Origin: Anaerolineae bacterium
GTDB taxonomy: Bacteria > Chloroflexota > Anaerolineae > Aggregatilineales > Phototrophicaceae
Reading direction: 5' to 3'
Length of the DNA: 59,796 bases
NCBI GenBank assembly: GCA_012270545.1
Contig: JAAXID010000132.1
Coordinates: 17,236 to 77,031 of the forward strand
Below are positions 1-59,796 of this stretch, piece by piece. Within the stretch, counting starts at the first letter, position 1, and every line of letters starts with the position of its first letter. Made by a program: the position numbers and the translations under genes. The notes beneath the pieces are model-generated. The model saw nothing but the letters and a program-made list of their open reading frames with translations. It was not told the DNA's origin and did not search any database.

Positions 1-268
1 CCCAAAGCATTGGAGAAGGGAGTTCTCTAGCGGGTCTACGCTAGCACCATCTTTACTTCACCTCCTCGAAATTAGACACTCCCCCTCACATCAAATATTT
101 GACAAGCCAAAGCAGAAACGCTACAGTTCGTTCTGTTAACTGCAAATTATAGACATGATTGAACTTATAGCTTGTGACCGGCTTTAAGATTTATTCTCGA
201 AACCAAAGACTCCGCCCGGTATTGACACCGCGCAACTCTCGCCATCTACACAGTCGATCGAGGCCCTG

Positions 269-1051
269 ATGGACGCGGCCCAAGCCCAAGCTGAGCGGGA
301 TGGCGTCGACGAGGCTGCGCGGGCGCCTCTACTCATAGCGCGCAACATCAGCAAGGCCTTCGGCCACGTGCAAGCCCTGAGCAACGCCTATATCGATGTG
401 CGAGCGGGCGAAATCGTGGCGCTGGTGGGGGACAATGGCGCCGGCAAATCGACGCTGATCAAAGCCCTTTCCGGCGCACATCGCCCTGACGCCGGCGAGA
501 TACTCGTCCGCGGTCAATCCGTGACCATCAACAACCCGAACGACTCCTTTGATCTCGGCATCGCCACGGTCTATCAAGATCTTGCCTTGCTGCCATCGCG
601 CGATGTGGTCGCCAACCTGTACGTCGGCCGCGAGCTCACCCATAACGGCTTGCTCAACCGGCGCAAGATGACCGAAGAAGCCAATCGCGTCGTGCGTCAA
701 CTGCGCACGAATCTGCCTTCGGTGAACACGCCGGTGCGCTTCCTCTCCGGTGGCCAGCGGCAAGCGGTCGCCATCGCACGCGTCGTGCATTTCGGCGCCG
801 ATATCCTGCTGCTTGATGAGCCGACGGCGGCGCTCGGGGTCAAGGAATCGCATGAAATGTTGACCCTGATCGAGAACTTGAAGGAACAGAACAAAGCGAT
901 CATCGTAGTCAGCCACAATCTGGCTCACGTTTTTCGCATCTGCGATCGCATCACTGTGCTGCGCCATGGCGAGACGGTCGGCACACTAATCAAGGAAGAC
1001 ACCAACTCCACCGAAGTTGTTCGACTGATCACCGGCGCCGATCTTTTGTGA
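269..1051 (+). CDS. ABC transporter ATP-binding protein, single NBD (monosaccharide/CUT2-type)
   Basis: 260-aa ORF with Walker A GDNGAGKST, ABC signature LSGGQRQ and Walker B ILLLDEPTAALG. A permease gene starts 13 nt downstream. Confidence 0.85.
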   Translation: MDAAQAQAERDGVDEAARAPLLIARNISKAFGHVQALSNAYIDVRAGEIVALVGDNGAGKSTLIKALSGAHRPDAGEILVRGQSVTINNPNDSFDLGIATVYQDLALLPSRDVVANLYVGRELTHNGLLNRRKMTEEANRVVRQLRTNLPSVNTPVRFLSGGQRQAVAIARVVHFGADILLLDEPTAALGVKESHEMLTLIENLKEQNKAIIVVSHNLAHVFRICDRITVLRHGETVGTLIKEDTNSTEVVRLITGADLL

Positions 1052-1063
1052 CGCGAACGGAGC

Positions 1064-2143
1064 ATGTCAATGGCAGCCAGTTCTGACAAAATAAAACCGC
1101 TTGACGACGCGCCGGAAGCAGAATCGCGGCTACGGCGCTTGCTCATGCAGCGCGAAGTTCAGTTGCTGCTGGTGCTGGTCGTATTCACCCTGCTCGTGCG
1201 CGCCGGTGGCGCCAAAGGCTTCCTGGGACCCACTCATTTTCCCATCTTCCTATCACAAGTCGCGCCGGACATGCTCGTGGTGATCCCGATGGCGATGCTG
1301 CTGATCGGCGGCATGTTTGATCTGTCGGTGACCGGCGTCGCCAACCTCAGCGTGGTCTTGGTCGGCTTCACCTTTTCGCGGCTGCTGGGCCAAATGGACG
1401 ACACGCTGCTGATCATATTGGTAGTGGCGATCGGCTTGACGGCGGGCTTGATTGTCGGCGCGATCAACGGTTTGGCGGTCACGCGCCTGCGCATGAATCC
1501 GTTGATGACCACCCTAGCGACCTGGTGGATGGCGCAGGGGGCGGCCACCGGCTTCGCCGGCGGCGAATCGCGCCACAACTTCGTCGGCTCCTTCCGCGAT
1601 ATCGCCCGCCACCAGCCGCTGCAAGGGCTGGGCGAGACCTTCCCCTTCCTGCAAGAAATGCGGATCAGCACATTGCCCCTGCCGGTGTTTTACGCCTTGA
1701 TCGTCATCTTCCTAGGCTGGCTCATCCTGACGCGCACGCGCTTCGGCTGGCATATCTTCGCCACCGGCAGCGATCGTCAAGGCGCGGCGCTCAACGGCGT
1801 CAACGTCAACCGCGTAACCCTCATCGGATTCATCGCCACTGGCATGGCCGCCGCCATGTGTGGCATCGTCTGGGCGAGCCGGCTCACATCGGCGCCGCCC
1901 AATACGCTCGGCGGTCTGGAGCTGCGGGTGATCGCCGCCGCGGTGATCGGAGGCGCCGCGCTCACCGGTGGCGAGGGCAGCGTGCTCGGCGCCGTGCTGG
2001 GTCTGTTCTTTATGCACATGATCCGTAGCGCGACCATTCAGCTGGGTTTGCCCGTCTATTGGGAGTTCTTCGTATTGGGCGCGGTTCTGTTCACCGCTGT
2101 CGCTTTCGACGCCTGGGCCAAACGGCGAGCCGACACCCAATAA
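1064..2143 (+). CDS. ABC transporter permease (RbsC/AraH-like, CUT2-type)
   Basis: 359-aa strongly hydrophobic multi-TM ORF directly after the ATPase. The glycine-rich C-terminal TM segments (GGAALTGGEGSVLGAVLG) are typical of ribose/xylose-type permeases. Confidence 0.8.
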   Translation: MSMAASSDKIKPLDDAPEAESRLRRLLMQREVQLLLVLVVFTLLVRAGGAKGFLGPTHFPIFLSQVAPDMLVVIPMAMLLIGGMFDLSVTGVANLSVVLVGFTFSRLLGQMDDTLLIILVVAIGLTAGLIVGAINGLAVTRLRMNPLMTTLATWWMAQGAATGFAGGESRHNFVGSFRDIARHQPLQGLGETFPFLQEMRISTLPLPVFYALIVIFLGWLILTRTRFGWHIFATGSDRQGAALNGVNVNRVTLIGFIATGMAAAMCGIVWASRLTSAPPNTLGGLELRVIAAAVIGGAALTGGEGSVLGAVLGLFFMHMIRSATIQLGLPVYWEFFVLGAVLFTAVAFDAWAKRRADTQ

Positions 2144-2367
2144 TGATGAGGACCGTCAAACCTCGGTCAGCCTTGGTTATGCCAGGGGAAAGCGGTATTT
2201 GCCCGTGTTCAGCGGGCTGTGCTCAAGAAGGGGGCAGATGCTTGAGCCGCGCGCATCTGCATCGCCAACGTGGTGATTAACGCGGCGATTCTGATTTCCA
2301 ACCGCGCGAACAATCCCACACGCCGCAATTAGATTCGATAGGACAATAGCATTTCTTGGAGAGCATA

Positions 2368-4239
2368 ATGAAAAGGTCCATGGTTCTTTTGCTGGTACTC
2401 TCGCTTCTTATTGGCGCCGTCGCTTCTGTCGGCGCGCAAGACGAGGACGTCTACTATATGGTCGGCGGCAACCTGGGGCATCCCTGGTGGAAGCAGCACT
2501 TTGAAGGCATTGAAGTCGCCGCCGATTGGCTGGGCATCAATGTCGAAATCGTCGGCCCGCCGCCCACCGATGGCATCGCCCTGGAACAGATCAAACTGCT
2601 CGAGGAGATCGTCGCCAAGCCGAACACCGCCGGCATCATGATGATCGGTTTCGATGTCACGCTGATCCCCGAGGTATCCAAACAGGCGATGGCAGCTGGC
2701 ATCCCCTTCATCCAGTTCAACGGCGATCTGATTGACAAGAGCGCGCGCCATGCTTTCGTCGGCACCGGTGACTACGCTTACGGCGAATCAGCGGCGCAGC
2801 TGGTGCTGGATCGCTATCCCGATGGCGCCAAGATCGGCGTGGTCGCCTTCATCAGCGCCCAGCAGCATCGCGACCGCCTGCAGGGTTTCCAGGAAACGCT
2901 GGAAGCCTCGGGACGCGACTATCGCTTCCTCGAACCGGTCGATGACCGCGCCTCGATGGACGGCGCGTACAACGGCGCGCTCAACCTGATCGAAGCTCAC
3001 CCTGATATGGACATCATCTATTCGGGTGACGCCTTCGCCGAGGGCGTCGCCAACGCCGTTAAGGATATGGGCTTAGTCGATAGCATTGACGTGGTCGGTG
3101 GCGATCGCGCCGACTCGCTGCTGCAAGCGATCAAGGACGGCGATGTCATGGGCACGATCGCGCAGGATACTTTCGCCGAGGGTTTCTTTGGCGTGCTCTA
3201 CATGTATGTGGCGCGTCAGGGCCTCGTCTCACAGGAAGGCGGTCGCCTCGCCTTGCCCGACACCTCGATCACACAGTCTTTCACCATCACTGCCGAAACG
3301 GTTGACTTCTTCCTCGGGGTCGAACCTGACAAGCCGACGCTGCCCGCCGGCACCGATGGCAGCTACTACATGATCGGTGGCAACCTGGGGCATCCCTGGT
3401 GGAAGCAGCATTTTGACGGCATCCAAGCGGCCGCCGATTGGCTGGGCATCAATGTCGAAATCGTCGGCCCGCCGCCCACCGATGGCATCGCCCTGGAACA
3501 GATCAAACTGCTCGAGGAGATCGTCGCCAAGGAAGATACCGCCGGCATCATGATGATCGGTTTCGATGTCACGCTGATCCCCGAAGTATCCAAACAGGCG
3601 ATGGCAGCGGGCATCCCCTTCATCCAGTTCAACGGCGATCTGATTGACAGGAGCGCGCGCCATGCTTTCGTCGGCACCGGCGACTACGCTTACGGCGAAT
3701 CAGCGGCGCAGCTGGTGCTGGATCGCTATCCCGATGGCGCCAAGATCGGCGTGGTCGCCTTCATCAGCGCCCAGCAGCACCGCGATCGTCTGCAGGGTTT
3801 CCAGGAAACGCTGGAAGCATCGGGACGCGACTATCGCTTCCTCGAACCGGTCGATGACCGCGCCTCGATGGACGGCGCGTACAACGGCGCGCTCAACCTG
3901 ATCGAAGCCCACCCCGATATGGACATCATCTATTCGGGTGATGCCTTCGCCGAGGGCGTCGCCAACGCCGTCAAAGACATGGGCTTAGTCGACAGCATTG
4001 ACGTGGTCGGTGGCGATCGCGCCGATTCGCTGCTGCAAGCGATCAAAGACGGCGATGTCATGGGCACGATCGCGCAGGATACCTTCGCTGAAGGCTTTTT
4101 CGGCGTCGTCTACATGTATGTCGCCGCTGAAGGCATAGTGGCGCGTGAAGGCGGGCGCATCGCCCTGCCCAATACCGTGATCACCAAGTCCTTCACTATC
4201 ACTGCCGATACCGTCGACTTCTTCCTCGAAGGCGAATAG
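2368..4239 (+). CDS. Periplasmic sugar-binding protein with two tandem, nearly identical type-I PBP modules
   Basis: ATG at 2368 preceded by GGAGAG. Signal peptide MKRSMVLLLVLSLLIGAVASVGA is followed by two ~300-aa repeats (units about 2452-3363 and 3364-4236, offset 912 nt). Third gene of the ABC operon. Confidence 0.8.
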   Translation: MKRSMVLLLVLSLLIGAVASVGAQDEDVYYMVGGNLGHPWWKQHFEGIEVAADWLGINVEIVGPPPTDGIALEQIKLLEEIVAKPNTAGIMMIGFDVTLIPEVSKQAMAAGIPFIQFNGDLIDKSARHAFVGTGDYAYGESAAQLVLDRYPDGAKIGVVAFISAQQHRDRLQGFQETLEASGRDYRFLEPVDDRASMDGAYNGALNLIEAHPDMDIIYSGDAFAEGVANAVKDMGLVDSIDVVGGDRADSLLQAIKDGDVMGTIAQDTFAEGFFGVLYMYVARQGLVSQEGGRLALPDTSITQSFTITAETVDFFLGVEPDKPTLPAGTDGSYYMIGGNLGHPWWKQHFDGIQAAADWLGINVEIVGPPPTDGIALEQIKLLEEIVAKEDTAGIMMIGFDVTLIPEVSKQAMAAGIPFIQFNGDLIDRSARHAFVGTGDYAYGESAAQLVLDRYPDGAKIGVVAFISAQQHRDRLQGFQETLEASGRDYRFLEPVDDRASMDGAYNGALNLIEAHPDMDIIYSGDAFAEGVANAVKDMGLVDSIDVVGGDRADSLLQAIKDGDVMGTIAQDTFAEGFFGVVYMYVAAEGIVAREGGRIALPNTVITKSFTITADTVDFFLEGE

Positions 4240-4250
4240 AGGCCGGATGC

Positions 4251-4304
4251 GCGTCCGCATGGTCCGCCTTGAAGTCGAAGCGCGGGTCATGCGGACGCTT
4301 TTTT
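4251..4304 (+). terminator. Putative intrinsic terminator after the binding-protein gene
   Basis: GCGTCCGCATG (4251-4261) pairs with CATGCGGACGC (4288-4298), followed by TTTTTT (4299-4304). It lies 12 nt after the stop codon. Confidence 0.55.
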
Positions 4305-4336
4305 GTTGAAGCCGTAATCGACTGGATTGACTGCCG

Positions 4337-5140
4337 ATGAGACTGAAAGACAAAGTGGCGCTCGTCACTGGTGGCGGACGCGGCATTGGACGGCATATCG
4401 CCCTGCGACTGGCTGATGAGGGCGCTGATGTCTTGGTCAACTACGCCAGCAGCGAAGCCGGCGCCGAAGATATCGCGGCGCGGATACGCGACAAGGGACG
4501 CCGCGCAATCGCGGTGCGCGCCAACATCGCCGAACGCGCCGATGTCGATGCCATGTACGAGTCCTTGCTGGAAGCATTCGGCCGCATCGATATTCTGGTC
4601 AACAATTCCGCCATCGATCCGGTGATTCCCTTCCTCGAGATGACCGATGAACAGTGGGATCGGGTCATCGACATCAACCTCAAGGGCGCTTACATGTGTT
4701 CCCAAGCCGCTGCCCGGCTCATGGTCGAACAGGGGGCGGGAGGCAATATCATCATCATCGGGTCGATGCACGGCATGGCGACCTTCCCCGGCATGTTGGC
4801 TTACGCCAGCAGCAAAGGCGGTCTCAACGCCATGACACGGGCGATGGCGCTCGATCTGTCGCCGCAGGGAATTCGGGTCAACTGCGTGATCCCCGGCTCA
4901 ATCCACGTGGAAAAAGCTTACGAAGTCATCCCCAACTACGACCCGCACATGATCGACGACCAGATCGCGCTGGGCCGCATCGGCTACGGAGCCGACATCG
5001 CGGCCGCCGTCGTCTTCATGGCGTCGCAAGACGCGGACTACATCACCGGCACAACGCTGAACGTCGATGGCGGGGTGATGGCGCGTATGGCGCTCTGGTT
5101 CGATGACCTGCAGACGGTTGAACGCAAGTACGATGAGTAG
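4337..5140 (+). CDS. SDR-family oxidoreductase (FabG-like)
   Basis: 267 aa. Has the N-terminal TGGGRGIG Rossmann motif, NNSA, and the catalytic YASSK (YxxxK). Confidence 0.85.
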   Translation: MRLKDKVALVTGGGRGIGRHIALRLADEGADVLVNYASSEAGAEDIAARIRDKGRRAIAVRANIAERADVDAMYESLLEAFGRIDILVNNSAIDPVIPFLEMTDEQWDRVIDINLKGAYMCSQAAARLMVEQGAGGNIIIIGSMHGMATFPGMLAYASSKGGLNAMTRAMALDLSPQGIRVNCVIPGSIHVEKAYEVIPNYDPHMIDDQIALGRIGYGADIAAAVVFMASQDADYITGTTLNVDGGVMARMALWFDDLQTVERKYDE

Positions 5141-5187
5141 GGGCGACCCCTCCCCCAACCCCCTCGCCATTGCAATGGAGAGGGAGC
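5140..5187. repeat. Diverged copy of the C-rich/hairpin intergenic repeat (family 1)
   Basis: GGGGCGACCCCTCCCCCAACCCCCTCGCCATTGCAATGGAGAGGGAGC. The C-rich arm plus CGCCAT-loop-ATGG hairpin is the same architecture as 11287-11327 and 22860-22901. Confidence 0.45.
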
Positions 5188-5222
5188 TCTGTCGGTAGCC
5201 TGACTGGTTTCGCGTTACACCC

Positions 5223-7271
5223 TTATTCGATCACAACAACTGCGTGCAGGTTTAGTTCCGGCAATATGGTCTTGAGCCGCCCATTCTCATACTGATAGTC
5301 CAGCGGCGAATTGGGCGCGCAGTACATGCACGTGACATTCTCAAGGTCAGTCCGCGATAAATCAACTTCAATTGAAATATCGCGCAATTTAGCGCTGTCA
5401 TCACCCCAGGCGACATGATCGGCGCTGCCCAGATAGCGGTTGATCAAGTGGATGACGCAGCGCCCGTTTTGCTCGTTCAGCACAGCCTCGATGCCGGCGG
5501 GGGCATCCGTCCTAAGCACGGGTTGCTCAACCAGATTCGCCGCCAAGACGCCCATCAACCGCTTGACCCAGGCGTTGGGCATGCCTTTTGCCCGCAGCGG
5601 CGCCGCGATGTAGATGCACTCGCCATCACCGAAACGGTTGCGGACGATGCCGGGAAAGCGCTTCTCCTCGTCAGGGCCGGCATCTCCCCAAAGGATCGTT
5701 GTCGCCTCCGACCGCCCCGCCTCCGGAGCGTAGAAGTCGCCCAGCACCTCCGCGCCGCGGGGAGCAACGCGCAGTGGCATCTCGTCGATCAGAATCGGCA
5801 GCGCCGTTACATGACTGCGGAGCGCGTCATCCGCCAGCCTGAGATAGACAAACTCGCAGCCGGCCTCTTTTTCATATTCGACGCCGAAAACATCCGCCAG
5901 TCCAAAATCAGACCGCCGCCCGCCGTTCTCGTCCCAAAGCGAGCTGCAGCCGGAGGCCAGCAGCCTTCCGCCAGCGCTAACGTAGTCGCGCAGCATGTGG
6001 AGCTCATCGTCCCCCAACGCCGCTTGATCGGGCAGAACGAGCAGCTGATAGCCCAACAGATCGCGATCCAACTGGATAATATCGTACTGCAAGTGCATGT
6101 CGATCAGCGCGCCATGAAAGGCTTCGGCGCCATCTTGCATCAAGCCCCATAAGCGCGACGCCCTTCGCGGCTTGGGCGTGAAGACCAATCCAACATCGCT
6201 GAGGCCCGTCGGCTCGCGCAGCCAGGGTTCAAGCTCGCGCGCAGTGCGAAACAGCTCAGCGAAACCGGTGAATTGCGCGCTATCGGTCTCGCCGTCGGGG
6301 TAAGGCGCCTGCCCGAAGACCATGCTGCCGCCGTGAGCTATGGCGATCGCATTCTCCAGCTCGAGGAATTTCAGCGGCTTCTGGTCAAAACCATTCCAGC
6401 CGCCGCCCAGCGCCATGCGCGGCAAAGCGCCTGCCGTCAGGATTTCGAAGGGCTTGCCGCGGGTCTTCGCCCAGCGCGCGTTAAAGCTCTGTCGCAGGTA
6501 TTCGGGCGCGTGCCCCTCGATTGAAATGAGATCGGCGGAATCGATTGGATCGCCCGGCGCGCCAGCCGCGTTGTAGGTGATGACCGCCTCCGGCAGGTAT
6601 CGCCGAATGACCGCGTATGCCTGATTAAGAAAATCATCCACCTTGGCCGTCATAAACTCGAAGATCTGATCGGCTTCCGCCGGCGTCGGCTGTATCGGCA
6701 GCGGCTCACTAGTTTCGGCTTCGTAGCTCCTCCGCGCATACAGCGAATAATCGGGAATCGGATGTGGCGCGATCATCCAAAGATCCTGCCGCACATCGCG
6801 GGCTAGCGGGATGATATCCAGCCAGAAACCATCGACCGCATAATTCCTCGCCAGTTCGTCTAGCTGCTGCAGCGCAAAATCGGTGTAGGGTGAGCAAATC
6901 GAAGCCATGTAAAAGGGCCGCAGCTTGTAAGGATCGCCCAGGTAATTGACCATGCGCCATTCGGGATGGATGCCAAGCGCGTAGTTATCGAAGCAGACGC
7001 TGAAGTAGGCGATAAGCCGGATGTCTCGTTTCTTCAGCTCCGGCAGCAGCTCGCCCAGGATATTGCGCGGGTGCGGCAAACCAAGCGAACAGGGATAATA
7101 ACAGGTCCCGTGATGATCCTTGCAGTAGAGCTCGAGGCAATCAACCGCGGATCTCTCTAGGTTATCGGCATACTTGACCGCGTCGAATCGCTGTCCCTGC
7201 GCCTTCGCCCATTGCGGCGAAACGTAGAGCTTGTGCAGCTTGCGGAAGGTTTGTCCAAACCAATTGCTCAT
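5223..7271 (-). CDS. Putative glycoside hydrolase, GHL6-like TIM barrel plus beta-galactosidase-trimerisation-like domain
   Basis: 682 aa. The N-terminal pattern (LELYCKDHHGTCYYPCSLGLPHP...IRLIAYFSV...HPEWRM...DGFWLDI) resembles the hypothetical glycosyl hydrolase 6 family. It lies downstream of CUT1 permeases. The family call is from memory, not a search. Confidence 0.55.
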   Translation of the reverse strand: MSNWFGQTFRKLHKLYVSPQWAKAQGQRFDAVKYADNLERSAVDCLELYCKDHHGTCYYPCSLGLPHPRNILGELLPELKKRDIRLIAYFSVCFDNYALGIHPEWRMVNYLGDPYKLRPFYMASICSPYTDFALQQLDELARNYAVDGFWLDIIPLARDVRQDLWMIAPHPIPDYSLYARRSYEAETSEPLPIQPTPAEADQIFEFMTAKVDDFLNQAYAVIRRYLPEAVITYNAAGAPGDPIDSADLISIEGHAPEYLRQSFNARWAKTRGKPFEILTAGALPRMALGGGWNGFDQKPLKFLELENAIAIAHGGSMVFGQAPYPDGETDSAQFTGFAELFRTARELEPWLREPTGLSDVGLVFTPKPRRASRLWGLMQDGAEAFHGALIDMHLQYDIIQLDRDLLGYQLLVLPDQAALGDDELHMLRDYVSAGGRLLASGCSSLWDENGGRRSDFGLADVFGVEYEKEAGCEFVYLRLADDALRSHVTALPILIDEMPLRVAPRGAEVLGDFYAPEAGRSEATTILWGDAGPDEEKRFPGIVRNRFGDGECIYIAAPLRAKGMPNAWVKRLMGVLAANLVEQPVLRTDAPAGIEAVLNEQNGRCVIHLINRYLGSADHVAWGDDSAKLRDISIEVDLSRTDLENVTCMYCAPNSPLDYQYENGRLKTILPELNLHAVVVIE

Positions 7272-7374
7272 AAGAAATCATTCTCCCATTGCGCTCTCGA
7301 AACACGGTATCCACGCGCGTCGGCTCTGCCGTTTATATCTTGCAACTGCGCGAAGTTCACTGCCGCCGAGGGGC

Positions 7375-8247
7375 CTAACGGAGCGCGCCGGCGGTCATGC
7401 CTTTGCGAATCTGCTGTTGGAACAGGAAGTAGAAGACAAAAAGCGGCAGCGCCGTCAAAGTCATGATGGCGAACTGCTGGCCGAGAACGCTCTCGGACGT
7501 CATAGCAGCGGGACGATAGCCGGCGACGGCCAGCGGCAAGGTGCGTACTTGCGGCTGATCCAGCAGCACCAGCGCGAATAAGAGCTCGCTCCAGATCCAA
7601 CTGATATTGATGATGGCCATGCTGGCGATAGCGCCGCGCGAAACGGGCACGACGACGCGGATGAAGGCGCCGAAGCGCGAACAGCCGTCGAGCAGGGCAG
7701 ATTCTTCCAATTCATGCGGGAAGCTCAAGAAATAGGCGCGCATCAGAATAATCGTAAAAGGCAAGCCCAGCGTCGCGTAGACCAGCATCATTCCGATATG
7801 GCTGTTTCTTAAGCCGAGATCGCCCATGAAGAAATACATCGGAATGATCAACACATGGACCGGCACCGCCAGCGTGAGGAGAAAGCCCTGCTGCGTCGCC
7901 GCATTGCCGGGGAAGCGCCCGCGCGCCAGCGAATAGCCAGCCAAGCCGGCGACGAATAAAAGGATCGCCAAGCTGCCCAGCGTGATAACAAAGCTGTTAA
8001 TGAAAAAGGTCGAAAAGGGCTGACTGACGCGATCGCCCTGCCAGACGATGGCGTAATTGTCGAGCAATAAGGGATCGGGCAAGGCGAAGGGCGCGTTCAA
8101 GATCTGCTTATCGGTCTTGACCGATGTGATGAACATGAAAAGGATCGGATATACCTGCACGATCGCCCAGACGACCAGCAAGATAGTCAGCGCCGCGCCC
8201 GGGATGCGCTTGATTATTGGGGAGATCCTATGCCGCTCAGGATACAT
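7375..8247 (-). CDS. Carbohydrate ABC transporter permease (CUT1, MalG-like)
   Basis: 290 aa, 6-TM pattern with an EAA-like loop (ELEESALLDGCSRFGAFIRVVVP). Confidence 0.85.
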   Translation of the reverse strand: MYPERHRISPIIKRIPGAALTILLVVWAIVQVYPILFMFITSVKTDKQILNAPFALPDPLLLDNYAIVWQGDRVSQPFSTFFINSFVITLGSLAILLFVAGLAGYSLARGRFPGNAATQQGFLLTLAVPVHVLIIPMYFFMGDLGLRNSHIGMMLVYATLGLPFTIILMRAYFLSFPHELEESALLDGCSRFGAFIRVVVPVSRGAIASMAIINISWIWSELLFALVLLDQPQVRTLPLAVAGYRPAAMTSESVLGQQFAIMTLTALPLFVFYFLFQQQIRKGMTAGALR

Positions 8248-8263
8248 GACCAGTCGCGCCGCG

Positions 8264-9139
8264 CTAAAACTCGACAGCCTCTACGCGCATCAAGCGCTGA
8301 TAGACATAGGTCACGGTGAAGATCACAACGAACATCACCACCGCAACCGCCGACGCATAGCCGTATTCCTGCTTGCGAAAAGCCTCCTTGTAGAGAAATG
8401 TTCCCAATACCGATGTGCTCTCGGCCGGCCCGCCCAGCGTCATCACCCATACCAGATCGAAGACCTTAAGCGAGAAGATAAACTGCAGCACGCTGATCGA
8501 AATGAGCACGGGACGGATGAGCGGGAGCGTCAGATACCAGACGCGCTGGGCTTCGCTGATGCCATCAAGCGACGCCGCTTCGTGCAGATCCTCCGGAATG
8601 TTCTCGATAGCCGCCAGCAGAATGATCATCGGGAAGCCGGAGAATTGCCAGACCGCCACCGCGATGACCGAGCCTAGCGCCGTCTCGCGGCTGGCGATCC
8701 AGGTGCCCTCCAGATGCGCCAAACCGATACTGCGCAGCATGACGTTCAACATACCGAAATTCTGCTCGTACATGCGCACCCATAAGGCAGCCGTCACCGC
8801 CATCGGCAGCATCACCGGCAGATAAAAAATGAATCGATACAGGGCGGCGCCCCGAACGCGGCGCGAAATCGCCAGCGCCAGCAGCAGGCCGATGCCGACG
8901 GTGCCGAGCGTGGAGAAGACGGCGAATATCAGCGTATGGCGGAGCGCGCCCCAAAAGAAACGATCATCGAATAGGTCCTCAAAGTTTTCCAGCGCCACAT
9001 ATTCGCGCGGCCGCAATCCGTTCCATTCGAAAAACGCCAATTCCAATGACTGGATGAGGGGCAAAGCCATGAACATCAAGAGCATGATCACAGCCGGCGC
9101 GAGGAAGAGATACCAAATCAGATTGCGCCTGAAATTCAT
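8264..9139 (-). CDS. Carbohydrate ABC transporter permease (CUT1, MalF-like)
   Basis: 291 aa with EAA loop (HEAASLDGISEAQRVWYLTLPLIRP). Located directly upstream of the MalG-like gene. Confidence 0.85.
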   Translation of the reverse strand: MNFRRNLIWYLFLAPAVIMLLMFMALPLIQSLELAFFEWNGLRPREYVALENFEDLFDDRFFWGALRHTLIFAVFSTLGTVGIGLLLALAISRRVRGAALYRFIFYLPVMLPMAVTAALWVRMYEQNFGMLNVMLRSIGLAHLEGTWIASRETALGSVIAVAVWQFSGFPMIILLAAIENIPEDLHEAASLDGISEAQRVWYLTLPLIRPVLISISVLQFIFSLKVFDLVWVMTLGGPAESTSVLGTFLYKEAFRKQEYGYASAVAVVMFVVIFTVTYVYQRLMRVEAVEF

Positions 9140-9170
9140 TTCACGGACGACCCCTGACCCGTGGATTAAT

Positions 9171-9252
9171 CTGTAGGGGCGATCCTGTGGATCGCCCGAC
9201 GAACAAAATTCAAGCTTGGCAGAAGCGGGGACTCACAGAGTCGCCCCTACAG
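9171..9252. repeat. Palindromic GTAGGGGCGA-type intergenic element
   Basis: CTGTAGGGGCGA (9171-9182) is the reverse complement of TCGCCCCTACAG (9241-9252). There is an internal 9-bp stem GGGCGATCC/GGATCGCCC (9177-9197). Related half-sites occur near 18361, 22808 and 22909. Confidence 0.45.
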
Positions 9253-9277
9253 AATTGTTGCTACGGAGCGACGAGAA

Positions 9278-10455
9278 CTAACCCTCGCGCGCCTTTTCCG
9301 TCGCTTTCTGTACCATCTCAGCCGCTTCTTCCGGTGTGATCACATCATTCAGCACCAGATCCGACGCCTGTTTCAGCGCCGATAGTACATCGGGCGGCAC
9401 GTTCGCCTCGTAGAGCGAGGGCGCGCCCATCGCCCCTACATCGGCCACCTGCTGCGCCGCTTCGGGCATCAAAATCTCGGCCACGGCCTCCTGAGGGATA
9501 TCGATTCGGCCAGGCGCCAGCCCCGATGCCCGCGAATAAGTCTCGATGCCTTCCGCCGAACCCAAATAGGCAACCACCTTGAGCGCCGCCTCCTGCTTGT
9601 CGCGATTGAAGACGATGAAGCAATTCGGAATCCAGCTTCCCACCGGTCCATAAGGTTCAATCATGTCGTCATCGAAGTGCGGGTAATAGAAATAACCCCA
9701 TTCAAAATCGACCTCGTCGCTCAGGCTGCCCGAAGCCCAGGAGCCCATCTGCCACATAGAGGCGCTGCCGCCGGTGAAGAGACCTTGTCCCTGACTGTAT
9801 TTCGTATGCCCGGCGAAACCATCAGCCAGCAAGCCACGGTCGACCATCTCCTTCATCGTCGCGAAAATGCGCAGGCCGTGCGGATCCGTCCACTTGTATT
9901 CATTTGCCCAGTCCGGCGAGCCTGGATTAGCATTGAGCATGAAGGCGCGGTATTCGTCTTCGGTCCAGGAGCGCATCATCAGCGCGTCCGGCAAATGGTT
10001 GACCAAACCCCAGTCGTAGAGGTTGACCATCGGCTGATAGCCGCCGGCGCGCACCTTGTCCGCGACCTCGTAGAGTTCTTCCCAGGTTGTCGGCACTTCA
10101 GCGCCGACCTCGGCGAAGATGTCCTTGTTGTAGTAGATGTACGGTGTCCAGACCACATCAATGTTGACACCGTAAATGCTGCCGTTCGGCTCGGTATAAA
10201 AGTCAAGCGTGCCCTGCGGAAAGGCGTCGTACCAGCCTTCGCTCTCATACAGGCCGTCCAGCGGCACCAGCAAGTCGGCTTCGATCATGTCGTTGTACTG
10301 GAATGAAGGCGAGCACCACCACCAGGTCAGATCGGGACCATTCGCATCGGCGAACATTGTGGTGGGCCGTCGCCTGCCAGTTGACTTCGTCCGCCTGGAC
10401 ATCCAACTCGACCTGGATATCCGGGTTGCGCTCATTCCAAATCGGCAGGACCGTT
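9278..10455 (-). pseudogene. Extracellular solute-binding protein (CUT1 family), frameshifted and 5'-truncated
   Basis: SBP-like sequence is split between ORF 9278..10435 (…TTMFADANGPDLTWWW…) and ORF 10245..10538 (…IPKTVLPIWNERNPDIQVELDVQADEVNWQATA…). The frame switches near 10365-10375. There is no signal peptide, and similarity ends at the terminator of the neighbouring insert. Confidence 0.6.
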
Positions 10456-10460
10456 TTCGG

Positions 10461-10500
10461 AATAAAAGAAACCGCCTTAGAAAGAGAAAAAGGCGGTTTC
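10461..10500 (-). terminator. Putative intrinsic terminator of the small secreted-protein gene
   Basis: On the minus strand GAAACCGCC (from 10500) pairs with GGCGGTTTC (to 10468), followed by TTTTATT. It lies 22 nt after the stop at 10523. Confidence 0.55.
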
Positions 10501-10522
10501 AAACATGTTTCGCGTAGCCCAT

Positions 10523-10843
10523 CTAGGGCGCAGTACATGTATTAGAACCGATAACGGTTGAGCCAGATCCAACTGGGTAATGGATCTTAATGGTGATTTT
10601 CGTGCTGTTAGTATGTATGTTCGCACTTGCCCAGGCAGGTGTGGATGGAACCTTCCGCCATTTGTACCCTACAATCTTGCGTGGAGCTGGCCCCGCTTTA
10701 ACCATCATTTGAGCAACAGCTTCACCCGAAGTAGAGTTTGCTCTGCACTCGAAATCGTGTGCCACTCCAGCCCCGCCAACTTGCGCCGCGACTATCGGCA
10801 CCATCAACAGCAGTACAAATACAAGGAAAACAATTCGTTTCAT
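10523..10843 (-). CDS. Small secreted protein of unknown function (106 aa)
   Basis: Internal ATG at 10843 preceded by AGGAGG (…CAGGAGGTGCAACATG). Signal-peptide-like N-terminus MKRIVFLVFVLLLMVPIVAAQ, two Cys. It lies in a visibly AT-richer segment, and I recognise no family. Confidence 0.5.
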   Translation of the reverse strand: MKRIVFLVFVLLLMVPIVAAQVGGAGVAHDFECRANSTSGEAVAQMMVKAGPAPRKIVGYKWRKVPSTPAWASANIHTNSTKITIKIHYPVGSGSTVIGSNTCTAP

Positions 10844-11286
10844 GTTGCACCTCCTGAAAGGTAAACAAGCGACCCGCGAACTGAATTGAGAATTGACTTG
10901 TGCAAGCAATGGATTGCCCACCGACAGCAACAAGACGAACGTAAAAATGAGCCGATAAAAGTGCCCAAACATTGTTGCTCTCCCTCACACAATTGAACGA
11001 TACTTTTAGCGTAAGAGGGAAATGGGGTTGGAGTCAAACCGATTTGTATATGTTGCCCGTACTGTGAATAAAGCACGAACGATCAACTATACAGATAGCA
11101 ATTCCAAGCGCTCTTTGACATATTCTCTTTCAACCACCTAGCAGCCCCGCCAGATACTTCCCATGATCGCATCCATATCGGTCCCCGAGATGAAGCGACA
11201 GTGCTGCCTCAGAATCTCAGTAGCACCAAGTTAGTCCTGCGAAAAACTATCCCGCTAAGTAATCTTCCCTTCCCTAGCTCGCTGGG

Positions 11287-11327
11287 ATGCTCGCCATAGA
11301 GATGGCGAGAGGGGCCGGGGGATGGGG
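11287..11327. repeat. C-rich/hairpin intergenic repeat (family 1), inverted orientation
   Basis: Its reverse complement matches 22860-22901 in blocks of 19 and 22 identical nt separated by a 1-nt indel. It contains the perfect hairpin CTCGCCAT-loop-ATGGCGAG. Confidence 0.6.
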
Positions 11328-11451
11328 TTAGAAAAGCGGCATCCCACATTTTCATTACTTACCTGAAATTACTTCTGTGGTGAATCCTCTATGCGGGACT
11401 CGCAATACAGCAGATCCACGACTTTCGCCCCTGCCGGAGGGCGCGGCGCGT

Positions 11452-11480
11452 TTGACTTTCAGCATCGTCATGTGTATTCT
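11452..11480 (+). promoter_or_regulatory. Candidate sigma70-type promoter upstream of the SDR/dehydrogenase cluster
   Basis: TTGACT (11452-11457), 17-nt spacer, TATTCT (11475-11480). About 85 nt upstream of the TTG start at 11565. Confidence 0.3.
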
Positions 11481-11564
11481 CGTACCATTGCCCGGGGGAC
11501 GCCATGCAGGCGCTGACGTGGGCGACGCTCACGCGTTAAGTCCCGAGTTGAGGCAATCTACACC

Positions 11565-12368
11565 TTGCTCAAGCGTTTCAGCCTGGAAGGAAAAGTAGCG
11601 GTCGTGACGGGCGCGGCATCGGGCCTTTCCCAGGCGATTGCCGTTGGGTTCGCCGGCGCCGGCGCCGATCTCGTCATCGCCGATATCAACCACGATGGCC
11701 TGCACGAGACCGCCAAGAGCATACGCGCGCTCGGTCAAAAGGCTGAAGTCTGCCTTTGCGATATAGCGGATGCGGCAGCTGTTGAAAACCTATTCGCGCG
11801 CGCCGATGAGGTCTGCGGGCGCGTCGACATTCTTCTCAACGGGCCCTTCGCCTTCAACCGAGAGAAACCGGAAAAGCTGACGCTGGCTGATTGGAACGAT
11901 GCGATTGCGGTCTGCCTGACTGGCTTCTTCACCTGCGCCCAACAAGCGGGGCAGCGGATGATTGGGCGAGGCGCGGGCGGCAGCATCATCAGCATCGGCT
12001 CCATCGCCGGCGCGTCTGCCCTTGGCCGCGGCAATTTCGTTTACAGCGTGGCGAAAGCGGGTGTCCACCAGATGACGCGCGAACTGGCGGTCGAGTGGGC
12101 GGCGCACGGCATTCGCGTTAACGCGCTGCTGCCCGCGCAAATGCGCACGCCGTCGGTCAAGCGCTGGCTGGAAGATCCGATTACCGATCGGGGATTGGTA
12201 GCGCATCTGCTCAAGGGCATCCCCATGAATCGGCTCGGTGAGCCGGAAGACATCGTCGGACCGGCTATCTTCCTCGCTTCGGACGCAGCCGCCTTCGTCA
12301 CCGGCACTTTGCTCCCGGTCGATGGCGGCAATCTGGCGCTGAACGCCGGCGGGAGCCACACATGGTAG
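11565..12368 (+). CDS. SDR-family oxidoreductase
   Basis: 267 aa with TGAASGLS glycine motif and YSVAKAG (YxxxK). TTG start; there is no in-frame ATG before the Rossmann motif. Confidence 0.8.
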   Translation: MLKRFSLEGKVAVVTGAASGLSQAIAVGFAGAGADLVIADINHDGLHETAKSIRALGQKAEVCLCDIADAAAVENLFARADEVCGRVDILLNGPFAFNREKPEKLTLADWNDAIAVCLTGFFTCAQQAGQRMIGRGAGGSIISIGSIAGASALGRGNFVYSVAKAGVHQMTRELAVEWAAHGIRVNALLPAQMRTPSVKRWLEDPITDRGLVAHLLKGIPMNRLGEPEDIVGPAIFLASDAAAFVTGTLLPVDGGNLALNAGGSHTW

Positions 12369-12417
12369 AGGCCTTCGCAGAAACATCAAACCACCGCCTC
12401 GGCAGGAGCGAACTATC

Positions 12418-13389
12418 ATGACGAAGGTCGTCATCGCGCATGCGTCGTATGTCATTTCCGAACTGGAACGCGACGCCTTCAGCGCTATTGATGCGAGCGT
12501 CGTGCAAACGGGCAACCTGGAGACGCCGGAAGCGCTCGAAGAGGCGCGCAAAGCCGACGCCCTGATGGTCACCATCCAGCAGGTCGATGCCGAGCTGATC
12601 CGATCGCTTGAACGCTGCCAGATCATTGCGCGAGTCGGCACGGGCTTGGATGCCATCGACATTCCGGCGGCCACAGAACGCGGCATCTGGGTGACCTCGG
12701 TGCCCGATTATGCCGTCGACGAGGTCTCGACTCATGCGATCGCCCTGCTGCTGAATCAGGCGCGGCGGCTTCAAAAGATGTTCGCCTCGGTCAAGGCGGG
12801 CAGGTGGTACGACGCGGCTACGATTGAACCGGCGTCCCGCCTCCAGGGACAGGTCTTGGGCCTCATCGGTTACGGACGTATCGGACGGATGGTGGCGGCC
12901 AAGGCGCGCGGCCTAGGTCTGCTTGTGCTCGTTTATGATCCTTTCATCGAGCTCGACGCGGGCGCCAACGGCGGCCTGAAGCAGGTCGACCTGGATGCTC
13001 TGCTTAAAAGCGCCGACTTCATCTCCCTCCACAGTCCCTTGAGCGAATCTTCCCGACACATCATCAATGCCGACGCCCTGGAAAAGATGAAACCCAGCGC
13101 CTATCTCATCAATACCGCGCGCGGCGAACTTATCGACGAAGAGGCGCTGCTCGCCGCCGTACAGTGTGGCCGCATCGCCGGCGCCGCCCTCGATGTGCTC
13201 ACGGTGGAGCCGCCGCCGCCCGATTTTCCCTTGCTGCACGACGAGCGCATTACGATCACTCCCCATGCCGGCTGGTACTCGGAGGCGTCCAAACTGGATG
13301 TGCGCGTTAAAGCGATCGACGATGTTGTGCGCGTCTTGACGGGCGAGGCGCCGCGATCAGCGGTCAACAACCCGATAAGCAATCAATAG
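12418..13389 (+). CDS. D-isomer-specific 2-hydroxyacid dehydrogenase (PGDH/CtBP-like)
   Basis: 323 aa with NAD motif GLIGYGRIGRMVA, NTARGELIDEEAL and ITPHAGWYS (catalytic His region). Confidence 0.85.
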   Translation: MTKVVIAHASYVISELERDAFSAIDASVVQTGNLETPEALEEARKADALMVTIQQVDAELIRSLERCQIIARVGTGLDAIDIPAATERGIWVTSVPDYAVDEVSTHAIALLLNQARRLQKMFASVKAGRWYDAATIEPASRLQGQVLGLIGYGRIGRMVAAKARGLGLLVLVYDPFIELDAGANGGLKQVDLDALLKSADFISLHSPLSESSRHIINADALEKMKPSAYLINTARGELIDEEALLAAVQCGRIAGAALDVLTVEPPPPDFPLLHDERITITPHAGWYSEASKLDVRVKAIDDVVRVLTGEAPRSAVNNPISNQ

Positions 13390-13413
13390 CGCTTTATTTC
13401 AAGGAGAACGCTC

Positions 13414-14403
13414 TTGGATAATGAGGACAATGAGCTCGGCGGTGAGCAGCTGGTAGCGCTCTACCGCATGATGGTTCTGATTCGAAGGACGGAAGAACAG
13501 CTCGCGCGCGCCCATCAAATGGGATTGGTGCCCGGCCCCTGCCACACTTATGTCGGCGAGGAAGCGATCGCGACTGGCGTCTGCGCCAACCTGCGCGCCG
13601 ACGATGTCGTCTTCAGCACACATCGTGGACACGGGCACGCGCTGGCAAAAGGCGTCAGCCCGCGCGCGGTCGCGGCCGAGCTCTTCGGCAAAGCGACGGG
13701 CTGCTCTCAGGGGCGCGGCGGCAGCATGCATCTCTTCGCCCCCGAAATCGGCTTGATGGGAACCAGCGGCATCGTCGGTCCCAGCATCTTGCAGGGCGCC
13801 GGTGCCGGCTACAGCTTCAAGCTGCTCGGCTCGGATCAAGTGAGCGTCGCCTTTTTCGGCGATGGCGCCGTCAGCAATGGCGCCTTTCACGAAGGGCTGA
13901 ATCTGGCTGCCATCTGGGACCTGCCGGTGATATTCGTCTGCGAAGATAATATGTACGCCACCGAAGTGGCCTTTCGCGACGCGACCCGCGTGCAGGATGT
14001 CGCCGGACGCGCCAGCGTTTCCTACGATATGGCGGCCCTCTGCGTCGATGGCAACGATGTGCTGGCGGTGTATCGGGCGGCTGAAGAAGCGGTTGCCCGC
14101 GCCCGAGCTGGCGAGGGTCCGTCGCTCATCGACTGCAAGACCTATCGTACACGGCCTCATGCCGAGGGCATGCGCGACGGCGGCTATCGCACAGCGGAAG
14201 AGATGGAGGCCTGGAAACAGCGCGATCCGATCGCGGCGCAGGCCGCCTGGCTGACTGATAACGGGCATGTTGAAGTCGCCGACCTGGAAGCGATTGAGGC
14301 CGAGGTCAAAGCGACCGTGGAAGACGCCATTGAATTCGCCCGCACGAGCCCCTTCCCCGATCCGGCCACCGCGGCCGATTACATCTTCAGTGCGGGAGAC
14401 TAG
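13414..14403 (+). CDS. TPP-dependent 2-oxoacid/acetoin dehydrogenase E1 alpha subunit
   Basis: 329 aa with TPP-binding motif GDGAVSNGAFHEGLNLAAIWDLPVIFVCEDN. TTG start 7 nt after AAGGAG. Confidence 0.85.
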   Translation: MDNEDNELGGEQLVALYRMMVLIRRTEEQLARAHQMGLVPGPCHTYVGEEAIATGVCANLRADDVVFSTHRGHGHALAKGVSPRAVAAELFGKATGCSQGRGGSMHLFAPEIGLMGTSGIVGPSILQGAGAGYSFKLLGSDQVSVAFFGDGAVSNGAFHEGLNLAAIWDLPVIFVCEDNMYATEVAFRDATRVQDVAGRASVSYDMAALCVDGNDVLAVYRAAEEAVARARAGEGPSLIDCKTYRTRPHAEGMRDGGYRTAEEMEAWKQRDPIAAQAAWLTDNGHVEVADLEAIEAEVKATVEDAIEFARTSPFPDPATAADYIFSAGD

Positions 14404-14407
14404 CGCC

Positions 14408-15385
14408 ATGCGAGAGATCACCTATACAGAAGCGGCTCGCGAAGCGCTGGCGGAACAAATGGCGGTTGATCCCAGCATTTTCGTCGTCGGTGAAGGCATT
14501 GGCGAGCGCGGCGGCAACTTCAATACGACGCTCGGCCTGTACGAGCAATACGGTCCGATGCGCCTGCGCGATACGCCGATCGTCGAGCGCGGCTTCGTCG
14601 GCATGTGCGCTGGCGCCGCCATGACGGGCGCCCGCCCCGTTGTCGACTTCATGTTCATCGACTTCATCCTGGATTCAATGGGCGAGCTCTTGAATCAAAT
14701 CTCGAAGATTCAATACATGAGCAGCGGGCGAATCAAAATGCCCATCGTGCTGCGCGGCTGCATTGGAATTGGTGGCGCCGCCGCCACGCACCATTCGGGC
14801 AGCTACTACCCGCTCTTCGTTCATATCCCCGGTTTCCGCGTCGCCTTGCCCTCGAACCCCTACGATGCCAAGGGCCTGCTGAAGACAGCGCTCACCGGCG
14901 ATGATCCGATACTCTATCTGGAGCACAAGCTGCTGCTGAACAGGCGCGGTCCCGTGCCGGAAGCTGAGTTCCATATACCTTTTGGGCAGGCGGCTGTCGT
15001 CCGAGAAGGAAGTGATGCGACGGTCGTGGCGCTTGCCGTCATGGTGCCCAAGGCGCTCGAAGTCTGCGGCGAACTGGCGAAAGACGGTCTCGATATCGAA
15101 GTCATCGACCCGCGCACCCTCGCCCCGCTCGACATGGCAACCATTCTGGAGTCGGTGCGCAAAACCGGACGTCTGCTGATCGCGGACGAAACCTTCGCTC
15201 CCTGCGGGATCGGCGCCGAGATCAGCGCCCAGGTGATGGAAAACGGCTTCGATGACCTCGACGCCCCAATCGCCCGGCTCAACGGCGTCCATACACCGAC
15301 CCCCTACAGCCCGACCCTGGAAAACGCCATCATTCCCGATAAAGCGGCGCTCACAAAAGCGATTCGCAAACTGGTGGCCGAATAG
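14408..15385 (+). CDS. 2-oxoacid/acetoin dehydrogenase E1 beta subunit
   Basis: Internal ATG (MREITYTEAAREAL…) 5 nt after the E1alpha stop. Transketolase-like pyrimidine-binding and C-terminal domains typical of E1beta. Confidence 0.9.
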   Translation: MREITYTEAAREALAEQMAVDPSIFVVGEGIGERGGNFNTTLGLYEQYGPMRLRDTPIVERGFVGMCAGAAMTGARPVVDFMFIDFILDSMGELLNQISKIQYMSSGRIKMPIVLRGCIGIGGAAATHHSGSYYPLFVHIPGFRVALPSNPYDAKGLLKTALTGDDPILYLEHKLLLNRRGPVPEAEFHIPFGQAAVVREGSDATVVALAVMVPKALEVCGELAKDGLDIEVIDPRTLAPLDMATILESVRKTGRLLIADETFAPCGIGAEISAQVMENGFDDLDAPIARLNGVHTPTPYSPTLENAIIPDKAALTKAIRKLVAE

Positions 15386-15395
15386 GGGGTGGATC

Positions 15396-16631
15396 ATGGC
15401 GATTGAAATTGTAATGCCCAAGCTCGGCTGGACCATGGAAGAGGGAATCCTCGACGAGTGGATCAAGCAGGACGGCGATGAAGTCCAGCCCGGCGACATC
15501 ATCTTCGTCGTCGAGAGTGACAAGGCGCTGCAGGAAATCGAGGCTTTTGACGGCGGCATCCTGCGCATTTCGCCCGACGCGCCGCCGGTCGGCTCGACAG
15601 TGAAAATCGGCGAGTTGCTCGCCTATCTGGTGGAGCCAGGCGAGGCGCCGCCATTCGAGTTGGCAAAAGCGGATAAGGTGGAGCAAGCGCCCGTTGCGGC
15701 AGCGATCGGCCTTTCAAAGAGCCCAGCGACCGCGCCGGCAACGAAGCCAGCGAAACGCTCTCGCGCCGGCGGACCGGCCATCAGCCCACGAGCGAAACGG
15801 GTCGCGCTGGAGTTGGGGGTCGATTGGGCGCTGTTAACCGGCAGCGGAAGCGGCGGACGGATTATCGAACGGGATATTCGCGCGGCCGCAGACCGCGTTT
15901 CAACGCCGGCGCCCGCCGCGGACATCAGCATAACACCAGTCGCCCGGCGCCAACCCCTGCCACGCATCCGCCAGCTGACCCGCGACCGCATGGTAGAAAG
16001 CGCGCGCGGGACCGCGCCGGTCACCTTGACGACGGAAGCCGACGCCACCGAGCTGCACCAACTGCGGCGCAACTTGAGGGCGGATGGTAACAAAAACGTG
16101 CCGTCATACACCGATCTGCTGGCGAAATTGGTGGCCGCGGCGCTGACCGAACACCCGGCGCTCAACGCCTCCATCGAAGGCGACGAGCTTCTGCTGCACA
16201 GCGCCATCAATATCGGCCTCGCCGTCGATACCGAGCGCGGCTTGCTAGCGCCGGTCATTCGGGACGCCGACCGCCTGTCGCTGCTGGAATTGGCCGCCGT
16301 CAGCGCCGACCTGATCGAGCGGACGCGGGACGGGAAAATCGCCGCTGAGGAATTGCAGGGCGGGACTTTCACCATAAGCAATCTGGGCATGTACGATATT
16401 GACGCCTTCACACCGATCATCAATCTGCCACAATGCGCGATTCTAGGCGTCGGCAGAATCGTACCGCGGCAAGTTGTGGTCGATGCGGAGGCGCAGCGTC
16501 TGGCCATCCGGCAGATGATGGCGCTCAGCCTCACATTCGATCATCGCGCTGTCGATGGCGCGCCCGCCGCCCGCTTCTTGCAGCGCGTCAAACAATACGT
16601 AGAAACGCCCTATCTCTGGCTGGTGAGTTGA
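15396..16631 (+). CDS. Dihydrolipoamide acyltransferase (E2) with one lipoyl domain
   Basis: MAIEIVMPKLGWTMEEG…VVESDKA lipoyl-lysine motif, a subunit-binding segment (ISPRAKRVALELGVD), and a catalytic domain ending …LSLTFDHRAVDGAPAA. Confidence 0.85.
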   Translation: MAIEIVMPKLGWTMEEGILDEWIKQDGDEVQPGDIIFVVESDKALQEIEAFDGGILRISPDAPPVGSTVKIGELLAYLVEPGEAPPFELAKADKVEQAPVAAAIGLSKSPATAPATKPAKRSRAGGPAISPRAKRVALELGVDWALLTGSGSGGRIIERDIRAAADRVSTPAPAADISITPVARRQPLPRIRQLTRDRMVESARGTAPVTLTTEADATELHQLRRNLRADGNKNVPSYTDLLAKLVAAALTEHPALNASIEGDELLLHSAINIGLAVDTERGLLAPVIRDADRLSLLELAAVSADLIERTRDGKIAAEELQGGTFTISNLGMYDIDAFTPIINLPQCAILGVGRIVPRQVVVDAEAQRLAIRQMMALSLTFDHRAVDGAPAARFLQRVKQYVETPYLWLVS

Positions 16632-16648
16632 CGAGGGAGGAGTGAAAA

Positions 16649-17518
16649 GTGAAGTTAGTGACATTTGAGCAAGGCGATAGTTTGCGACCGGGTGTCTTGA
16701 CTACCCGCCATGGGAGCAAAGTCATAGTCGATCTGCAGAAGGCGGATGCGTCGTTGCCCGGCAGTGTGCGCGGCATTCTCGAAGGCGGCTCAGCGGCGCT
16801 GTCGAAAGCGGCCGCGGCGGCCGATTCCGCGAGCGATGCGCTGGACGCCGCTACGGTCAAGCTGGCCGCGCCCATCCCAAACCCGGGAAAAATCCTCTGC
16901 ATCGGTCTGAATTACGCCGATCACGCCGCCGAATCCAACCAGCCTTTGCCGGAATACCCGATCGTCTTCAGCAAATACAGCAACACGGTCATCGGCAGCG
17001 GCGACGCCATCATCTTGCCCAAAGTGACTGACCAGGTCGATTATGAAGCCGAACTCGGCTTTGTCATCGGGGTACGCGGACGCCACATCAGCGAAGCGGA
17101 CGCTCTCGACTATGTCGCCGGCTACCTGCCGATCAACGACGTCAGCGCGCGAGACTACCAGGAGCGTGTCAGCCAATGGACGATGGGCAAATCCTTCGAT
17201 ACTTTCGCCCCGATGGGTCCCTCGCTGGTTACGTCAGACGAGGTCGGGGATCCGCATAAGCTCGCCATTCGGCTCTGGATCGGCGACGAGGTGCTGCAAG
17301 ACTCCAATACCAGTCAATTGATTTTCAGCGTTCCCAAGCTGGTGGCCGCTATCAGCGAGGTCATGACGCTGGAGCCGGGCGATGTCGTATCGACCGGCAC
17401 GCCACCCGGCGTCGGCGGGGCGCGCAGGCCGCCGCGTTGGTTGCGCGCGGGCGAAACGGTCCATATCGAAATCGAGAACCTGGGGATCTTGAGCAACCCA
17501 ATCGTCGCCGAAAGCTAG
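16649..17518 (+). CDS. Fumarylacetoacetate hydrolase (FAH) family protein
   Basis: 289 aa. GTG start 6 nt after GGGAGGAG. FAH-fold signature region GLNYADHA…YEAELGFVIG…GDVVSTGTPPGVG. Confidence 0.85.
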   Translation: MKLVTFEQGDSLRPGVLTTRHGSKVIVDLQKADASLPGSVRGILEGGSAALSKAAAAADSASDALDAATVKLAAPIPNPGKILCIGLNYADHAAESNQPLPEYPIVFSKYSNTVIGSGDAIILPKVTDQVDYEAELGFVIGVRGRHISEADALDYVAGYLPINDVSARDYQERVSQWTMGKSFDTFAPMGPSLVTSDEVGDPHKLAIRLWIGDEVLQDSNTSQLIFSVPKLVAAISEVMTLEPGDVVSTGTPPGVGGARRPPRWLRAGETVHIEIENLGILSNPIVAES

Positions 17519-17526
17519 CGAACGCG

Positions 17527-18327
17527 CTAGGCAGACGGTCCCGGACTGCCCCCGGCGTTCAGCGCCAGGTTGCCGCCGTCGAATGGGATCAAGGCGCCAG
17601 TAATCCAGGCTGACGCGTCGGATGCCAGGAAGACGGACAAGCCAGCGATGTCCTCCGGCCGCCCCAGGCGGCCAATCGGAATGCCAGAAAGAAACTGCGT
17701 CTCCAGCTGGTCATCGGCTTTCATGCGTTCGGCTAAACCGGGATTGATCACCTGCGCCGGCAGGATCGCGTTGACGCGGACGCCGCGGCCGCTCCATTCC
17801 GTGCTCAACTCGCGCGTCATCTGGGCGACGCCGCCCATGCCCACGCTATAAGGAAAGTTGCCTCGCCCCAGCGCGCTGACGCCGCCGATCGAGCAAATAT
17901 TGATAATGCTGCCTGCGCCGACAGCCAGCATCCGCCGTCCCGCCTCCTGGCAGCAGCAGAAGCGCGCCACCGTCAAACCGTGGACGACATCGGCCATCAG
18001 CGCCAGATCGATGTCCTCCGGCTTGCCCAGCTTTCCCGGTCCGGCGACGTTGCCCAAAATGTCGATCCGTCCGAACTCCTCATCGAGCTGAGCGAACATC
18101 GCCCGGATCTGCTCGATGCGGGTCACATCGCAGATCGCCGGCAGCGCCCGCCGTCCCATCCCCGCAATCTCATCGGCAGTCGCGTTTAGACCGTCCGCGT
18201 TGATATCGGCGATCAGCAGATCGGCGCCCGCGTCGGCCAAGGCTAGCGCCATCGCGCGTCCCATGCCGCTGGCCGCGCCGCTCACCAGCGCGACACGTCC
18301 TGCCAGGCTGAAGAGTTCTTGGATCAC
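17527..18327 (-). CDS. SDR-family oxidoreductase
   Basis: GTG at 18327 gives VIQELFSLAGRVALVSGAASGMGRA…, a normal SDR N-terminus. Has YSVGMGG. The longer 302-aa ORF adds a non-homologous extension. Confidence 0.8.
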   Translation of the reverse strand: MIQELFSLAGRVALVSGAASGMGRAMALALADAGADLLIADINADGLNATADEIAGMGRRALPAICDVTRIEQIRAMFAQLDEEFGRIDILGNVAGPGKLGKPEDIDLALMADVVHGLTVARFCCCQEAGRRMLAVGAGSIINICSIGGVSALGRGNFPYSVGMGGVAQMTRELSTEWSGRGVRVNAILPAQVINPGLAERMKADDQLETQFLSGIPIGRLGRPEDIAGLSVFLASDASAWITGALIPFDGGNLALNAGGSPGPSA

Positions 18328-18460
18328 GGCAAACTCACAATTCGTTCCATCCAGTCGATTTGCAGGGGCGACTCTGTGCTGCGCGTAGACACCGCAGGTC
18401 AGTCGCCCGCCCGTGCTAACCGCTGCGAATTCCAACGAAGGCGATTAAGACGTCTGCCAA

Positions 18461-19267
18461 CTACGGCTTCAGGAACGCCCTGGGAATCCGCGAGCCTTCG
18501 TATTCCGCCTTCGGATCGCGCTCTCTAATTGCCGGCGGAACAGCGCCTTTCCAATAATCGGGCACCGTACCCGTCGGGCGTCGATGCCAGCTGAGGACCA
18601 GGGTGCGGCGTTGGTCAGTGAAGTTTTTGCCGGCGGCATGCAGAATGCGCGCGTCCATCAAGGCGAGATCGCCCGCTTTGACCGGAACAAAGGCTTGGTT
18701 AGGGTCATCGCGGAACATGACCGGATCGTCATCAGCGACGAAGCGGGCGCCCTGTTCATGCGCCGGTACGAGCTCGTCGTGAATGGGAAAGCGCTTGAGG
18801 TGGCTGCCGGGGATCACTTTCAGGCAGCCATTCTCCACTGCCGTGTCGGTCAAATAATAGCTCAGCGACATGAATTCCGGCCACGGCGACATGCTCAGCG
18901 GATCGTTCCACCACATCCAATCCTGATGCCAATATAGCGGCGGGCCTCCGGGCTCCTTGGTGAGAATAATCACTTCCGCCGGTCGGTCGCGGTCGGGTCT
19001 GAAGTCACCGAAACCCATAGCGTCGAGCGCTTGGTAAGCGGGGGCCCAGGTGAGCAGCTTCTTTATAAGGGCATTGTCTTTGGCGGCGACCTTGATGTGC
19101 TGGCCCTGAAAGCGATGCTCCGGCGCTTCTTCATGCGCGGCGATCAGCCCTTCAGTTTCCGCGCGCAGCTCGTCGAGAAAGTCTTGCGGCAGGATGTTTT
19201 CAATCAGCGCGTAACCAGCGTGCAGCATGTGTTCACGTTTGGCCAGTGCCACCTCCGCTGTGAGCAT
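18461..19267 (-). CDS. Phytanoyl-CoA dioxygenase (PhyH) family Fe(II)/2-OG oxygenase
   Basis: ATG at 19267 preceded by GAGGAG. WHQDW (His-x-Asp facial-triad region) and a later H in ILHAAGKN fit the PhyH family. Confidence 0.75.
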   Translation of the reverse strand: MLTAEVALAKREHMLHAGYALIENILPQDFLDELRAETEGLIAAHEEAPEHRFQGQHIKVAAKDNALIKKLLTWAPAYQALDAMGFGDFRPDRDRPAEVIILTKEPGGPPLYWHQDWMWWNDPLSMSPWPEFMSLSYYLTDTAVENGCLKVIPGSHLKRFPIHDELVPAHEQGARFVADDDPVMFRDDPNQAFVPVKAGDLALMDARILHAAGKNFTDQRRTLVLSWHRRPTGTVPDYWKGAVPPAIRERDPKAEYEGSRIPRAFLKP

Positions 19268-19400
19268 GTACCATCTCCTCGCTCGCCTTTCCTCACGCAT
19301 GATTCATAACCTGTCTGGCGCGTGATTGCAAGTCTGCCGGTGAAGAGGCAGTGATAAACATCGGGATATATTCCCATTAGCGAACATTGCACAGGTTTTT

Positions 19401-19440
19401 TTCACCACCGAGGACACCGAGGGTATAGAGGACACAGAGA
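19401..19440. repeat. CACAGAG-type intergenic repeat (family 2), degenerate copy
   Basis: TTCACCACCGAGGACACCGAGGGTATAGAGGACACAGAGA. Compare 22745-22773, 25111-25155 (reverse) and 51691-51712/51847-51869. Confidence 0.4.
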
Positions 19441-19780
19441 TTTTCTGCTTACATAGCGAAGTTATCATGCGGTCCGAATTTACCACCTCGAAACAAAGTC
19501 AACAGTGGCTAAATGTACCCTTATTTCGGTAAGGTAATCTTTATACCGTCGACGTTGGCTTAACTATAGAGGTGAAAGGATGCAAGGCAAGGCTGTTGAA
19601 GCAATAATGAATCCGGAGTACAAACGGCCTGGCAAGAGTATGCATTTTTACACTCCTAGTTCTTGTCGCACTTTATGAAAACATGTCAGCCGGCTTTATG
19701 ATTGATGTTTCTGTCGCACATAACGAGTCAGGCAGCAGGTGAAATGTAAGGATGCGAGGAAACGATACGAGGGCAATGTC

Positions 19781-20206
19781 ATGGAGATTAGGGATATGGT
19801 ACTGGCTCGCGATAATGAGTGCTGCTGCTTTTGCGGAAATTCCAACGAAAAGGAAGGGGTCAGGTTAGACGTTCATCACATAAGACCGCGGCGACAAGGG
19901 GGGACTGACACGCTCGATAACCTTATTACCCTGTGCGCACATTGCCATTCTCGAATCTCGCGCCCAAAATTTTATGCTGCCCCGTTGTGGCATGTAATTG
20001 GGAATTTGTTCTACGTACAACAAAATTACGGAGAGCCAGTGAATAGGCCTGCAAATAACCTGTTGATGGCGATATGCAGGCAGGACAGTTTGTTTGCCAA
20101 CGATAAGGGAGAAATAGCCGTCAAGGGAGAAAAGGTTGCCGCTGCAACCAATAATCTTTTGCAAGTAATTGCAAGATTGCGAAACGTCAATGCCTTATCA
20201 AGTTGA
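19781..20206 (+). CDS. HNH endonuclease domain protein
   Basis: CCCFCG…LDVHHIRPRRQGGTDTLDNLITLCAHCH is a classic HNH (CxxC…HH…N…CxxCH) motif. It sits in an AT-richer island. The start is taken at ATG 19781 (a GTG at 19739 is possible). Confidence 0.7.
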   Translation: MEIRDMVLARDNECCCFCGNSNEKEGVRLDVHHIRPRRQGGTDTLDNLITLCAHCHSRISRPKFYAAPLWHVIGNLFYVQQNYGEPVNRPANNLLMAICRQDSLFANDKGEIAVKGEKVAAATNNLLQVIARLRNVNALSS

Positions 20207-20413
20207 TTATCGAGACAGAATACTCGGTATAGATTTTACCGGGCTGAAATGAGCCGCACATTGAGTATTGCGAAAGTGACGAATGTCCGCCTCTTTCAAA
20301 AGTCAGCAGAAGCAAGCTTCGTCACCTGCACACATTTTGAAGCGAAAGGCGACATGACATCAGCGGGCAAGCAACCGCTGGACTAATTAGACAAAGTGAG
20401 AGGAGAGAATAAC

Positions 20414-21316
20414 ATGACAAACGCGCCATTTCTGATTCGCTACTTTCAGCCGGGCGAGGGACCGCGCCTTGGGGTCCTGCGCGGCGACACCGTGCACGAC
20501 GTCAGCCATGCTCATGCCTCGCTCGCCGATTTCTTTCGGATATCCTGCGGCGATGTGGCCAGCGCCATCGACGCCCTATCCGCCGCCGCCGCTGCATCTT
20601 CGCGTCGCTTCCCCGCGGGCGACCTCGACAACTCGCCGTCCGCCGATGTCCCTCATTGGCTGCCGCCGCTGGACAAGCAGGAGGTCTGGGCAGCCGGCGT
20701 CACCTACCTCGACAGCCGCAAAGCGCGCCAGGAAGAATCGGCCGACGGTGGCGATGTCTACGCCCGCGTGTACAGTGCCGAACGCCCGGAGATCTTCTTC
20801 AAAGCGTCGTCCAAGAACACAGTCGGCCACCTGGACGCGGCCGGTTTCCGTGCCGATTCGCGCTGGAATGTGCCCGAGCCAGAACTGGCGCTGGTCGTCA
20901 ATCCAGCGATGGAGATGCTCGGCTTCACCATCGGCAATGACATGAGCAGCCGCGATATCGAAGGCGAAAACCCGCTCTACCTGCCACAGGCCAAAGTCTA
21001 CACCGCCTCCTGCGCCATCGGTCCCGGCATCCTGCTCGCGCCTTCGGATGAATGGCTGGATACCACGATTCGCCTGGTCATCAGCCGCGCCGATGAAGAA
21101 GTATTCAGCGATTCCGTCTCAACCAATCAGATCAAGCGTAGCATCCCGGAGCTGATCGATTATCTCGGGCGCAGCAATAGCTACCCCGGCGGCGTTATGC
21201 TGCTGACCGGCACCGCGATCGTGCCCCCGGCCGAATTCACGCTGCAACCCGATGATGTCGTCGTCATTACAATCGATGGCATCGGCAGCCTGCAGAACCG
21301 TGTCATCGAGGTCTGA
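20414..21316 (+). CDS. FAH-family hydrolase/isomerase
   Basis: ATG at 20414 after GAGAGGAGAG. FAH-like core (…EPELALVV…GFTIGNDMSSRDIE…LLTGTAIVPP). Confidence 0.8.
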   Translation: MTNAPFLIRYFQPGEGPRLGVLRGDTVHDVSHAHASLADFFRISCGDVASAIDALSAAAAASSRRFPAGDLDNSPSADVPHWLPPLDKQEVWAAGVTYLDSRKARQEESADGGDVYARVYSAERPEIFFKASSKNTVGHLDAAGFRADSRWNVPEPELALVVNPAMEMLGFTIGNDMSSRDIEGENPLYLPQAKVYTASCAIGPGILLAPSDEWLDTTIRLVISRADEEVFSDSVSTNQIKRSIPELIDYLGRSNSYPGGVMLLTGTAIVPPAEFTLQPDDVVVITIDGIGSLQNRVIEV

Positions 21317-21326
21317 GGCGACTGCG

Positions 21327-22724
21327 ATGACAGGCCGCGTTGAGCTAGCGGAACTTGTCCTGCCGGAGTTTGGATTGCCCTCGATCCAGCCGGCCATCCC
21401 TGTGGCGACCTACGAGGCGCGCATTGACGCTGCCCGGAGGCGCGCGGCGGAGGCCGGCTACGACGCGCTGCTCGTCTATGGCGACCGTGAACACGCCGCT
21501 AATATGGCTTATCTGACCGGTTATGATCCGCGCTTTGAAGAGGCATTGCTGATTCTGATTCACGGGAAGACGCCCACGCTCTTGTTGGGCAATGAGGGCA
21601 TGGGCTACAGCGGCGTCTCACCTGTCGAGCTCAACCGCGTGCTCTATCAAAGTTTCAGCCTCCTCGGTCAGCCGCGCGACAAAAGCCCCATGCTGCGAGA
21701 GATCCTCATTGCCGCCGGCTTGCGGGCGGGTCAGCGTCTCGGCATCGCCGGCTGGAAGTCCTTCGATGAGCGCGAAGCGAACGATCCCGAGCGCACGCTG
21801 GAGATTCCTGCTTTCATCGTCGAGGTCTTGACAGATATCACCGGCGCGCGTGATCGCCTGCTCAACGCGACCGACATCTTCATGCATCCGGCCGATGGCT
21901 TGCGCGCCATCAACGATGTTGATCAACTCGCCTATTTTGAATTCGCCGCCACTTACACATCGCAAGCCCTGCGCAATCTGATTTTCGGCGTCGACGCCGG
22001 CCTGAGCGAGTTTGACGCCGTCGCCCTGATGGGGCTGACGGGCCTGCCCCAGTCCTGCCATTTGATGTTTTCCAGTGGCGACCGCGCCGCTCTTGGCTTG
22101 GCCAGTCCCTCGCTTCGACGGCTGCAGGTCGGCGATCCTGTCTTTCTGGCTTACGGCATCTGGGGCGCGCTGAACGCCCGCGGCGGCTGGCTGGCGCGTG
22201 ACGCCAATGACCTGCCCGTCAATGTGCGGGATTACATCGAAAGACTGGTCGCGCCCTACTTCCGCGCTATCATCGAGTGGTACGAAGCCATCGGTATCGG
22301 CGTGACTGGCGGCGAATTGCAGGCCATCATCGAGTCGCATCTCGGCGATCCCTTCTTCGGCATCGGTCTCAACCCCGGCCATCTGATCCACTTGGACGAA
22401 TGGCTGCACTCGCCGATCTATGCCGGCTCCGATATCCCGCTGCGCTCTGGCATGGCGATTCAAGTCGATGTCATCCCGGCCACGCACTCGCCCTACCACA
22501 GCACCAACATTGAAGACGGCATTGCCTTGGCCGACGAGCCGCTGCGCAAAGCCTTCTGGCGCAAGTACCCGGCCGCCTGGAACCGCATCCAGCAGCGCCG
22601 CGCCTTCATGCGCAATACATTGGGCATCCAGCTCAAGCCGGAGGTGCTGCCCTTCTCCAATCTGCCCGCTTACCTGCCGCCTTTCTGGCTCTCGCCTCAT
22701 CATGCCATGCGCGCCGCAGTATAA
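21327..22724 (+). CDS. M24-family peptidase/creatinase-like protein (Xaa-Pro aminopeptidase fold)
   Basis: Internal ATG 11 nt after the FAH stop. N-terminal creatinase/prolidase-like domain (GYDALLVYGDREHAANMAYLTGYDPRFEEALLI) plus a C-terminal pita-bread-like region. Metal ligands not verified. Confidence 0.65.
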   Translation: MTGRVELAELVLPEFGLPSIQPAIPVATYEARIDAARRRAAEAGYDALLVYGDREHAANMAYLTGYDPRFEEALLILIHGKTPTLLLGNEGMGYSGVSPVELNRVLYQSFSLLGQPRDKSPMLREILIAAGLRAGQRLGIAGWKSFDEREANDPERTLEIPAFIVEVLTDITGARDRLLNATDIFMHPADGLRAINDVDQLAYFEFAATYTSQALRNLIFGVDAGLSEFDAVALMGLTGLPQSCHLMFSSGDRAALGLASPSLRRLQVGDPVFLAYGIWGALNARGGWLARDANDLPVNVRDYIERLVAPYFRAIIEWYEAIGIGVTGGELQAIIESHLGDPFFGIGLNPGHLIHLDEWLHSPIYAGSDIPLRSGMAIQVDVIPATHSPYHSTNIEDGIALADEPLRKAFWRKYPAAWNRIQQRRAFMRNTLGIQLKPEVLPFSNLPAYLPPFWLSPHHAMRAAV

Positions 22725-22744
22725 ACGAGTTCGACACTATGAAT

Positions 22745-22773
22745 AACCACAGAGCGCACAGAGGAAACACAGC
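22745..22773. repeat. CACAGAG-type intergenic repeat (family 2)
   Basis: AACCACAGAGCGCACAGAGGAAACACAGC. Confidence 0.45.
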
Positions 22774-22859
22774 AACATCCCGATCGTACTTTCGGTCGAT
22801 ACAAGTGTCGCCCCTACAAGGCTTGTCCGTTACTGGGTCATGCTACCGCGCTTTTTCTA

Positions 22860-22901
22860 CCCCATCCCCCGGCCCCTCCTCGCCATCTCTATGGCGAGCA
22901 T
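22860..22901. repeat. C-rich/hairpin intergenic repeat (family 1)
   Basis: CCCCATCCCCCGGCCCCTCCTCGCCATCTCTATGGCGAGCAT. Near-identical to the reverse complement of 11287-11327. Confidence 0.6.
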
Positions 22902-23108
22902 TCAACTTGCCCCTACAAACTTGGGACGGCCGAGGATTATATCCACGCAGCTCACCACTCCCCGACTGATGAATTTGTGGCGATGACTATCGGGGATGGA
23001 AATGGGAATCTCCGTCTCCGCTGCGGTCAAAAGCAAAATTCCCCTCGACATCCCGCCGTGTCGCGCTATAATGCATCGCTCGAACTTAGGGAACGGAAAA
23101 GCAAGATC

Positions 23109-23348
23109 ATGCCCGGCAAACGCAAAATCACCGGCACCAAGCCGCTCTTCGGCCACTCGCGCAGCAAAGCCTTCAATACGGTCAAGCGCCAGTTCAAGCC
23201 GAACCTGCAGAACAAACGCATCTACGTGCCCGAGCTGGATCGCTGGGTGCGCGTCAAAATCACGGCCAATGAAATAAAGACCATCGACAAGATCGGCTTC
23301 ATGGAATTCCTCAAACGGCGCAACATCCCGCTGAAGCAGCTGCTCTAA
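23109..23348 (+). CDS. rpmB: 50S ribosomal protein L28
   Basis: 79 aa, MPGKRKITGTKPLFGHSRSKAFNTVKRQFKPNLQNKRIYVPELDRWVRVKITANEIKTIDKIG…, which matches the L28 pattern (…GN.vSHs.n.tkR.f.PNLq…). A TATAAT box lies about 45 nt upstream. Confidence 0.85.
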   Translation: MPGKRKITGTKPLFGHSRSKAFNTVKRQFKPNLQNKRIYVPELDRWVRVKITANEIKTIDKIGFMEFLKRRNIPLKQLL

Positions 23349-23378
23349 TAACTAATTTGTTGGGGGCGGCCTATCAGG

Positions 23379-24116
23379 TTGCCCGCCACTCATCTCCCAA
23401 GCCGGCTCTCTGTGAACCGCCACCACCAAGCCATTCTGCGCCAAATCCAAGCCACTAAACCTGGCCGCGGCAACACCACGCAGCGCCCTGAACACCTGGG
23501 CACAACGCGCAAATGGTACGGCCTCAAGAACGCGCAGAGCCGCGCCATCTTGCTCGACTTCATCGCCGCTCACAAAGACCTCAGCTACGAAGACTGGCTG
23601 GCGCTGCTCGACGCGCTCTACCATGGCGACTCCTACGAGGAGCGCTGCGCCCCGCGGACGCTCTTCCGCAAGTTCCCGCGCTACCGGCGCCAGCTTCCAC
23701 TCGCCCAGCTGGATGCCTGGCTCGGCTGCTTGAACGGCTGGGCCGAAGTCGATAGCACCTGCCAGACCGTCTTCAACGATAAGGATCTGTTGGCGGATTG
23801 GAGCGGCTGGTCCGCCCTGCTCGAGTCGCTCGCCGGCGACGAGAACGTCAACAAGCGCCGCGCCGCGCTCGTCTTGCTGACGGCGCCCATAACGCAATCG
23901 CCAGACAGACGTATCCTCGACCTGTCATTTCAACTGATCGACCGCCTCAAGGGGGAAAAGGACGGGCGCATCACCAAGGCGGTCTCCTGGCTTTTGCGCA
24001 AGGGCATCAAGCAGCACCGCGATGCAATTGCCGCTTATCTCGAAGCAGCCGCTCCGGCCCTGCCTACCATCGCCGTTCGCGAAACGCGCCGGAAGCTGGC
24101 CACCGGCAAGAAATAA
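23379..24116 (+). CDS. DNA alkylation repair (AlkD-like HEAT-repeat) family protein
   Basis: 245 aa. Pattern …GWAEVDSTCQ…NVNKRRAALVLL…ITKAVSWLLRKGIKQHRDAI… resembles the DNA alkylation repair enzyme family. TTG start. Family call from memory. Confidence 0.5.
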   Translation: MPATHLPSRLSVNRHHQAILRQIQATKPGRGNTTQRPEHLGTTRKWYGLKNAQSRAILLDFIAAHKDLSYEDWLALLDALYHGDSYEERCAPRTLFRKFPRYRRQLPLAQLDAWLGCLNGWAEVDSTCQTVFNDKDLLADWSGWSALLESLAGDENVNKRRAALVLLTAPITQSPDRRILDLSFQLIDRLKGEKDGRITKAVSWLLRKGIKQHRDAIAAYLEAAAPALPTIAVRETRRKLATGKK

Positions 24117-24117
24117 C

Positions 24118-24951
24118 TCAGCCGCGCACCATATCAGCGTAATAGTCTCTAACCAGATAATGCGTATCGCGCGGCGGCCGCGTCATATATTCTGCCTGCG
24201 GCGGCACGTCCGGCAGTTTCATCGGACCCGGGATCACATTCTCGTAGGGAATCGCGTCCAGGATGTCGCGGATGACGTTCAGGCGGAGACGCCGTTTGTC
24301 GTTGGAGTTGACCTGGCGCCAGCGGCATTCAGGGATATCGGTGTGCTCAATCATGGCATCTTTCGCCCGCGAGTATTCCACCCAGCGGTTGCGCCCCTCG
24401 ATATCGATCGGGCTGAGTTTCCAGCGGCGCGCGGGGTTGGCGGCCCGCGCCTGAAAGCGGCGCTCCTGCTCGTCATCGTCCACCGAGAGCCAGTACTTGA
24501 GCAAGATGATGCCGTCATTGACCAGCAGGCGCTCAAAGTTCGGCGCGTCGCGCAAGAAGTCCCAGTATTCTCGGTCGCTGCAAAAGCCCATCACCCGCTC
24601 GACCGTGGCGCGGTTGTACCAGCTGCGATCGAACATCACGATCTCGCCGGCCGCCGGCAAATGCGTGACATAGCGCTGGAAATACCATTGCGTCAGTTCG
24701 CGATCGGATGGCTTGCCTAGCGCAACCAGGCGGATATCGCGCGGCTGCAGCGGCGCCATAATACGCTTGATCGTGCCACCCTTGCCCGCCGCATCGCGCC
24801 CGTCGAAGGTGATCATGACTCGCATGCCGTTGTGCTTGATCCAATACTGCCATTTCACAAGCTCAAACTGCAGCCGCAGCAACTCTTTTTCATAGTATTT
24901 CCTATTGAGCCGCGGCGGCCGGTCAGATTTGGACGCCTTCTTTTTTGACAT
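24118..24951 (-). CDS. ppk2: Polyphosphate kinase 2
   Basis: 277 aa with Walker A FDGRDAAGKGG, FDRSWYNR and lid-region motifs typical of one-domain PPK2. Confidence 0.9.
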   Translation of the reverse strand: MSKKKASKSDRPPRLNRKYYEKELLRLQFELVKWQYWIKHNGMRVMITFDGRDAAGKGGTIKRIMAPLQPRDIRLVALGKPSDRELTQWYFQRYVTHLPAAGEIVMFDRSWYNRATVERVMGFCSDREYWDFLRDAPNFERLLVNDGIILLKYWLSVDDDEQERRFQARAANPARRWKLSPIDIEGRNRWVEYSRAKDAMIEHTDIPECRWRQVNSNDKRRLRLNVIRDILDAIPYENVIPGPMKLPDVPPQAEYMTRPPRDTHYLVRDYYADMVRG

Positions 24952-25110
24952 AGGAAGCTCCAGAAACCCGTGCGCTACCGGTGCGTCTAATAGCTTAACA
25001 AATTTTCTATTGGATGGTCAGAATCTGGCGACTGGGTAGTGTATCCATTTCGATTGAAATTCAAATGAACCGATATGAACTGTCACAAAGCGCAGAAAAT
25101 TATCGCTGAG

Positions 25111-25155
25111 GCCTCTGTGTTCTCTGTGTTGCCTCCGTATCCTCTGTGGTGAAAT
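25111..25155. repeat. CACAGAG-type intergenic repeat (family 2), reverse orientation
   Basis: GCCTCTGTGTTCTCTGTGTTGCCTCCGTATCCTCTGTGGTGAAAT, the reverse complement of the …TTCACCACAGAGGA…CACAGAGAACACAGAGG consensus. Confidence 0.5.
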
Positions 25156-25351
25156 ATGTGTGGTTCTCGACATAGGGCGATTCCCAACAAATTCATCACT
25201 CCTTTTATATTTCCACCGACTTCGATACACTACCGGCGACTGTCGCGCGCCGATTGAGGCGGCTGCGCTTTCGCTCTTTCCAGCAGGTTACCGAGCCAAT
25301 GTTTTGTACTATAATCCACTGGTATCGAATCGACGGATATCGCAATAGCCT

Positions 25352-26332
25352 ATGGCGCTTCCAGAAAGCGTGTTTCATTCCAACGCGCTTGTGGGCCGAG
25401 CCAAGCCGAATTTCTTCATCGTAGGCGCGCCAAAATGCGGCACGACCTCTCTGCATGAGTACCTGCAGCGCCATCCCGATGTCTTCATGCCCTTTTTCAA
25501 GGAGCCCCATTTTTTCGGCGCCGACCTGGAGGGCTCGCGCTTCCGTCAATTCCGCAACAAGCCGGAGCGCTATCTGAAGCTCTTTCGCGATGCTCGCGGC
25601 GAAAAGCGCATAGGCGAGTCATCGCCCTGGTATCTGGCCAGCCAACGCGCGGCGGCAGAAATCCAAGCCTACGATCCCGCCGCCAAGATCATCATCATGC
25701 TGCGAAACCCCATCGATATGATGTATTCGATGTGGTCGCAATTTCGCTACAGCGGCAATGAACAGATAGGCACATTCGAGGAGGCTTTGACGGCCGAGGC
25801 TGATCGGCGGGCTGGCAGGCGCATTCGACGCGCCGCCCATTGCATCACCGGTTTGTACTATCGGGAAATGGCGCGCTTCGCAGAGCAAGTGCCGCGCTAT
25901 TTCGAGCGCTTCGGATCTGAAAACGTATTGGTCATCATCTTTGATGATTTCCGCTCCGATACGCCCGCTGCATTCCGCGCTGTTCTCAACTTTCTTGAAT
26001 TGGACCCATATCACGAGATGACCTTCGATATTCGCAATCCTAATAAAGAAGTCCGCTTGGAATGGCTGCAAAAGCTCATTGTCGACAGCGGCTTTTCCTT
26101 AATGCTGCTGAAAGATCGGCTGACGTACCTGGCAACGACGAGTTCTCTCGTGCCATTCTCATATCGGACGCGGGCGGTCAAGGGCGTGATCGCTGTCTAT
26201 ACCAAATACGAAAGGCGTTCTCCCTTGACGGCGGAATTGCGCAGGCGCCTGGCAGGCGAGCTGGAAGGCGAGATCGATGCGCTGAGCGCCCTGCTGGATC
26301 GCGATCTGTCACATTGGTACCGCGTTGATTGA
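25352..26332 (+). CDS. Sulfotransferase-domain protein (PAPS-dependent)
   Basis: 326 aa with 5'-PSB motif FFIVGAPKCGTTSL and a 3'-PB-like region IIIMLRNPIDMMYS. Confidence 0.75.
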   Translation: MALPESVFHSNALVGRAKPNFFIVGAPKCGTTSLHEYLQRHPDVFMPFFKEPHFFGADLEGSRFRQFRNKPERYLKLFRDARGEKRIGESSPWYLASQRAAAEIQAYDPAAKIIIMLRNPIDMMYSMWSQFRYSGNEQIGTFEEALTAEADRRAGRRIRRAAHCITGLYYREMARFAEQVPRYFERFGSENVLVIIFDDFRSDTPAAFRAVLNFLELDPYHEMTFDIRNPNKEVRLEWLQKLIVDSGFSLMLLKDRLTYLATTSSLVPFSYRTRAVKGVIAVYTKYERRSPLTAELRRRLAGELEGEIDALSALLDRDLSHWYRVD

Positions 26333-26339
26333 GCGCCAC

Positions 26340-27380
26340 ATGACCGACCCGACCGAAAGAAACAACGGATCGACAGGCGCGGCCAATTCACGCCGTCAGC
26401 TACTGGTCCGTGTTGCCAGCATAACGATCACGGTCGTCCTCCTGGCCGATCTGGTCGGACGTGTGACCTGGGCCGAGTTCGATCAATTGCTAGCGCGCAT
26501 CGCCGTGTCGAGTTGGATTGGCGCGCTGCTGGCGTACCTGGCGCTGAACCTGTTCCGAGCGCTGCGATTCCGCATCCTGCTGGACAAGCGTGACTCACCT
26601 TGGCGCATCTTGATACCCATCACGCTCTATCACAATTTTCTGGTGCGGGCGCTACCATTTAAGCTGGGCGAGCTGTCATATATCGTCTTGCTGCGTTCCC
26701 GGCTGAATTATTCGATGGAAGAAGGCTTGAGCAGCCTCTTCGGCGCGCGTGTACTGGAGCTTCTCATCATTGTTATGGTCTTCGCCTCGAGCATTCCGGC
26801 GAGCGCTGAAGAACTGGCGGCACACCGCGATGAGCTATTGCTCGCGATCGCCGTCACATTCGCGCTCAGCATAATCGGGCTCTATTTCGGCGGCAGCGTT
26901 ATCAGAGCCTTTCAAAAGGCCGCGCAGCCGATTTTGAATGTCGCTGAGGGCGGGCGCCCGGGATTCGCTACTGGCGCAAACAATCGCCTGCGGCATCTCG
27001 CAGAAGAAATGGACCGCATACGGCAGCCACGCCTATTCCTGACGGCGCTCTTTACCACCTGCTTCACGTACACGTCGTCCTTCCTGACAAATTATATTCT
27101 GCTGCGCGCTTTGGGCGTCGATGTGGCTTTGCCGGCCTTCATCGCTATAATCAGCCTCGGCATGTTCGCTTCCGCTTTCCCCTTTACTATCAGCGGATTC
27201 GGCGTTGTAGAACTGGCCTGGCGTTTCGGCTTGATGCAATTTGCCGGAATGCCCGATGCCGATGCCACAGCCGCCGGCTTTCTTTTGCATGGCTTTCAGA
27301 TCTTTGCCGCGGCCCTTTACGGTTTTCTTGGTTATTTGCTAATCCACATTAGCGCGCCGCTGCCAAAGACAGGCGAGTAA
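26340..27380 (+). CDS. Flippase-like membrane protein (UPF0104 / LPG-synthase TM-domain family)
   Basis: Multi-TM ORF starting 8 nt after the sulfotransferase stop (the TTG at 26325 would overlap it). Overall topology and RFRILL-type loops resemble UPF0104. Family call is tentative. Confidence 0.5.
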   Translation: MTDPTERNNGSTGAANSRRQLLVRVASITITVVLLADLVGRVTWAEFDQLLARIAVSSWIGALLAYLALNLFRALRFRILLDKRDSPWRILIPITLYHNFLVRALPFKLGELSYIVLLRSRLNYSMEEGLSSLFGARVLELLIIVMVFASSIPASAEELAAHRDELLLAIAVTFALSIIGLYFGGSVIRAFQKAAQPILNVAEGGRPGFATGANNRLRHLAEEMDRIRQPRLFLTALFTTCFTYTSSFLTNYILLRALGVDVALPAFIAIISLGMFASAFPFTISGFGVVELAWRFGLMQFAGMPDADATAAGFLLHGFQIFAAALYGFLGYLLIHISAPLPKTGE

Positions 27381-27422
27381 AACTACGACCTGTGACAGAA
27401 TCTTTTAACGAAGGATATTGCC

Positions 27423-28259
27423 ATGCCCTACCCCCTCGATCCCAACAAGATGTATTACATGCCAACGCATTTCGGTCCGCGCACCGGTCCCAGACAAGGT
27501 CCAGATGGTCGCAAATTCGAGTGCATCGACAACCCTTACGGAACCGCCTACAGCGTCAGCTTCCTCACCAATGCGCAGCAGTTGGAAGCTTTTCTGCCAC
27601 CTGGCTTTTCCCTCGACGGAGAACCGGTGGTCACTGTCTTTACTAACCACATGACGGAGATCGAATGGCTGGCGGGCCGCGGATATAACGTCCTGGGCGT
27701 CACTTTTCCCGTGAGATTCGCTGGCGAGCGGGACCAGGCGCGCGGCAGCTTTCTGACAGTGCTGTGGGAGAATCTGACCGATCCTATTCTCACCGGCCGC
27801 GAAGAGATCGGCTTCTCGAAGATCTATTGCGAGCTGCCCCCGCCAACTCACTTGCGCGGCCACTATCACCTCATCGCCAGCTGGCTGGGCTTCAAGTTCC
27901 TAGATATCCACATAAGCGATTTGCGAGAACTATCGTGTGAGGAAATACAAACGCAGCAAGCTAGCTCGACAAGCGACGGCACCTTGCACTACAAATATAT
28001 GCCGCGCACCGGCGAGTGGGGAACGGCGGATGTCGCTTACCCCGTATTGACGCCGGCGGGCAACTCCAACCAGCGCATTCTCGAGCAGCAAATGGGCTCG
28101 GGGAACATCCAATTTCATCGAGCGCGCTGGGAAGACATGCCCACGCAATACAATATTGTCAACGCCTTTGCCGATCTGGAAATCCTGGAGTATCGGGGCG
28201 CGAGCTTGACGAAGACTGTCGGCGGCAAAGACATCAGCGACCAGCGCATCTTGCGCTAA
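27423..28259 (+). CDS. Acetoacetate decarboxylase (ADC) family protein
   Basis: 278 aa. …YYMPTHFGP…LPPGFSLDGEPVVTVF…GYNVLGVTFPV…TVLWENLTDPILTGREEIGFSKIY… fits the ADC-like beta-cone family. Confidence 0.65.
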   Translation: MPYPLDPNKMYYMPTHFGPRTGPRQGPDGRKFECIDNPYGTAYSVSFLTNAQQLEAFLPPGFSLDGEPVVTVFTNHMTEIEWLAGRGYNVLGVTFPVRFAGERDQARGSFLTVLWENLTDPILTGREEIGFSKIYCELPPPTHLRGHYHLIASWLGFKFLDIHISDLRELSCEEIQTQQASSTSDGTLHYKYMPRTGEWGTADVAYPVLTPAGNSNQRILEQQMGSGNIQFHRARWEDMPTQYNIVNAFADLEILEYRGASLTKTVGGKDISDQRILR

Positions 28260-28312
28260 GGACGATACTATTGACCAAAAATCCTGCGCTGAGCGACTAG
28301 CAGGAGGGAAAG

Positions 28313-29134
28313 ATGTACAACTTGAGTGGAAAAATCGCGCTGGTGACTGGCGCGGCTGGTGCGGCCGGTTTGGGTCGCGCAATTGCCTTGCGCTTGGCGC
28401 AGGAAGGCGCGGATCTTGTCGTCAATGACCTGAGTGAAGAGGTGGGCTTTCGCTCCGGCTTGCCCGATGTCGTCCGTGAGATTGAAGCCTTAGGTCGACG
28501 CGGGCTAGCGGTTTACGCCGATGTGGCCAACTCACTGCAAGTTGAAACTATGGTAGAGCGGGCGCTGGATCATTTCGGCAGAATCGACATTCTTGTCAAC
28601 AACGCCGGCGCGCCAGCTGGTCAGGACCGCGTACCGGTTGTGGAGCTAGAAGAAGACGCCTTCGACCTCGTGCAGCGCGTCAACGTAAAAGGCACATTTC
28701 TCTGCTGTCGCGCGGTGGCGCGCCATATGCTCCAACGCGGCGATGGTGGCACAATCATCAACATATCGTCAACTTCGGGCAAGTACGGCGTCGCCCGTTT
28801 CGCCGCATACTGCGCCTCGAAGTTCGCCGTGCGCGGATTCACGCAAGCGCTGGCGCAAGAGCTCGCGCCGCAGCAGATCACCGTATATGCCATCTGCCCG
28901 GGTCTAGTCGCCACCGAGCGCATCGACGATATGGCCTCCGTCCTCGCTCCGCCAGGCGTAGACCCATCCCATCATCGCGAGCAGATGATCGCCACTTCAA
29001 TCAACAGCGTGCCACTAGGACGCATGACTGAACAAGATGACATTGCCAAGGTAGCGGCTTTCCTAGCGTCCGACCAATCGGATTTCATGACGGGCGCGTC
29101 ACTGACGGTGGATGGCGGTTATCACATGGATTAG
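28313..29134 (+). CDS. SDR-family oxidoreductase
   Basis: 273 aa with TGAAGAAGLGRA, NNAG and YCASKFA (YxxxK). Confidence 0.85.
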   Translation: MYNLSGKIALVTGAAGAAGLGRAIALRLAQEGADLVVNDLSEEVGFRSGLPDVVREIEALGRRGLAVYADVANSLQVETMVERALDHFGRIDILVNNAGAPAGQDRVPVVELEEDAFDLVQRVNVKGTFLCCRAVARHMLQRGDGGTIINISSTSGKYGVARFAAYCASKFAVRGFTQALAQELAPQQITVYAICPGLVATERIDDMASVLAPPGVDPSHHREQMIATSINSVPLGRMTEQDDIAKVAAFLASDQSDFMTGASLTVDGGYHMD

Positions 29135-29166
29135 GCTATCGATTAGAGAATCACGAAAGGAAACGA

Positions 29167-29967
29167 GTGGGAAAGGAACGGCTGCAGGACAAGGTCGCGC
29201 TCGTCGTTGGCGCCGGTTCGCGCGGTGAACCGGCTGGCACCGGCTACGCCACGGCAAAGCTCTTCGCTCAACATGGCGCATCTGTCGTATTAGTGGACAA
29301 CAATCGCGAGCGCGCTGAAGCAACCGAGCAAGAGATCCTCGAAGACGGCGGCACCGCTTCTATCTTCGAAGCGGATGTCACCAGCGAAGAGGACTGTGAA
29401 GCCATGGTGGCGACTTGCAGTGAGCGCTATGGCGGGTTGCATATCCTCTTCAACAATGTCGCGACGAGTGGCTCCGGCAAAGTCACAGATGTCAGCGCGG
29501 AGGAACTGGATGCGGCTTTCGCCATCAACCTGAGAAGTATGATGCTAACCTGCAAATATGCCATACCGCTGATGAAAGCCAGCGGCGGCGGATCCATCAT
29601 CAATGTTTCATCGATCGATGGCTTGCGCACCGGCATGCACCCTAATGTGCCCTACGCCGTGACCAAAGCCGGGGCGGTGCAGCTCGCCCGGGTTATTGCG
29701 GTCCACCACGGACGCGACAACATCCGCGCCAACTGTATCGCTCCCGGACACATTTATGCGCCATTTGCGACTCATATCTCCGAAGAAAAACGAAGGCTGC
29801 GCAAAAATGTAGCGCCGCTGGGCAGCGAAGGAAATGCCTGGGATATCGCCTGGGCGGCTGTCTTTCTGGCAAGCGATGAGGCGCGCTGGATATCCGGTGT
29901 TGTCTTGCCCGTTGATGGGGGCCTGCTAGCGGCCACTCCTTTAGCTGTCTACGACAATCTTACTTAA
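29167..29967 (+). CDS. SDR-family oxidoreductase
   Basis: 266 aa. GTG start. Has VGAGSRG, NNVA and YAVTKAG (YxxxK). Confidence 0.8.
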   Translation: MGKERLQDKVALVVGAGSRGEPAGTGYATAKLFAQHGASVVLVDNNRERAEATEQEILEDGGTASIFEADVTSEEDCEAMVATCSERYGGLHILFNNVATSGSGKVTDVSAEELDAAFAINLRSMMLTCKYAIPLMKASGGGSIINVSSIDGLRTGMHPNVPYAVTKAGAVQLARVIAVHHGRDNIRANCIAPGHIYAPFATHISEEKRRLRKNVAPLGSEGNAWDIAWAAVFLASDEARWISGVVLPVDGGLLAATPLAVYDNLT

Positions 29968-30538
29968 GAGCGCCCCCCCACCTGCCGCCTTGACAACTGC
30001 GCGAAAACAATCTCTATATACAGCTATAACAGAACATACATTCTAAGTTTGTGCCACGCTCTCATCTGGAGCGCAGCTCACGAATTCCGACGAGAACTTC
30101 TTGCAACCTGGACAAAACGCGTGTATACTGTATAAATATAAGGAGTGCAACAAAAAACGAGCTGGAAGCTCGCTTTGGATCGATTTCCCTGCGCCAGAAG
30201 GGAAGTCAAGATCGTTACAATCTTGTCCTCATTTTAGCACAGATGTACCGAACTGTCACGCGAGATTTGACTGCAATTTAGCCAGTTTTTCAGGTAAAAT
30301 CGTCGCTCATTATGCAGCTCTTTCCTGGTAGCTGGAACCGAAAAAGAAGGGACATCCACCCCTTCTCCAAATTCAAGTCAGACCTGTTGCGCTCTTAAAA
30401 CGATCGGCTACTGTATGCTAAGTAGCCGATCCATTATAAGCCCGCATCTGCCCGCAATGTGGAGCAGCTTGTTTTGTATTCATGCAAGGTCTACGCCAAG
30501 ACTTGACTAACATTGAAAGAAAGTAGCGGCGAAAAAGG

Positions 30539-32563
30539 ATGAGAAAAACAGACAACTCTTTGCAAAAGCAGTTGCGAAAGCGCGCGAAGAATTTAGCGCA
30601 GGCCGGCTACTCGCCGATTCCGGTCCACGGCAATAGCTCGCCGGCGGAACCAAAGAAGCCCGCTGTCAACTGGCGTATATATCAGAATCGAATCGCATCA
30701 GCAGCGGAAATTAAGCGGGGATTCAAGGAGAAAGTGACGGCATTAGGCATTGTCTGCGGCCGGGTATCAAAGCTGATGGTGATCGATTTCGACGATGTGC
30801 TGCGCTATCAACGCTTTTGTCGTCATCTTCCACAGTACAGCGAAACCTACACGGTGAAGACCAAGCGTGGCTTTCATTTGTATTTTCGCACAGGGGAGAA
30901 GGTACCAAGTCATCAGTTTGATGGTGGCGACATCAAGGCCGAGCGATCGTATATTATTGCGCCTCCATCGCGGATCGGAACCTTCGTCTATCGCTGCGTA
31001 AAGGATGTAATCGAGTGTGAACTAACAAAGACCGATGTGAACCAGTTACTCAAATACTTTCATGTAAACGCATTGACGCATGCTCCGGCAGGCAAGCGGA
31101 TAAGAGAAACAAAGGACCTGAACCTCAAGCGTCTATACCGCCGGCTTGCGCCACGCATAGGTCGAAATAATGCACTATACCGCGTCGCAGCCATTGCAAG
31201 GGAATCCGGCATCGCTAAAGCGGATACCGAAAATCAATTGATCAAGTTACATGCTGAGACGCCAAGTCACCCTGGCCACAGATACGAAACAGCCAGTGAG
31301 CGATGGCAAGAGGGCTTGCGCACAATTGAAAGTGCTTATGGAAATAGCGGACTACCGAATAAGGGAAGAGATGGCCTGCCAAATTCTGTGCGCGAGCGAT
31401 TACTGAAGGCACAACGTTCGACCATTGTCGCTCGCCTATTGGACATCTTCGCTTTAGCGGGCTGGGAAACCGACGCGTACTTCACTTTGAAAGAGGCTGT
31501 GAACTTAGGCAAAGAGTTCAGTTTGAATAGAAAGAGCATCCTGCAAGCTTTGACCGGCGACCTCAGCATCTACGATGGGCGGCATATCATCAGTAGAAGA
31601 TATGTAGAATACTTGGACATTAAGGGACTTAATTCGCGGAAGCGTGGGAGACCGGTGGAGCTGGCCTTTCAGGTGCCGTCGATTGCGAGACTGATGAGTG
31701 TGTTGAATGTCGGACGGTCTCCCAGTGATCGTCTGCGCATCGAGGATGTAAGATCGGCAAAGTTGTATCGAATGGCGGTGCACCGCGAATATATTCACAG
31801 GCTATCGCCGAGGTCGTCGTTGTCGATTTTGGCTGGACGCGTTGGCGTGAATGAGCGGACGATACGCAGGTACAACCGGGCGCTGGGCGTAACGCTGACG
31901 GCCTGTGTGGGCCGCCTGAAACTGACTCGAGAGGCTTTGGCGAGCTTGCCAAAACGTGGCTGGCGCGCCGGGAAGAACACGACGAGTGGATTCTGGCTGG
32001 AGACGGCAGATGGATCGCGCTTGCCGGCCTGGCGGCACGTTGGTGCAAGGCTCCTGCGTGCGGGCGACGGCAGCGCGAATATCTGCGTGAGGCACGCTTC
32101 GGTGTTTAGTTTGGGCGTGGAGCTCAGGCCCGCATTTCAGTTTGAGAATGTGTCAGTACGGCAATTTGCCCGCCTGCTCGTATTGCGGGGCGAAGCGGCG
32201 AACGATGGCGGGCTGATTGGGCGATTGGGCAATGCCTTGGACGCGGCCCGTGGGCGCGCTGCGGCGCTGCGATACGAAAGAGTTCAGCTGTTCTTCGACA
32301 GCGTGGAGAGGCGAATAGCGGATGATAAGGTGGCGGAGACGATCAGCGGCTATTTATTCGCGCGTGACGATAGCGGCGCGGAAGTGCGACGGCCCGCGCG
32401 AAGGGGGATAGCGTACCGGATGCTAAAGGAGTACGGCAACGGGAATGTTTACCTGGCGCTGCGCAGTTCGTACAAGGATGTGGTGGTGTCACTGGCGCGT
32501 CATGCGTTGCAAGCGGGCGATGCGGAGCAGGGATTGGACCTGTTGGCGCGTACCTTGGCTTAA
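30539..32563 (+). CDS. Bifunctional DNA primase/polymerase (PrimPol) N-terminal-domain replication protein
   Basis: 674 aa. The N-terminus has AEP/PrimPol motifs LMVIDFDD (DxD), KTKRGFHLYF (catalytic His region) and DIKAERSYIIAPPS. I found no P-loop in the remaining ~480 aa. Confidence 0.7.
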   Translation: MRKTDNSLQKQLRKRAKNLAQAGYSPIPVHGNSSPAEPKKPAVNWRIYQNRIASAAEIKRGFKEKVTALGIVCGRVSKLMVIDFDDVLRYQRFCRHLPQYSETYTVKTKRGFHLYFRTGEKVPSHQFDGGDIKAERSYIIAPPSRIGTFVYRCVKDVIECELTKTDVNQLLKYFHVNALTHAPAGKRIRETKDLNLKRLYRRLAPRIGRNNALYRVAAIARESGIAKADTENQLIKLHAETPSHPGHRYETASERWQEGLRTIESAYGNSGLPNKGRDGLPNSVRERLLKAQRSTIVARLLDIFALAGWETDAYFTLKEAVNLGKEFSLNRKSILQALTGDLSIYDGRHIISRRYVEYLDIKGLNSRKRGRPVELAFQVPSIARLMSVLNVGRSPSDRLRIEDVRSAKLYRMAVHREYIHRLSPRSSLSILAGRVGVNERTIRRYNRALGVTLTACVGRLKLTREALASLPKRGWRAGKNTTSGFWLETADGSRLPAWRHVGARLLRAGDGSANICVRHASVFSLGVELRPAFQFENVSVRQFARLLVLRGEAANDGGLIGRLGNALDAARGRAAALRYERVQLFFDSVERRIADDKVAETISGYLFARDDSGAEVRRPARRGIAYRMLKEYGNGNVYLALRSSYKDVVVSLARHALQAGDAEQGLDLLARTLA

Positions 32564-32614
32564 CTTGGCAGGGCTAAGTGATGCGCTAGCGCGGACGCGG
32601 GCAGCGGGTCGACC

Positions 32615-32638
32615 GATACCGTTACTCGTGTAACGGTT
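32615..32638. promoter_or_regulatory. parS-like palindrome (imperfect copy)
   Basis: GATACCGTTACTCGTGTAACGGTT has one central mismatch to the perfect copy at 32902-32927. It lies between the PrimPol stop and its terminator. Confidence 0.5.
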
Positions 32639-32654
32639 GAGGCACAGTGCGAGA

Positions 32655-32684
32655 AAGCGCATCTTCGGATGTGCTTTTAATTTT
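32655..32684 (+). terminator. Putative intrinsic terminator after the PrimPol gene
   Basis: AAGCGCATC-TTCG-GATGTGCTT (9-bp stem with one G-U pair, UUCG loop), followed by TTAATTTT. Confidence 0.55.
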
Positions 32685-32714
32685 GGCTATTGTTGAAGAT
32701 GCGCTGTCGGGGAG

Positions 32715-33923
32715 TCAGCTATCAGATTCGTCGATGTCCGCCATGAGGCGCAAGAGCTGCCGGATTTCAGCTTCAATGAGCTTGCGGATCTTTGGCCGGT
32801 TGTTGAAGTCGACGGAATTGATCTCCTTGCGGAGTTTGTTGCGCCACTGCGTGGCATCGGCGGCGAGACGCGCGATCGTGTCCTTCTTGCGCTTGCCTCT
32901 GGATACCGTTACACGTGTAACGGTATCGAGGGCAGCTCGCATCTTGCGGAGTTCGCCTTCACTCAAGTCTTCGTCGTCCCCCTTGCGCCACAGTTCACCG
33001 GGCAGACGCAAGAGCGCCCGATACTGACGGAGCTGGCCCGCATCTGAGAACCCCATGGCATTAAGGAGTCGCTCGCCTTGGCCCCGGGGAATGCGCCAGG
33101 CCGAGCCGTCAGCGACTTGCGCGTAAAAGGCTTGTTCGTTGTCGCAGGCGTCGAGCTTGCTGAAATGCTGCCAGCCGTGCAGGTCCATCAAGAGAAGCGA
33201 CAGTTGTCGTGCCCGGCTGATCGCGTTGAGGTTGTCGCGCGCGTTGTTTTCGCTCGCTTGACGCCAGACATCGACCTGAGTCACGATGCGAGCTGGAATG
33301 CGGGACCAATTGACGACATTGCCATCGGGCCGCTTATCGCCGTCGCCGAACTTCCAATAGAGGATGTGATAAGCGAGCCAGCGCCGTTCGCCCGTTTCGA
33401 TCTCGTAATAATTGTCGTGTTGCACAAGGCTGATGGGATTGGACAAGCCGTCGCGACGGATGCTGGCGGCCAGGTCGATCAGTTTCATCAACGCGAGTTC
33501 TTTGCTCGAAGCCATTTGACCGGCAGGCGTGGCCTCCCCATCCTGGCTCTCGGCGCGTTCGCCGCGGTCGGTCGCCGTGCCCAACAGGAAGTTGAGGATA
33601 TCGTAATCCTTCTGCCCTTTTTCGAGCTGTACTTCGATGATCCAGCGCTCGAAAATGTCTACGATGTTTTTGGGATGAAGAGCGAAGATATCGGTGAGAT
33701 CATGGGGAATGCTGTAGCGCGGCTGGATGGAATTCGGATGAATCTCATGGATGCTGACCGCTTCAATCGGCTGAAACTCGCTGTCGGCCGCGGCGATCTC
33801 CAGCGCCAATTCCCCCAAGCCAAAGCCGATGGCGTCGGCGGTTTTTGGGTCGAGCGTGTTGGGATTGGCAAAGAGCAGATTTTCTTCGTCCTGTATTTTC
33901 CGCCGGCGTTCACGACTGCTCAT
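32715..33923 (-). CDS. parB: ParB/Srx-domain partition protein
   Basis: ATG at 33923 lies 7 nt after GGAGGAG (the ORF extends to 33947). ParB box I-like [13 protein letters not shown] and box [17 protein letters not shown], with an HTH region after them. It overlaps the parA stop by 14 nt. Confidence 0.8.
32902..32927. promoter_or_regulatory. parS-like perfect 26-bp palindrome inside the 3' part of parB
   Basis: GATACCGTTACACGTGTAACGGTATC. The core GTTACACGTGTAAC differs from the canonical parS core GTTTCACGTGAAAC only at one symmetric position pair. Confidence 0.55.
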
Positions 33924-34707
33924 ACATCCGCTCCTCCAACTGCTCAATCAGGTGCCAGGCATCTTCGGCGGTGCTGCTGCCGGGCGCCAGTGAGAAGACT
34001 GTGCGGCGCGCGCTCGCCACTTCCGTCCAGATGGTGCGCACCGGAAGCGGCTTCCACACCAGGCTGCCGAAAGTGTCTTGCAAGCGGCGCAGGTTGTCCT
34101 GATGTTCGAGAGTCCGCCCGCGGTACATGGTCGGCACCACCCCAAGGACTTTGATATCGTTCAAATTATATTGCTGCCGAATTGGGCTGAACTGGTCTTT
34201 GTGTGTCAAGCTTTCACGCAGACCATCGAAGCTCCAAGCCTCGCATTTTGTCGGATATATGATCCCGTCCGTCGCCATGTAAATTGAAGAATGCAGCAGG
34301 GACGGGGTCGGCGAAGTATCAAAAAATACAAAATCTATCGCATTGCGTAATTGATTAAATCGCTTCAAAACGGTGAAGGCATCGGATATATTTCCGGCGA
34401 TGCTGCGCGTCTCTATATTAGATGGCACGACCAGCAACTGCCCGTCCGTATTGTTGGCCTCGTCCGGCACGTTAAAGCGCTCCGGCGGCACCGGGCGCAG
34501 CACCTTCTGAAAGGGGGCGTTGCGGACGATGAGATCGTAAAAGCCGGGTTCCTTCAACAAGCCGAAGGCGATGGTGGCGTGCCCCTGGGGATCAGCGTCG
34601 ACCAGGATGACCCGTTTACCCCGGATGGCTAAACCGGCGGCAAGGTGAGTGGCGAGGGTCGTTTTGCCTACTCCACCTTTTTCGTTCAGGAGCGTGATGA
34701 TTTTCAT
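33910..34707 (-). CDS. parA: ParA/Soj-type partition ATPase
   Basis: 265 aa with deviant Walker [18 protein letters not shown] and Walker B-like [14 protein letters not shown] lies 7 nt upstream of the ATG. Confidence 0.9.
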
Positions 34708-34717
34708 GACGATTCAC

Positions 34718-34963
34718 CTATTCTCGCGCGTAGGCTCTAGCGACGGAATAAACGTAGCCGGTTACACCGTTATTAAATGTGACGATGCTGCGACGGAAAA
34801 CGCCTTCATCCACCAATGCGTCCATCATGGTGATGAGGTGCGGTGTCTTCTTCCGATTGAGCCGGTTGACGATCTCGGTACGCGTAAGAGGTCGCTCGCT
34901 GCGCGCGACGATGTCGATCATCAACTGCCGGGTTTCGGAGCGAGGACGGTGGTCTTGGGACAT
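34718..34963 (-). CDS. Small putative winged-helix DNA-binding protein (81 aa), first gene of the par operon
   Basis: ATG at 34963 after GGAGA. …PLTRTEIVNRLNRKKTPHLITMMDALVDEGVF… looks like a wHTH recognition region. Its stop lies 10 nt before the parA start. Function is inferred only. Confidence 0.45.
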   Translation of the reverse strand: MSQDHRPRSETRQLMIDIVARSERPLTRTEIVNRLNRKKTPHLITMMDALVDEGVFRRSIVTFNNGVTGYVYSVARAYARE

Positions 34964-35005
34964 AAGCGAATCGTCTCCGCCATTGGACAGTATAGATACA
35001 ATATA

Positions 35006-35034
35006 ACTATAGCGCGTTTCCCTGAATCGCGCAA
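35006..35034 (-). promoter_or_regulatory. Candidate promoter of the wHTH-parA-parB operon
   Basis: Minus strand reads TTGCGC, 17-nt spacer, TATAGT. The spacer contains the inverted repeat GCGCG…CGCGC, a possible operator. Confidence 0.35.
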
Positions 35035-35207
35035 GGGTGAAGGCGCAAACTGGTAGAATCTGGTACATTACGCAAGATCACGAGCGCAGCGATAGTAACC
35101 TGCACGGCGCCGGTCTTGGAAACAGTGGCATAGAACAAATATGCTAATAAGCATTGCGTCTGGTCGTTGCTCAGCCGGAGAATATCGCAGTCAGCGCTGA
35201 GTCGCCA

Positions 35208-35213
35208 TATAAT
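35208..35213 (+). promoter_or_regulatory. Perfect TATAAT -10 box upstream of the helicase-nuclease operon
   Basis: TATAAT at 35208-35213, about 35 nt before the proposed start region. There is no good -35 element. Confidence 0.3.
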
Positions 35214-35248
35214 CGTGGCAGGTTTCAGTTGTGTTAGGATGAAATACC

Positions 35249-37372
35249 CTGGCCGATAACGCGTCGAGTCCACTCACCGCTGCGCAGTCCGAGCTTGCGC
35301 GGGCGCCGCTCAAACGCAAAATCTGGCTCGAGGGCATCGCCGGCAGCGGCAAGACGAGTGTCGGCGTTGCGCGAGTCTTGCATTTGCTGGAGCGCGGGGC
35401 GCCGGCTGAATCGATCTTGATATTTGTGCCGCAGCGTTCATTGGCGCAGCCTTATATCACGGCCTTGCGCGGCTGGACGGCACATCGAGGCGGGCAAGTC
35501 TCGGTGCAGACTATCGGCAGCTTGTCTCTGCAGATGGTGGAGGCTTTCTGGTTCCTCATCGCTGGCGATGCCGGCTTCAAGCACCCGCGCGATCTGCCGA
35601 ACTTTCTCAGCCTGGAACTGGTGCAGTATTTCATGACGCGCGCCATCGAGCCGCTGGTTGATGAACGGGATTACTTCAACAGTGTGCGGATTGACCGACC
35701 GCGGCTTTACAGTCAGATAGTCGACAATATGAATAAGGCGGCGCTGGTCGGCTTTCCCATCAGCGAGATCGGTTCTCGCCTGAAAACGGCGCTGGCGAGC
35801 GGGGTGGAGCAGGCGCATATCTTCGATGACGCGCAGACCTGTGCCCTGGCTTTTCGCAAATATTGCCTAGAGCATAATTTGCTGGATTTCTCATTGCAGC
35901 TGGAGGTCTTTCGCGACCATGTCTGGGCGGCGCCACCGGCGCAGGGATATCTGCGCGGGCGCTGCAAGCATCTCATTGTCGACGGCGCTGAAGAAGATAA
36001 TCCGGCATCTCATGGTTTCCTGAGTGATCTGCTGGAGAGCTGCGAATCGGCGCTGATCATCTACGACCGTGACGCCGGCTTTCGCCGTTTTCTGGGCGCG
36101 GATCCCAATAACGCGCGCCGCTTGCGCGACCGCTGCGATGTGAAAACGACGCTTGACGAGACCTTTGTGATGGGGGAGGCGGTGGCGGAGCTGGGCGCGC
36201 AGTTGGCGGCGCAGTTGGGCATCTCCGTCACAGCGGAGCGCGATGCCGATCCGCGACCGGCATTGATTACGGAGGCGCACCGCTATCATCCGGAAATGGT
36301 GGACTGGGTGGCGCGGCAGGTTGACATGCTTGTGCGCCAACGGGATGTCTTGCCGAATGATATCGTGATACTGGCGCCATTCATGTCCGACGCGCTCCGC
36401 TTCGGCTTGGCGGATGGCTTGGCGCAACGCGGGATTTCTGTGCGGTCGCATCGGCCCTCGCGGGCGCTGCGCGATGAGCCGGCCGCCCGAACCTTGCTTA
36501 CCCTGGCGCGGCTGGCGCATCCGCACTGGGACCTGCCGCCGGCCGATTTCGATATCGTCTTCGCCTTGATGGCGGCGATCAAGGACCTTGATCTGGTGCG
36601 CGCCAAACTGTTGACGGAGATGCTGCATCGGAATGGTCGGCTGCTGCCCTTTGCCGAGGTGCGCTCGACCGCCATGCAAGGGCGCATCACTTTTGATCTG
36701 GGCGAGCGTTATGACCGGCTGGCGGCCTGGATAAACCGCTACATTGATGAGGCCCGGAACGATGCCATCGATATCTTCTTCCGGCGGCTGTTTGGCGGGT
36801 TGCTGTCGCGCGCTGGCTTCGGCTTTCACGATGATGTCGATGCCGGCAATATCAGCATGAATCTTGTCGATTCCGCCCGCGGCTTCCGCTGGTCGCTCGA
36901 CTTCATGAGCCGCTATGACGTCGATATCGATCTGGGGCTGGATTATGTGAAAATGGTGGATCGCGGCATTATCGCCAACTTTTATCTGCGGGATTGGATC
37001 GCGGATGCGGAAGAGGCTGTCTTGATCGCGCCGGCTTATACATTCCTGCTGAACAACCGGCCGGTGGATTATCAGTTCTGGCTCAACATCGGCAGTGAGG
37101 GCTGGTCGCGCCGGTTGTATCAGCCCTTGACCCACCCCTACGTATTGAGCCGTGGCTGGCCGCCCGGCGCGCTATGGACCGAGGATGAGGAGCAGCATTT
37201 GAGTCGCGAGTCGCTTGGGCGGCTTCTGCTGGCATTGACGCGCCGTTGCCGCAAAGCGATATACCTGGGTTACAGCGAGCTCAGCGAAAGCGGCTACGAG
37301 CAGCGCGGGCTGCTCCTGGAGACGATACAGAGCCTGCTGCGGCGGCTCGCGCAGGACGGGCAACATGTTTAA
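35249..37372 (+). CDS. Degenerate UvrD/AddB-like ATPase subunit (P-loop intact, helicase motifs II/III degenerate)
   Basis: The reading frame is open from 35243. P-loop GIAGSGKTS is encoded at 35333-35359, upstream of the first canonical start (TTG 35378). Motif II reads IVDGAEEDN and motif III reads AGFRRFLGAD. The C-terminal LTRRCRKAIYLGY resembles motif VI. Start tentatively set at CTG 35249 (AGGA 9 nt upstream). Confidence 0.65.
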   Translation: MADNASSPLTAAQSELARAPLKRKIWLEGIAGSGKTSVGVARVLHLLERGAPAESILIFVPQRSLAQPYITALRGWTAHRGGQVSVQTIGSLSLQMVEAFWFLIAGDAGFKHPRDLPNFLSLELVQYFMTRAIEPLVDERDYFNSVRIDRPRLYSQIVDNMNKAALVGFPISEIGSRLKTALASGVEQAHIFDDAQTCALAFRKYCLEHNLLDFSLQLEVFRDHVWAAPPAQGYLRGRCKHLIVDGAEEDNPASHGFLSDLLESCESALIIYDRDAGFRRFLGADPNNARRLRDRCDVKTTLDETFVMGEAVAELGAQLAAQLGISVTAERDADPRPALITEAHRYHPEMVDWVARQVDMLVRQRDVLPNDIVILAPFMSDALRFGLADGLAQRGISVRSHRPSRALRDEPAARTLLTLARLAHPHWDLPPADFDIVFALMAAIKDLDLVRAKLLTEMLHRNGRLLPFAEVRSTAMQGRITFDLGERYDRLAAWINRYIDEARNDAIDIFFRRLFGGLLSRAGFGFHDDVDAGNISMNLVDSARGFRWSLDFMSRYDVDIDLGLDYVKMVDRGIIANFYLRDWIADAEEAVLIAPAYTFLLNNRPVDYQFWLNIGSEGWSRRLYQPLTHPYVLSRGWPPGALWTEDEEQHLSRESLGRLLLALTRRCRKAIYLGYSELSESGYEQRGLLLETIQSLLRRLAQDGQHV

Positions 37373-39602
37373 GCCGCGGCCCAAACAGGCGGAAGTGCTG
37401 GCCTATCGGCGCGGTTATATGGGTGTGGCGGCCGTGCCAGGCAGCGGCAAAACAGCGACGCTCTCGTACCTGGCGGCGCAATTGCTGGCGGAGACGGACC
37501 TGGCTGACGGACAGGAAATCCTGATCGTCACTTACGCTAATTCGGGAGTTGCAAATTTCGCGCGGCAAATCAAAGAATACGTCAAGGGGGACGGCCTGCT
37601 GCCCGGCTACGGCTATCGCGTGCGCACCTTGCACGGCCTGGCGAACGATATCGTCCGCGGCAAGCCCACCGCCGCAGGTCTCGACGATCAGTTCACCATC
37701 GTCGACGAACGTGAGAGCAACGCGATCCTGGCCGAGGCCGTTGATGCCTGGATCCGTCGTTATCCGGAAGCGCCCGCTGCCTACCTGGCGCCTGAGCATG
37801 TGGAGAAGGGACACTACCGAACGCAGAAGTGGGCGGAGCTCTTGACCGAGACGGCGCGCAGCTTCATCAAGCAGGCGAAGGACGATCTGCTGACGCCGCT
37901 CGATGTCGGCAGAATGCTCGACGCTTACCCGGGCGAACTGCTGCTGGCGGAGATTTGCGCTGAAATCTATGACGATTACGATCGCGCGCTGGCCTATCGC
38001 GGAGCGGTCGATTTTCAAGACTTGATCCGCCTGGCGCTGAAGGTGCTGCGGGAAGAGCCGGCCTATCTGGCTTCGATGCGGCGCAAGTGGGTCTACATTC
38101 TGGAAGATGAAGCGCAGGATAGTTCGTGGCTGCAAGAAGACATCTTGCGAACGCTGGCGGGGGAGGGCGGCAACTGGGTGCGCGTCGGCGACCCCAATCA
38201 AGCGATCTACGAGACCTTCACCACCGCCGACCCCAAGTATCTGCGCGAATTCATCGCGTCGGCTGGGGTCGTAGATCGCGAGCTGCCCAACTCCGGGCGC
38301 AGCACGCGCAGCATTCAGAAGTTGGCGAATTACCTGATCACCTGGTCGCTTGCGCATCCCCACCAGACGATCCGCGACCGCATGCCACTGAGCAAACCCT
38401 ATATTCAGCCGACGCCGCCGGGTGATCCACAGCCCAACCCGGTGGACAATCCGGACGTGGTGGTCTTGTTCGCGGAAGCTTACAGCGCGACCAAAGAAGC
38501 CATGATCGTGACGGAATCCTGTAAGCGCTGGCTGGCGGCGAACCCAGAGGGGACGGCGGCGATACTGGTGGCGCGCAACACACGCGGCGCGGAGATCGTC
38601 AAATTTCTGCGTCAGTCGGCTGTGCCTTATGTCGAGAATCTCAACAGCACCTCATCGACGCGCGCGGTGGTCGGCGCCCTTTCGCGCGTGCTTGGCTATT
38701 TGGCCGACCCCAAAAGCGCGGGAAAGCTGGCGGAGGTGTATCGTGTCTGGCGGCGTGATGATCGTGATGATGCGGCGGCGGTCGCCGAGATCAAGGGAAC
38801 AACTGACGCGCTGAGGCGAATCAAGAAAGTGGAAGACCTGGTCGCACCTCGTCTGAGCGACTGGCTCGAAGACATCGCTGAAGAAGGTGATGGAGCGCAA
38901 TACGATGGTCTGCAAATTTTTCGCGAGCGAGTTGGCGCCTGGCTGCGCGCCGCCGAGATGCCCATTGATCAACTGATATTGACGATCGCCGGCGACATAT
39001 TTCGTGATGTGAGCGAGATCGCGACGGCGCACATGGTCGCGCTTTATCTGGCGCGCCTGGCTGACACCCACCCGCTGATGCGCCCCCCGGAATTCGCCGC
39101 CGAGCTATACGATATCGCCAGCAACAAACGCCGCTTCACTGGCTTGAGCGATGACGAAGGGCAATTCGACCCCGACGCACACAAGGGCAAAGTAATCGTG
39201 ACCACGCTGCATAAGGCCAAGGGACTGGAATGGGATCGCGTCTATATGATCTCGATCAACAACTACGACTTTCCCTCTGCCGAAGCCAACGACAGCTTCA
39301 TCGGCGAGAAGTGGTACATCCGTGATGATCTCAATCTGTCGGCCGAAGTGCTGGCGCAGTTGACGGCGCTGCAAGAGGGGGGCAGCTACAAGGAAGGCTT
39401 AGCCAGCCTGAACGCGCGCATCGACTACGCCGCCGAACGCTTGCGCCTGCTCTATGTCGGCATCACCCGGGCGCGCAAAGCCTTGACCATCACCTGGAAT
39501 ACGGGCCGAGGCGAGGCGACTGAAGCGACCCCGTTGCTGGCTCTGCGCACCTTCTGGGAAGGCGAGCAAATGAAGGAGGCGGATCGTGAGCCTCAGCGCT
39601 GA
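37365..39602 (+). CDS. UvrD/Rep/AddA-type SF1A DNA helicase without a nuclease domain
   Basis: 745 aa with AVPGSGKTATL (I), ILEDEAQDSS (II), VGDPNQAIY (III), TLHKAKGLEWDRVY (V) and LLYVGITRARKAL (VI). The ATG overlaps the upstream stop (ATGTTTAA). Confidence 0.85.
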   Translation: MFKPRPKQAEVLAYRRGYMGVAAVPGSGKTATLSYLAAQLLAETDLADGQEILIVTYANSGVANFARQIKEYVKGDGLLPGYGYRVRTLHGLANDIVRGKPTAAGLDDQFTIVDERESNAILAEAVDAWIRRYPEAPAAYLAPEHVEKGHYRTQKWAELLTETARSFIKQAKDDLLTPLDVGRMLDAYPGELLLAEICAEIYDDYDRALAYRGAVDFQDLIRLALKVLREEPAYLASMRRKWVYILEDEAQDSSWLQEDILRTLAGEGGNWVRVGDPNQAIYETFTTADPKYLREFIASAGVVDRELPNSGRSTRSIQKLANYLITWSLAHPHQTIRDRMPLSKPYIQPTPPGDPQPNPVDNPDVVVLFAEAYSATKEAMIVTESCKRWLAANPEGTAAILVARNTRGAEIVKFLRQSAVPYVENLNSTSSTRAVVGALSRVLGYLADPKSAGKLAEVYRVWRRDDRDDAAAVAEIKGTTDALRRIKKVEDLVAPRLSDWLEDIAEEGDGAQYDGLQIFRERVGAWLRAAEMPIDQLILTIAGDIFRDVSEIATAHMVALYLARLADTHPLMRPPEFAAELYDIASNKRRFTGLSDDEGQFDPDAHKGKVIVTTLHKAKGLEWDRVYMISINNYDFPSAEANDSFIGEKWYIRDDLNLSAEVLAQLTALQEGGSYKEGLASLNARIDYAAERLRLLYVGITRARKALTITWNTGRGEATEATPLLALRTFWEGEQMKEADREPQR

Positions 39603-40413
39603 TTTCGCCTTCACGCAGGGAAGCCTGCAAGATTATGTCGATTGCCCCCGCCGCTTTGAGCTGCGCTTCATCAAACGAATGCGCTACCCGGCGCTGGAAG
39701 TGCAGGAGCCGCTGCAATTCGAGAAGCGGATGCGACAGGGCGCGCGCTTTCACAAACTCGTGCAGCAGCATCTGCTCGGCGTGCCGGCTGAGGCGCTGTC
39801 GGCGTCGCTGGCCGATGATGAGGAATTAGCGCGTTGGTGGGCGAACTACTTGGCGCGCGGCTTGACCGATCTGCCGGCGCAGCGTCACAGCGAGATCACG
39901 TTGCAGACGCAGCTGGCTGGTCGCCGGCTGGTGGCGAAATATGATTTGCTGGCGCTGGCGCCGGGCGGGCAGGCGGTCATCGTCGATTGGAAGACGGGAG
40001 CGCGCCTGCCATCGCAAGCATACCTGCGCGGGCGGATGCAGACGATCGTCTATCGTTATGTGTTGGCGCAAGCGGGCGCTCACCTGTACGCCGGCGAGGG
40101 TATTCCGCCGGAGCGGATCCGCATGGATTATGTCTACGTGGCGCAAGGCGGGGAGCGCGTGAGCTTCGAATACTCGGCGGCGGAGATGAGCGAGGACGAA
40201 ACGCTGCTGTCGGAGATGGTCGCGGCGATTGACCGAGCCGAAGCCTTTCCGCTGACCGATGAAGAGAGGCGCTGCCGCTTCTGCAGTTACCGCTCGCTCT
40301 GTGATCGGGGTGAGGCAGGGCGGCTGGAAGATTTCGACGTTGACGAATATGAAGACGACGAGGAAGAAGCCTTCACGCTGGACTTTGATCAGATCGCCGA
40401 GATTGAGTTTTAG
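39586..40413 (+). CDS. Stand-alone PD-(D/E)XK nuclease with Cas4/AddB-type 4Fe-4S cysteine set
   Basis: 275 aa with N-terminal DYVDCPRRFEL, nuclease core YDLLAL…VIVDWKTG and QTIVYRY, and C-terminal CRFCSYRSLC (C…CX2CX5C). The GTG start overlaps the helicase gene by 17 nt. Confidence 0.8.
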   Translation: MSLSADFAFTQGSLQDYVDCPRRFELRFIKRMRYPALEVQEPLQFEKRMRQGARFHKLVQQHLLGVPAEALSASLADDEELARWWANYLARGLTDLPAQRHSEITLQTQLAGRRLVAKYDLLALAPGGQAVIVDWKTGARLPSQAYLRGRMQTIVYRYVLAQAGAHLYAGEGIPPERIRMDYVYVAQGGERVSFEYSAAEMSEDETLLSEMVAAIDRAEAFPLTDEERRCRFCSYRSLCDRGEAGRLEDFDVDEYEDDEEEAFTLDFDQIAEIEF

Positions 40414-40429
40414 GAGGAGAGGACAGAGC

Positions 40430-41629
40430 ATGAAAATCGATCGCATCCGCAGCCTGCACGTCAGCGCCGAGTGGGATTACCACGAACCGCTCGGCGAAGC
40501 CCATCTCTCGCGGCCGGAGAGCATCTATCCCGAGCTTGAAGCGCGCGTACCGAGCTGGCCTGTGCCTGATAAGTCGAGCGGACCGCCTTACGCCCTGGAG
40601 GCGCACTTTCTGCTCATCGACACCGATGAAGGCGCGACTGGCATCTGCGGGCCGGTCAGTGATGAAGATATCGCCATCATCAATCGCTATTTCGTCGACA
40701 TCCTCATCGGCGAAGATCCGCAGGCCATTGAGCGCATCTGGGACAAGATGTACCGCCGTTCGATCCACGGCCGCAAAGGAACGCCGATGATGGCGCAGAG
40801 CAAGGTCGATCTGGCACTCTGGGACCTAAAGGGCAAGCTCTTGGATGCGCCGGTCCATCAGTTGCTCGGCGGACCCAGCCGCAGCAGAATACGGGCATAC
40901 GCGTCGATGCTGGGTTACTCGGTCGAGCCGAACAAGGTGGTCGAGCGGACGCGGCACTTCCTGGCGCAGGGTTATACCGCCTTCAAGTGGTTCCTGCCCT
41001 GCGCGCCCAAAGATGGCGAGCCCGGCATTCGGGTGAATCTGGCGGTTATCCGCGCCGCGCGAGAAGCGGCCGGCCCCGATGTCGATCTGATGTTCGATGC
41101 CTGGAGCAGCTGGAATGTGCCCTACACGCTGCGCATGGTCGAGCTATCGCGCGAGTACCGCCCATATTGGTTCGAAGAGCCGGTGCTGGCCGATTTGATC
41201 CCGCAATATGCCGAGCTGCGAAAAGCGGTCAGTGGCGTCTTCATCAGCGGCGGCGAGCATGAGTATACGCGCTGGGGCATCAAAGCGCTGCTGGATGCGC
41301 GCGCGGTGGATGTCTTGCAAGCCGATGTGACCTGGGCCGGCGGTTTGAGCGAGATGACAAAGATTTGCGCCTTGGCCTCGGCCTACGACATCCCGGTGAT
41401 CCCGCATCACGGCGGCTGGCCCTCCACCCATTTGATCGCCTCGCAGAGCTTGACCACCTGCCCAATGCAGGAGTGGCTCATTCAGCACGGCCGCATGCCC
41501 AACGTCTTCTACAAGCACAAGCTGAATCCGGTCGGCGGGCATATCGATGTGCCGAATGCACCCGGCCTGAACATGGACCTGGCGGAAGAAGGCGTAACCA
41601 TGCTCGAGGAGCGGACGCTGACGGGCTGA
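40430..41629 (+). CDS. Enolase-superfamily enzyme (mandelate racemase / acid-sugar dehydratase-like)
   Basis: Internal ATG after GGAGGAG. KVDLALWDLKGK, DAWSSW, FEEP and GGEHE are consistent with MR-subgroup metal ligands. Confidence 0.8.
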   Translation: MKIDRIRSLHVSAEWDYHEPLGEAHLSRPESIYPELEARVPSWPVPDKSSGPPYALEAHFLLIDTDEGATGICGPVSDEDIAIINRYFVDILIGEDPQAIERIWDKMYRRSIHGRKGTPMMAQSKVDLALWDLKGKLLDAPVHQLLGGPSRSRIRAYASMLGYSVEPNKVVERTRHFLAQGYTAFKWFLPCAPKDGEPGIRVNLAVIRAAREAAGPDVDLMFDAWSSWNVPYTLRMVELSREYRPYWFEEPVLADLIPQYAELRKAVSGVFISGGEHEYTRWGIKALLDARAVDVLQADVTWAGGLSEMTKICALASAYDIPVIPHHGGWPSTHLIASQSLTTCPMQEWLIQHGRMPNVFYKHKLNPVGGHIDVPNAPGLNMDLAEEGVTMLEERTLTG

Positions 41630-43926
41630 TGGGGAGACAGGGGCATCCGCGAAGGGAATGGCGGGAACCGGCGCCGGTAGAGGTGCCAAAGCCGCTCGCT
41701 GACCTCGCCGGTGGGCATACGTTGGTCGGGCAGTACTTGGTGCGAAAAGGCATCACATCCGTCTCTGCGGCCGAGCGCTTCCTCTCGCCCGAGAAGTACA
41801 GGCCCGCAGCGCCCGGCGAATTGCCTGATATTGACCGCGCCGTTGAGCGGCTGGAAGGCGCGCTCCGGGACCAAGAGCGTATCCTGATTTGGGGCGACTT
41901 TGATGTTGATGGCCAGACATCGACCGCGCTGCTCTATTCGGCGCTGAAGCGGCGCGGCGCGCGCGTGAGCTACCATGTGCCGAATCGCTTCAGTGAAGGG
42001 CATGGCATTCACCTGCCCACCTTGAAGGGACAGCTCGATGGCGGCGTCGACTTGATCCTGACCTGCGACACCGGCATCAGCGCCCACGACGCCATCGACT
42101 ATGCCGCGAGCCGCGGCGTCGATACGATCATCACCGATCATCATGCGCTGCCTGAGAAGCTGCCGCCTGCTGCTGCCGTGGTCAACCCGCGCCGCTTGCC
42201 CGCGGGACATGCGCTGCGCGAGCTGCCCGGCGTCGGCGTCGCCTACAAGCTCATCGAGGCGCTCTATCGCGGTGCTGACAGCAACTTTCTGCTGGATCTG
42301 GTCGCGCTCGGTATCGTCTCCGATGTCATGACGCAGGTCGATGACACGCGTTATCTCTTGCAGCGCGGTCTGGAGGGGCTGCGGGCGAATCAGCGGCTGG
42401 GCTTGAAAGCGATTCTGGAACGGGCGCAGATCCCGGCGGCCGAGCTCAACGAAGGGCATATCGGTTTTGCGATCGCGCCGCGATTGAATGCGCTGGGGCG
42501 GCTCGCTGACGCCAAGCCGGCCGTCGAGCTATTAACCACGGACGATTGGGGGCGGGCGCGCATCCTGGCCAATACGCTCGAGGGTTTCAACGCACGGCGC
42601 AAATACCTGTCGAATCAGGTTTATGAGTCGGCGATCGCCCAGATCGAAGCCGCGCCCTGGCTGTTGGAATATGCGGCGCTCGTGCTGAGTCATGCGGATT
42701 GGCATAGTGGCGTGATTGGCATAGTGGCCAGTCGGCTGGTCGAAGAGTTCGGCATGCCGGTCCTGCTGATCGCGGCGCCTGCTGAGACGGGACGCGGCTC
42801 GGCGCGGTCGGTTGAGGGCGTGGATATTACGGTTGCCTTGAGGGAGGTGGCGAACTATTTGAATCGCTATGGCGGGCACAGCATGGCGGCCGGGTTCAGT
42901 TTGCCCGCCGAAAAGGTCTTCCAATTCCGACGCGCCCTCTCGCGGACCATTCGCGAAATGGTCGGCGACGCGCCTATGAGGCCGTCGCTTGCGATTGACG
43001 ATTATTTGAACTTGGCGGATATCTCGCTGAATCTAACGGCCGATATTGAGCGGCTGGCGCCATTTGGAAACGGCAATCCGCCGCTGACCCTGGCGACGCG
43101 CAATTTAAGCGTGGCGAGCCGCAGGGGACTCGGACGCCGCGGGGAGCATCTGCAAGTTGAGGTTGAAGATGAGCGGGGGCGGCGGCAGCGGGTCATCTGG
43201 TGGCGGGGCGCGCGGGGCGATTTGCCGGGTGGGCGCTTCGACCTCGCCTATACCTTGCGCACGAGCGTCTATAAGGGTGAACGTGAAGCGCTCGTCGAGT
43301 GGCTGGATTATCGTCCGCTCAGCTCGGAACCGATTGAGATTGCGGCCGAGGCGCCCGCCTATGAGCTATTGGATATGCGTCTAAGCGCGCACCCGCGGGC
43401 CGAATTGGCAGAGGCGCGCGACCTGTATCCCAGCGCGCTGGTCTGGGCGGAAGGGGAAAAGGTTGATGGCGCGGTCGACAGGCTGGGTCTGCGATTGAGC
43501 GAAACGCTGATCGTCGGGACTGTCCCGCCATCGGCTGCGACCTGGTCGGCGGCGCTGGTGACAGTGAATCCTGAAAGGCTCATCCTGTTCAGCTTGCGAC
43601 CGCCCACGGAGACGATCCGGGACTTTCTGGCGCGCCTGGCGGCTTTGATCAAATACGCCGTTAAGCAAAAGCGTGGGCTCGTGGGACTGGATGACCTGGC
43701 GGCGGCGCTGGGCGAGCGCGAGCGCAGCGTCCAAGTCGGATTGCAAGTGCTGCGCGCGCTGGGTAAACTCAACTATCAGGTGGGGGCGACCGGCGAGTAT
43801 CATCTGGAATTGGCTGATGCCGAGCCGAGCGACCAACTTGAAGACCTGCAAAAACGGCTGGGCTTGCTGCTGCGAGAAACGCGCGCCTACCGCAACTATT
43901 GGCTGAGGATGAAGATTCAGGATTGA
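41629..43926 (+). CDS. recJ: Single-stranded-DNA-specific exonuclease RecJ
   Basis: ATGA overlap with the enolase-family stop. DHH motifs ILIWGDFDVDGQTS, LILTCDTG and IITDHH, plus a DHHA1 region (GGHSMAAGF). The ORF-track extension back to 41365 lies inside the upstream gene. Confidence 0.85.
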   Translation: MGRQGHPRREWREPAPVEVPKPLADLAGGHTLVGQYLVRKGITSVSAAERFLSPEKYRPAAPGELPDIDRAVERLEGALRDQERILIWGDFDVDGQTSTALLYSALKRRGARVSYHVPNRFSEGHGIHLPTLKGQLDGGVDLILTCDTGISAHDAIDYAASRGVDTIITDHHALPEKLPPAAAVVNPRRLPAGHALRELPGVGVAYKLIEALYRGADSNFLLDLVALGIVSDVMTQVDDTRYLLQRGLEGLRANQRLGLKAILERAQIPAAELNEGHIGFAIAPRLNALGRLADAKPAVELLTTDDWGRARILANTLEGFNARRKYLSNQVYESAIAQIEAAPWLLEYAALVLSHADWHSGVIGIVASRLVEEFGMPVLLIAAPAETGRGSARSVEGVDITVALREVANYLNRYGGHSMAAGFSLPAEKVFQFRRALSRTIREMVGDAPMRPSLAIDDYLNLADISLNLTADIERLAPFGNGNPPLTLATRNLSVASRRGLGRRGEHLQVEVEDERGRRQRVIWWRGARGDLPGGRFDLAYTLRTSVYKGEREALVEWLDYRPLSSEPIEIAAEAPAYELLDMRLSAHPRAELAEARDLYPSALVWAEGEKVDGAVDRLGLRLSETLIVGTVPPSAATWSAALVTVNPERLILFSLRPPTETIRDFLARLAALIKYAVKQKRGLVGLDDLAAALGERERSVQVGLQVLRALGKLNYQVGATGEYHLELADAEPSDQLEDLQKRLGLLLRETRAYRNYWLRMKIQD

Positions 43927-43930
43927 GGAC

Positions 43931-44692
43931 ATGGCTTTCGAACAATCGGTATCTTGGTGGTGTTTTGCTCGGGAAGACATTGACCCGGTTGATTTGCTTC
44001 AGACATGCAAGGCGATCGGGTATACGGCAATGGAACTGGTACCGGTTGACAAGTTCCAGTTGGTGCGGGATCACGGCCTGACGATCGCGACGCATCAGCT
44101 GCATGTTCCGATACCCGCAGGCATCAACAATCCGGAGAATTGGGACGATATCAAACGGCAGTCGGATGCCAGCCTCAAGCTGGCTCAGGAATGGGATATC
44201 CCCTTCTTGATCGCCTTCAGCGGCAACCGTGATGGCCTGGATGATGAGCGCGGCGCCGCAAACGCGATCAAGCATCTGGAGTTGTTGGCGCGCGATGCCG
44301 AATCAGCCGGCGTCGTTCTGCTCCTCGAATTGCTCAACAGCAAGGTGAACCATCCCGATTATCAGTGTGATCGGACGGCTTGGGGTGTGCAGGTGGTGTC
44401 GGCGGTGGGTTCGCCCAAGGCCCGCCTGCTTTACGATATCTATCACATGCAGGTGATGGAGGGCGATGTTATTCAGACGATCCGCGATTACAATCAGTGG
44501 TTCGCGCATTATCACACGGCCGGCGTGCCTGGGCGAAATGAGCTAAGCGAGACGCAGGAACTCAATTACGGCGCCATCTGTCGCGCGATTGCCGAGACCG
44601 GTTTCACGGGCTATGTCGGTCAAGAATTTGTTCCAGTCGGCGATTGGAAGGCGGGGCTGCAGCAGGCTTATGATGTCTGCAATGTGAATTAG
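43931..44692 (+). CDS. Hydroxypyruvate isomerase-like (xylose isomerase-like TIM barrel) protein
   Basis: 253 aa. …LLELLN…LYDIYHMQVMEGD…HYHTAGVPGRNE…GYVGQEF… matches the Hyi-family pattern. It starts 4 nt after recJ. Confidence 0.75.
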   Translation: MAFEQSVSWWCFAREDIDPVDLLQTCKAIGYTAMELVPVDKFQLVRDHGLTIATHQLHVPIPAGINNPENWDDIKRQSDASLKLAQEWDIPFLIAFSGNRDGLDDERGAANAIKHLELLARDAESAGVVLLLELLNSKVNHPDYQCDRTAWGVQVVSAVGSPKARLLYDIYHMQVMEGDVIQTIRDYNQWFAHYHTAGVPGRNELSETQELNYGAICRAIAETGFTGYVGQEFVPVGDWKAGLQQAYDVCNVN

Positions 44693-44705
44693 CGGCTTCC
44701 GGCGC

Positions 44706-45632
44706 TCAATACGATCCGCGATGCGGGAAGCGGCGTAACAGACCCGTGGGCTTGCGATATTGCTGCAGCAGGGCGATTCCCCCGACGATAACAATCATGC
44801 CGAGCACCATCGTGCTTGTTATCTCTTCGCCCAAGAGCAATACGCCGCCGATGCCCGCCACAATCGGGATGATATAAGTCGTCATCACCGCCGGTGTGGC
44901 GCCGAAGCGCTTGATATTGTAGAAGGACAAGAGCAAGCCGAGGAAGGTCCCCACGACTGCCGAATAGATCAGAGCCAGGACGCCCGCCGCGTCAACCGCG
45001 CTGACATCGAAACCGACGGTCAAGAGGGAGAATGGCGTCACAGCCAGCGCCGTCGTAAAGATGCGGATGCTGCCGACATCGTAAGCGTCATAGCCACGCA
45101 AGTATTTTCGGGCGTAAATGATCATCACCGCGCTGAAAACCATCGCAACTGTGACGAGCAGGTAGCCAGTCGGCACGGCCTCGGTCACATCCGGCAAGCC
45201 ATCCTCGCCGCTCAAGGCAAGCAGCAGCGCGCCACCCAGAGCCAAGGTCACGCCGATGGCCTTGCGCCGATTTAGCAATTCGTCCGGCAGAACGAAATGC
45301 GCCAGGCAGACAGTGAGCGCCGGTCCAGTCGACAGCAGCAAGGAGGTGACCCCGCTTGACTGGTACTGCAGCGCGCTGATCACGCAAACCATAGGCACGG
45401 CCGTACCAAACAGGCCGAGTAAACCGGCGCGCTTCCAAACCTCAGGGTTGCGCGGCAGGCGGCGGCCGGTGGCAATGGCGTAGACCAATAGCGCCATCCC
45501 GCTGGAAATGATCATGCGGATGCCGATGTATGTCGTAGGTTCAAATTGGCCCAGGCTGAAGCGGGAAACCACCATTGACGAGCCGAAGAAAAAGGCGAGC
45601 AAAGCAACATAGGGTAGGGCGGCAATATTCAA
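44706..45632 (-). CDS. DMT-superfamily (EamA-like) transporter
   Basis: 308 aa, about 10 TM segments in two similar halves. Confidence 0.8.
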   Translation of the reverse strand: MNIAALPYVALLAFFFGSSMVVSRFSLGQFEPTTYIGIRMIISSGMALLVYAIATGRRLPRNPEVWKRAGLLGLFGTAVPMVCVISALQYQSSGVTSLLLSTGPALTVCLAHFVLPDELLNRRKAIGVTLALGGALLLALSGEDGLPDVTEAVPTGYLLVTVAMVFSAVMIIYARKYLRGYDAYDVGSIRIFTTALAVTPFSLLTVGFDVSAVDAAGVLALIYSAVVGTFLGLLLSFYNIKRFGATPAVMTTYIIPIVAGIGGVLLLGEEITSTMVLGMIVIVGGIALLQQYRKPTGLLRRFPHRGSY

Positions 45633-45756
45633 ATGAGGCGTCCCCGCGTGGGTGAGCTAACAGGCGGGGAGTATACATGAGCGGATGGAGAATGTGTAAT
45701 GCGGATTATCCGCTGATGCGTCGCTCAGAGCCTTGACTGTTTGCTGGCTCTTATGC

Positions 45757-47124
45757 TTACAACCGCCGCCGTGGCGCCGCGTATTCTTCGGGCGTATCCA
45801 TCTCGTCCATCCAACGGACGAACTTGGCCTGCATCAATTGACAGATATCGGGCCGCTTCCCCGCCAGATTGTGCTGATGCGCCGGATCATTGAGGGCGTC
45901 GTACAACTCGATTGGCTCGCCTTCCAGCGCGTAGAAGAAATCCCATTCGCCGTCGCGGATTGTGCTGGGCGACACTTCAACCACGACGCGTTCGCTGTCG
46001 TCAACGATTAGCGTGGTGTTGCCGGCGATATCGACCAGCGATTGCGAGGTCACCACGATCTCATGCAGCCGGTCGACCTGGCCCTGAGCCAGCGGCAGCA
46101 GAGATTTCGCCTGAACGCGCGCGGGTTTTTGGATGCCCGCCAGTTCCAGCATGGTCGGCATGATGTCGGGGATGCTCACCAGACCGGAAACCCGTTTGTG
46201 GTCATAGCCGGGTATCTTGGCGAAGAGCGGCACGTGAGTAATTTCATTGTGCTTTGGGCTGCGATAGGCGATCGCCCCCTGCTTAAAGCGCGCCATCGCT
46301 TCCATCACCGGAATCGTGTTGTCGGGCCAGCGGAAACGGCTCTTGCCGAAGACGCCGAACTCACCGAAGTAAAAGCCGTGGTCGGAGAGAAAAAAGATGG
46401 CGGTGTCGTCATAGACTCCGAGCGATTTCAGCCGGTCGATCAGCAAGCCAAACCAGCGATCGACCATGGTGATTTCGCCCATGTAGGTCGCTTTGGCGAT
46501 TTCGAGATCACGCTCGCTATAACCAGCGTCTTTCCAATCCCAGTAGGCGGGGTAGACCTGCTCGCCCCGATAATCCGGCATGTACGGTTTGACGTAATGC
46601 GCCGGCGGATCCCAGGGTTCGTGCGGGTCCCAGGCATCGATGTAGAGGAAGAACTTCTCTTCGTAATGCCGCTCGAGCCAATCCATCGCCGCTTTGAAAG
46701 TCTGCGGCGCGAAGCGGTCATCTTCTTCTTTCCAGAGGCTGGTGACATCGGGCCGGCCCGAAGCTTCGCGCTGACCGCGAATCCAGATGAAGTCATGGAA
46801 GCCGCGGTCGTAGCCATAGCCATTGCGGATCAGGAAAGGCGTGTCGCCGATGCCCATCGTTGTATAACCCGCCTTTGTCATGAGATCCGCCAAAGTGATC
46901 TCGTCCTGCGGCAGCGGTCCCCAGGTCAAGTAGGTGAAGGTGAAGCGGCCCGTGGCGATATCGGCGCGCGTCGGCACCGTGGGGAAGGAGGCGGCGTGGC
47001 AATCAGCAAAGACGAGGGCTTCTTGGGCGAATTGACTTAGGTATGGCGCAATGACTTGCCGATTGCCATAGGTCGGCAGATGGTCCGCCCTCAGCGTGTC
47101 AGTAACGACGCAGATGATGTTCAT
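45757..47124 (-). CDS. Sulfatase-family (alkaline phosphatase superfamily) hydrolase with Thr at the nucleophile position
   Basis: ATG at 47124 after AGGAG. N-terminal metal site VVTDTLRAD. The motif TVPTRADIATG aligns to the sulfatase CxPxRxxxxTG signature. Confidence 0.8.
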   Translation of the reverse strand: MNIICVVTDTLRADHLPTYGNRQVIAPYLSQFAQEALVFADCHAASFPTVPTRADIATGRFTFTYLTWGPLPQDEITLADLMTKAGYTTMGIGDTPFLIRNGYGYDRGFHDFIWIRGQREASGRPDVTSLWKEEDDRFAPQTFKAAMDWLERHYEEKFFLYIDAWDPHEPWDPPAHYVKPYMPDYRGEQVYPAYWDWKDAGYSERDLEIAKATYMGEITMVDRWFGLLIDRLKSLGVYDDTAIFFLSDHGFYFGEFGVFGKSRFRWPDNTIPVMEAMARFKQGAIAYRSPKHNEITHVPLFAKIPGYDHKRVSGLVSIPDIMPTMLELAGIQKPARVQAKSLLPLAQGQVDRLHEIVVTSQSLVDIAGNTTLIVDDSERVVVEVSPSTIRDGEWDFFYALEGEPIELYDALNDPAHQHNLAGKRPDICQLMQAKFVRWMDEMDTPEEYAAPRRRL

Positions 47125-47272
47125 GCGCTGGTTCTCCTGTCTGCTGGTTCTGTGTATAGTTACGCTCTCTGATCCCCCGCAATACCTCAACAATTCTCTT
47201 GCAGGTATAGACACTGTATGGATAGTGCGGCCTTTTCTGTGGTAGGGGGTATAAATGTTTCGAGCTGTCAGC

Positions 47273-48277
47273 CTATCCCTTCACCGCGCCGGACGCGAGC
47301 CCGCGGATCAGGTACTTCTGGAAGAAAATGATCACGACCAAGATCGGCAGGGTGACCGAAACGGAGCCGGCCGCCGCCAGCGTAACATGACCCGGGTCTT
47401 CGCCGCCGGTGAATTGCGCGATGCCGACTGGCAGGGTCCAGTTAATCTGCGTCAGGATGCGCGCCAGCAGGAAATCGTTATACGCGAGCAGCAATGTGAA
47501 CAAGCCGGTGGTGATAATGCCGGGCCACATAATTGGCACGATCACCGAGAGGAAGGATTTCAGCCGACCGGCGCCGTCGATCATCGCCGCCTCTTCGATT
47601 TCTCGCGGTATCTCCATGAAGAAGCTGCGCAGCATCCAGATGGTGAAGGGTTGATTGACCGCTACCAAACAGAAGATGAGCAGAATATGGGTGTCGTACA
47701 AGCCGGAAAGCTGACCTAGATAGTAGAAGGGCAAGACCAGCGCCAGGCTCGGCAGCGAGCGGAAGGCCAGCGCAACCACCAGGATATAGACGGAGACGAC
47801 ATGACGGAAACGCGCCAGCCCATAACCGGCCAGCGCGCCGATGCTCAGGGAGATGCATAAGGTGCCGACCGTGACGATTACGCTGTTGATCAGGTAATCG
47901 TAGAACTCGGCCGTGTTGACGATCTCCGGCAATGCCAGCGCGACTACGACGCCGGCGAAGATGCAGCCGAGGTAAACAACTGAGTTGGGCGCAGGGATGC
48001 GATTCGCGGACAGCGCGATGGCGGCTAGGATGAAGAATACGAGGATCAGCGCCAAGCCATACGGCGCAAATTCTTCCGGCTCTATATTCAGCCAAAGTTC
48101 CGAATAATTCTCGCCCGTGGGTGAGAATAGGAAGCGCGGAATTCTGGCGTTGGCGTCCTTCGGCAGTTTGACGGAGTTCATGATCGTCCAGGCGAAGGGC
48201 AGGACGTTGTATACCGTGAACAGCGCCAGCGCGATATAGATTAGGTATCGCGCGATCGAGTTGTCTGTCCGTGTCAT
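47273..48277 (-). CDS. Carbohydrate ABC transporter permease (CUT1, MalG-like)
   Basis: 334 aa, multi-TM, with EAA loop EIEEAAMIDGAGRLKSFLSVIVP. Its start overlaps the upstream stop (TAATG). Confidence 0.85.
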   Translation of the reverse strand: MTRTDNSIARYLIYIALALFTVYNVLPFAWTIMNSVKLPKDANARIPRFLFSPTGENYSELWLNIEPEEFAPYGLALILVFFILAAIALSANRIPAPNSVVYLGCIFAGVVVALALPEIVNTAEFYDYLINSVIVTVGTLCISLSIGALAGYGLARFRHVVSVYILVVALAFRSLPSLALVLPFYYLGQLSGLYDTHILLIFCLVAVNQPFTIWMLRSFFMEIPREIEEAAMIDGAGRLKSFLSVIVPIMWPGIITTGLFTLLLAYNDFLLARILTQINWTLPVGIAQFTGGEDPGHVTLAAAGSVSVTLPILVVIIFFQKYLIRGLASGAVKG

Positions 48278-49137
48278 TAGTCTTCCTCCGTCTGTTCGCG
48301 ATAAGTCATGACGAGGAATGGAATCAGGACGACGAAGATGCCGAGCACGGTGAGCACACTCATGGCATTGGCTTTGCCTAATCGCCCAAAGCTGAGCGCG
48401 ACCTGAAAGTTGTAATACATGATCGTCTCCGCATCATATATCGGGTTCTGCTGTGTCAACACGAAGACGCTGTCGAAGACGCGATAGGCATCCATGATCG
48501 AAATCAAGCCGATGAAGATGAAAAGCGAGCGCAGATGGGGAATGGCGACGTGCCAGAGCTGGCGCAGCCAGGTCGCGCCGTCAACGCGGGCCGCTTCCAG
48601 CGATTCCTGCGGCAGCGTCTGCAAGCCGGCGAAGAGCACAATCATGGCGAAGGGCGTCGCTGTCCAGATGCTATGGAAGATGATTAGCAGCGGCACCGTT
48701 GTACTGTTCATGAACAGGCGGTAGTCAAAGAGCTGCTGCATCCAGTACCAGTAGGGTCCGCCACGATCGAACATATCGCGGAAGATCAGCGTGCCGACGA
48801 CCGGCGTCATGACGAAAGGCACCAGCGCCGCGGCGATGAATACCCCGCGAAAACGCGTGATCTGATCGAGAAGCAGGGCGAACATCAAGCCGAGGACGAT
48901 GCGCGCGGGCACGGCTATGGCGATGAAGAGCAGCGTGAATTCTAGCGAATCCCAAAACTCAGGGTCGCCCAAGACCTCCTCATAGTTTTTAAAACCAATC
49001 CATAGCGGCTCATCGAGATTGCGGAAGGTGATGAAATGCATGCCCAGCACGATCGATGCCAGCAAGGGGAGGGTCATCAGCGACAGCATGATGAAGACGC
49101 TGGGACCGACGAAAAAACTGAAAGTTCCTCTATTCAT
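48277..49137 (-). CDS. Carbohydrate ABC transporter permease (CUT1, MalF-like)
   Basis: Internal ATG at 49137 (MNRGTFSFFVGPSVFIML…) preceded by GGAG. EAA loop LEAARVDGATWLRQLWHVAIP. The Arg-rich extension to 49302 overlaps the upstream gene. Confidence 0.85.
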   Translation of the reverse strand: MNRGTFSFFVGPSVFIMLSLMTLPLLASIVLGMHFITFRNLDEPLWIGFKNYEEVLGDPEFWDSLEFTLLFIAIAVPARIVLGLMFALLLDQITRFRGVFIAAALVPFVMTPVVGTLIFRDMFDRGGPYWYWMQQLFDYRLFMNSTTVPLLIIFHSIWTATPFAMIVLFAGLQTLPQESLEAARVDGATWLRQLWHVAIPHLRSLFIFIGLISIMDAYRVFDSVFVLTQQNPIYDAETIMYYNFQVALSFGRLGKANAMSVLTVLGIFVVLIPFLVMTYREQTEED

Positions 49138-49148
49138 AAGCAGCGCTC

Positions 49149-50081
49149 CTATTTCTTTTGCGCGGCGGCGGCTTCGATCACGTCGAGCGTGGCGGCGATG
49201 ACAGCGTCTGGTCGCTCGCGGAAAACTGCGTGGCCCGCCTTTACTGGCAGCACCTTTGCCTGTGTGGACAACCGCGCCTGCGAGTACTGCAGGGCGCGCC
49301 ACATCTGGCCGAGGCTCTGCCGATAGGGATCATCGCCCCACCAGTCTTGAGTCGCCACAACGATTGTCAGTGGAAGATCACCCAGTTTACCCTTGGAGCG
49401 CGCCTGAGCGTCGCTTGCGATGAGGTATTGATTCTGCCAATAGTATGTCCACCAGTAATTCGGATTATTTAGCAGGAGCTTCAAGTAGCGGTCGCTAAAT
49501 TGCTCCAGTAGTTCGGGACTTCGCCACTCGGCTATGTCGTCTTCCGTCAGCGTTTTGGCGCCCGCCTTTTCGGCGAAGCGACGCACCTGTTCCATCCGCT
49601 CGTACCGCTCTCGTGGATAACGCGCAGGGTAGGTCTGTGTCGCCCAGAGATCGTAATGCGGCGGGATGGCATCTACGAGGATCAGGCCAGCGACGCGCTC
49701 CGGGTGGTCGGCGGCGAAGATCTGCGCGACCGGCCCGCCACCCGACCAAGCCAGCAGAATGAACGGTTCTGCTTCGCCCAGCACGTCCAGCAGCGCGGCG
49801 AATTCATCAGCTTCGTTCTGAGCGCTGCGGTCGCTATTGGCCGGGTCGCTCCAAGCGATGCCGGCGCGGTCGTAGGCGCAGACGCGCGTATGAGCGGCCA
49901 GCGATTCCTGAAAGGCTCCCCAGCCGAGCGTCGTGCCGAGCCAACCGTTTTCCAGCCACACCGTCGGGCTTCCCTTGCCCATTTCGACGACATGAACGCC
50001 GCGCCCAGCGACATTGACGACTTCGCCCGGCGGTTCGCCCAAATCGAGAGATGCTGCCGGAATCCGTTTGTCTAATGACAT
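49149..50081 (-). CDS. Alpha/beta-fold hydrolase
   Basis: 310 aa with nucleophile-elbow-like LLAWSGGG. The HVVEMGKGSPTVWLENGW N-terminal strand pattern is typical of the fold. Confidence 0.7.
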   Translation of the reverse strand: MSLDKRIPAASLDLGEPPGEVVNVAGRGVHVVEMGKGSPTVWLENGWLGTTLGWGAFQESLAAHTRVCAYDRAGIAWSDPANSDRSAQNEADEFAALLDVLGEAEPFILLAWSGGGPVAQIFAADHPERVAGLILVDAIPPHYDLWATQTYPARYPRERYERMEQVRRFAEKAGAKTLTEDDIAEWRSPELLEQFSDRYLKLLLNNPNYWWTYYWQNQYLIASDAQARSKGKLGDLPLTIVVATQDWWGDDPYRQSLGQMWRALQYSQARLSTQAKVLPVKAGHAVFRERPDAVIAATLDVIEAAAAQKK

Positions 50082-50250
50082 TCATCTGCGCTCGCTGGCC
50101 ATCTCATCAAAGGCGAAAACGCTAACACAAAAGGGTCAGCCGCCGGCTGACCCCTACAAACAGAGTAGAAGATCTAGGAGCGAACCGGCGGTTCGCCCGC
50201 TTTTGCCGCAGACCGTTCGCCAAAGAAGCGACAGCGCGACCCGAAATAGG

Positions 50251-51534
50251 CTAGCCCTCGATGAACCCCTGAGCCGTTGCTTCGGCTGTGTAAGCCTCGG
50301 CGGCCGCATTCAGCAATTCCTCGGCGCTCATGTCGCCGGTCGCAATCTGCGGCAGCCACTGATCCCAAACCGGGTTCAATACCGCGCCGGTGGCGGGCAC
50401 AGGTGTACCCTCGACGCCGCCGGCGATGGTGGCGAAGACGGCTGGCAAGTAGCGCGCGTCAGCCTTGGCCGCCACGGCCTGGCGCGTGATCACACCATAG
50501 TTGGAACCACGCAGCATAGTTTCCTCATCCATCGCTTCCAAGATGACCTGGAAGACCAGATCAGGATCGTCATCAATGTTCGCCGGAATGCCGAGGCCGG
50601 CGCCGGTGCCGCCAGTCGCGCCATAGAGGCCATCTTCAGTCGCCTTGGGCGCGGGCGCGAATTCGATGCCACCTACGTAATCCGAGAAGTCCGGATCGTC
50701 CATAGCGGCGGCGCGGCTCGCCCAGGTGAAGGCCATCGCCAGTTCACCAGTCGCGATACCGATCTGGCTGTCATCGATGCTGTAGGTCAACCCTTCTTCG
50801 CCCATGCAGGCATCGACGATCTCGACCAGCTTCTCCAGCGCCATCACGCCTTCTTCGCTATTGAAAGCCGGGGTCATGTCATCATTGAGCGGCTTGCCGC
50901 CGAACGCGAGCAGCATATCGCCGAATTCGATGCGCCAAGCCCAGCCGGCGTGCAGCTGCGTCGTGAAGGGGATGACGATGCTGTCTTCGGCTTGCAACAC
51001 GCCACAGGCGGCGATGACATCGTCCCAGGTTTCGGGAACAGCGATGCCATGCTTCTCGAGCAGGTCGGGGCGATAGAAGAGGTGACGCGTATTCTGCTCC
51101 ATCGGCAAGCCATAAACGACGCCGTCGACCGACATGTCGGCGATGCCCAGAATGTCGGAGATCTGGTATTCGTCCTCGTATTTTTCGATCAGATCGTTGA
51201 GCGGCATCATCCAGCCTTCAGCGACGTAAGACTCGATATCGCCTTGGGTTACCATGATGATGTCGTAAGGCGAGGTGCCACCGGCGCCCAACGCCAGACG
51301 GAGCTGGTCGTGCGCCGAGCCGGAATCGAGCAGCTGCGTGTTAACATCGATATTGTCCACGGCGTTGCAGGCTTCGAGTTCATCTGCGTAGAAATCAATG
51401 ATAGGGTAGGTCCAGCCGATCATGTTGACCTGAGCGGCTGATTCCGGCGGCTCGATCATACAGCCGCCCGTATCCTGCGCGGCGACTGGCAGCACGAGCG
51501 CCAGCAGCGCGACTATTAGAAATGCCTTCTTCAT
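50251..51534 (-). CDS. ABC transporter extracellular sugar-binding protein (CUT1)
   Basis: Internal ATG at 51534 after GAAGGAGA. Signal peptide MKKAFLIVALLALVLPVAAQDTGGC, then an SBP family-1-like body. Confidence 0.85.
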   Translation of the reverse strand: MKKAFLIVALLALVLPVAAQDTGGCMIEPPESAAQVNMIGWTYPIIDFYADELEACNAVDNIDVNTQLLDSGSAHDQLRLALGAGGTSPYDIIMVTQGDIESYVAEGWMMPLNDLIEKYEDEYQISDILGIADMSVDGVVYGLPMEQNTRHLFYRPDLLEKHGIAVPETWDDVIAACGVLQAEDSIVIPFTTQLHAGWAWRIEFGDMLLAFGGKPLNDDMTPAFNSEEGVMALEKLVEIVDACMGEEGLTYSIDDSQIGIATGELAMAFTWASRAAAMDDPDFSDYVGGIEFAPAPKATEDGLYGATGGTGAGLGIPANIDDDPDLVFQVILEAMDEETMLRGSNYGVITRQAVAAKADARYLPAVFATIAGGVEGTPVPATGAVLNPVWDQWLPQIATGDMSAEELLNAAAEAYTAEATAQGFIEG

Positions 51535-51666
51535 GGAATGTCTCCTTCGTGAGTCTCTTACCGAATCAGAAGTGAATAAAGGCGCGTATAACAAGGCGGT
51601 GCAACGCGCCAGCACACTGAATGTACCGCATCGCCGGCTTCATTCCAAGTCGTAAGGCCTATTGTG

Positions 51667-51923
51667 CAGGGCAATCGCTTCAAATTATCTTTCACCACAA
51701 AGAACACAAAGGTTAAGTTTGAAATGGTTCTTCGCATTCTCAAAGGGCAGGAAATTAGTCTTTAGCCCCTCGCTGAATCTCATTTTTAGGTAATAAATTA
51801 GTCGATATGTTCAATTAATGGCTTTTCTTCTGTGCTCTCTGTGTGTCCTCTGTTTCCTCTGTGGTTGAATTTCTGCTTGTTATTCTCGTCGCTGCGGATT
51901 TCAATTTTTGAGCGATTGCCCTG
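51667..51923. repeat. Palindromic MITE-like element built from two inverted family-2 (CACAGAG) repeats
   Basis: The outer 13-nt inverted repeat is CAGGGCAATCGCT (51667-51679) and AGCGATTGCCCTG (51911-51923). The inner arms are TTCACCACAAAGAACACAAAGG (51691-) and CCTCTGTTTCCTCTGTGGTTGAA (51847-51869). The centre is AT-rich. Confidence 0.5.
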
Positions 51924-51971
51924 GCCTATTGCGCTGGCGAAATTTCTTGCTGCATTTGGGCGTGGGGATGG

Positions 51972-52925
51972 CTACAAACCGCGGTACGCGCGATACCACT
52001 CCCAAGTCTGCCGCAAGCCATCACGGATGGAGACGGACGGCGCAAATCCCAGCAACTCGCGCGCCTTGCTATTGTCACAGAATGTGATCGGCGGGTCGCT
52101 CAGTGGTGTAGGTACACACACTGTATTGATATGTACCCCTGCATTTTCTTCGATGATCGCGACGAAGTCTTTCAGGGATATGGGCGCGCCGCAGCCCAGG
52201 TTGATGATTTCGTAGCCGAGCGGTTTGTCGAGCGCCGCCACCACGCCCTTCACCGTGTCGGCAATATAAGTCCAGTCGCGCTGGATATCGCCGCCGTTGA
52301 AAAGCTTGATTTCTTCGCCGGTTTGCGTCGCTTCCATCAGCCGCCAAGGCATCATGTCCGGTCGCCCGGCGGGACCGTATACGTTGAAGAAGCGCAGCGC
52401 CGTCACCTGCATATCGCCGAGGTTGTGGTAGGTGTGCGCGAGCAACTCGGCGGCGCGTTTGCTCGCGGGGTAGGCGGCCAGCGGGCGGTCGGCGGTGTCG
52501 CTCTCGACGAAGGGGAGAATCTTCGTCTTGCCGTAGACGGACGAAGTTGAGGCCAGCACGAACTGCGCGATTTTGGCTTTTTTGGACGCCTCCAACAGGT
52601 TCAGCGTGCCAGTGACGTTGACCTCCATGTAGAGGCGCGTTTGTAGAACGCTTTCGCGTACGCCAGCCATCGCCGCCAGGTGCGCAACGTGGCTGATGCC
52701 CTGCTCGGCGAAAAGGCGATCAACGAATGTCGCGTCGCGGATATCGCCCTCAATAATGACGCAGTTGTCGTAGTGGCTCAGGCGCTCGGCGTTTCGGCGT
52801 TTGATGGCGGGATCATAATAGTCGTTGAAGTTGTCGATGATGACTGTGCGTTCGCCACGCTTGAGCAGCGCTTCGGCGACATGCCCCCCGATGAAACCGG
52901 CCCCGCCCGTAACGAGATAGGTCAT
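51972..52925 (-). CDS. NAD-dependent nucleotide-sugar epimerase/dehydratase (UDP-glucuronate 4-epimerase-like)
   Basis: 317 aa with TGGAGFIGGHV and YPASKRAAE (YxxxK). Extended-SDR length. Confidence 0.85.
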   Translation of the reverse strand: MTYLVTGGAGFIGGHVAEALLKRGERTVIIDNFNDYYDPAIKRRNAERLSHYDNCVIIEGDIRDATFVDRLFAEQGISHVAHLAAMAGVRESVLQTRLYMEVNVTGTLNLLEASKKAKIAQFVLASTSSVYGKTKILPFVESDTADRPLAAYPASKRAAELLAHTYHNLGDMQVTALRFFNVYGPAGRPDMMPWRLMEATQTGEEIKLFNGGDIQRDWTYIADTVKGVVAALDKPLGYEIINLGCGAPISLKDFVAIIEENAGVHINTVCVPTPLSDPPITFCDNSKARELLGFAPSVSIRDGLRQTWEWYRAYRGL

Positions 52926-53081
52926 GCCACATTGTCCTTTTCTCCGCAGCCAATCAGGTTGAGCCCGCCTTACCAGAGACTATACACATGGAATCGGCTC
53001 ATCACTCGCTGCGAATCGATGATGATGCCCCCAATGCGTAGGGGTTTGAGCGCCGTGTCCGTCGCCAGCATGGCTGTCCCG

Positions 53082-54113
53082 TCAGAGCATTTCTTCGGCG
53101 AGGAAGCGCAGGGCGTCGAGCGAAAAGACGCTGGCGTTCAGCGTTGTGATTGGCGAGTCGCGCCAGATTTGCAGGCGGTCGCGAATTCGCGCCTTCGAGC
53201 CGACCAGGGCGACCGCGTCCACCAGCGCATTCGGCACCGCCATGATCGCCTCGCCCTTGCGCCCCTGGAGATACAAATCCTGAATCGTAGCGGCGGCCGC
53301 TTCGAAGCCATAGCGGCAAGCCAGGTCGTAATAGAAGTTCTTGCCTTTGGCGCCCATGCCGCCGATATAGAGCGCAAGCGCGGGCTTGATCTGATTGCGT
53401 GCCGCCTCCAGGTCCTCGTCGATGACCACGCTGACCGATGCGGCGATGTCGAAGTCGCTGAGGCGCTTGTCGTCCGTCGCCTTGGCGAATCCCGCTTCGA
53501 CCGCCGCCCCGTATGTCTCCTGATAATGCGCCGGCGAGAATAGCATCGGCAGCCAACCGTCAGCAATTTCGGCGGTTAGCTCAACATTTTTTGGCCCGAT
53601 CGCCGCCAGGTATATGGGCATATCAGCGCGGCCATGGATGATGCTCTTTAATGGCTTGCCCAAGCCGGTCGCATCGTCCCCGCCGTAAGGAATCTGGTAG
53701 TGCTCGCCCTGGTGCGTCAGCGGCGCTTCACGTTCGAGTATCTGGCGCACGATCGCCACGTATTCGCGCGTTTTCGCCAGCGGTTTGCCATAGGGGCGCC
53801 CATGCCAGCCTTCGACCACTTGCGGTCCGGAGAGACCCAGTCCGAGCAAGACGCGTCCGCCGGAGAGTTGATCCAGCGTCATCGCGGTCATGGCGGTCAT
53901 CGCCGGGCTGCGGGCGGGCATTTGCATGATGCCGCTGCCCAGTTTGATATGCTTGGTCAGGGCGCCGATCCAGGCTAGCGGCGTGATGCAATCCGAACCA
54001 TAGGCTTCCGAAGTCCAGACGGCGTGATAACCGAGACGATCGGCCTCGAGAATGAGATCCATTGGCAGGTCAATTCGCCCGCCCGAATAGCCGACCATCA
54101 ATCCCAAGCGCAC
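53082..54113 (-). CDS. LLM-class (luciferase-like) F420-dependent oxidoreductase
   Basis: 343 aa. [11 protein letters not shown]…[15 protein letters not shown]…[18 protein letters not shown]…[20 protein letters not shown] is typical of the F420-dependent LLM family. Confidence 0.8.
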
Positions 54114-54189
54114 AGCAAGCCTCCGTTTCCCAAATATTCTGCGTTACCAAAACAGCCTTGCGGCGTATCGGTTATTGGAACAGTGAAGT

Positions 54190-54762
54190 TTATGCCCCGC
54201 TTCGCCGACTTTCCGCCCAAGTCCGCAGCTGTGCTAGGACCCATCTCGCCCCAATTATCATGGTGGCGGCGATAGAATTGAAGGCGACGTCTATGAGCTC
54301 AAAGACGCGGTTGGGCAGCAGCGACTGAATGCCTTCATCGAGCCAGCCCAGAAGTATGGATATGACCAGCGCGAGGAGGGCAGGGACGGGCACCCGGCGG
54401 CCGTTATCTCGTCGTTCCAGGAGCGCTTCATGAATGAGCGCGGCCACCAAGGCGTATTCGAATAAGTGAGTACGCTCCTCCCAAGATCCCAGCCGCAGCC
54501 AGGCCAGCAGATAAACCGTGAGGATGCCCACCCCGACTGCGACCTCCGCGCGGCCGAGGCGCTTGTCTATGAAGAAAACCGGGACGACTACCAGAATCAC
54601 AATAATGGCGAATACGAGATTGTTGCCAACGCTGTTGAGAATGTTTTCGCCTAGCGTGGCGACAATCGCTGGCGCTTGCCCCAGCGTGGCATAAATCGCC
54701 ACAAGAACGATGACCAGCGCGAACCACAGCCGACGCTCTCGTTTCGAACTGAAAAAGGACAT
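54190..54762 (-). CDS. VanZ-like membrane protein
   Basis: 190 aa, 4-5 TM. WLDEGIQSLLPNRVFELIDVAFN resembles the VanZ DExxQ…R…D…N motif. Tentative call. Confidence 0.45.
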   Translation of the reverse strand: MSFFSSKRERRLWFALVIVLVAIYATLGQAPAIVATLGENILNSVGNNLVFAIIVILVVVPVFFIDKRLGRAEVAVGVGILTVYLLAWLRLGSWEERTHLFEYALVAALIHEALLERRDNGRRVPVPALLALVISILLGWLDEGIQSLLPNRVFELIDVAFNSIAATMIIGARWVLAQLRTWAESRRSGA

Positions 54763-54913
54763 GGCCGACCTCGACGCAATCAGTCGATCGCGTTACAGAT
54801 GCCTGTACTCTAATACGGAACCCGAGTCAATTGTAGCCAGTCTAAACAAGGACGCCGACAACGTGACGACTTCAGAATGCGGCTGCAATCGCGCGCCGAT
54901 TGAGGCCGCGGCT

Positions 54914-54942
54914 TTGACTTATCTCTCCGCTAAAGATAATAT
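54914..54942 (+). promoter_or_regulatory. Candidate sigma70-type promoter upstream of the aldolase gene
   Basis: TTGACT (54914-54919), 17-nt spacer, TAATAT (54937-54942). Alternatively GATAAT with a 15-nt spacer. Confidence 0.3.
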
Positions 54943-54983
54943 CCTCTACTGACTGACAGACCGAAACCACAAGAGAAGACAGG

Positions 54984-55793
54984 ATGAATGGAAAAGAACT
55001 GATAAAAGCACTGCGCGCCGGGGAGCGCGTTTACGGCACGGCGATTTATTCGCCTTCGCCGATCTGGCCGCGCGTCGTGCAGAACCTCGATCTCGATATG
55101 GTCTTCATCGATACTGAGCATACGCCGCAAGATCGCAATATGATTTCCTGGATGTGCAACGTCTTCGCCGCGCTTAACCTGGCGCCGGTGGTGCGCATCC
55201 CTGAGCCCGATCCCTATCTGGCGCAGATGACGCTGGATGGCGGCGCGCACGGCATTATCGCGCCCTATATTGAGCACCCGGAGCAAGTCAAGGAACTCGG
55301 CGGCGCCGTCAAATTTGGCCCGCTCAAGGGTGACAAGCTGCGGGCGGCGCTTGATGGCGAGGCGGAGTTGGAGCCGGAACTGGCGGATTACCTGGCGGCG
55401 CGCAATGCCAACAAGGCGCTATTCGTCAATATCGAAAGCGTGCCGGCGCTGGAACGGCTGGATGAGATTCTGCGTTCGCCCTGGATCGATTGCGTGCTGG
55501 TGGGACCGCATGATCTGTCCTGCAGCCTGGGCACCCCAGAACAATACGACCATCCGGTCTTCGATGAAGCGATCCGCGCTATCATCAGCAAATCGCGCGC
55601 GGCCGGCGTCGGCGTCGGCATCCATCACAACTTCACCCACCACGAGATCGAATGGGTGAAAGCGGGCGCCAATCTTGTCATGCACAGTTCCGATATTTCC
55701 GCCTTTAATCGGGCGCTGACCGCCGAATTCAAGCGCATTCGCGCAGAGACGGATGATGTCGGAGAGATCGTTGACGAAAACGTCCACTTTTAG
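54984..55793 (+). CDS. HpcH/HpaI-family 2-keto-3-deoxyacid aldolase
   Basis: 269 aa with FIDTEHTP, VVRIPEPDP…LDGGAHGIIAPY and NIESVPALE, the conserved HpcH/HpaI features. Confidence 0.8.
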   Translation: MNGKELIKALRAGERVYGTAIYSPSPIWPRVVQNLDLDMVFIDTEHTPQDRNMISWMCNVFAALNLAPVVRIPEPDPYLAQMTLDGGAHGIIAPYIEHPEQVKELGGAVKFGPLKGDKLRAALDGEAELEPELADYLAARNANKALFVNIESVPALERLDEILRSPWIDCVLVGPHDLSCSLGTPEQYDHPVFDEAIRAIISKSRAAGVGVGIHHNFTHHEIEWVKAGANLVMHSSDISAFNRALTAEFKRIRAETDDVGEIVDENVHF

Positions 55794-55823
55794 ACGCGTT
55801 TATTCATGAGGGAAGACCGCAAT

Positions 55824-56828
55824 ATGTACAAGATCTGGTTCGAAAAAACGGTGCCGGATGAATACCGGTACATGTTTGAGAATATCGCTGACGGCATCTG
55901 TCCGGGCGATCAAGCGCAGCGCGATCCCTACCACCAATTGGCGGAGGCGCATGGCGTGATAGCGGGCGGGCGGGCTTATGATGCCGCGGCCTTGGATGGG
56001 GCGCCGAACCTGTTGATCATCGCGCGCACCGGGGTCGGCTATGACACGGTGGATGTCCCGGCTGCCACCGCCCGCGATATTGCCGTAGTCAACGCGCCCG
56101 ATGCGCCCACCATCTCGACGGCTGAACAGGCAGTCACGCTGATGATGACAGTGGCGCGCAACATCAAGGGAATATCGAACGAGCTCGACCGAATGCTTGC
56201 GAGCGGCGTCCGCAAAGATATTTGGGGCGCGTATGTGGCCTGGGAGATGCACAACACGCAGCTCGGCATCGTCGGCTTGGGGCGAATTGGCGGACACGTC
56301 AGCGGGATCGCCAATGCCATCGGCATGAAGGTGGTCGCTTATGACCCCTATATCGCGGATGAGCGCTTCGCCATGCTGGGCGTGGAAAAGGCGGATTCGC
56401 TGGAAGACCTATTGGCCAGCTCGGACTTTGTGTCGCTGCATCTGCCACTCAATGACGAGACGTATAAGCTGATGAACGCCGAGCGCTTCGCCCAGATGAA
56501 GCCGGGCGCGGTTTTCATTAATGTCTCGCGCGGGGGCCATGTCGATGAAGCCGCCTTGACGGCTGCGCTCGATAGCGGGCGTCTCTTCGGCGCCGGCCTC
56601 GATGTGACCGATCCGGAACCGCCGCTCTCCGGCAATCCGCTGCTCGGCCGCGATAATGTCGTGATTACGCCACATGTCGCCAGCGCCACCGTGGCGGGTC
56701 GACCGCGCCTTTTCATCCACGCGATGGAGCAGGTAATCCAGGTATTAAAAGGCGAACGTCCGCCACACCTGCTCAATCCCGAAGTGTGGGCGGCGGTGCG
56801 GGTGCGTTGGGAAGCCACCCGCGGTTAA
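55824..56828 (+). CDS. D-isomer-specific 2-hydroxyacid dehydrogenase
   Basis: GIVGLGRIGGHV NAD motif, NVSRGGHVDEAAL and ITPHVASAT. ATG 55824 is preferred (GAGGGA upstream); ATG 55806 is also in frame. Confidence 0.8.
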   Translation: MYKIWFEKTVPDEYRYMFENIADGICPGDQAQRDPYHQLAEAHGVIAGGRAYDAAALDGAPNLLIIARTGVGYDTVDVPAATARDIAVVNAPDAPTISTAEQAVTLMMTVARNIKGISNELDRMLASGVRKDIWGAYVAWEMHNTQLGIVGLGRIGGHVSGIANAIGMKVVAYDPYIADERFAMLGVEKADSLEDLLASSDFVSLHLPLNDETYKLMNAERFAQMKPGAVFINVSRGGHVDEAALTAALDSGRLFGAGLDVTDPEPPLSGNPLLGRDNVVITPHVASATVAGRPRLFIHAMEQVIQVLKGERPPHLLNPEVWAAVRVRWEATRG

Positions 56829-56834
56829 TTGCTG

Positions 56835-57224
56835 ATGCCCCCTTTTGAATCCAATCGCGTCAAAGCGAAATACGACCTGCTGGCGCCGGATGGTTCGGAG
56901 ATCCGCTTGCTGCACAGCCTGCCCGGCGCGAGCGTCGTGCACTGCGCGCTGCCGGTCGGCGCTGTCTCGATCCCGGTGACGCATCGCAGGGTTGAGGAAG
57001 TCTGGTATTTCTTGGCTGGGGAGGGGCAGGTCTGGCGGAAACAGGGCGAGCGCGAGCTTGTGCTGGATGTGCGTGCCGGCATCAGCCTGACGATACCGCT
57101 GGGTACGCAGTTTCAGTTTCGCAATACAGGCGATATCCCGCTGGAATTCATCATCGTGACCACACCGCCTTGGCCCGGCGAGGATGAGGCAGTTGTTCTG
57201 GATGCGGGGCGGTGGGAAGCCTGA
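56835..57224 (+). CDS. Cupin-domain protein
   Basis: 129 aa. …HRRVEEVWYFLAGEGQVW…GISLTIPLGTQFQFRNTG… has the two cupin motifs. Confidence 0.65.
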   Translation: MPPFESNRVKAKYDLLAPDGSEIRLLHSLPGASVVHCALPVGAVSIPVTHRRVEEVWYFLAGEGQVWRKQGERELVLDVRAGISLTIPLGTQFQFRNTGDIPLEFIIVTTPPWPGEDEAVVLDAGRWEA

Positions 57225-57297
57225 GCCCCGCCGGCTAAACGAGAAGCGCAGGTTTTCGTTCCCGCGCTTCCCGTAGCCGAAAGAGCTGTCAGCAGAT

Positions 57298-58059
57298 CTA
57301 GCTTCCGTTGGCCTCGCCGGTCGCCGGCAGCGTGTTGCTGTTAAAGCGCCAGAAGCCGAAGAATCCGCGCGAACGGGGGCGCCATTTGCGCCAGCGGCCC
57401 GAGGTGTCAGTGACGTCCGTTTCCAAAGCGTCAATGACCAATTCTTCGTAGCGCTGAACGCGGGTGGCGGCCGCCTCGTTAATCCCCTCGGTCGCTTGCT
57501 CAACCAAGGTTGATAGGACCGAAGCAACATCGCCTTCATTGCTTTCGATCAATTCCGCAATTGTCGCCCCTTCGAGCAGCGCGGAATTCAATTCTGCCGT
57601 TTCCAGGCCGGTCGCTTCAGTTATGGTATCGCCTATACCCCAAGCGCCAAAGTGTTCACGTATTGGATTTGGACGCCGCCGCCAGGGGATTCTTCGGCGG
57701 TAGGGTTCGTTCATCGTCTCCGCGAAGCCTTCTTCAAGACCCTCTAGTCTTGACGCCGCCTGCGAGTTCATCGCTTCGGTCGCTTGCGCCACCAGAGCCG
57801 CGATTACAATCTCGACATCGCCGTCATTCGCTTCAATCAGCTCGCCAATTGTTGCGCCCTCGAGCAGCGCCGCGCGCAGCACCTCGGTCTCCAATCCAGT
57901 CGCTTCCTGTACGATGGGGTCATAGATCAAAACGTCAGGCCCGCTATGCCAGTAGCCCATAACCGCGAAACCCTTGGGATTGGATGCGTCGTTTGCGCTG
58001 ACACCCGCCGTCAGCAGCGCAAGCAGCATGAAGACTAGGGTGAATCGTTTGAACGTCAT
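57298..58059 (-). CDS. Secreted protein with two internal ~85-aa repeats, unknown function
   Basis: Signal peptide MTFKRFTLVFMLLALLTAGVSA. Repeats are TGLETEVLRAALLEGATIGELIEANDGDVEIV… and TGLETAELNSALLEGATIAELIESNEGDVASV…, each followed by an Arg/Trp-rich tail. Confidence 0.6.
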   Translation of the reverse strand: MTFKRFTLVFMLLALLTAGVSANDASNPKGFAVMGYWHSGPDVLIYDPIVQEATGLETEVLRAALLEGATIGELIEANDGDVEIVIAALVAQATEAMNSQAASRLEGLEEGFAETMNEPYRRRIPWRRRPNPIREHFGAWGIGDTITEATGLETAELNSALLEGATIAELIESNEGDVASVLSTLVEQATEGINEAAATRVQRYEELVIDALETDVTDTSGRWRKWRPRSRGFFGFWRFNSNTLPATGEANGS

Positions 58060-58297
58060 TTTGCAGTTCTCCTTTGCTTGTGATCAGAGAGCGGTAGATT
58101 GCGCCCTCACCTGAGCGACATTGTCGTGGAGAGTTGTTGATAATGTTTTGCTTGTCTGCAAACTGTGTGTAAAATGGCTCTGAATCAAGGGAATGATTAG
58201 GCCCGCTGACATCGTGGGCGCTATAGAAGTGGTAAGTTGTAAGAACTGGAATGCGCAAAGCACTCGGAGCGATCAATTCATCCGGTCTTGAGTACTG

Positions 58298-59683
58298 CTA
58301 AGACCGACCCTCCCCGACTACATCAATGAACTTGATCGTCGCCTGAATCCCGTTGTAGAAGTTCTGCAGGTAGATATTCTCGTTGGGACCATGGGCGCGG
58401 CCGCTCTTCAAGCCATAGCTCATGATCACCACTTCTTTCGCCACCTTCATGCACTCGAATGTGATCGGCACGCTGCCGCCGGCGCGCTCGAATACTGGCT
58501 CGATGCCCCAAGCGTAGGTGTAGGCTTCGGCGGCGGATTTCATTGCCAAGCCGTCAACATCCAGCAGAACGGCCTCGGCGCCCATGCCACCGAACTTGAA
58601 GTCGACATTCACCGTTTTCGGCGCGATGCTCTCTATATGGTCGACGACGCACTGAAGCACTCGCGCCGGATCCTGGCGCGGCACCAGGCGGCAGGTGATC
58701 TTGGCGAAGGCGCGCGCGGGCAGCACCGTTTTCATGCCATCGCCGGTGTATCCGCCGTGGATGCCGTTGATCTCCAGCGTGGGGCGCGCCCCCAGGCGCT
58801 CGGGCAGGCTGTACTCCGCTTCACCCCAAAGCGCCGGCGCGCTCACCACATCGTCCCATTCCGCTTGCAGGTAGGGCTCGACCTGTTCCAGCAGGGCGCG
58901 ATCTTTCGCCGTCACTGCCACCACATCATCGTAAAAGCCGGGCACGGTGACTGCACCGTTTTCATCGTGCAGCTGCGCCAGGATCTCGCTCAGCGCTTGA
59001 ATCGGATTGTGCACCGAGCCGCCCCAATGCCCGCTGTGCAGATCGCTGATCGGCGCCTGAACATGCAGTTCGAGGGCGGTGATGCCGCGCAGCCCATAGG
59101 TCAGGCTTGGCTGATCCGGCGCCAGAATCGCGCCGTCGGAGATCATGGCGATATCGGCCGTCAGCCGGTCCGGCTGCGCCGCGATGAAGGCGTTGATGTT
59201 CTCGGAGCCCGATTCTTCCTCGCCTTCAAGCACAACTTTGATATTGACCTTGGGCTTGGCGTCGCTCGCCAGCCACGATTCCACCGCTTTCAAATTCGAC
59301 ATGACGTGCAGCTTGCTATCGACCGCGCCGCGGCAATAAAGGCGCCCGTCCCTTATCGTCGGTTCAAATGGATCGCTGTCCCAGCCGTCGGCGACTTCGG
59401 CCGGCTGCACATCATAATGGCAGTAAATCAAGACGGTCGGCGCAGCCTCGCCGGCGCCATCCCATTCGCCAAGCACCAGCGGGCAGCGCCCCTCCGGCAG
59501 CAAGATGACTTCGGCGCGATGCATGCCGATTCGGAGCATCATCGCCTTCAGCCACTCGGCGGCGCGCGCTACGTCATCCGCGTGCTGTGGCTGCGTGCTG
59601 ATCGTGCGGATGCGCAGCAGCTCCTGATACTCATCGAGGAATCGTCCCTGATTTGCCTTGGCGTATTGGTATGGGTTGCTCAT
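58298..59683 (-). CDS. M20-family metallopeptidase (dipeptidase/ArgE-DapE-like)
   Basis: 461 aa with HYDVQP, VVLEGEEESGS and DLHSGHWGG, plus a dimerisation-domain insert. Typical M20 layout. Confidence 0.85.
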   Translation of the reverse strand: MSNPYQYAKANQGRFLDEYQELLRIRTISTQPQHADDVARAAEWLKAMMLRIGMHRAEVILLPEGRCPLVLGEWDGAGEAAPTVLIYCHYDVQPAEVADGWDSDPFEPTIRDGRLYCRGAVDSKLHVMSNLKAVESWLASDAKPKVNIKVVLEGEEESGSENINAFIAAQPDRLTADIAMISDGAILAPDQPSLTYGLRGITALELHVQAPISDLHSGHWGGSVHNPIQALSEILAQLHDENGAVTVPGFYDDVVAVTAKDRALLEQVEPYLQAEWDDVVSAPALWGEAEYSLPERLGARPTLEINGIHGGYTGDGMKTVLPARAFAKITCRLVPRQDPARVLQCVVDHIESIAPKTVNVDFKFGGMGAEAVLLDVDGLAMKSAAEAYTYAWGIEPVFERAGGSVPITFECMKVAKEVVIMSYGLKSGRAHGPNENIYLQNFYNGIQATIKFIDVVGEGRS

Positions 59684-59796
59684 ATCCTGCCCCGTGTATG
59701 GTCTCTACTGGTAGCCAATCGCGTGCATGATACACGATGCGCCTGCGGATTCGTATCCAATAGTTGACCGACCTAGTATTATTCACGATTATGTCC

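What the first reader, a model, noticed from the sequence alone, without database searches (positions are those of the whole stretch)
35243..40413. Three-part, single-nuclease AddAB-like helicase-nuclease module next to the plasmid-type island
Three co-directional genes are translationally coupled, with an ATGTTTAA overlap at 37365-37372 and a 17-nt overlap at 39586-39602. Gene 1 derives from the UvrD/AddA fold and keeps a P-loop (GIAGSGKTS). Its motif II is IVDGAEEDN instead of DExQD, and its motif III is AGFRRFLGAD instead of QxIYxFRGAD. It is therefore predicted to bind ATP but not translocate, like the N-terminal part of AddB. Gene 2 is a complete SF1A helicase with motifs I-VI present, but it ends right after motif VI and so lacks the RecB-type nuclease that AddA, RecB and AdnAB carry. 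Gene 3 is a 275-aa stand-alone PD-(D/E)XK nuclease (IVDWK, QTIVYRY). It is bracketed by one N-terminal Cys (DCPRRF) and CRFCSYRSLC, the C…CX2CX5C iron-sulfur staple of AddB and Cas4. Domain content thus equals an AddB split in two with a nuclease-less AddA encoded between the halves, giving a one-nuclease complex. I do not recognise this order and split as a described end-resection or defence system. Its position, divergent from the PrimPol/ParAB module and upstream of recJ, leaves three possibilities: lineage-specific DSB processing, replicon maintenance, or anti-phage/anti-plasmid activity.
Basis: partly seen in the sequence, partly recalled or inferred. Interest (0 to 1): 0.75.

Follow-up and report, generated by a model that had tools for sequence, protein, structure and literature searches.

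The report
Split AdnAB/AddAB-like helicase-nuclease operon with RecJ
Three overlapping genes encode a dead helicase-like subunit, a live helicase and an iron-sulfur nuclease; with the RecJ gene downstream they form a conserved, so far unnamed cassette that most likely trims broken DNA ends in Anaerolineae-type Chloroflexota.

Summary
Two corrections apply.
- Gene 1 has no ATG/GTG/TTG ahead of its P-loop. Homologues place the start at CTG 35249, and the public annotation of this sequence is truncated.
- The motif III of gene 2 is a family-invariant variant.

Gene 1 (707 aa) has a full SF1A fold. It keeps the Walker A motif but has lost the catalytic Glu and the motif III Gln. Gene 2 (745 aa) is a nuclease-less UvrD-type motor. 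The predicted structure of gene 3 (275 aa) best matches the Fe-S nuclease domain of mycobacterial AdnA, then AddB, and not the AdnB/AddA nucleases. The "split AddB/AdnA plus nuclease-less motor" reading is therefore supported.

The module is chromosomal and conserved: at least 581 matches in species-representative genomes, and the 80 inspected are almost all Anaerolineae-type Chloroflexota.
- g1 to g2 adjacency: 58 of 67 loci.
- g2 to g3 adjacency: 44 of 50 loci.
- recJ follows g3: 21 of 30 loci.

Salinibacter ruber plasmid pSR56 carries g1-g2-g3-recJ as one block, so the unit has four genes. The ParAB/PrimPol neighbourhood is inherited clade-level synteny, not a mobile island.

Most likely function: housekeeping resection of the 5' strand at double-strand breaks. 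I found no description of it. I rate it a new variant of a known kind.

The parts
35208..35213 (+). TATAAT -10-like hexamer upstream of g1
   Evidence: Read directly. The surrounding GTCGCCATATAATCG is conserved in L001, L002 and L004. The consensus promoter scan found no full -35/-10 pair, so this is tentative.
35236..35239 (+). AGGA Shine-Dalgarno-like element, 9 nt before the inferred g1 start
   Evidence: GGATG(A/G)AATACC(C/T)TGG is conserved with L001, where the start codon is TTG.
35249..37372 (+). g1: 707-aa degenerate SF1A helicase-like subunit. It is the counterpart of the AddB/AdnA motor-like domain, keeps Walker A and has lost its catalytic residues. Inferred CTG start.
37365..39602 (+). 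g2: 745-aa UvrD-type SF1A helicase with motifs I-VI (variant motif III) and no nuclease domain. Predicted 3'->5' motor.
39586..40413 (+). g3: 275-aa stand-alone Fe-S PD-(D/E)XK nuclease of AdnA/AddB type. Key residues are H56, D120, D134, K136, Q152, Y156 and C20/C230/C233/C239. It ends in an acidic tail, ...DFDQIAEIEF.
40431..41629 (+). MR/MLE (enolase-superfamily) gene wedged between g3 and recJ. Probably a passenger. It starts 18 nt after the g3 stop and overlaps the recJ ATG by 1 nt.
   Evidence: It is present only in the closer relatives; in many distant loci recJ abuts g3.
41629..43926 (+). recJ: 765-aa 5'->3' ssDNA exonuclease (DHH, DHHA1, RecJ_OB) with about 195 extra C-terminal residues. 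Fourth member of the conserved cassette.

Best explanation
This is a lineage-typical chromosomal operon for recombinational processing of DNA ends. It encodes an unfused, three-polypeptide relative of the AdnAB/AddAB helicase-nucleases, together with RecJ.

Proposed mechanism, by analogy with the AdnAB and AddAB structures; none of these steps is shown here:
1. g2 is the only active motor. It translocates 3'->5' on the 3'-ended strand and unwinds the duplex.
2. g1 binds nucleotide but does not hydrolyse it. It follows on the same strand as a scaffold or scanning subunit and holds g3.
3. g3 sits at the fork through its Fe-S subdomain and cuts the displaced 5' strand.
4. RecJ degrades the 5'-ended ssDNA further.
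5. No AddA/AdnB/RecB-type nuclease is present for the 3' strand, so the default product is a 3' ssDNA tail for RecA loading. Chi-dependent attenuation of a 3' nuclease is not needed.

Shown here: domain identities, loss of catalytic residues in g1, an intact catalytic and Fe-S set in g3, gene overlap, conserved synteny, and co-transfer with recJ. Inferred: formation of a complex, strand polarity and the biological role.
For: Domain and fold assignments:
- g1 and g2 are SF1A-type and g3 is PD-(D/E)XK.
- The best structural match of g3 is the AdnA Fe-S nuclease, 9np6_A at 1.3e-8, TM 0.65 and rmsd 3.8 A over 267 columns. AddB scores 5.5e-5 and AdnB 0.063.
- g3 has D120/D134/K136 with the same spacing as the AdnA active-site residues D920/D934/K936, plus an invariant His (PMC8789073).
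- In AdnAB the Fe-S nuclease belongs to the motor-like subunit and cuts the 5' strand (PMC8789073).
- The g1 family profile hits AdnA (1e-6) and AddB (2e-4) ahead of AdnB (0.05).
- g1 keeps invariant G34/K35 but lacks the catalytic Glu and the motif III Gln.

Genetic linkage:
- The reading frames overlap by 8 nt and 17 nt.
- g2 follows g1 in 58 of 67 loci, g3 follows g2 in 44 of 50, and recJ lies within about 3 kb after g3 in 21 of 30. In 7 of those it abuts g3 within 53 nt or less.
- Where g1 is unlinked, g2-g3-recJ persist about 190 kb away in the same chromosome. Matching contig lengths point to two more such genomes.
- Salinibacter ruber plasmid pSR56 carries g1-g2-g3-recJ contiguously, at 39/42/42/43% identity.

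Housekeeping character: the genes lie on 4-6 Mb chromosomes. There were at least 581 matches among species-representative genomes and no phage hit.
Against: - No biochemical or genetic data exist, and no multimer prediction could be run, so the complex is inferred only from operon structure and analogy.
- I could not test whether these genomes lack canonical AddAB, RecBCD or AdnAB. If they have one, the cassette would be an accessory pathway.
- g2 is more similar to UvrD/PcrA/Rep than to AddA/RecB/AdnB.
- Foldseek does not distinguish g1 from active helicases.
- Unrelated genes are sometimes inserted between cassette genes, and g1 can be unlinked from the rest. Strict co-translation is therefore not required.
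- E248/E249 are invariant in motif II of g1 and could conceivably restore catalysis.
Confidence: 0.6

Rival explanations
1. The genes are co-located repair genes, not a single machine. g2 would be a general UvrD-like repair or anti-recombination helicase. g1 would be an accessory or regulatory paralogue, for example HelD-like. g3 would be a solo Cas4-like 5' flap or end nuclease. RecJ would be the ordinary RecF-pathway exonuclease, sharing an operon with them only for co-regulation.
For: - g2 scores best against PcrA/Rep/UvrD models and UvrD structures.
- g1 has faint HelD and helicase IV hits.
- Insertions between the genes and one clade with g1 unlinked show that tight coupling is dispensable.
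- Hudaiberdiev et al. describe unfused UvrD plus Cas4-like operons with an unspecified repair role (PMC5704561).
Against: - g2 is far below the equivalog cut-offs for PcrA/UvrD/Rep: 116-132 bits against 911-1144.
- Degenerate paralogue, motor and Fe-S nuclease is exactly the AdnAB/AddAB parts list.
- The four genes moved together to a plasmid in another phylum, at matching divergence.
- 8-nt and 17-nt overlaps are typical of genes for subunits made in fixed ratio.
Confidence: 0.17
2. The cassette is an anti-phage or anti-plasmid defence system, or a counter-defence or maintenance module carried by mobile elements. It would degrade foreign linear DNA, as RecBCD or Gabija-type helicase-nuclease systems do.
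For: - One copy lies on a plasmid, pSR56, next to an XRE regulator and an antitoxin-domain gene.
- g2 hits GajB models and g3 hits Cas4, pAgo-associated Cas4-like and DruK models in PADLOC.
- The g3 fold resembles ACE1, a pAgo partner (PMC12094033).
Against: - The PADLOC hits are generic superfamily hits. g1 gives only E of about 1e-3 to 1e-4, and no partner genes (GajA, pAgo, cas) are present.
- Only 1 of 72,556 plasmids and 0 of 50,697 phages carry g1.
- In Chloroflexota it is on the chromosome with stable flanks and with identities that track relatedness.
- It is linked to recJ, not to defence islands.
Confidence: 0.08
3. The cassette is a replicon-maintenance function tied to the neighbouring PrimPol/ParB/ParA block, for example processing of replication intermediates of a secondary replicon.
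For: - g1 is divergent from wHTH-ParA-ParB and close to PrimPol.
- In the clade where g2-g3 moved away, g1 stays with that block.
- GC skew changes sign near 28-32 kb.
Against: - The block is found next to g1 only in close relatives (loci L001-L018, L058, L072). It is absent from all the more distant loci that keep g1-g2-g3-recJ, and from pSR56.
- The relatives carry it on 4-5 Mb chromosomes.
- There is no DnaA-box cluster: 9 matches against 5.7 expected.
Confidence: 0.03

Closest known systems
AdnAB (mycobacterial heterodimeric motor-nuclease; PDB 6PPR, 7SJR, 9NP6)
   Same: - A lead SF1A motor works with a paralogous motor-like subunit that binds nucleotide but is not the driver.
- An Fe-S PD-(D/E)XK nuclease is associated with the motor-like subunit. 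The g3 model superposes best on the AdnA nuclease, with the same D-x13-D-x-K spacing.
- The motor-like gene lies upstream of the motor gene.
- The g1 profile finds AdnA ahead of AddB and AdnB.
   Different: - Three polypeptides instead of two, with the nuclease unfused and encoded after the motor gene.
- No second nuclease of AdnB type for the 3' strand.
- g1 is more degenerate than AdnA.
- g2 is closer in sequence to UvrD/PcrA than to AdnB.
- recJ is part of the cassette.
- The cassette is found in Chloroflexota, whereas AdnAB was reported only in Actinobacteria (PMC6452273).
AddAB (Bacillus subtilis type; PDB 3U4Q, 4CEJ)
   Same: - A single active SF1A motor.
- An AddB-like partner that keeps Walker A but has degenerate helicase motifs.
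- An Fe-S 'staple' nuclease with the C...CX2CX5C pattern.
- Foldseek matches g1 to AddB (9e-21) and g3 to the AddB nuclease (5.5e-5).
   Different: - The AddB equivalent is split into g1 and g3, with the motor gene between them.
- The AddA-type nuclease is absent.
- NCBIfam addA/addB equivalog scores are far below cut-off.
- Chi recognition is unknown.
RecQ (or UvrD) plus RecJ end resection of the RecF pathway, as in Deinococcus radiodurans
   Same: A 3'->5' helicase works with the RecJ 5'->3' exonuclease to produce 3' tails without a Chi-regulated nuclease. Here recJ is genetically linked to the helicase genes.
   Different: Here the helicase comes with a dedicated degenerate paralogue and a dedicated Fe-S endo/exonuclease, and the genes form one cassette. 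In the model organisms recQ or uvrD and recJ are unlinked.
Unfused UvrD plus Cas4-like (pfam12705) operons and UvrD-Cas4 fusions noted by Hudaiberdiev et al. 2017 (PMC5704561)
   Same: A UvrD-family helicase is genetically coupled to a pfam12705 Cas4-like nuclease in a non-CRISPR, non-defence context, and was proposed to act in repair.
   Different: That paper describes two-gene operons, mostly in Clostridiales, and fusions linked to restriction-modification systems. It does not mention a degenerate second helicase-like subunit, recJ linkage or the Chloroflexota family.

Membership tests
AddAB | Two subunits, each an SF1 helicase(-like) N-terminal region fused to a C-terminal RecB-family nuclease | tested here: not met
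   There are three separate ORFs with stop codons at 37370-72 and 39600-02. Lengths of about 700, 745 and 275 aa are constant across the family.
AddAB | AddA: an active SF1A motor carrying a C-terminal nuclease for the 3' strand | tested here: not met
   g2 has motor motifs, but UvrD_C ends at residue 713 of 745 and there is no PD-(D/E)XK domain. It scores 72-75 bits against addA equivalogs with cut-offs of 708-861.
AddAB | AddB: a helicase-like domain with Walker A but inactivated motor motifs | tested here: met
   In g1, G34/K35 are invariant, the catalytic Glu is replaced by G/N, and the motif III Gln is deleted. Foldseek matches it to AddB chain B at 9e-21.
AddAB | AddB nuclease with a 4-Cys Fe-S cluster bracketing the PD-(D/E)XK core | tested here: met
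   In g3, C20, C230 and C233 are invariant and C239 nearly so. D120, D134, K136, Q152 and Y156 are conserved. The fold matches AddB chain B at 5.5e-5. Metal content was not measured.
AddAB | Chi-sequence recognition by the inactive helicase domain | not testable with these tools
   This needs complete genomes for oligomer-skew analysis, plus biochemistry.
AdnAB | A heterodimer of paralogous motor-nuclease fusions with two active nucleases, AdnA on the 5' strand and AdnB on the 3' strand | tested here: not met
   The cassette has only one PD-(D/E)XK nuclease, and it is unfused.
AdnAB | An AdnA-type Fe-S nuclease fold | tested here: met
   The top four Foldseek hits of the g3 model are AdnA chains, at 1.3e-8 to 2e-7, TM 0.62-0.65 and rmsd 3.8-3.9 A.
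CRISPR-associated Cas4 | Meets the Cas4 family thresholds and lies in a cas1/cas2 adaptation context | tested here: not met
   TIGR00372 scores 35 bits against a cut-off of 65. Pfam Cas_Cas4 scores 21.2 against 22.7. The ORFs directly flanking the cassette, from PrimPol (30539) to the EamA-type transporter gene (45632), carry no cas domains.
UvrD/PcrA/Rep (equivalog level) | Score above the NCBIfam equivalog cut-off | tested here: not met
   g2 scores 116-132 bits against cut-offs of 911-1144. Membership of the superfamily is met: Pfam UvrD-helicase 147.6 bits and UvrD_C 73.7 bits.
Gabija and other PADLOC defence systems | Specific model hits plus the system's partner genes | tested here: not met
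   There are only generic GajB/Cas4-type hits. g1 is no better than 2.5e-4. No GajA, pAgo or cas genes are adjacent.
RecJ | DHH, DHHA1 and RecJ OB-fold domains | tested here: met
   Pfam gives 4.6e-26, 2.2e-16 and 6.2e-18. Against PDB RecJ 8y30 it scores 2.2e-87.

The most novel reading that the evidence does not exclude
g1-g2-g3-recJ is a fourth architectural class of bacterial DSB end-resection machine, alongside RecBCD, AddAB and AdnAB. It would be an unfused heterotrimer with one live motor, one nucleotide-binding dead paralogue and one Fe-S nuclease for the 5' strand, working with a dedicated RecJ. It would replace the canonical systems in Anaerolineae-type Chloroflexota, produce 3' tails without Chi control, and be transferable as a self-contained cassette, as on Salinibacter plasmid pSR56. 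The conserved disordered acidic tail of g3 (...EIEF-COOH) may be the tether that docks the free nuclease to a partner, possibly in an SSB-Ct-type pocket such as the one in the RecJ C-terminal domain.
Probability: 0.4. Interest if true: 0.75.

Novelty: new variant of a known kind. Interest (0 to 1): 0.6.

Why it matters
Bacterial recombination is taught around three end-processing machines: RecBCD, AddAB and AdnAB. About 12% of genomes are reported to have none of them (PMC6452273).

A conserved, unannotated cassette in a large and mostly uncultured phylum could fill part of that gap. It re-creates the AdnAB/AddAB parts list as separate polypeptides, omits the 3'-strand nuclease and recruits RecJ.

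It also offers a natural 'exploded' version of these machines. That makes it possible to ask what the dead helicase subunit and the Fe-S nuclease each contribute, and whether fusion or fission came first in their evolution.

In practice, public annotations call these genes 'hypothetical protein', 'ATP-dependent helicase' and 'PD-(D/E)XK nuclease family protein'. In this very sequence the P-loop of g1 is lost because the start was mis-called.

Tried and rejected
- The locus scan with the most diverse g1 alignment (A2) failed because it had no conserved 7-10-mer. It was repeated with A3.
- Sequence searches of single proteins against the PDB were uninformative for g1 and g3. Profile and fold searches were needed.
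- Foldseek on g1 could not separate AddB/AdnA from active helicases.
- The one long hit, P0246 (1419 aa), is not a helicase-nuclease fusion. It is a g1 C-terminal half behind an unrelated low-complexity region.
- PADLOC gave only generic hits.
- There was no phage hit.
- The DnaA-box search showed no cluster, so the GC-skew switch is not evidence for an origin.
- The consensus promoter/terminator scan upstream of g1 found nothing.
- Six literature searches and full-text look-ups in two of the papers found returned no description of this cassette, of pSR56 gene content, or of AddAB status in Chloroflexota.
- I considered that g2+g3 might be a split AddA/AdnB. I rejected this because g3 carries the Fe-S cysteines and matches AdnA/AddB, not the AdnB/AddA nucleases.
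- I could not test for canonical addAB/recBCD/adnAB in the same genomes, because no whole-genome access remained. I could not run a multimer prediction.


Full report
**What is there**

The mechanical ORF list shows three co-directional + strand ORFs: one ending at 37372, one at 37365-39602 and one at 39586-40413. I read both junctions.
- The g2 ATG lies inside ATGTTTAA at 37365-37372, which ends in the g1 TAA.
- The g3 GTG at 39586 lies 17 nt before the g2 TGA at 39600-39602. A GAAGGAGG sits at 39573-39580.

One correction concerns the start of g1. The frame opens at 35243 after a TGA, but it contains no ATG/GTG/TTG until TTG 35378. That codon lies downstream of the P-loop, which is encoded at 35333-35359.
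- Homologues begin MADN... exactly where the window has CTG 35249.
- The closest relative, L001, has TTG there.
- An AGGA lies 9 nt upstream, and a TATAAT at 35208-13 is conserved.

I therefore place g1 at 35249-37372 (707 aa), with a CTG start or a T>C change in a TTG start. The public gene call for this same sequence (P0002, 622 aa) starts at an internal Met and loses the P-loop.

**What the proteins are**

Pfam and NCBIfam results:
- g1 has only the UvrD N-terminal domain, weakly (1.4e-9).
- g2 has UvrD-helicase (7.6e-43) plus UvrD_C ending at residue 713 of 745, so it has no nuclease. Its best full-length models are PcrA/Rep/UvrD at 116-132 bits, far below the equivalog cut-offs and above recB/addA at 72-78 bits.
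- g3 is PDDEXK_1 (5.4e-27). Cas4 models fall below threshold.

*g1.* An AF2 model (pLDDT 81.5) has a complete four-subdomain SF1A fold. It matches UvrD/Rep (about 1e-21), AddB (9e-21, TM 0.60), AdnB, AddA and AdnA about equally.

A profile-profile alignment of the g1 and g2 families (E 8e-9) shows what g1 has lost:
- The Walker B Asp is kept.
- The catalytic Glu is replaced, by Gly here and by Asn in the family.
- The motif III Gln is deleted.

Across 43 diverse members, G34, K35, E248 and E249 are invariant. g1 is therefore a nucleotide-binding, probably non-hydrolysing paralogue, which is the AddB/AdnA situation. Its family profile finds AdnA (1e-6) and AddB (2e-4) ahead of AdnB (0.05) in the PDB. 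Generic PcrA/UvrD N-terminal hits come first.

*g2.* It has all the motor motifs, with a family-invariant variant of motif III, GDPNQAIYETFTTADP.

*g3.* Thirty orthologues share the following:
- invariant C20, C230 and C233, with C239 nearly invariant;
- H56, D120, D134-W-K136 and Q152...Y156.

The D-x13-D-x-K spacing is the same as AdnA D920/D934/K936 (PMC8789073).

The AF2 model (pLDDT 83.8) matches AdnA chains best: 1.3e-8 to 2e-7, TM 0.62-0.65, rmsd 3.8-3.9 A. Exo5, ACE1, Cas4 and AddB chain B (5.5e-5) follow. AdnB reaches only 0.063, and no AddA or RecB nuclease is in the top 50.

In AdnAB the Fe-S nuclease belongs to the motor-like subunit and cuts the 5' strand (PMC8789073). By that criterion g1+g3 equals a split AdnA/AddB, and g2 equals the motor subunit without its nuclease.

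**Not fragments and not an artefact**

- The g1 family has 1019 representative clusters at E<=1e-3 and 330 at 1e-30. Members are about 700 aa throughout.
- The top 120 g3 orthologues are 262-282 aa.
- The top 120 g2 orthologues are 726-777 aa.
- The single long outlier is not a nuclease fusion.

**Distribution and synteny**

The best 80 are nearly all Anaerolineae, Aggregatilineales or Phototrophicaceae and unclassified Chloroflexota. They include the cultured Anaerolinea thermolimosa, one Ca. Limnocylindria MAG and several complete 4-6 Mb chromosomes. Even members at about 30% identity are labelled Anaerolineae.

Among loci with enough flank:
- g2 follows g1 in 58 of 67.
- g3 follows g2 in 44 of 50.
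- recJ lies within about 3 kb downstream of g3 in 21 of 30, and in seven of those it abuts g3 within 53 nt or less.

Unrelated genes are occasionally wedged in. Examples are an M14 peptidase and a phosphoglycerate-mutase-like gene in L029 and the MR/MLE gene in this window.

In one clade (L005-L010, L013) g1 is not followed by g2. In the complete chromosome OZ242316.1, g2-g3-(RT)-MR/MLE-recJ lie about 190 kb away.

In this window the operon runs on tightly:
- The g3 stop is at 40411-13.
- The MR/MLE ATG is at 40431.
- The MR/MLE stop overlaps the recJ ATG at 41629.
- recJ ends at 43926.
- A TIM-barrel gene starts at 43931.

**The decisive extra observation**

The only plasmid hit among 72,556 records is Salinibacter ruber M8 plasmid pSR56 (phylum Rhodothermota). 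It carries four adjacent genes, annotated as hypothetical protein, ATP-dependent helicase, PD-(D/E)XK nuclease family protein and RecJ. They are 39, 42, 42 and 43% identical to g1, g2, g3 and RecJ of the window.

All the diagnostic motifs are kept, including the C-terminal EIEF of g3. The cassette has therefore moved between phyla as a four-gene unit. This is strong comparative evidence that RecJ belongs to it functionally. No phage carries g1.

**The neighbourhood**

PrimPol (30539-32563), a ParB-like gene, ParA and a small wHTH gene are confirmed. The whole block, in the same order, flanks g1 on the chromosomes of the closer relatives, with ParA 92-98% identical. It is absent from all the more distant loci and from pSR56. 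It is inherited synteny of one clade, not a plasmid-type island functionally tied to the cassette.

The GC-skew sign change near 28-32 kb is not accompanied by a DnaA-box cluster.

**Mechanism**

This is inferred by analogy with AdnAB/AddAB (PMC8789073, PMC3321194) and with RecQ/UvrD-RecJ resection (PMC4846377, PMC2806897).
1. g2 drives 3'->5' translocation on the 3'-ended strand.
2. g1 follows as an ATP-binding scaffold, and possibly as a sequence scanner.
3. g3 sits at the fork and cleaves the 5' strand.
4. RecJ digests the 5' strand processively.
5. With no nuclease for the 3' strand, a 3' tail is the default product.

I put this at about 0.6. The main rivals are listed below.

| Rival | Confidence |
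|---|---|
| Co-regulated but independent repair enzymes | 0.17 |
| Defence or mobile-element function | 0.08 |
| Replicon maintenance | 0.03 |

**Comparison and novelty**

The cassette works like AdnAB/AddAB but fails their defining architecture: two motor-nuclease fusions with two nucleases. It also falls below all equivalog thresholds.

The closest published remark I found is a sentence on unfused UvrD plus Cas4-like operons, mostly in Clostridiales (PMC5704561). That paper mentions no second helicase-like subunit, no recJ and no Chloroflexota. AdnAB has been reported only in Actinobacteria, and 12% of genomes lack all three canonical systems (PMC6452273).

I rate it a new variant of a known kind. 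It is housekeeping in character, but it is unnamed and architecturally distinct.

**What remains untested**

- Whether a complex forms.
- The polarity of the nuclease.
- Any Chi-like control.
- Whether the host genomes lack canonical end-processing enzymes. This is the most important open point.

Noticed in passing
window 35243-35380: The P-loop of g1 is encoded upstream of the first canonical start codon. The homologue-supported start is CTG 35249, which is TTG in the closest relative. The public gene call for this same sequence (P0002, 622 aa) starts at an internal Met and omits the ATP-binding motif.
   Followed up: yes
window 40330-40413 (g3 residues about 250-275); L082 15330-15393: g3 ends in an acidic linker that is disordered in the model (pLDDT below 50), followed by a strongly conserved terminal motif. 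The motif is ...LDFDQIAEIEF-COOH here and ...DLDDVEEIEF in Salinibacter. It resembles the acidic, Phe-terminated SSB C-terminal tail that docks into the C-terminal domain of Deinococcus RecJ (PMC4846377). It may tether the free nuclease to g1, g2 or RecJ.
   Followed up: partly
window 43340-43926 (RecJ residues about 570-765): The cassette RecJ has about 195 residues beyond the OB fold that align to no solved RecJ at the sequence level. This could be a partner-binding domain.
   Followed up: no
window 30539-35068; loci L001-L018, L058, L072: The PrimPol, ParB-like, ParA and wHTH block is conserved in order next to g1 on the 4-5 Mb chromosomes of relatives. ParA is unusually conserved (92-98% identity), while PrimPol is 50-71%. 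The block stays with g1 even where g2-g3-recJ have moved about 190 kb away. The PrimPol gene sits in a local GC dip (0.50 against about 0.60).
   Followed up: partly
window about 22000-34000: GC skew switches from negative to positive, with the cumulative minimum near 26-30 kb. There is no DnaA-box cluster in the window (9 one-mismatch matches against 5.7 expected). The switch may simply reflect gene orientation.
   Followed up: partly
L081 8828-11377 (OZ242316.1): An 849-aa reverse-transcriptase (RVT_1) gene is inserted directly after g3, overlapping its stop, between g3 and the MR/MLE-recJ genes in one Phototrophicaceae chromosome.
   Followed up: no
window 40431-41629: A metabolic MR/MLE (enolase-superfamily) gene sits inside the repair operon. 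Its stop overlaps the recJ ATG by 1 nt. It is present only in the closer relatives. In many distant genomes recJ abuts g3.
   Followed up: partly
L082 (NC_014028.1 10001-17884): Salinibacter ruber M8 plasmid pSR56 carries the whole g1-g2-g3-recJ cassette. An XRE-family regulator lies about 800 bp upstream, separated from g1 by one hypothetical gene, and a winged-helix gene lies downstream. g1 is annotated only as a hypothetical protein.
   Followed up: yes
window 37365-39602 (g2 residues 275-290): Motif III of g2 is GDPNQAIYETFTTADP, and it is invariant in the family. The Arg-Gly of the canonical (F/W)RGA is replaced by Thr-Thr, with a one-residue insertion. AdnB Trp325 in this motif is the translocation ratchet pawl, so the variant may alter stepping.
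   Followed up: partly
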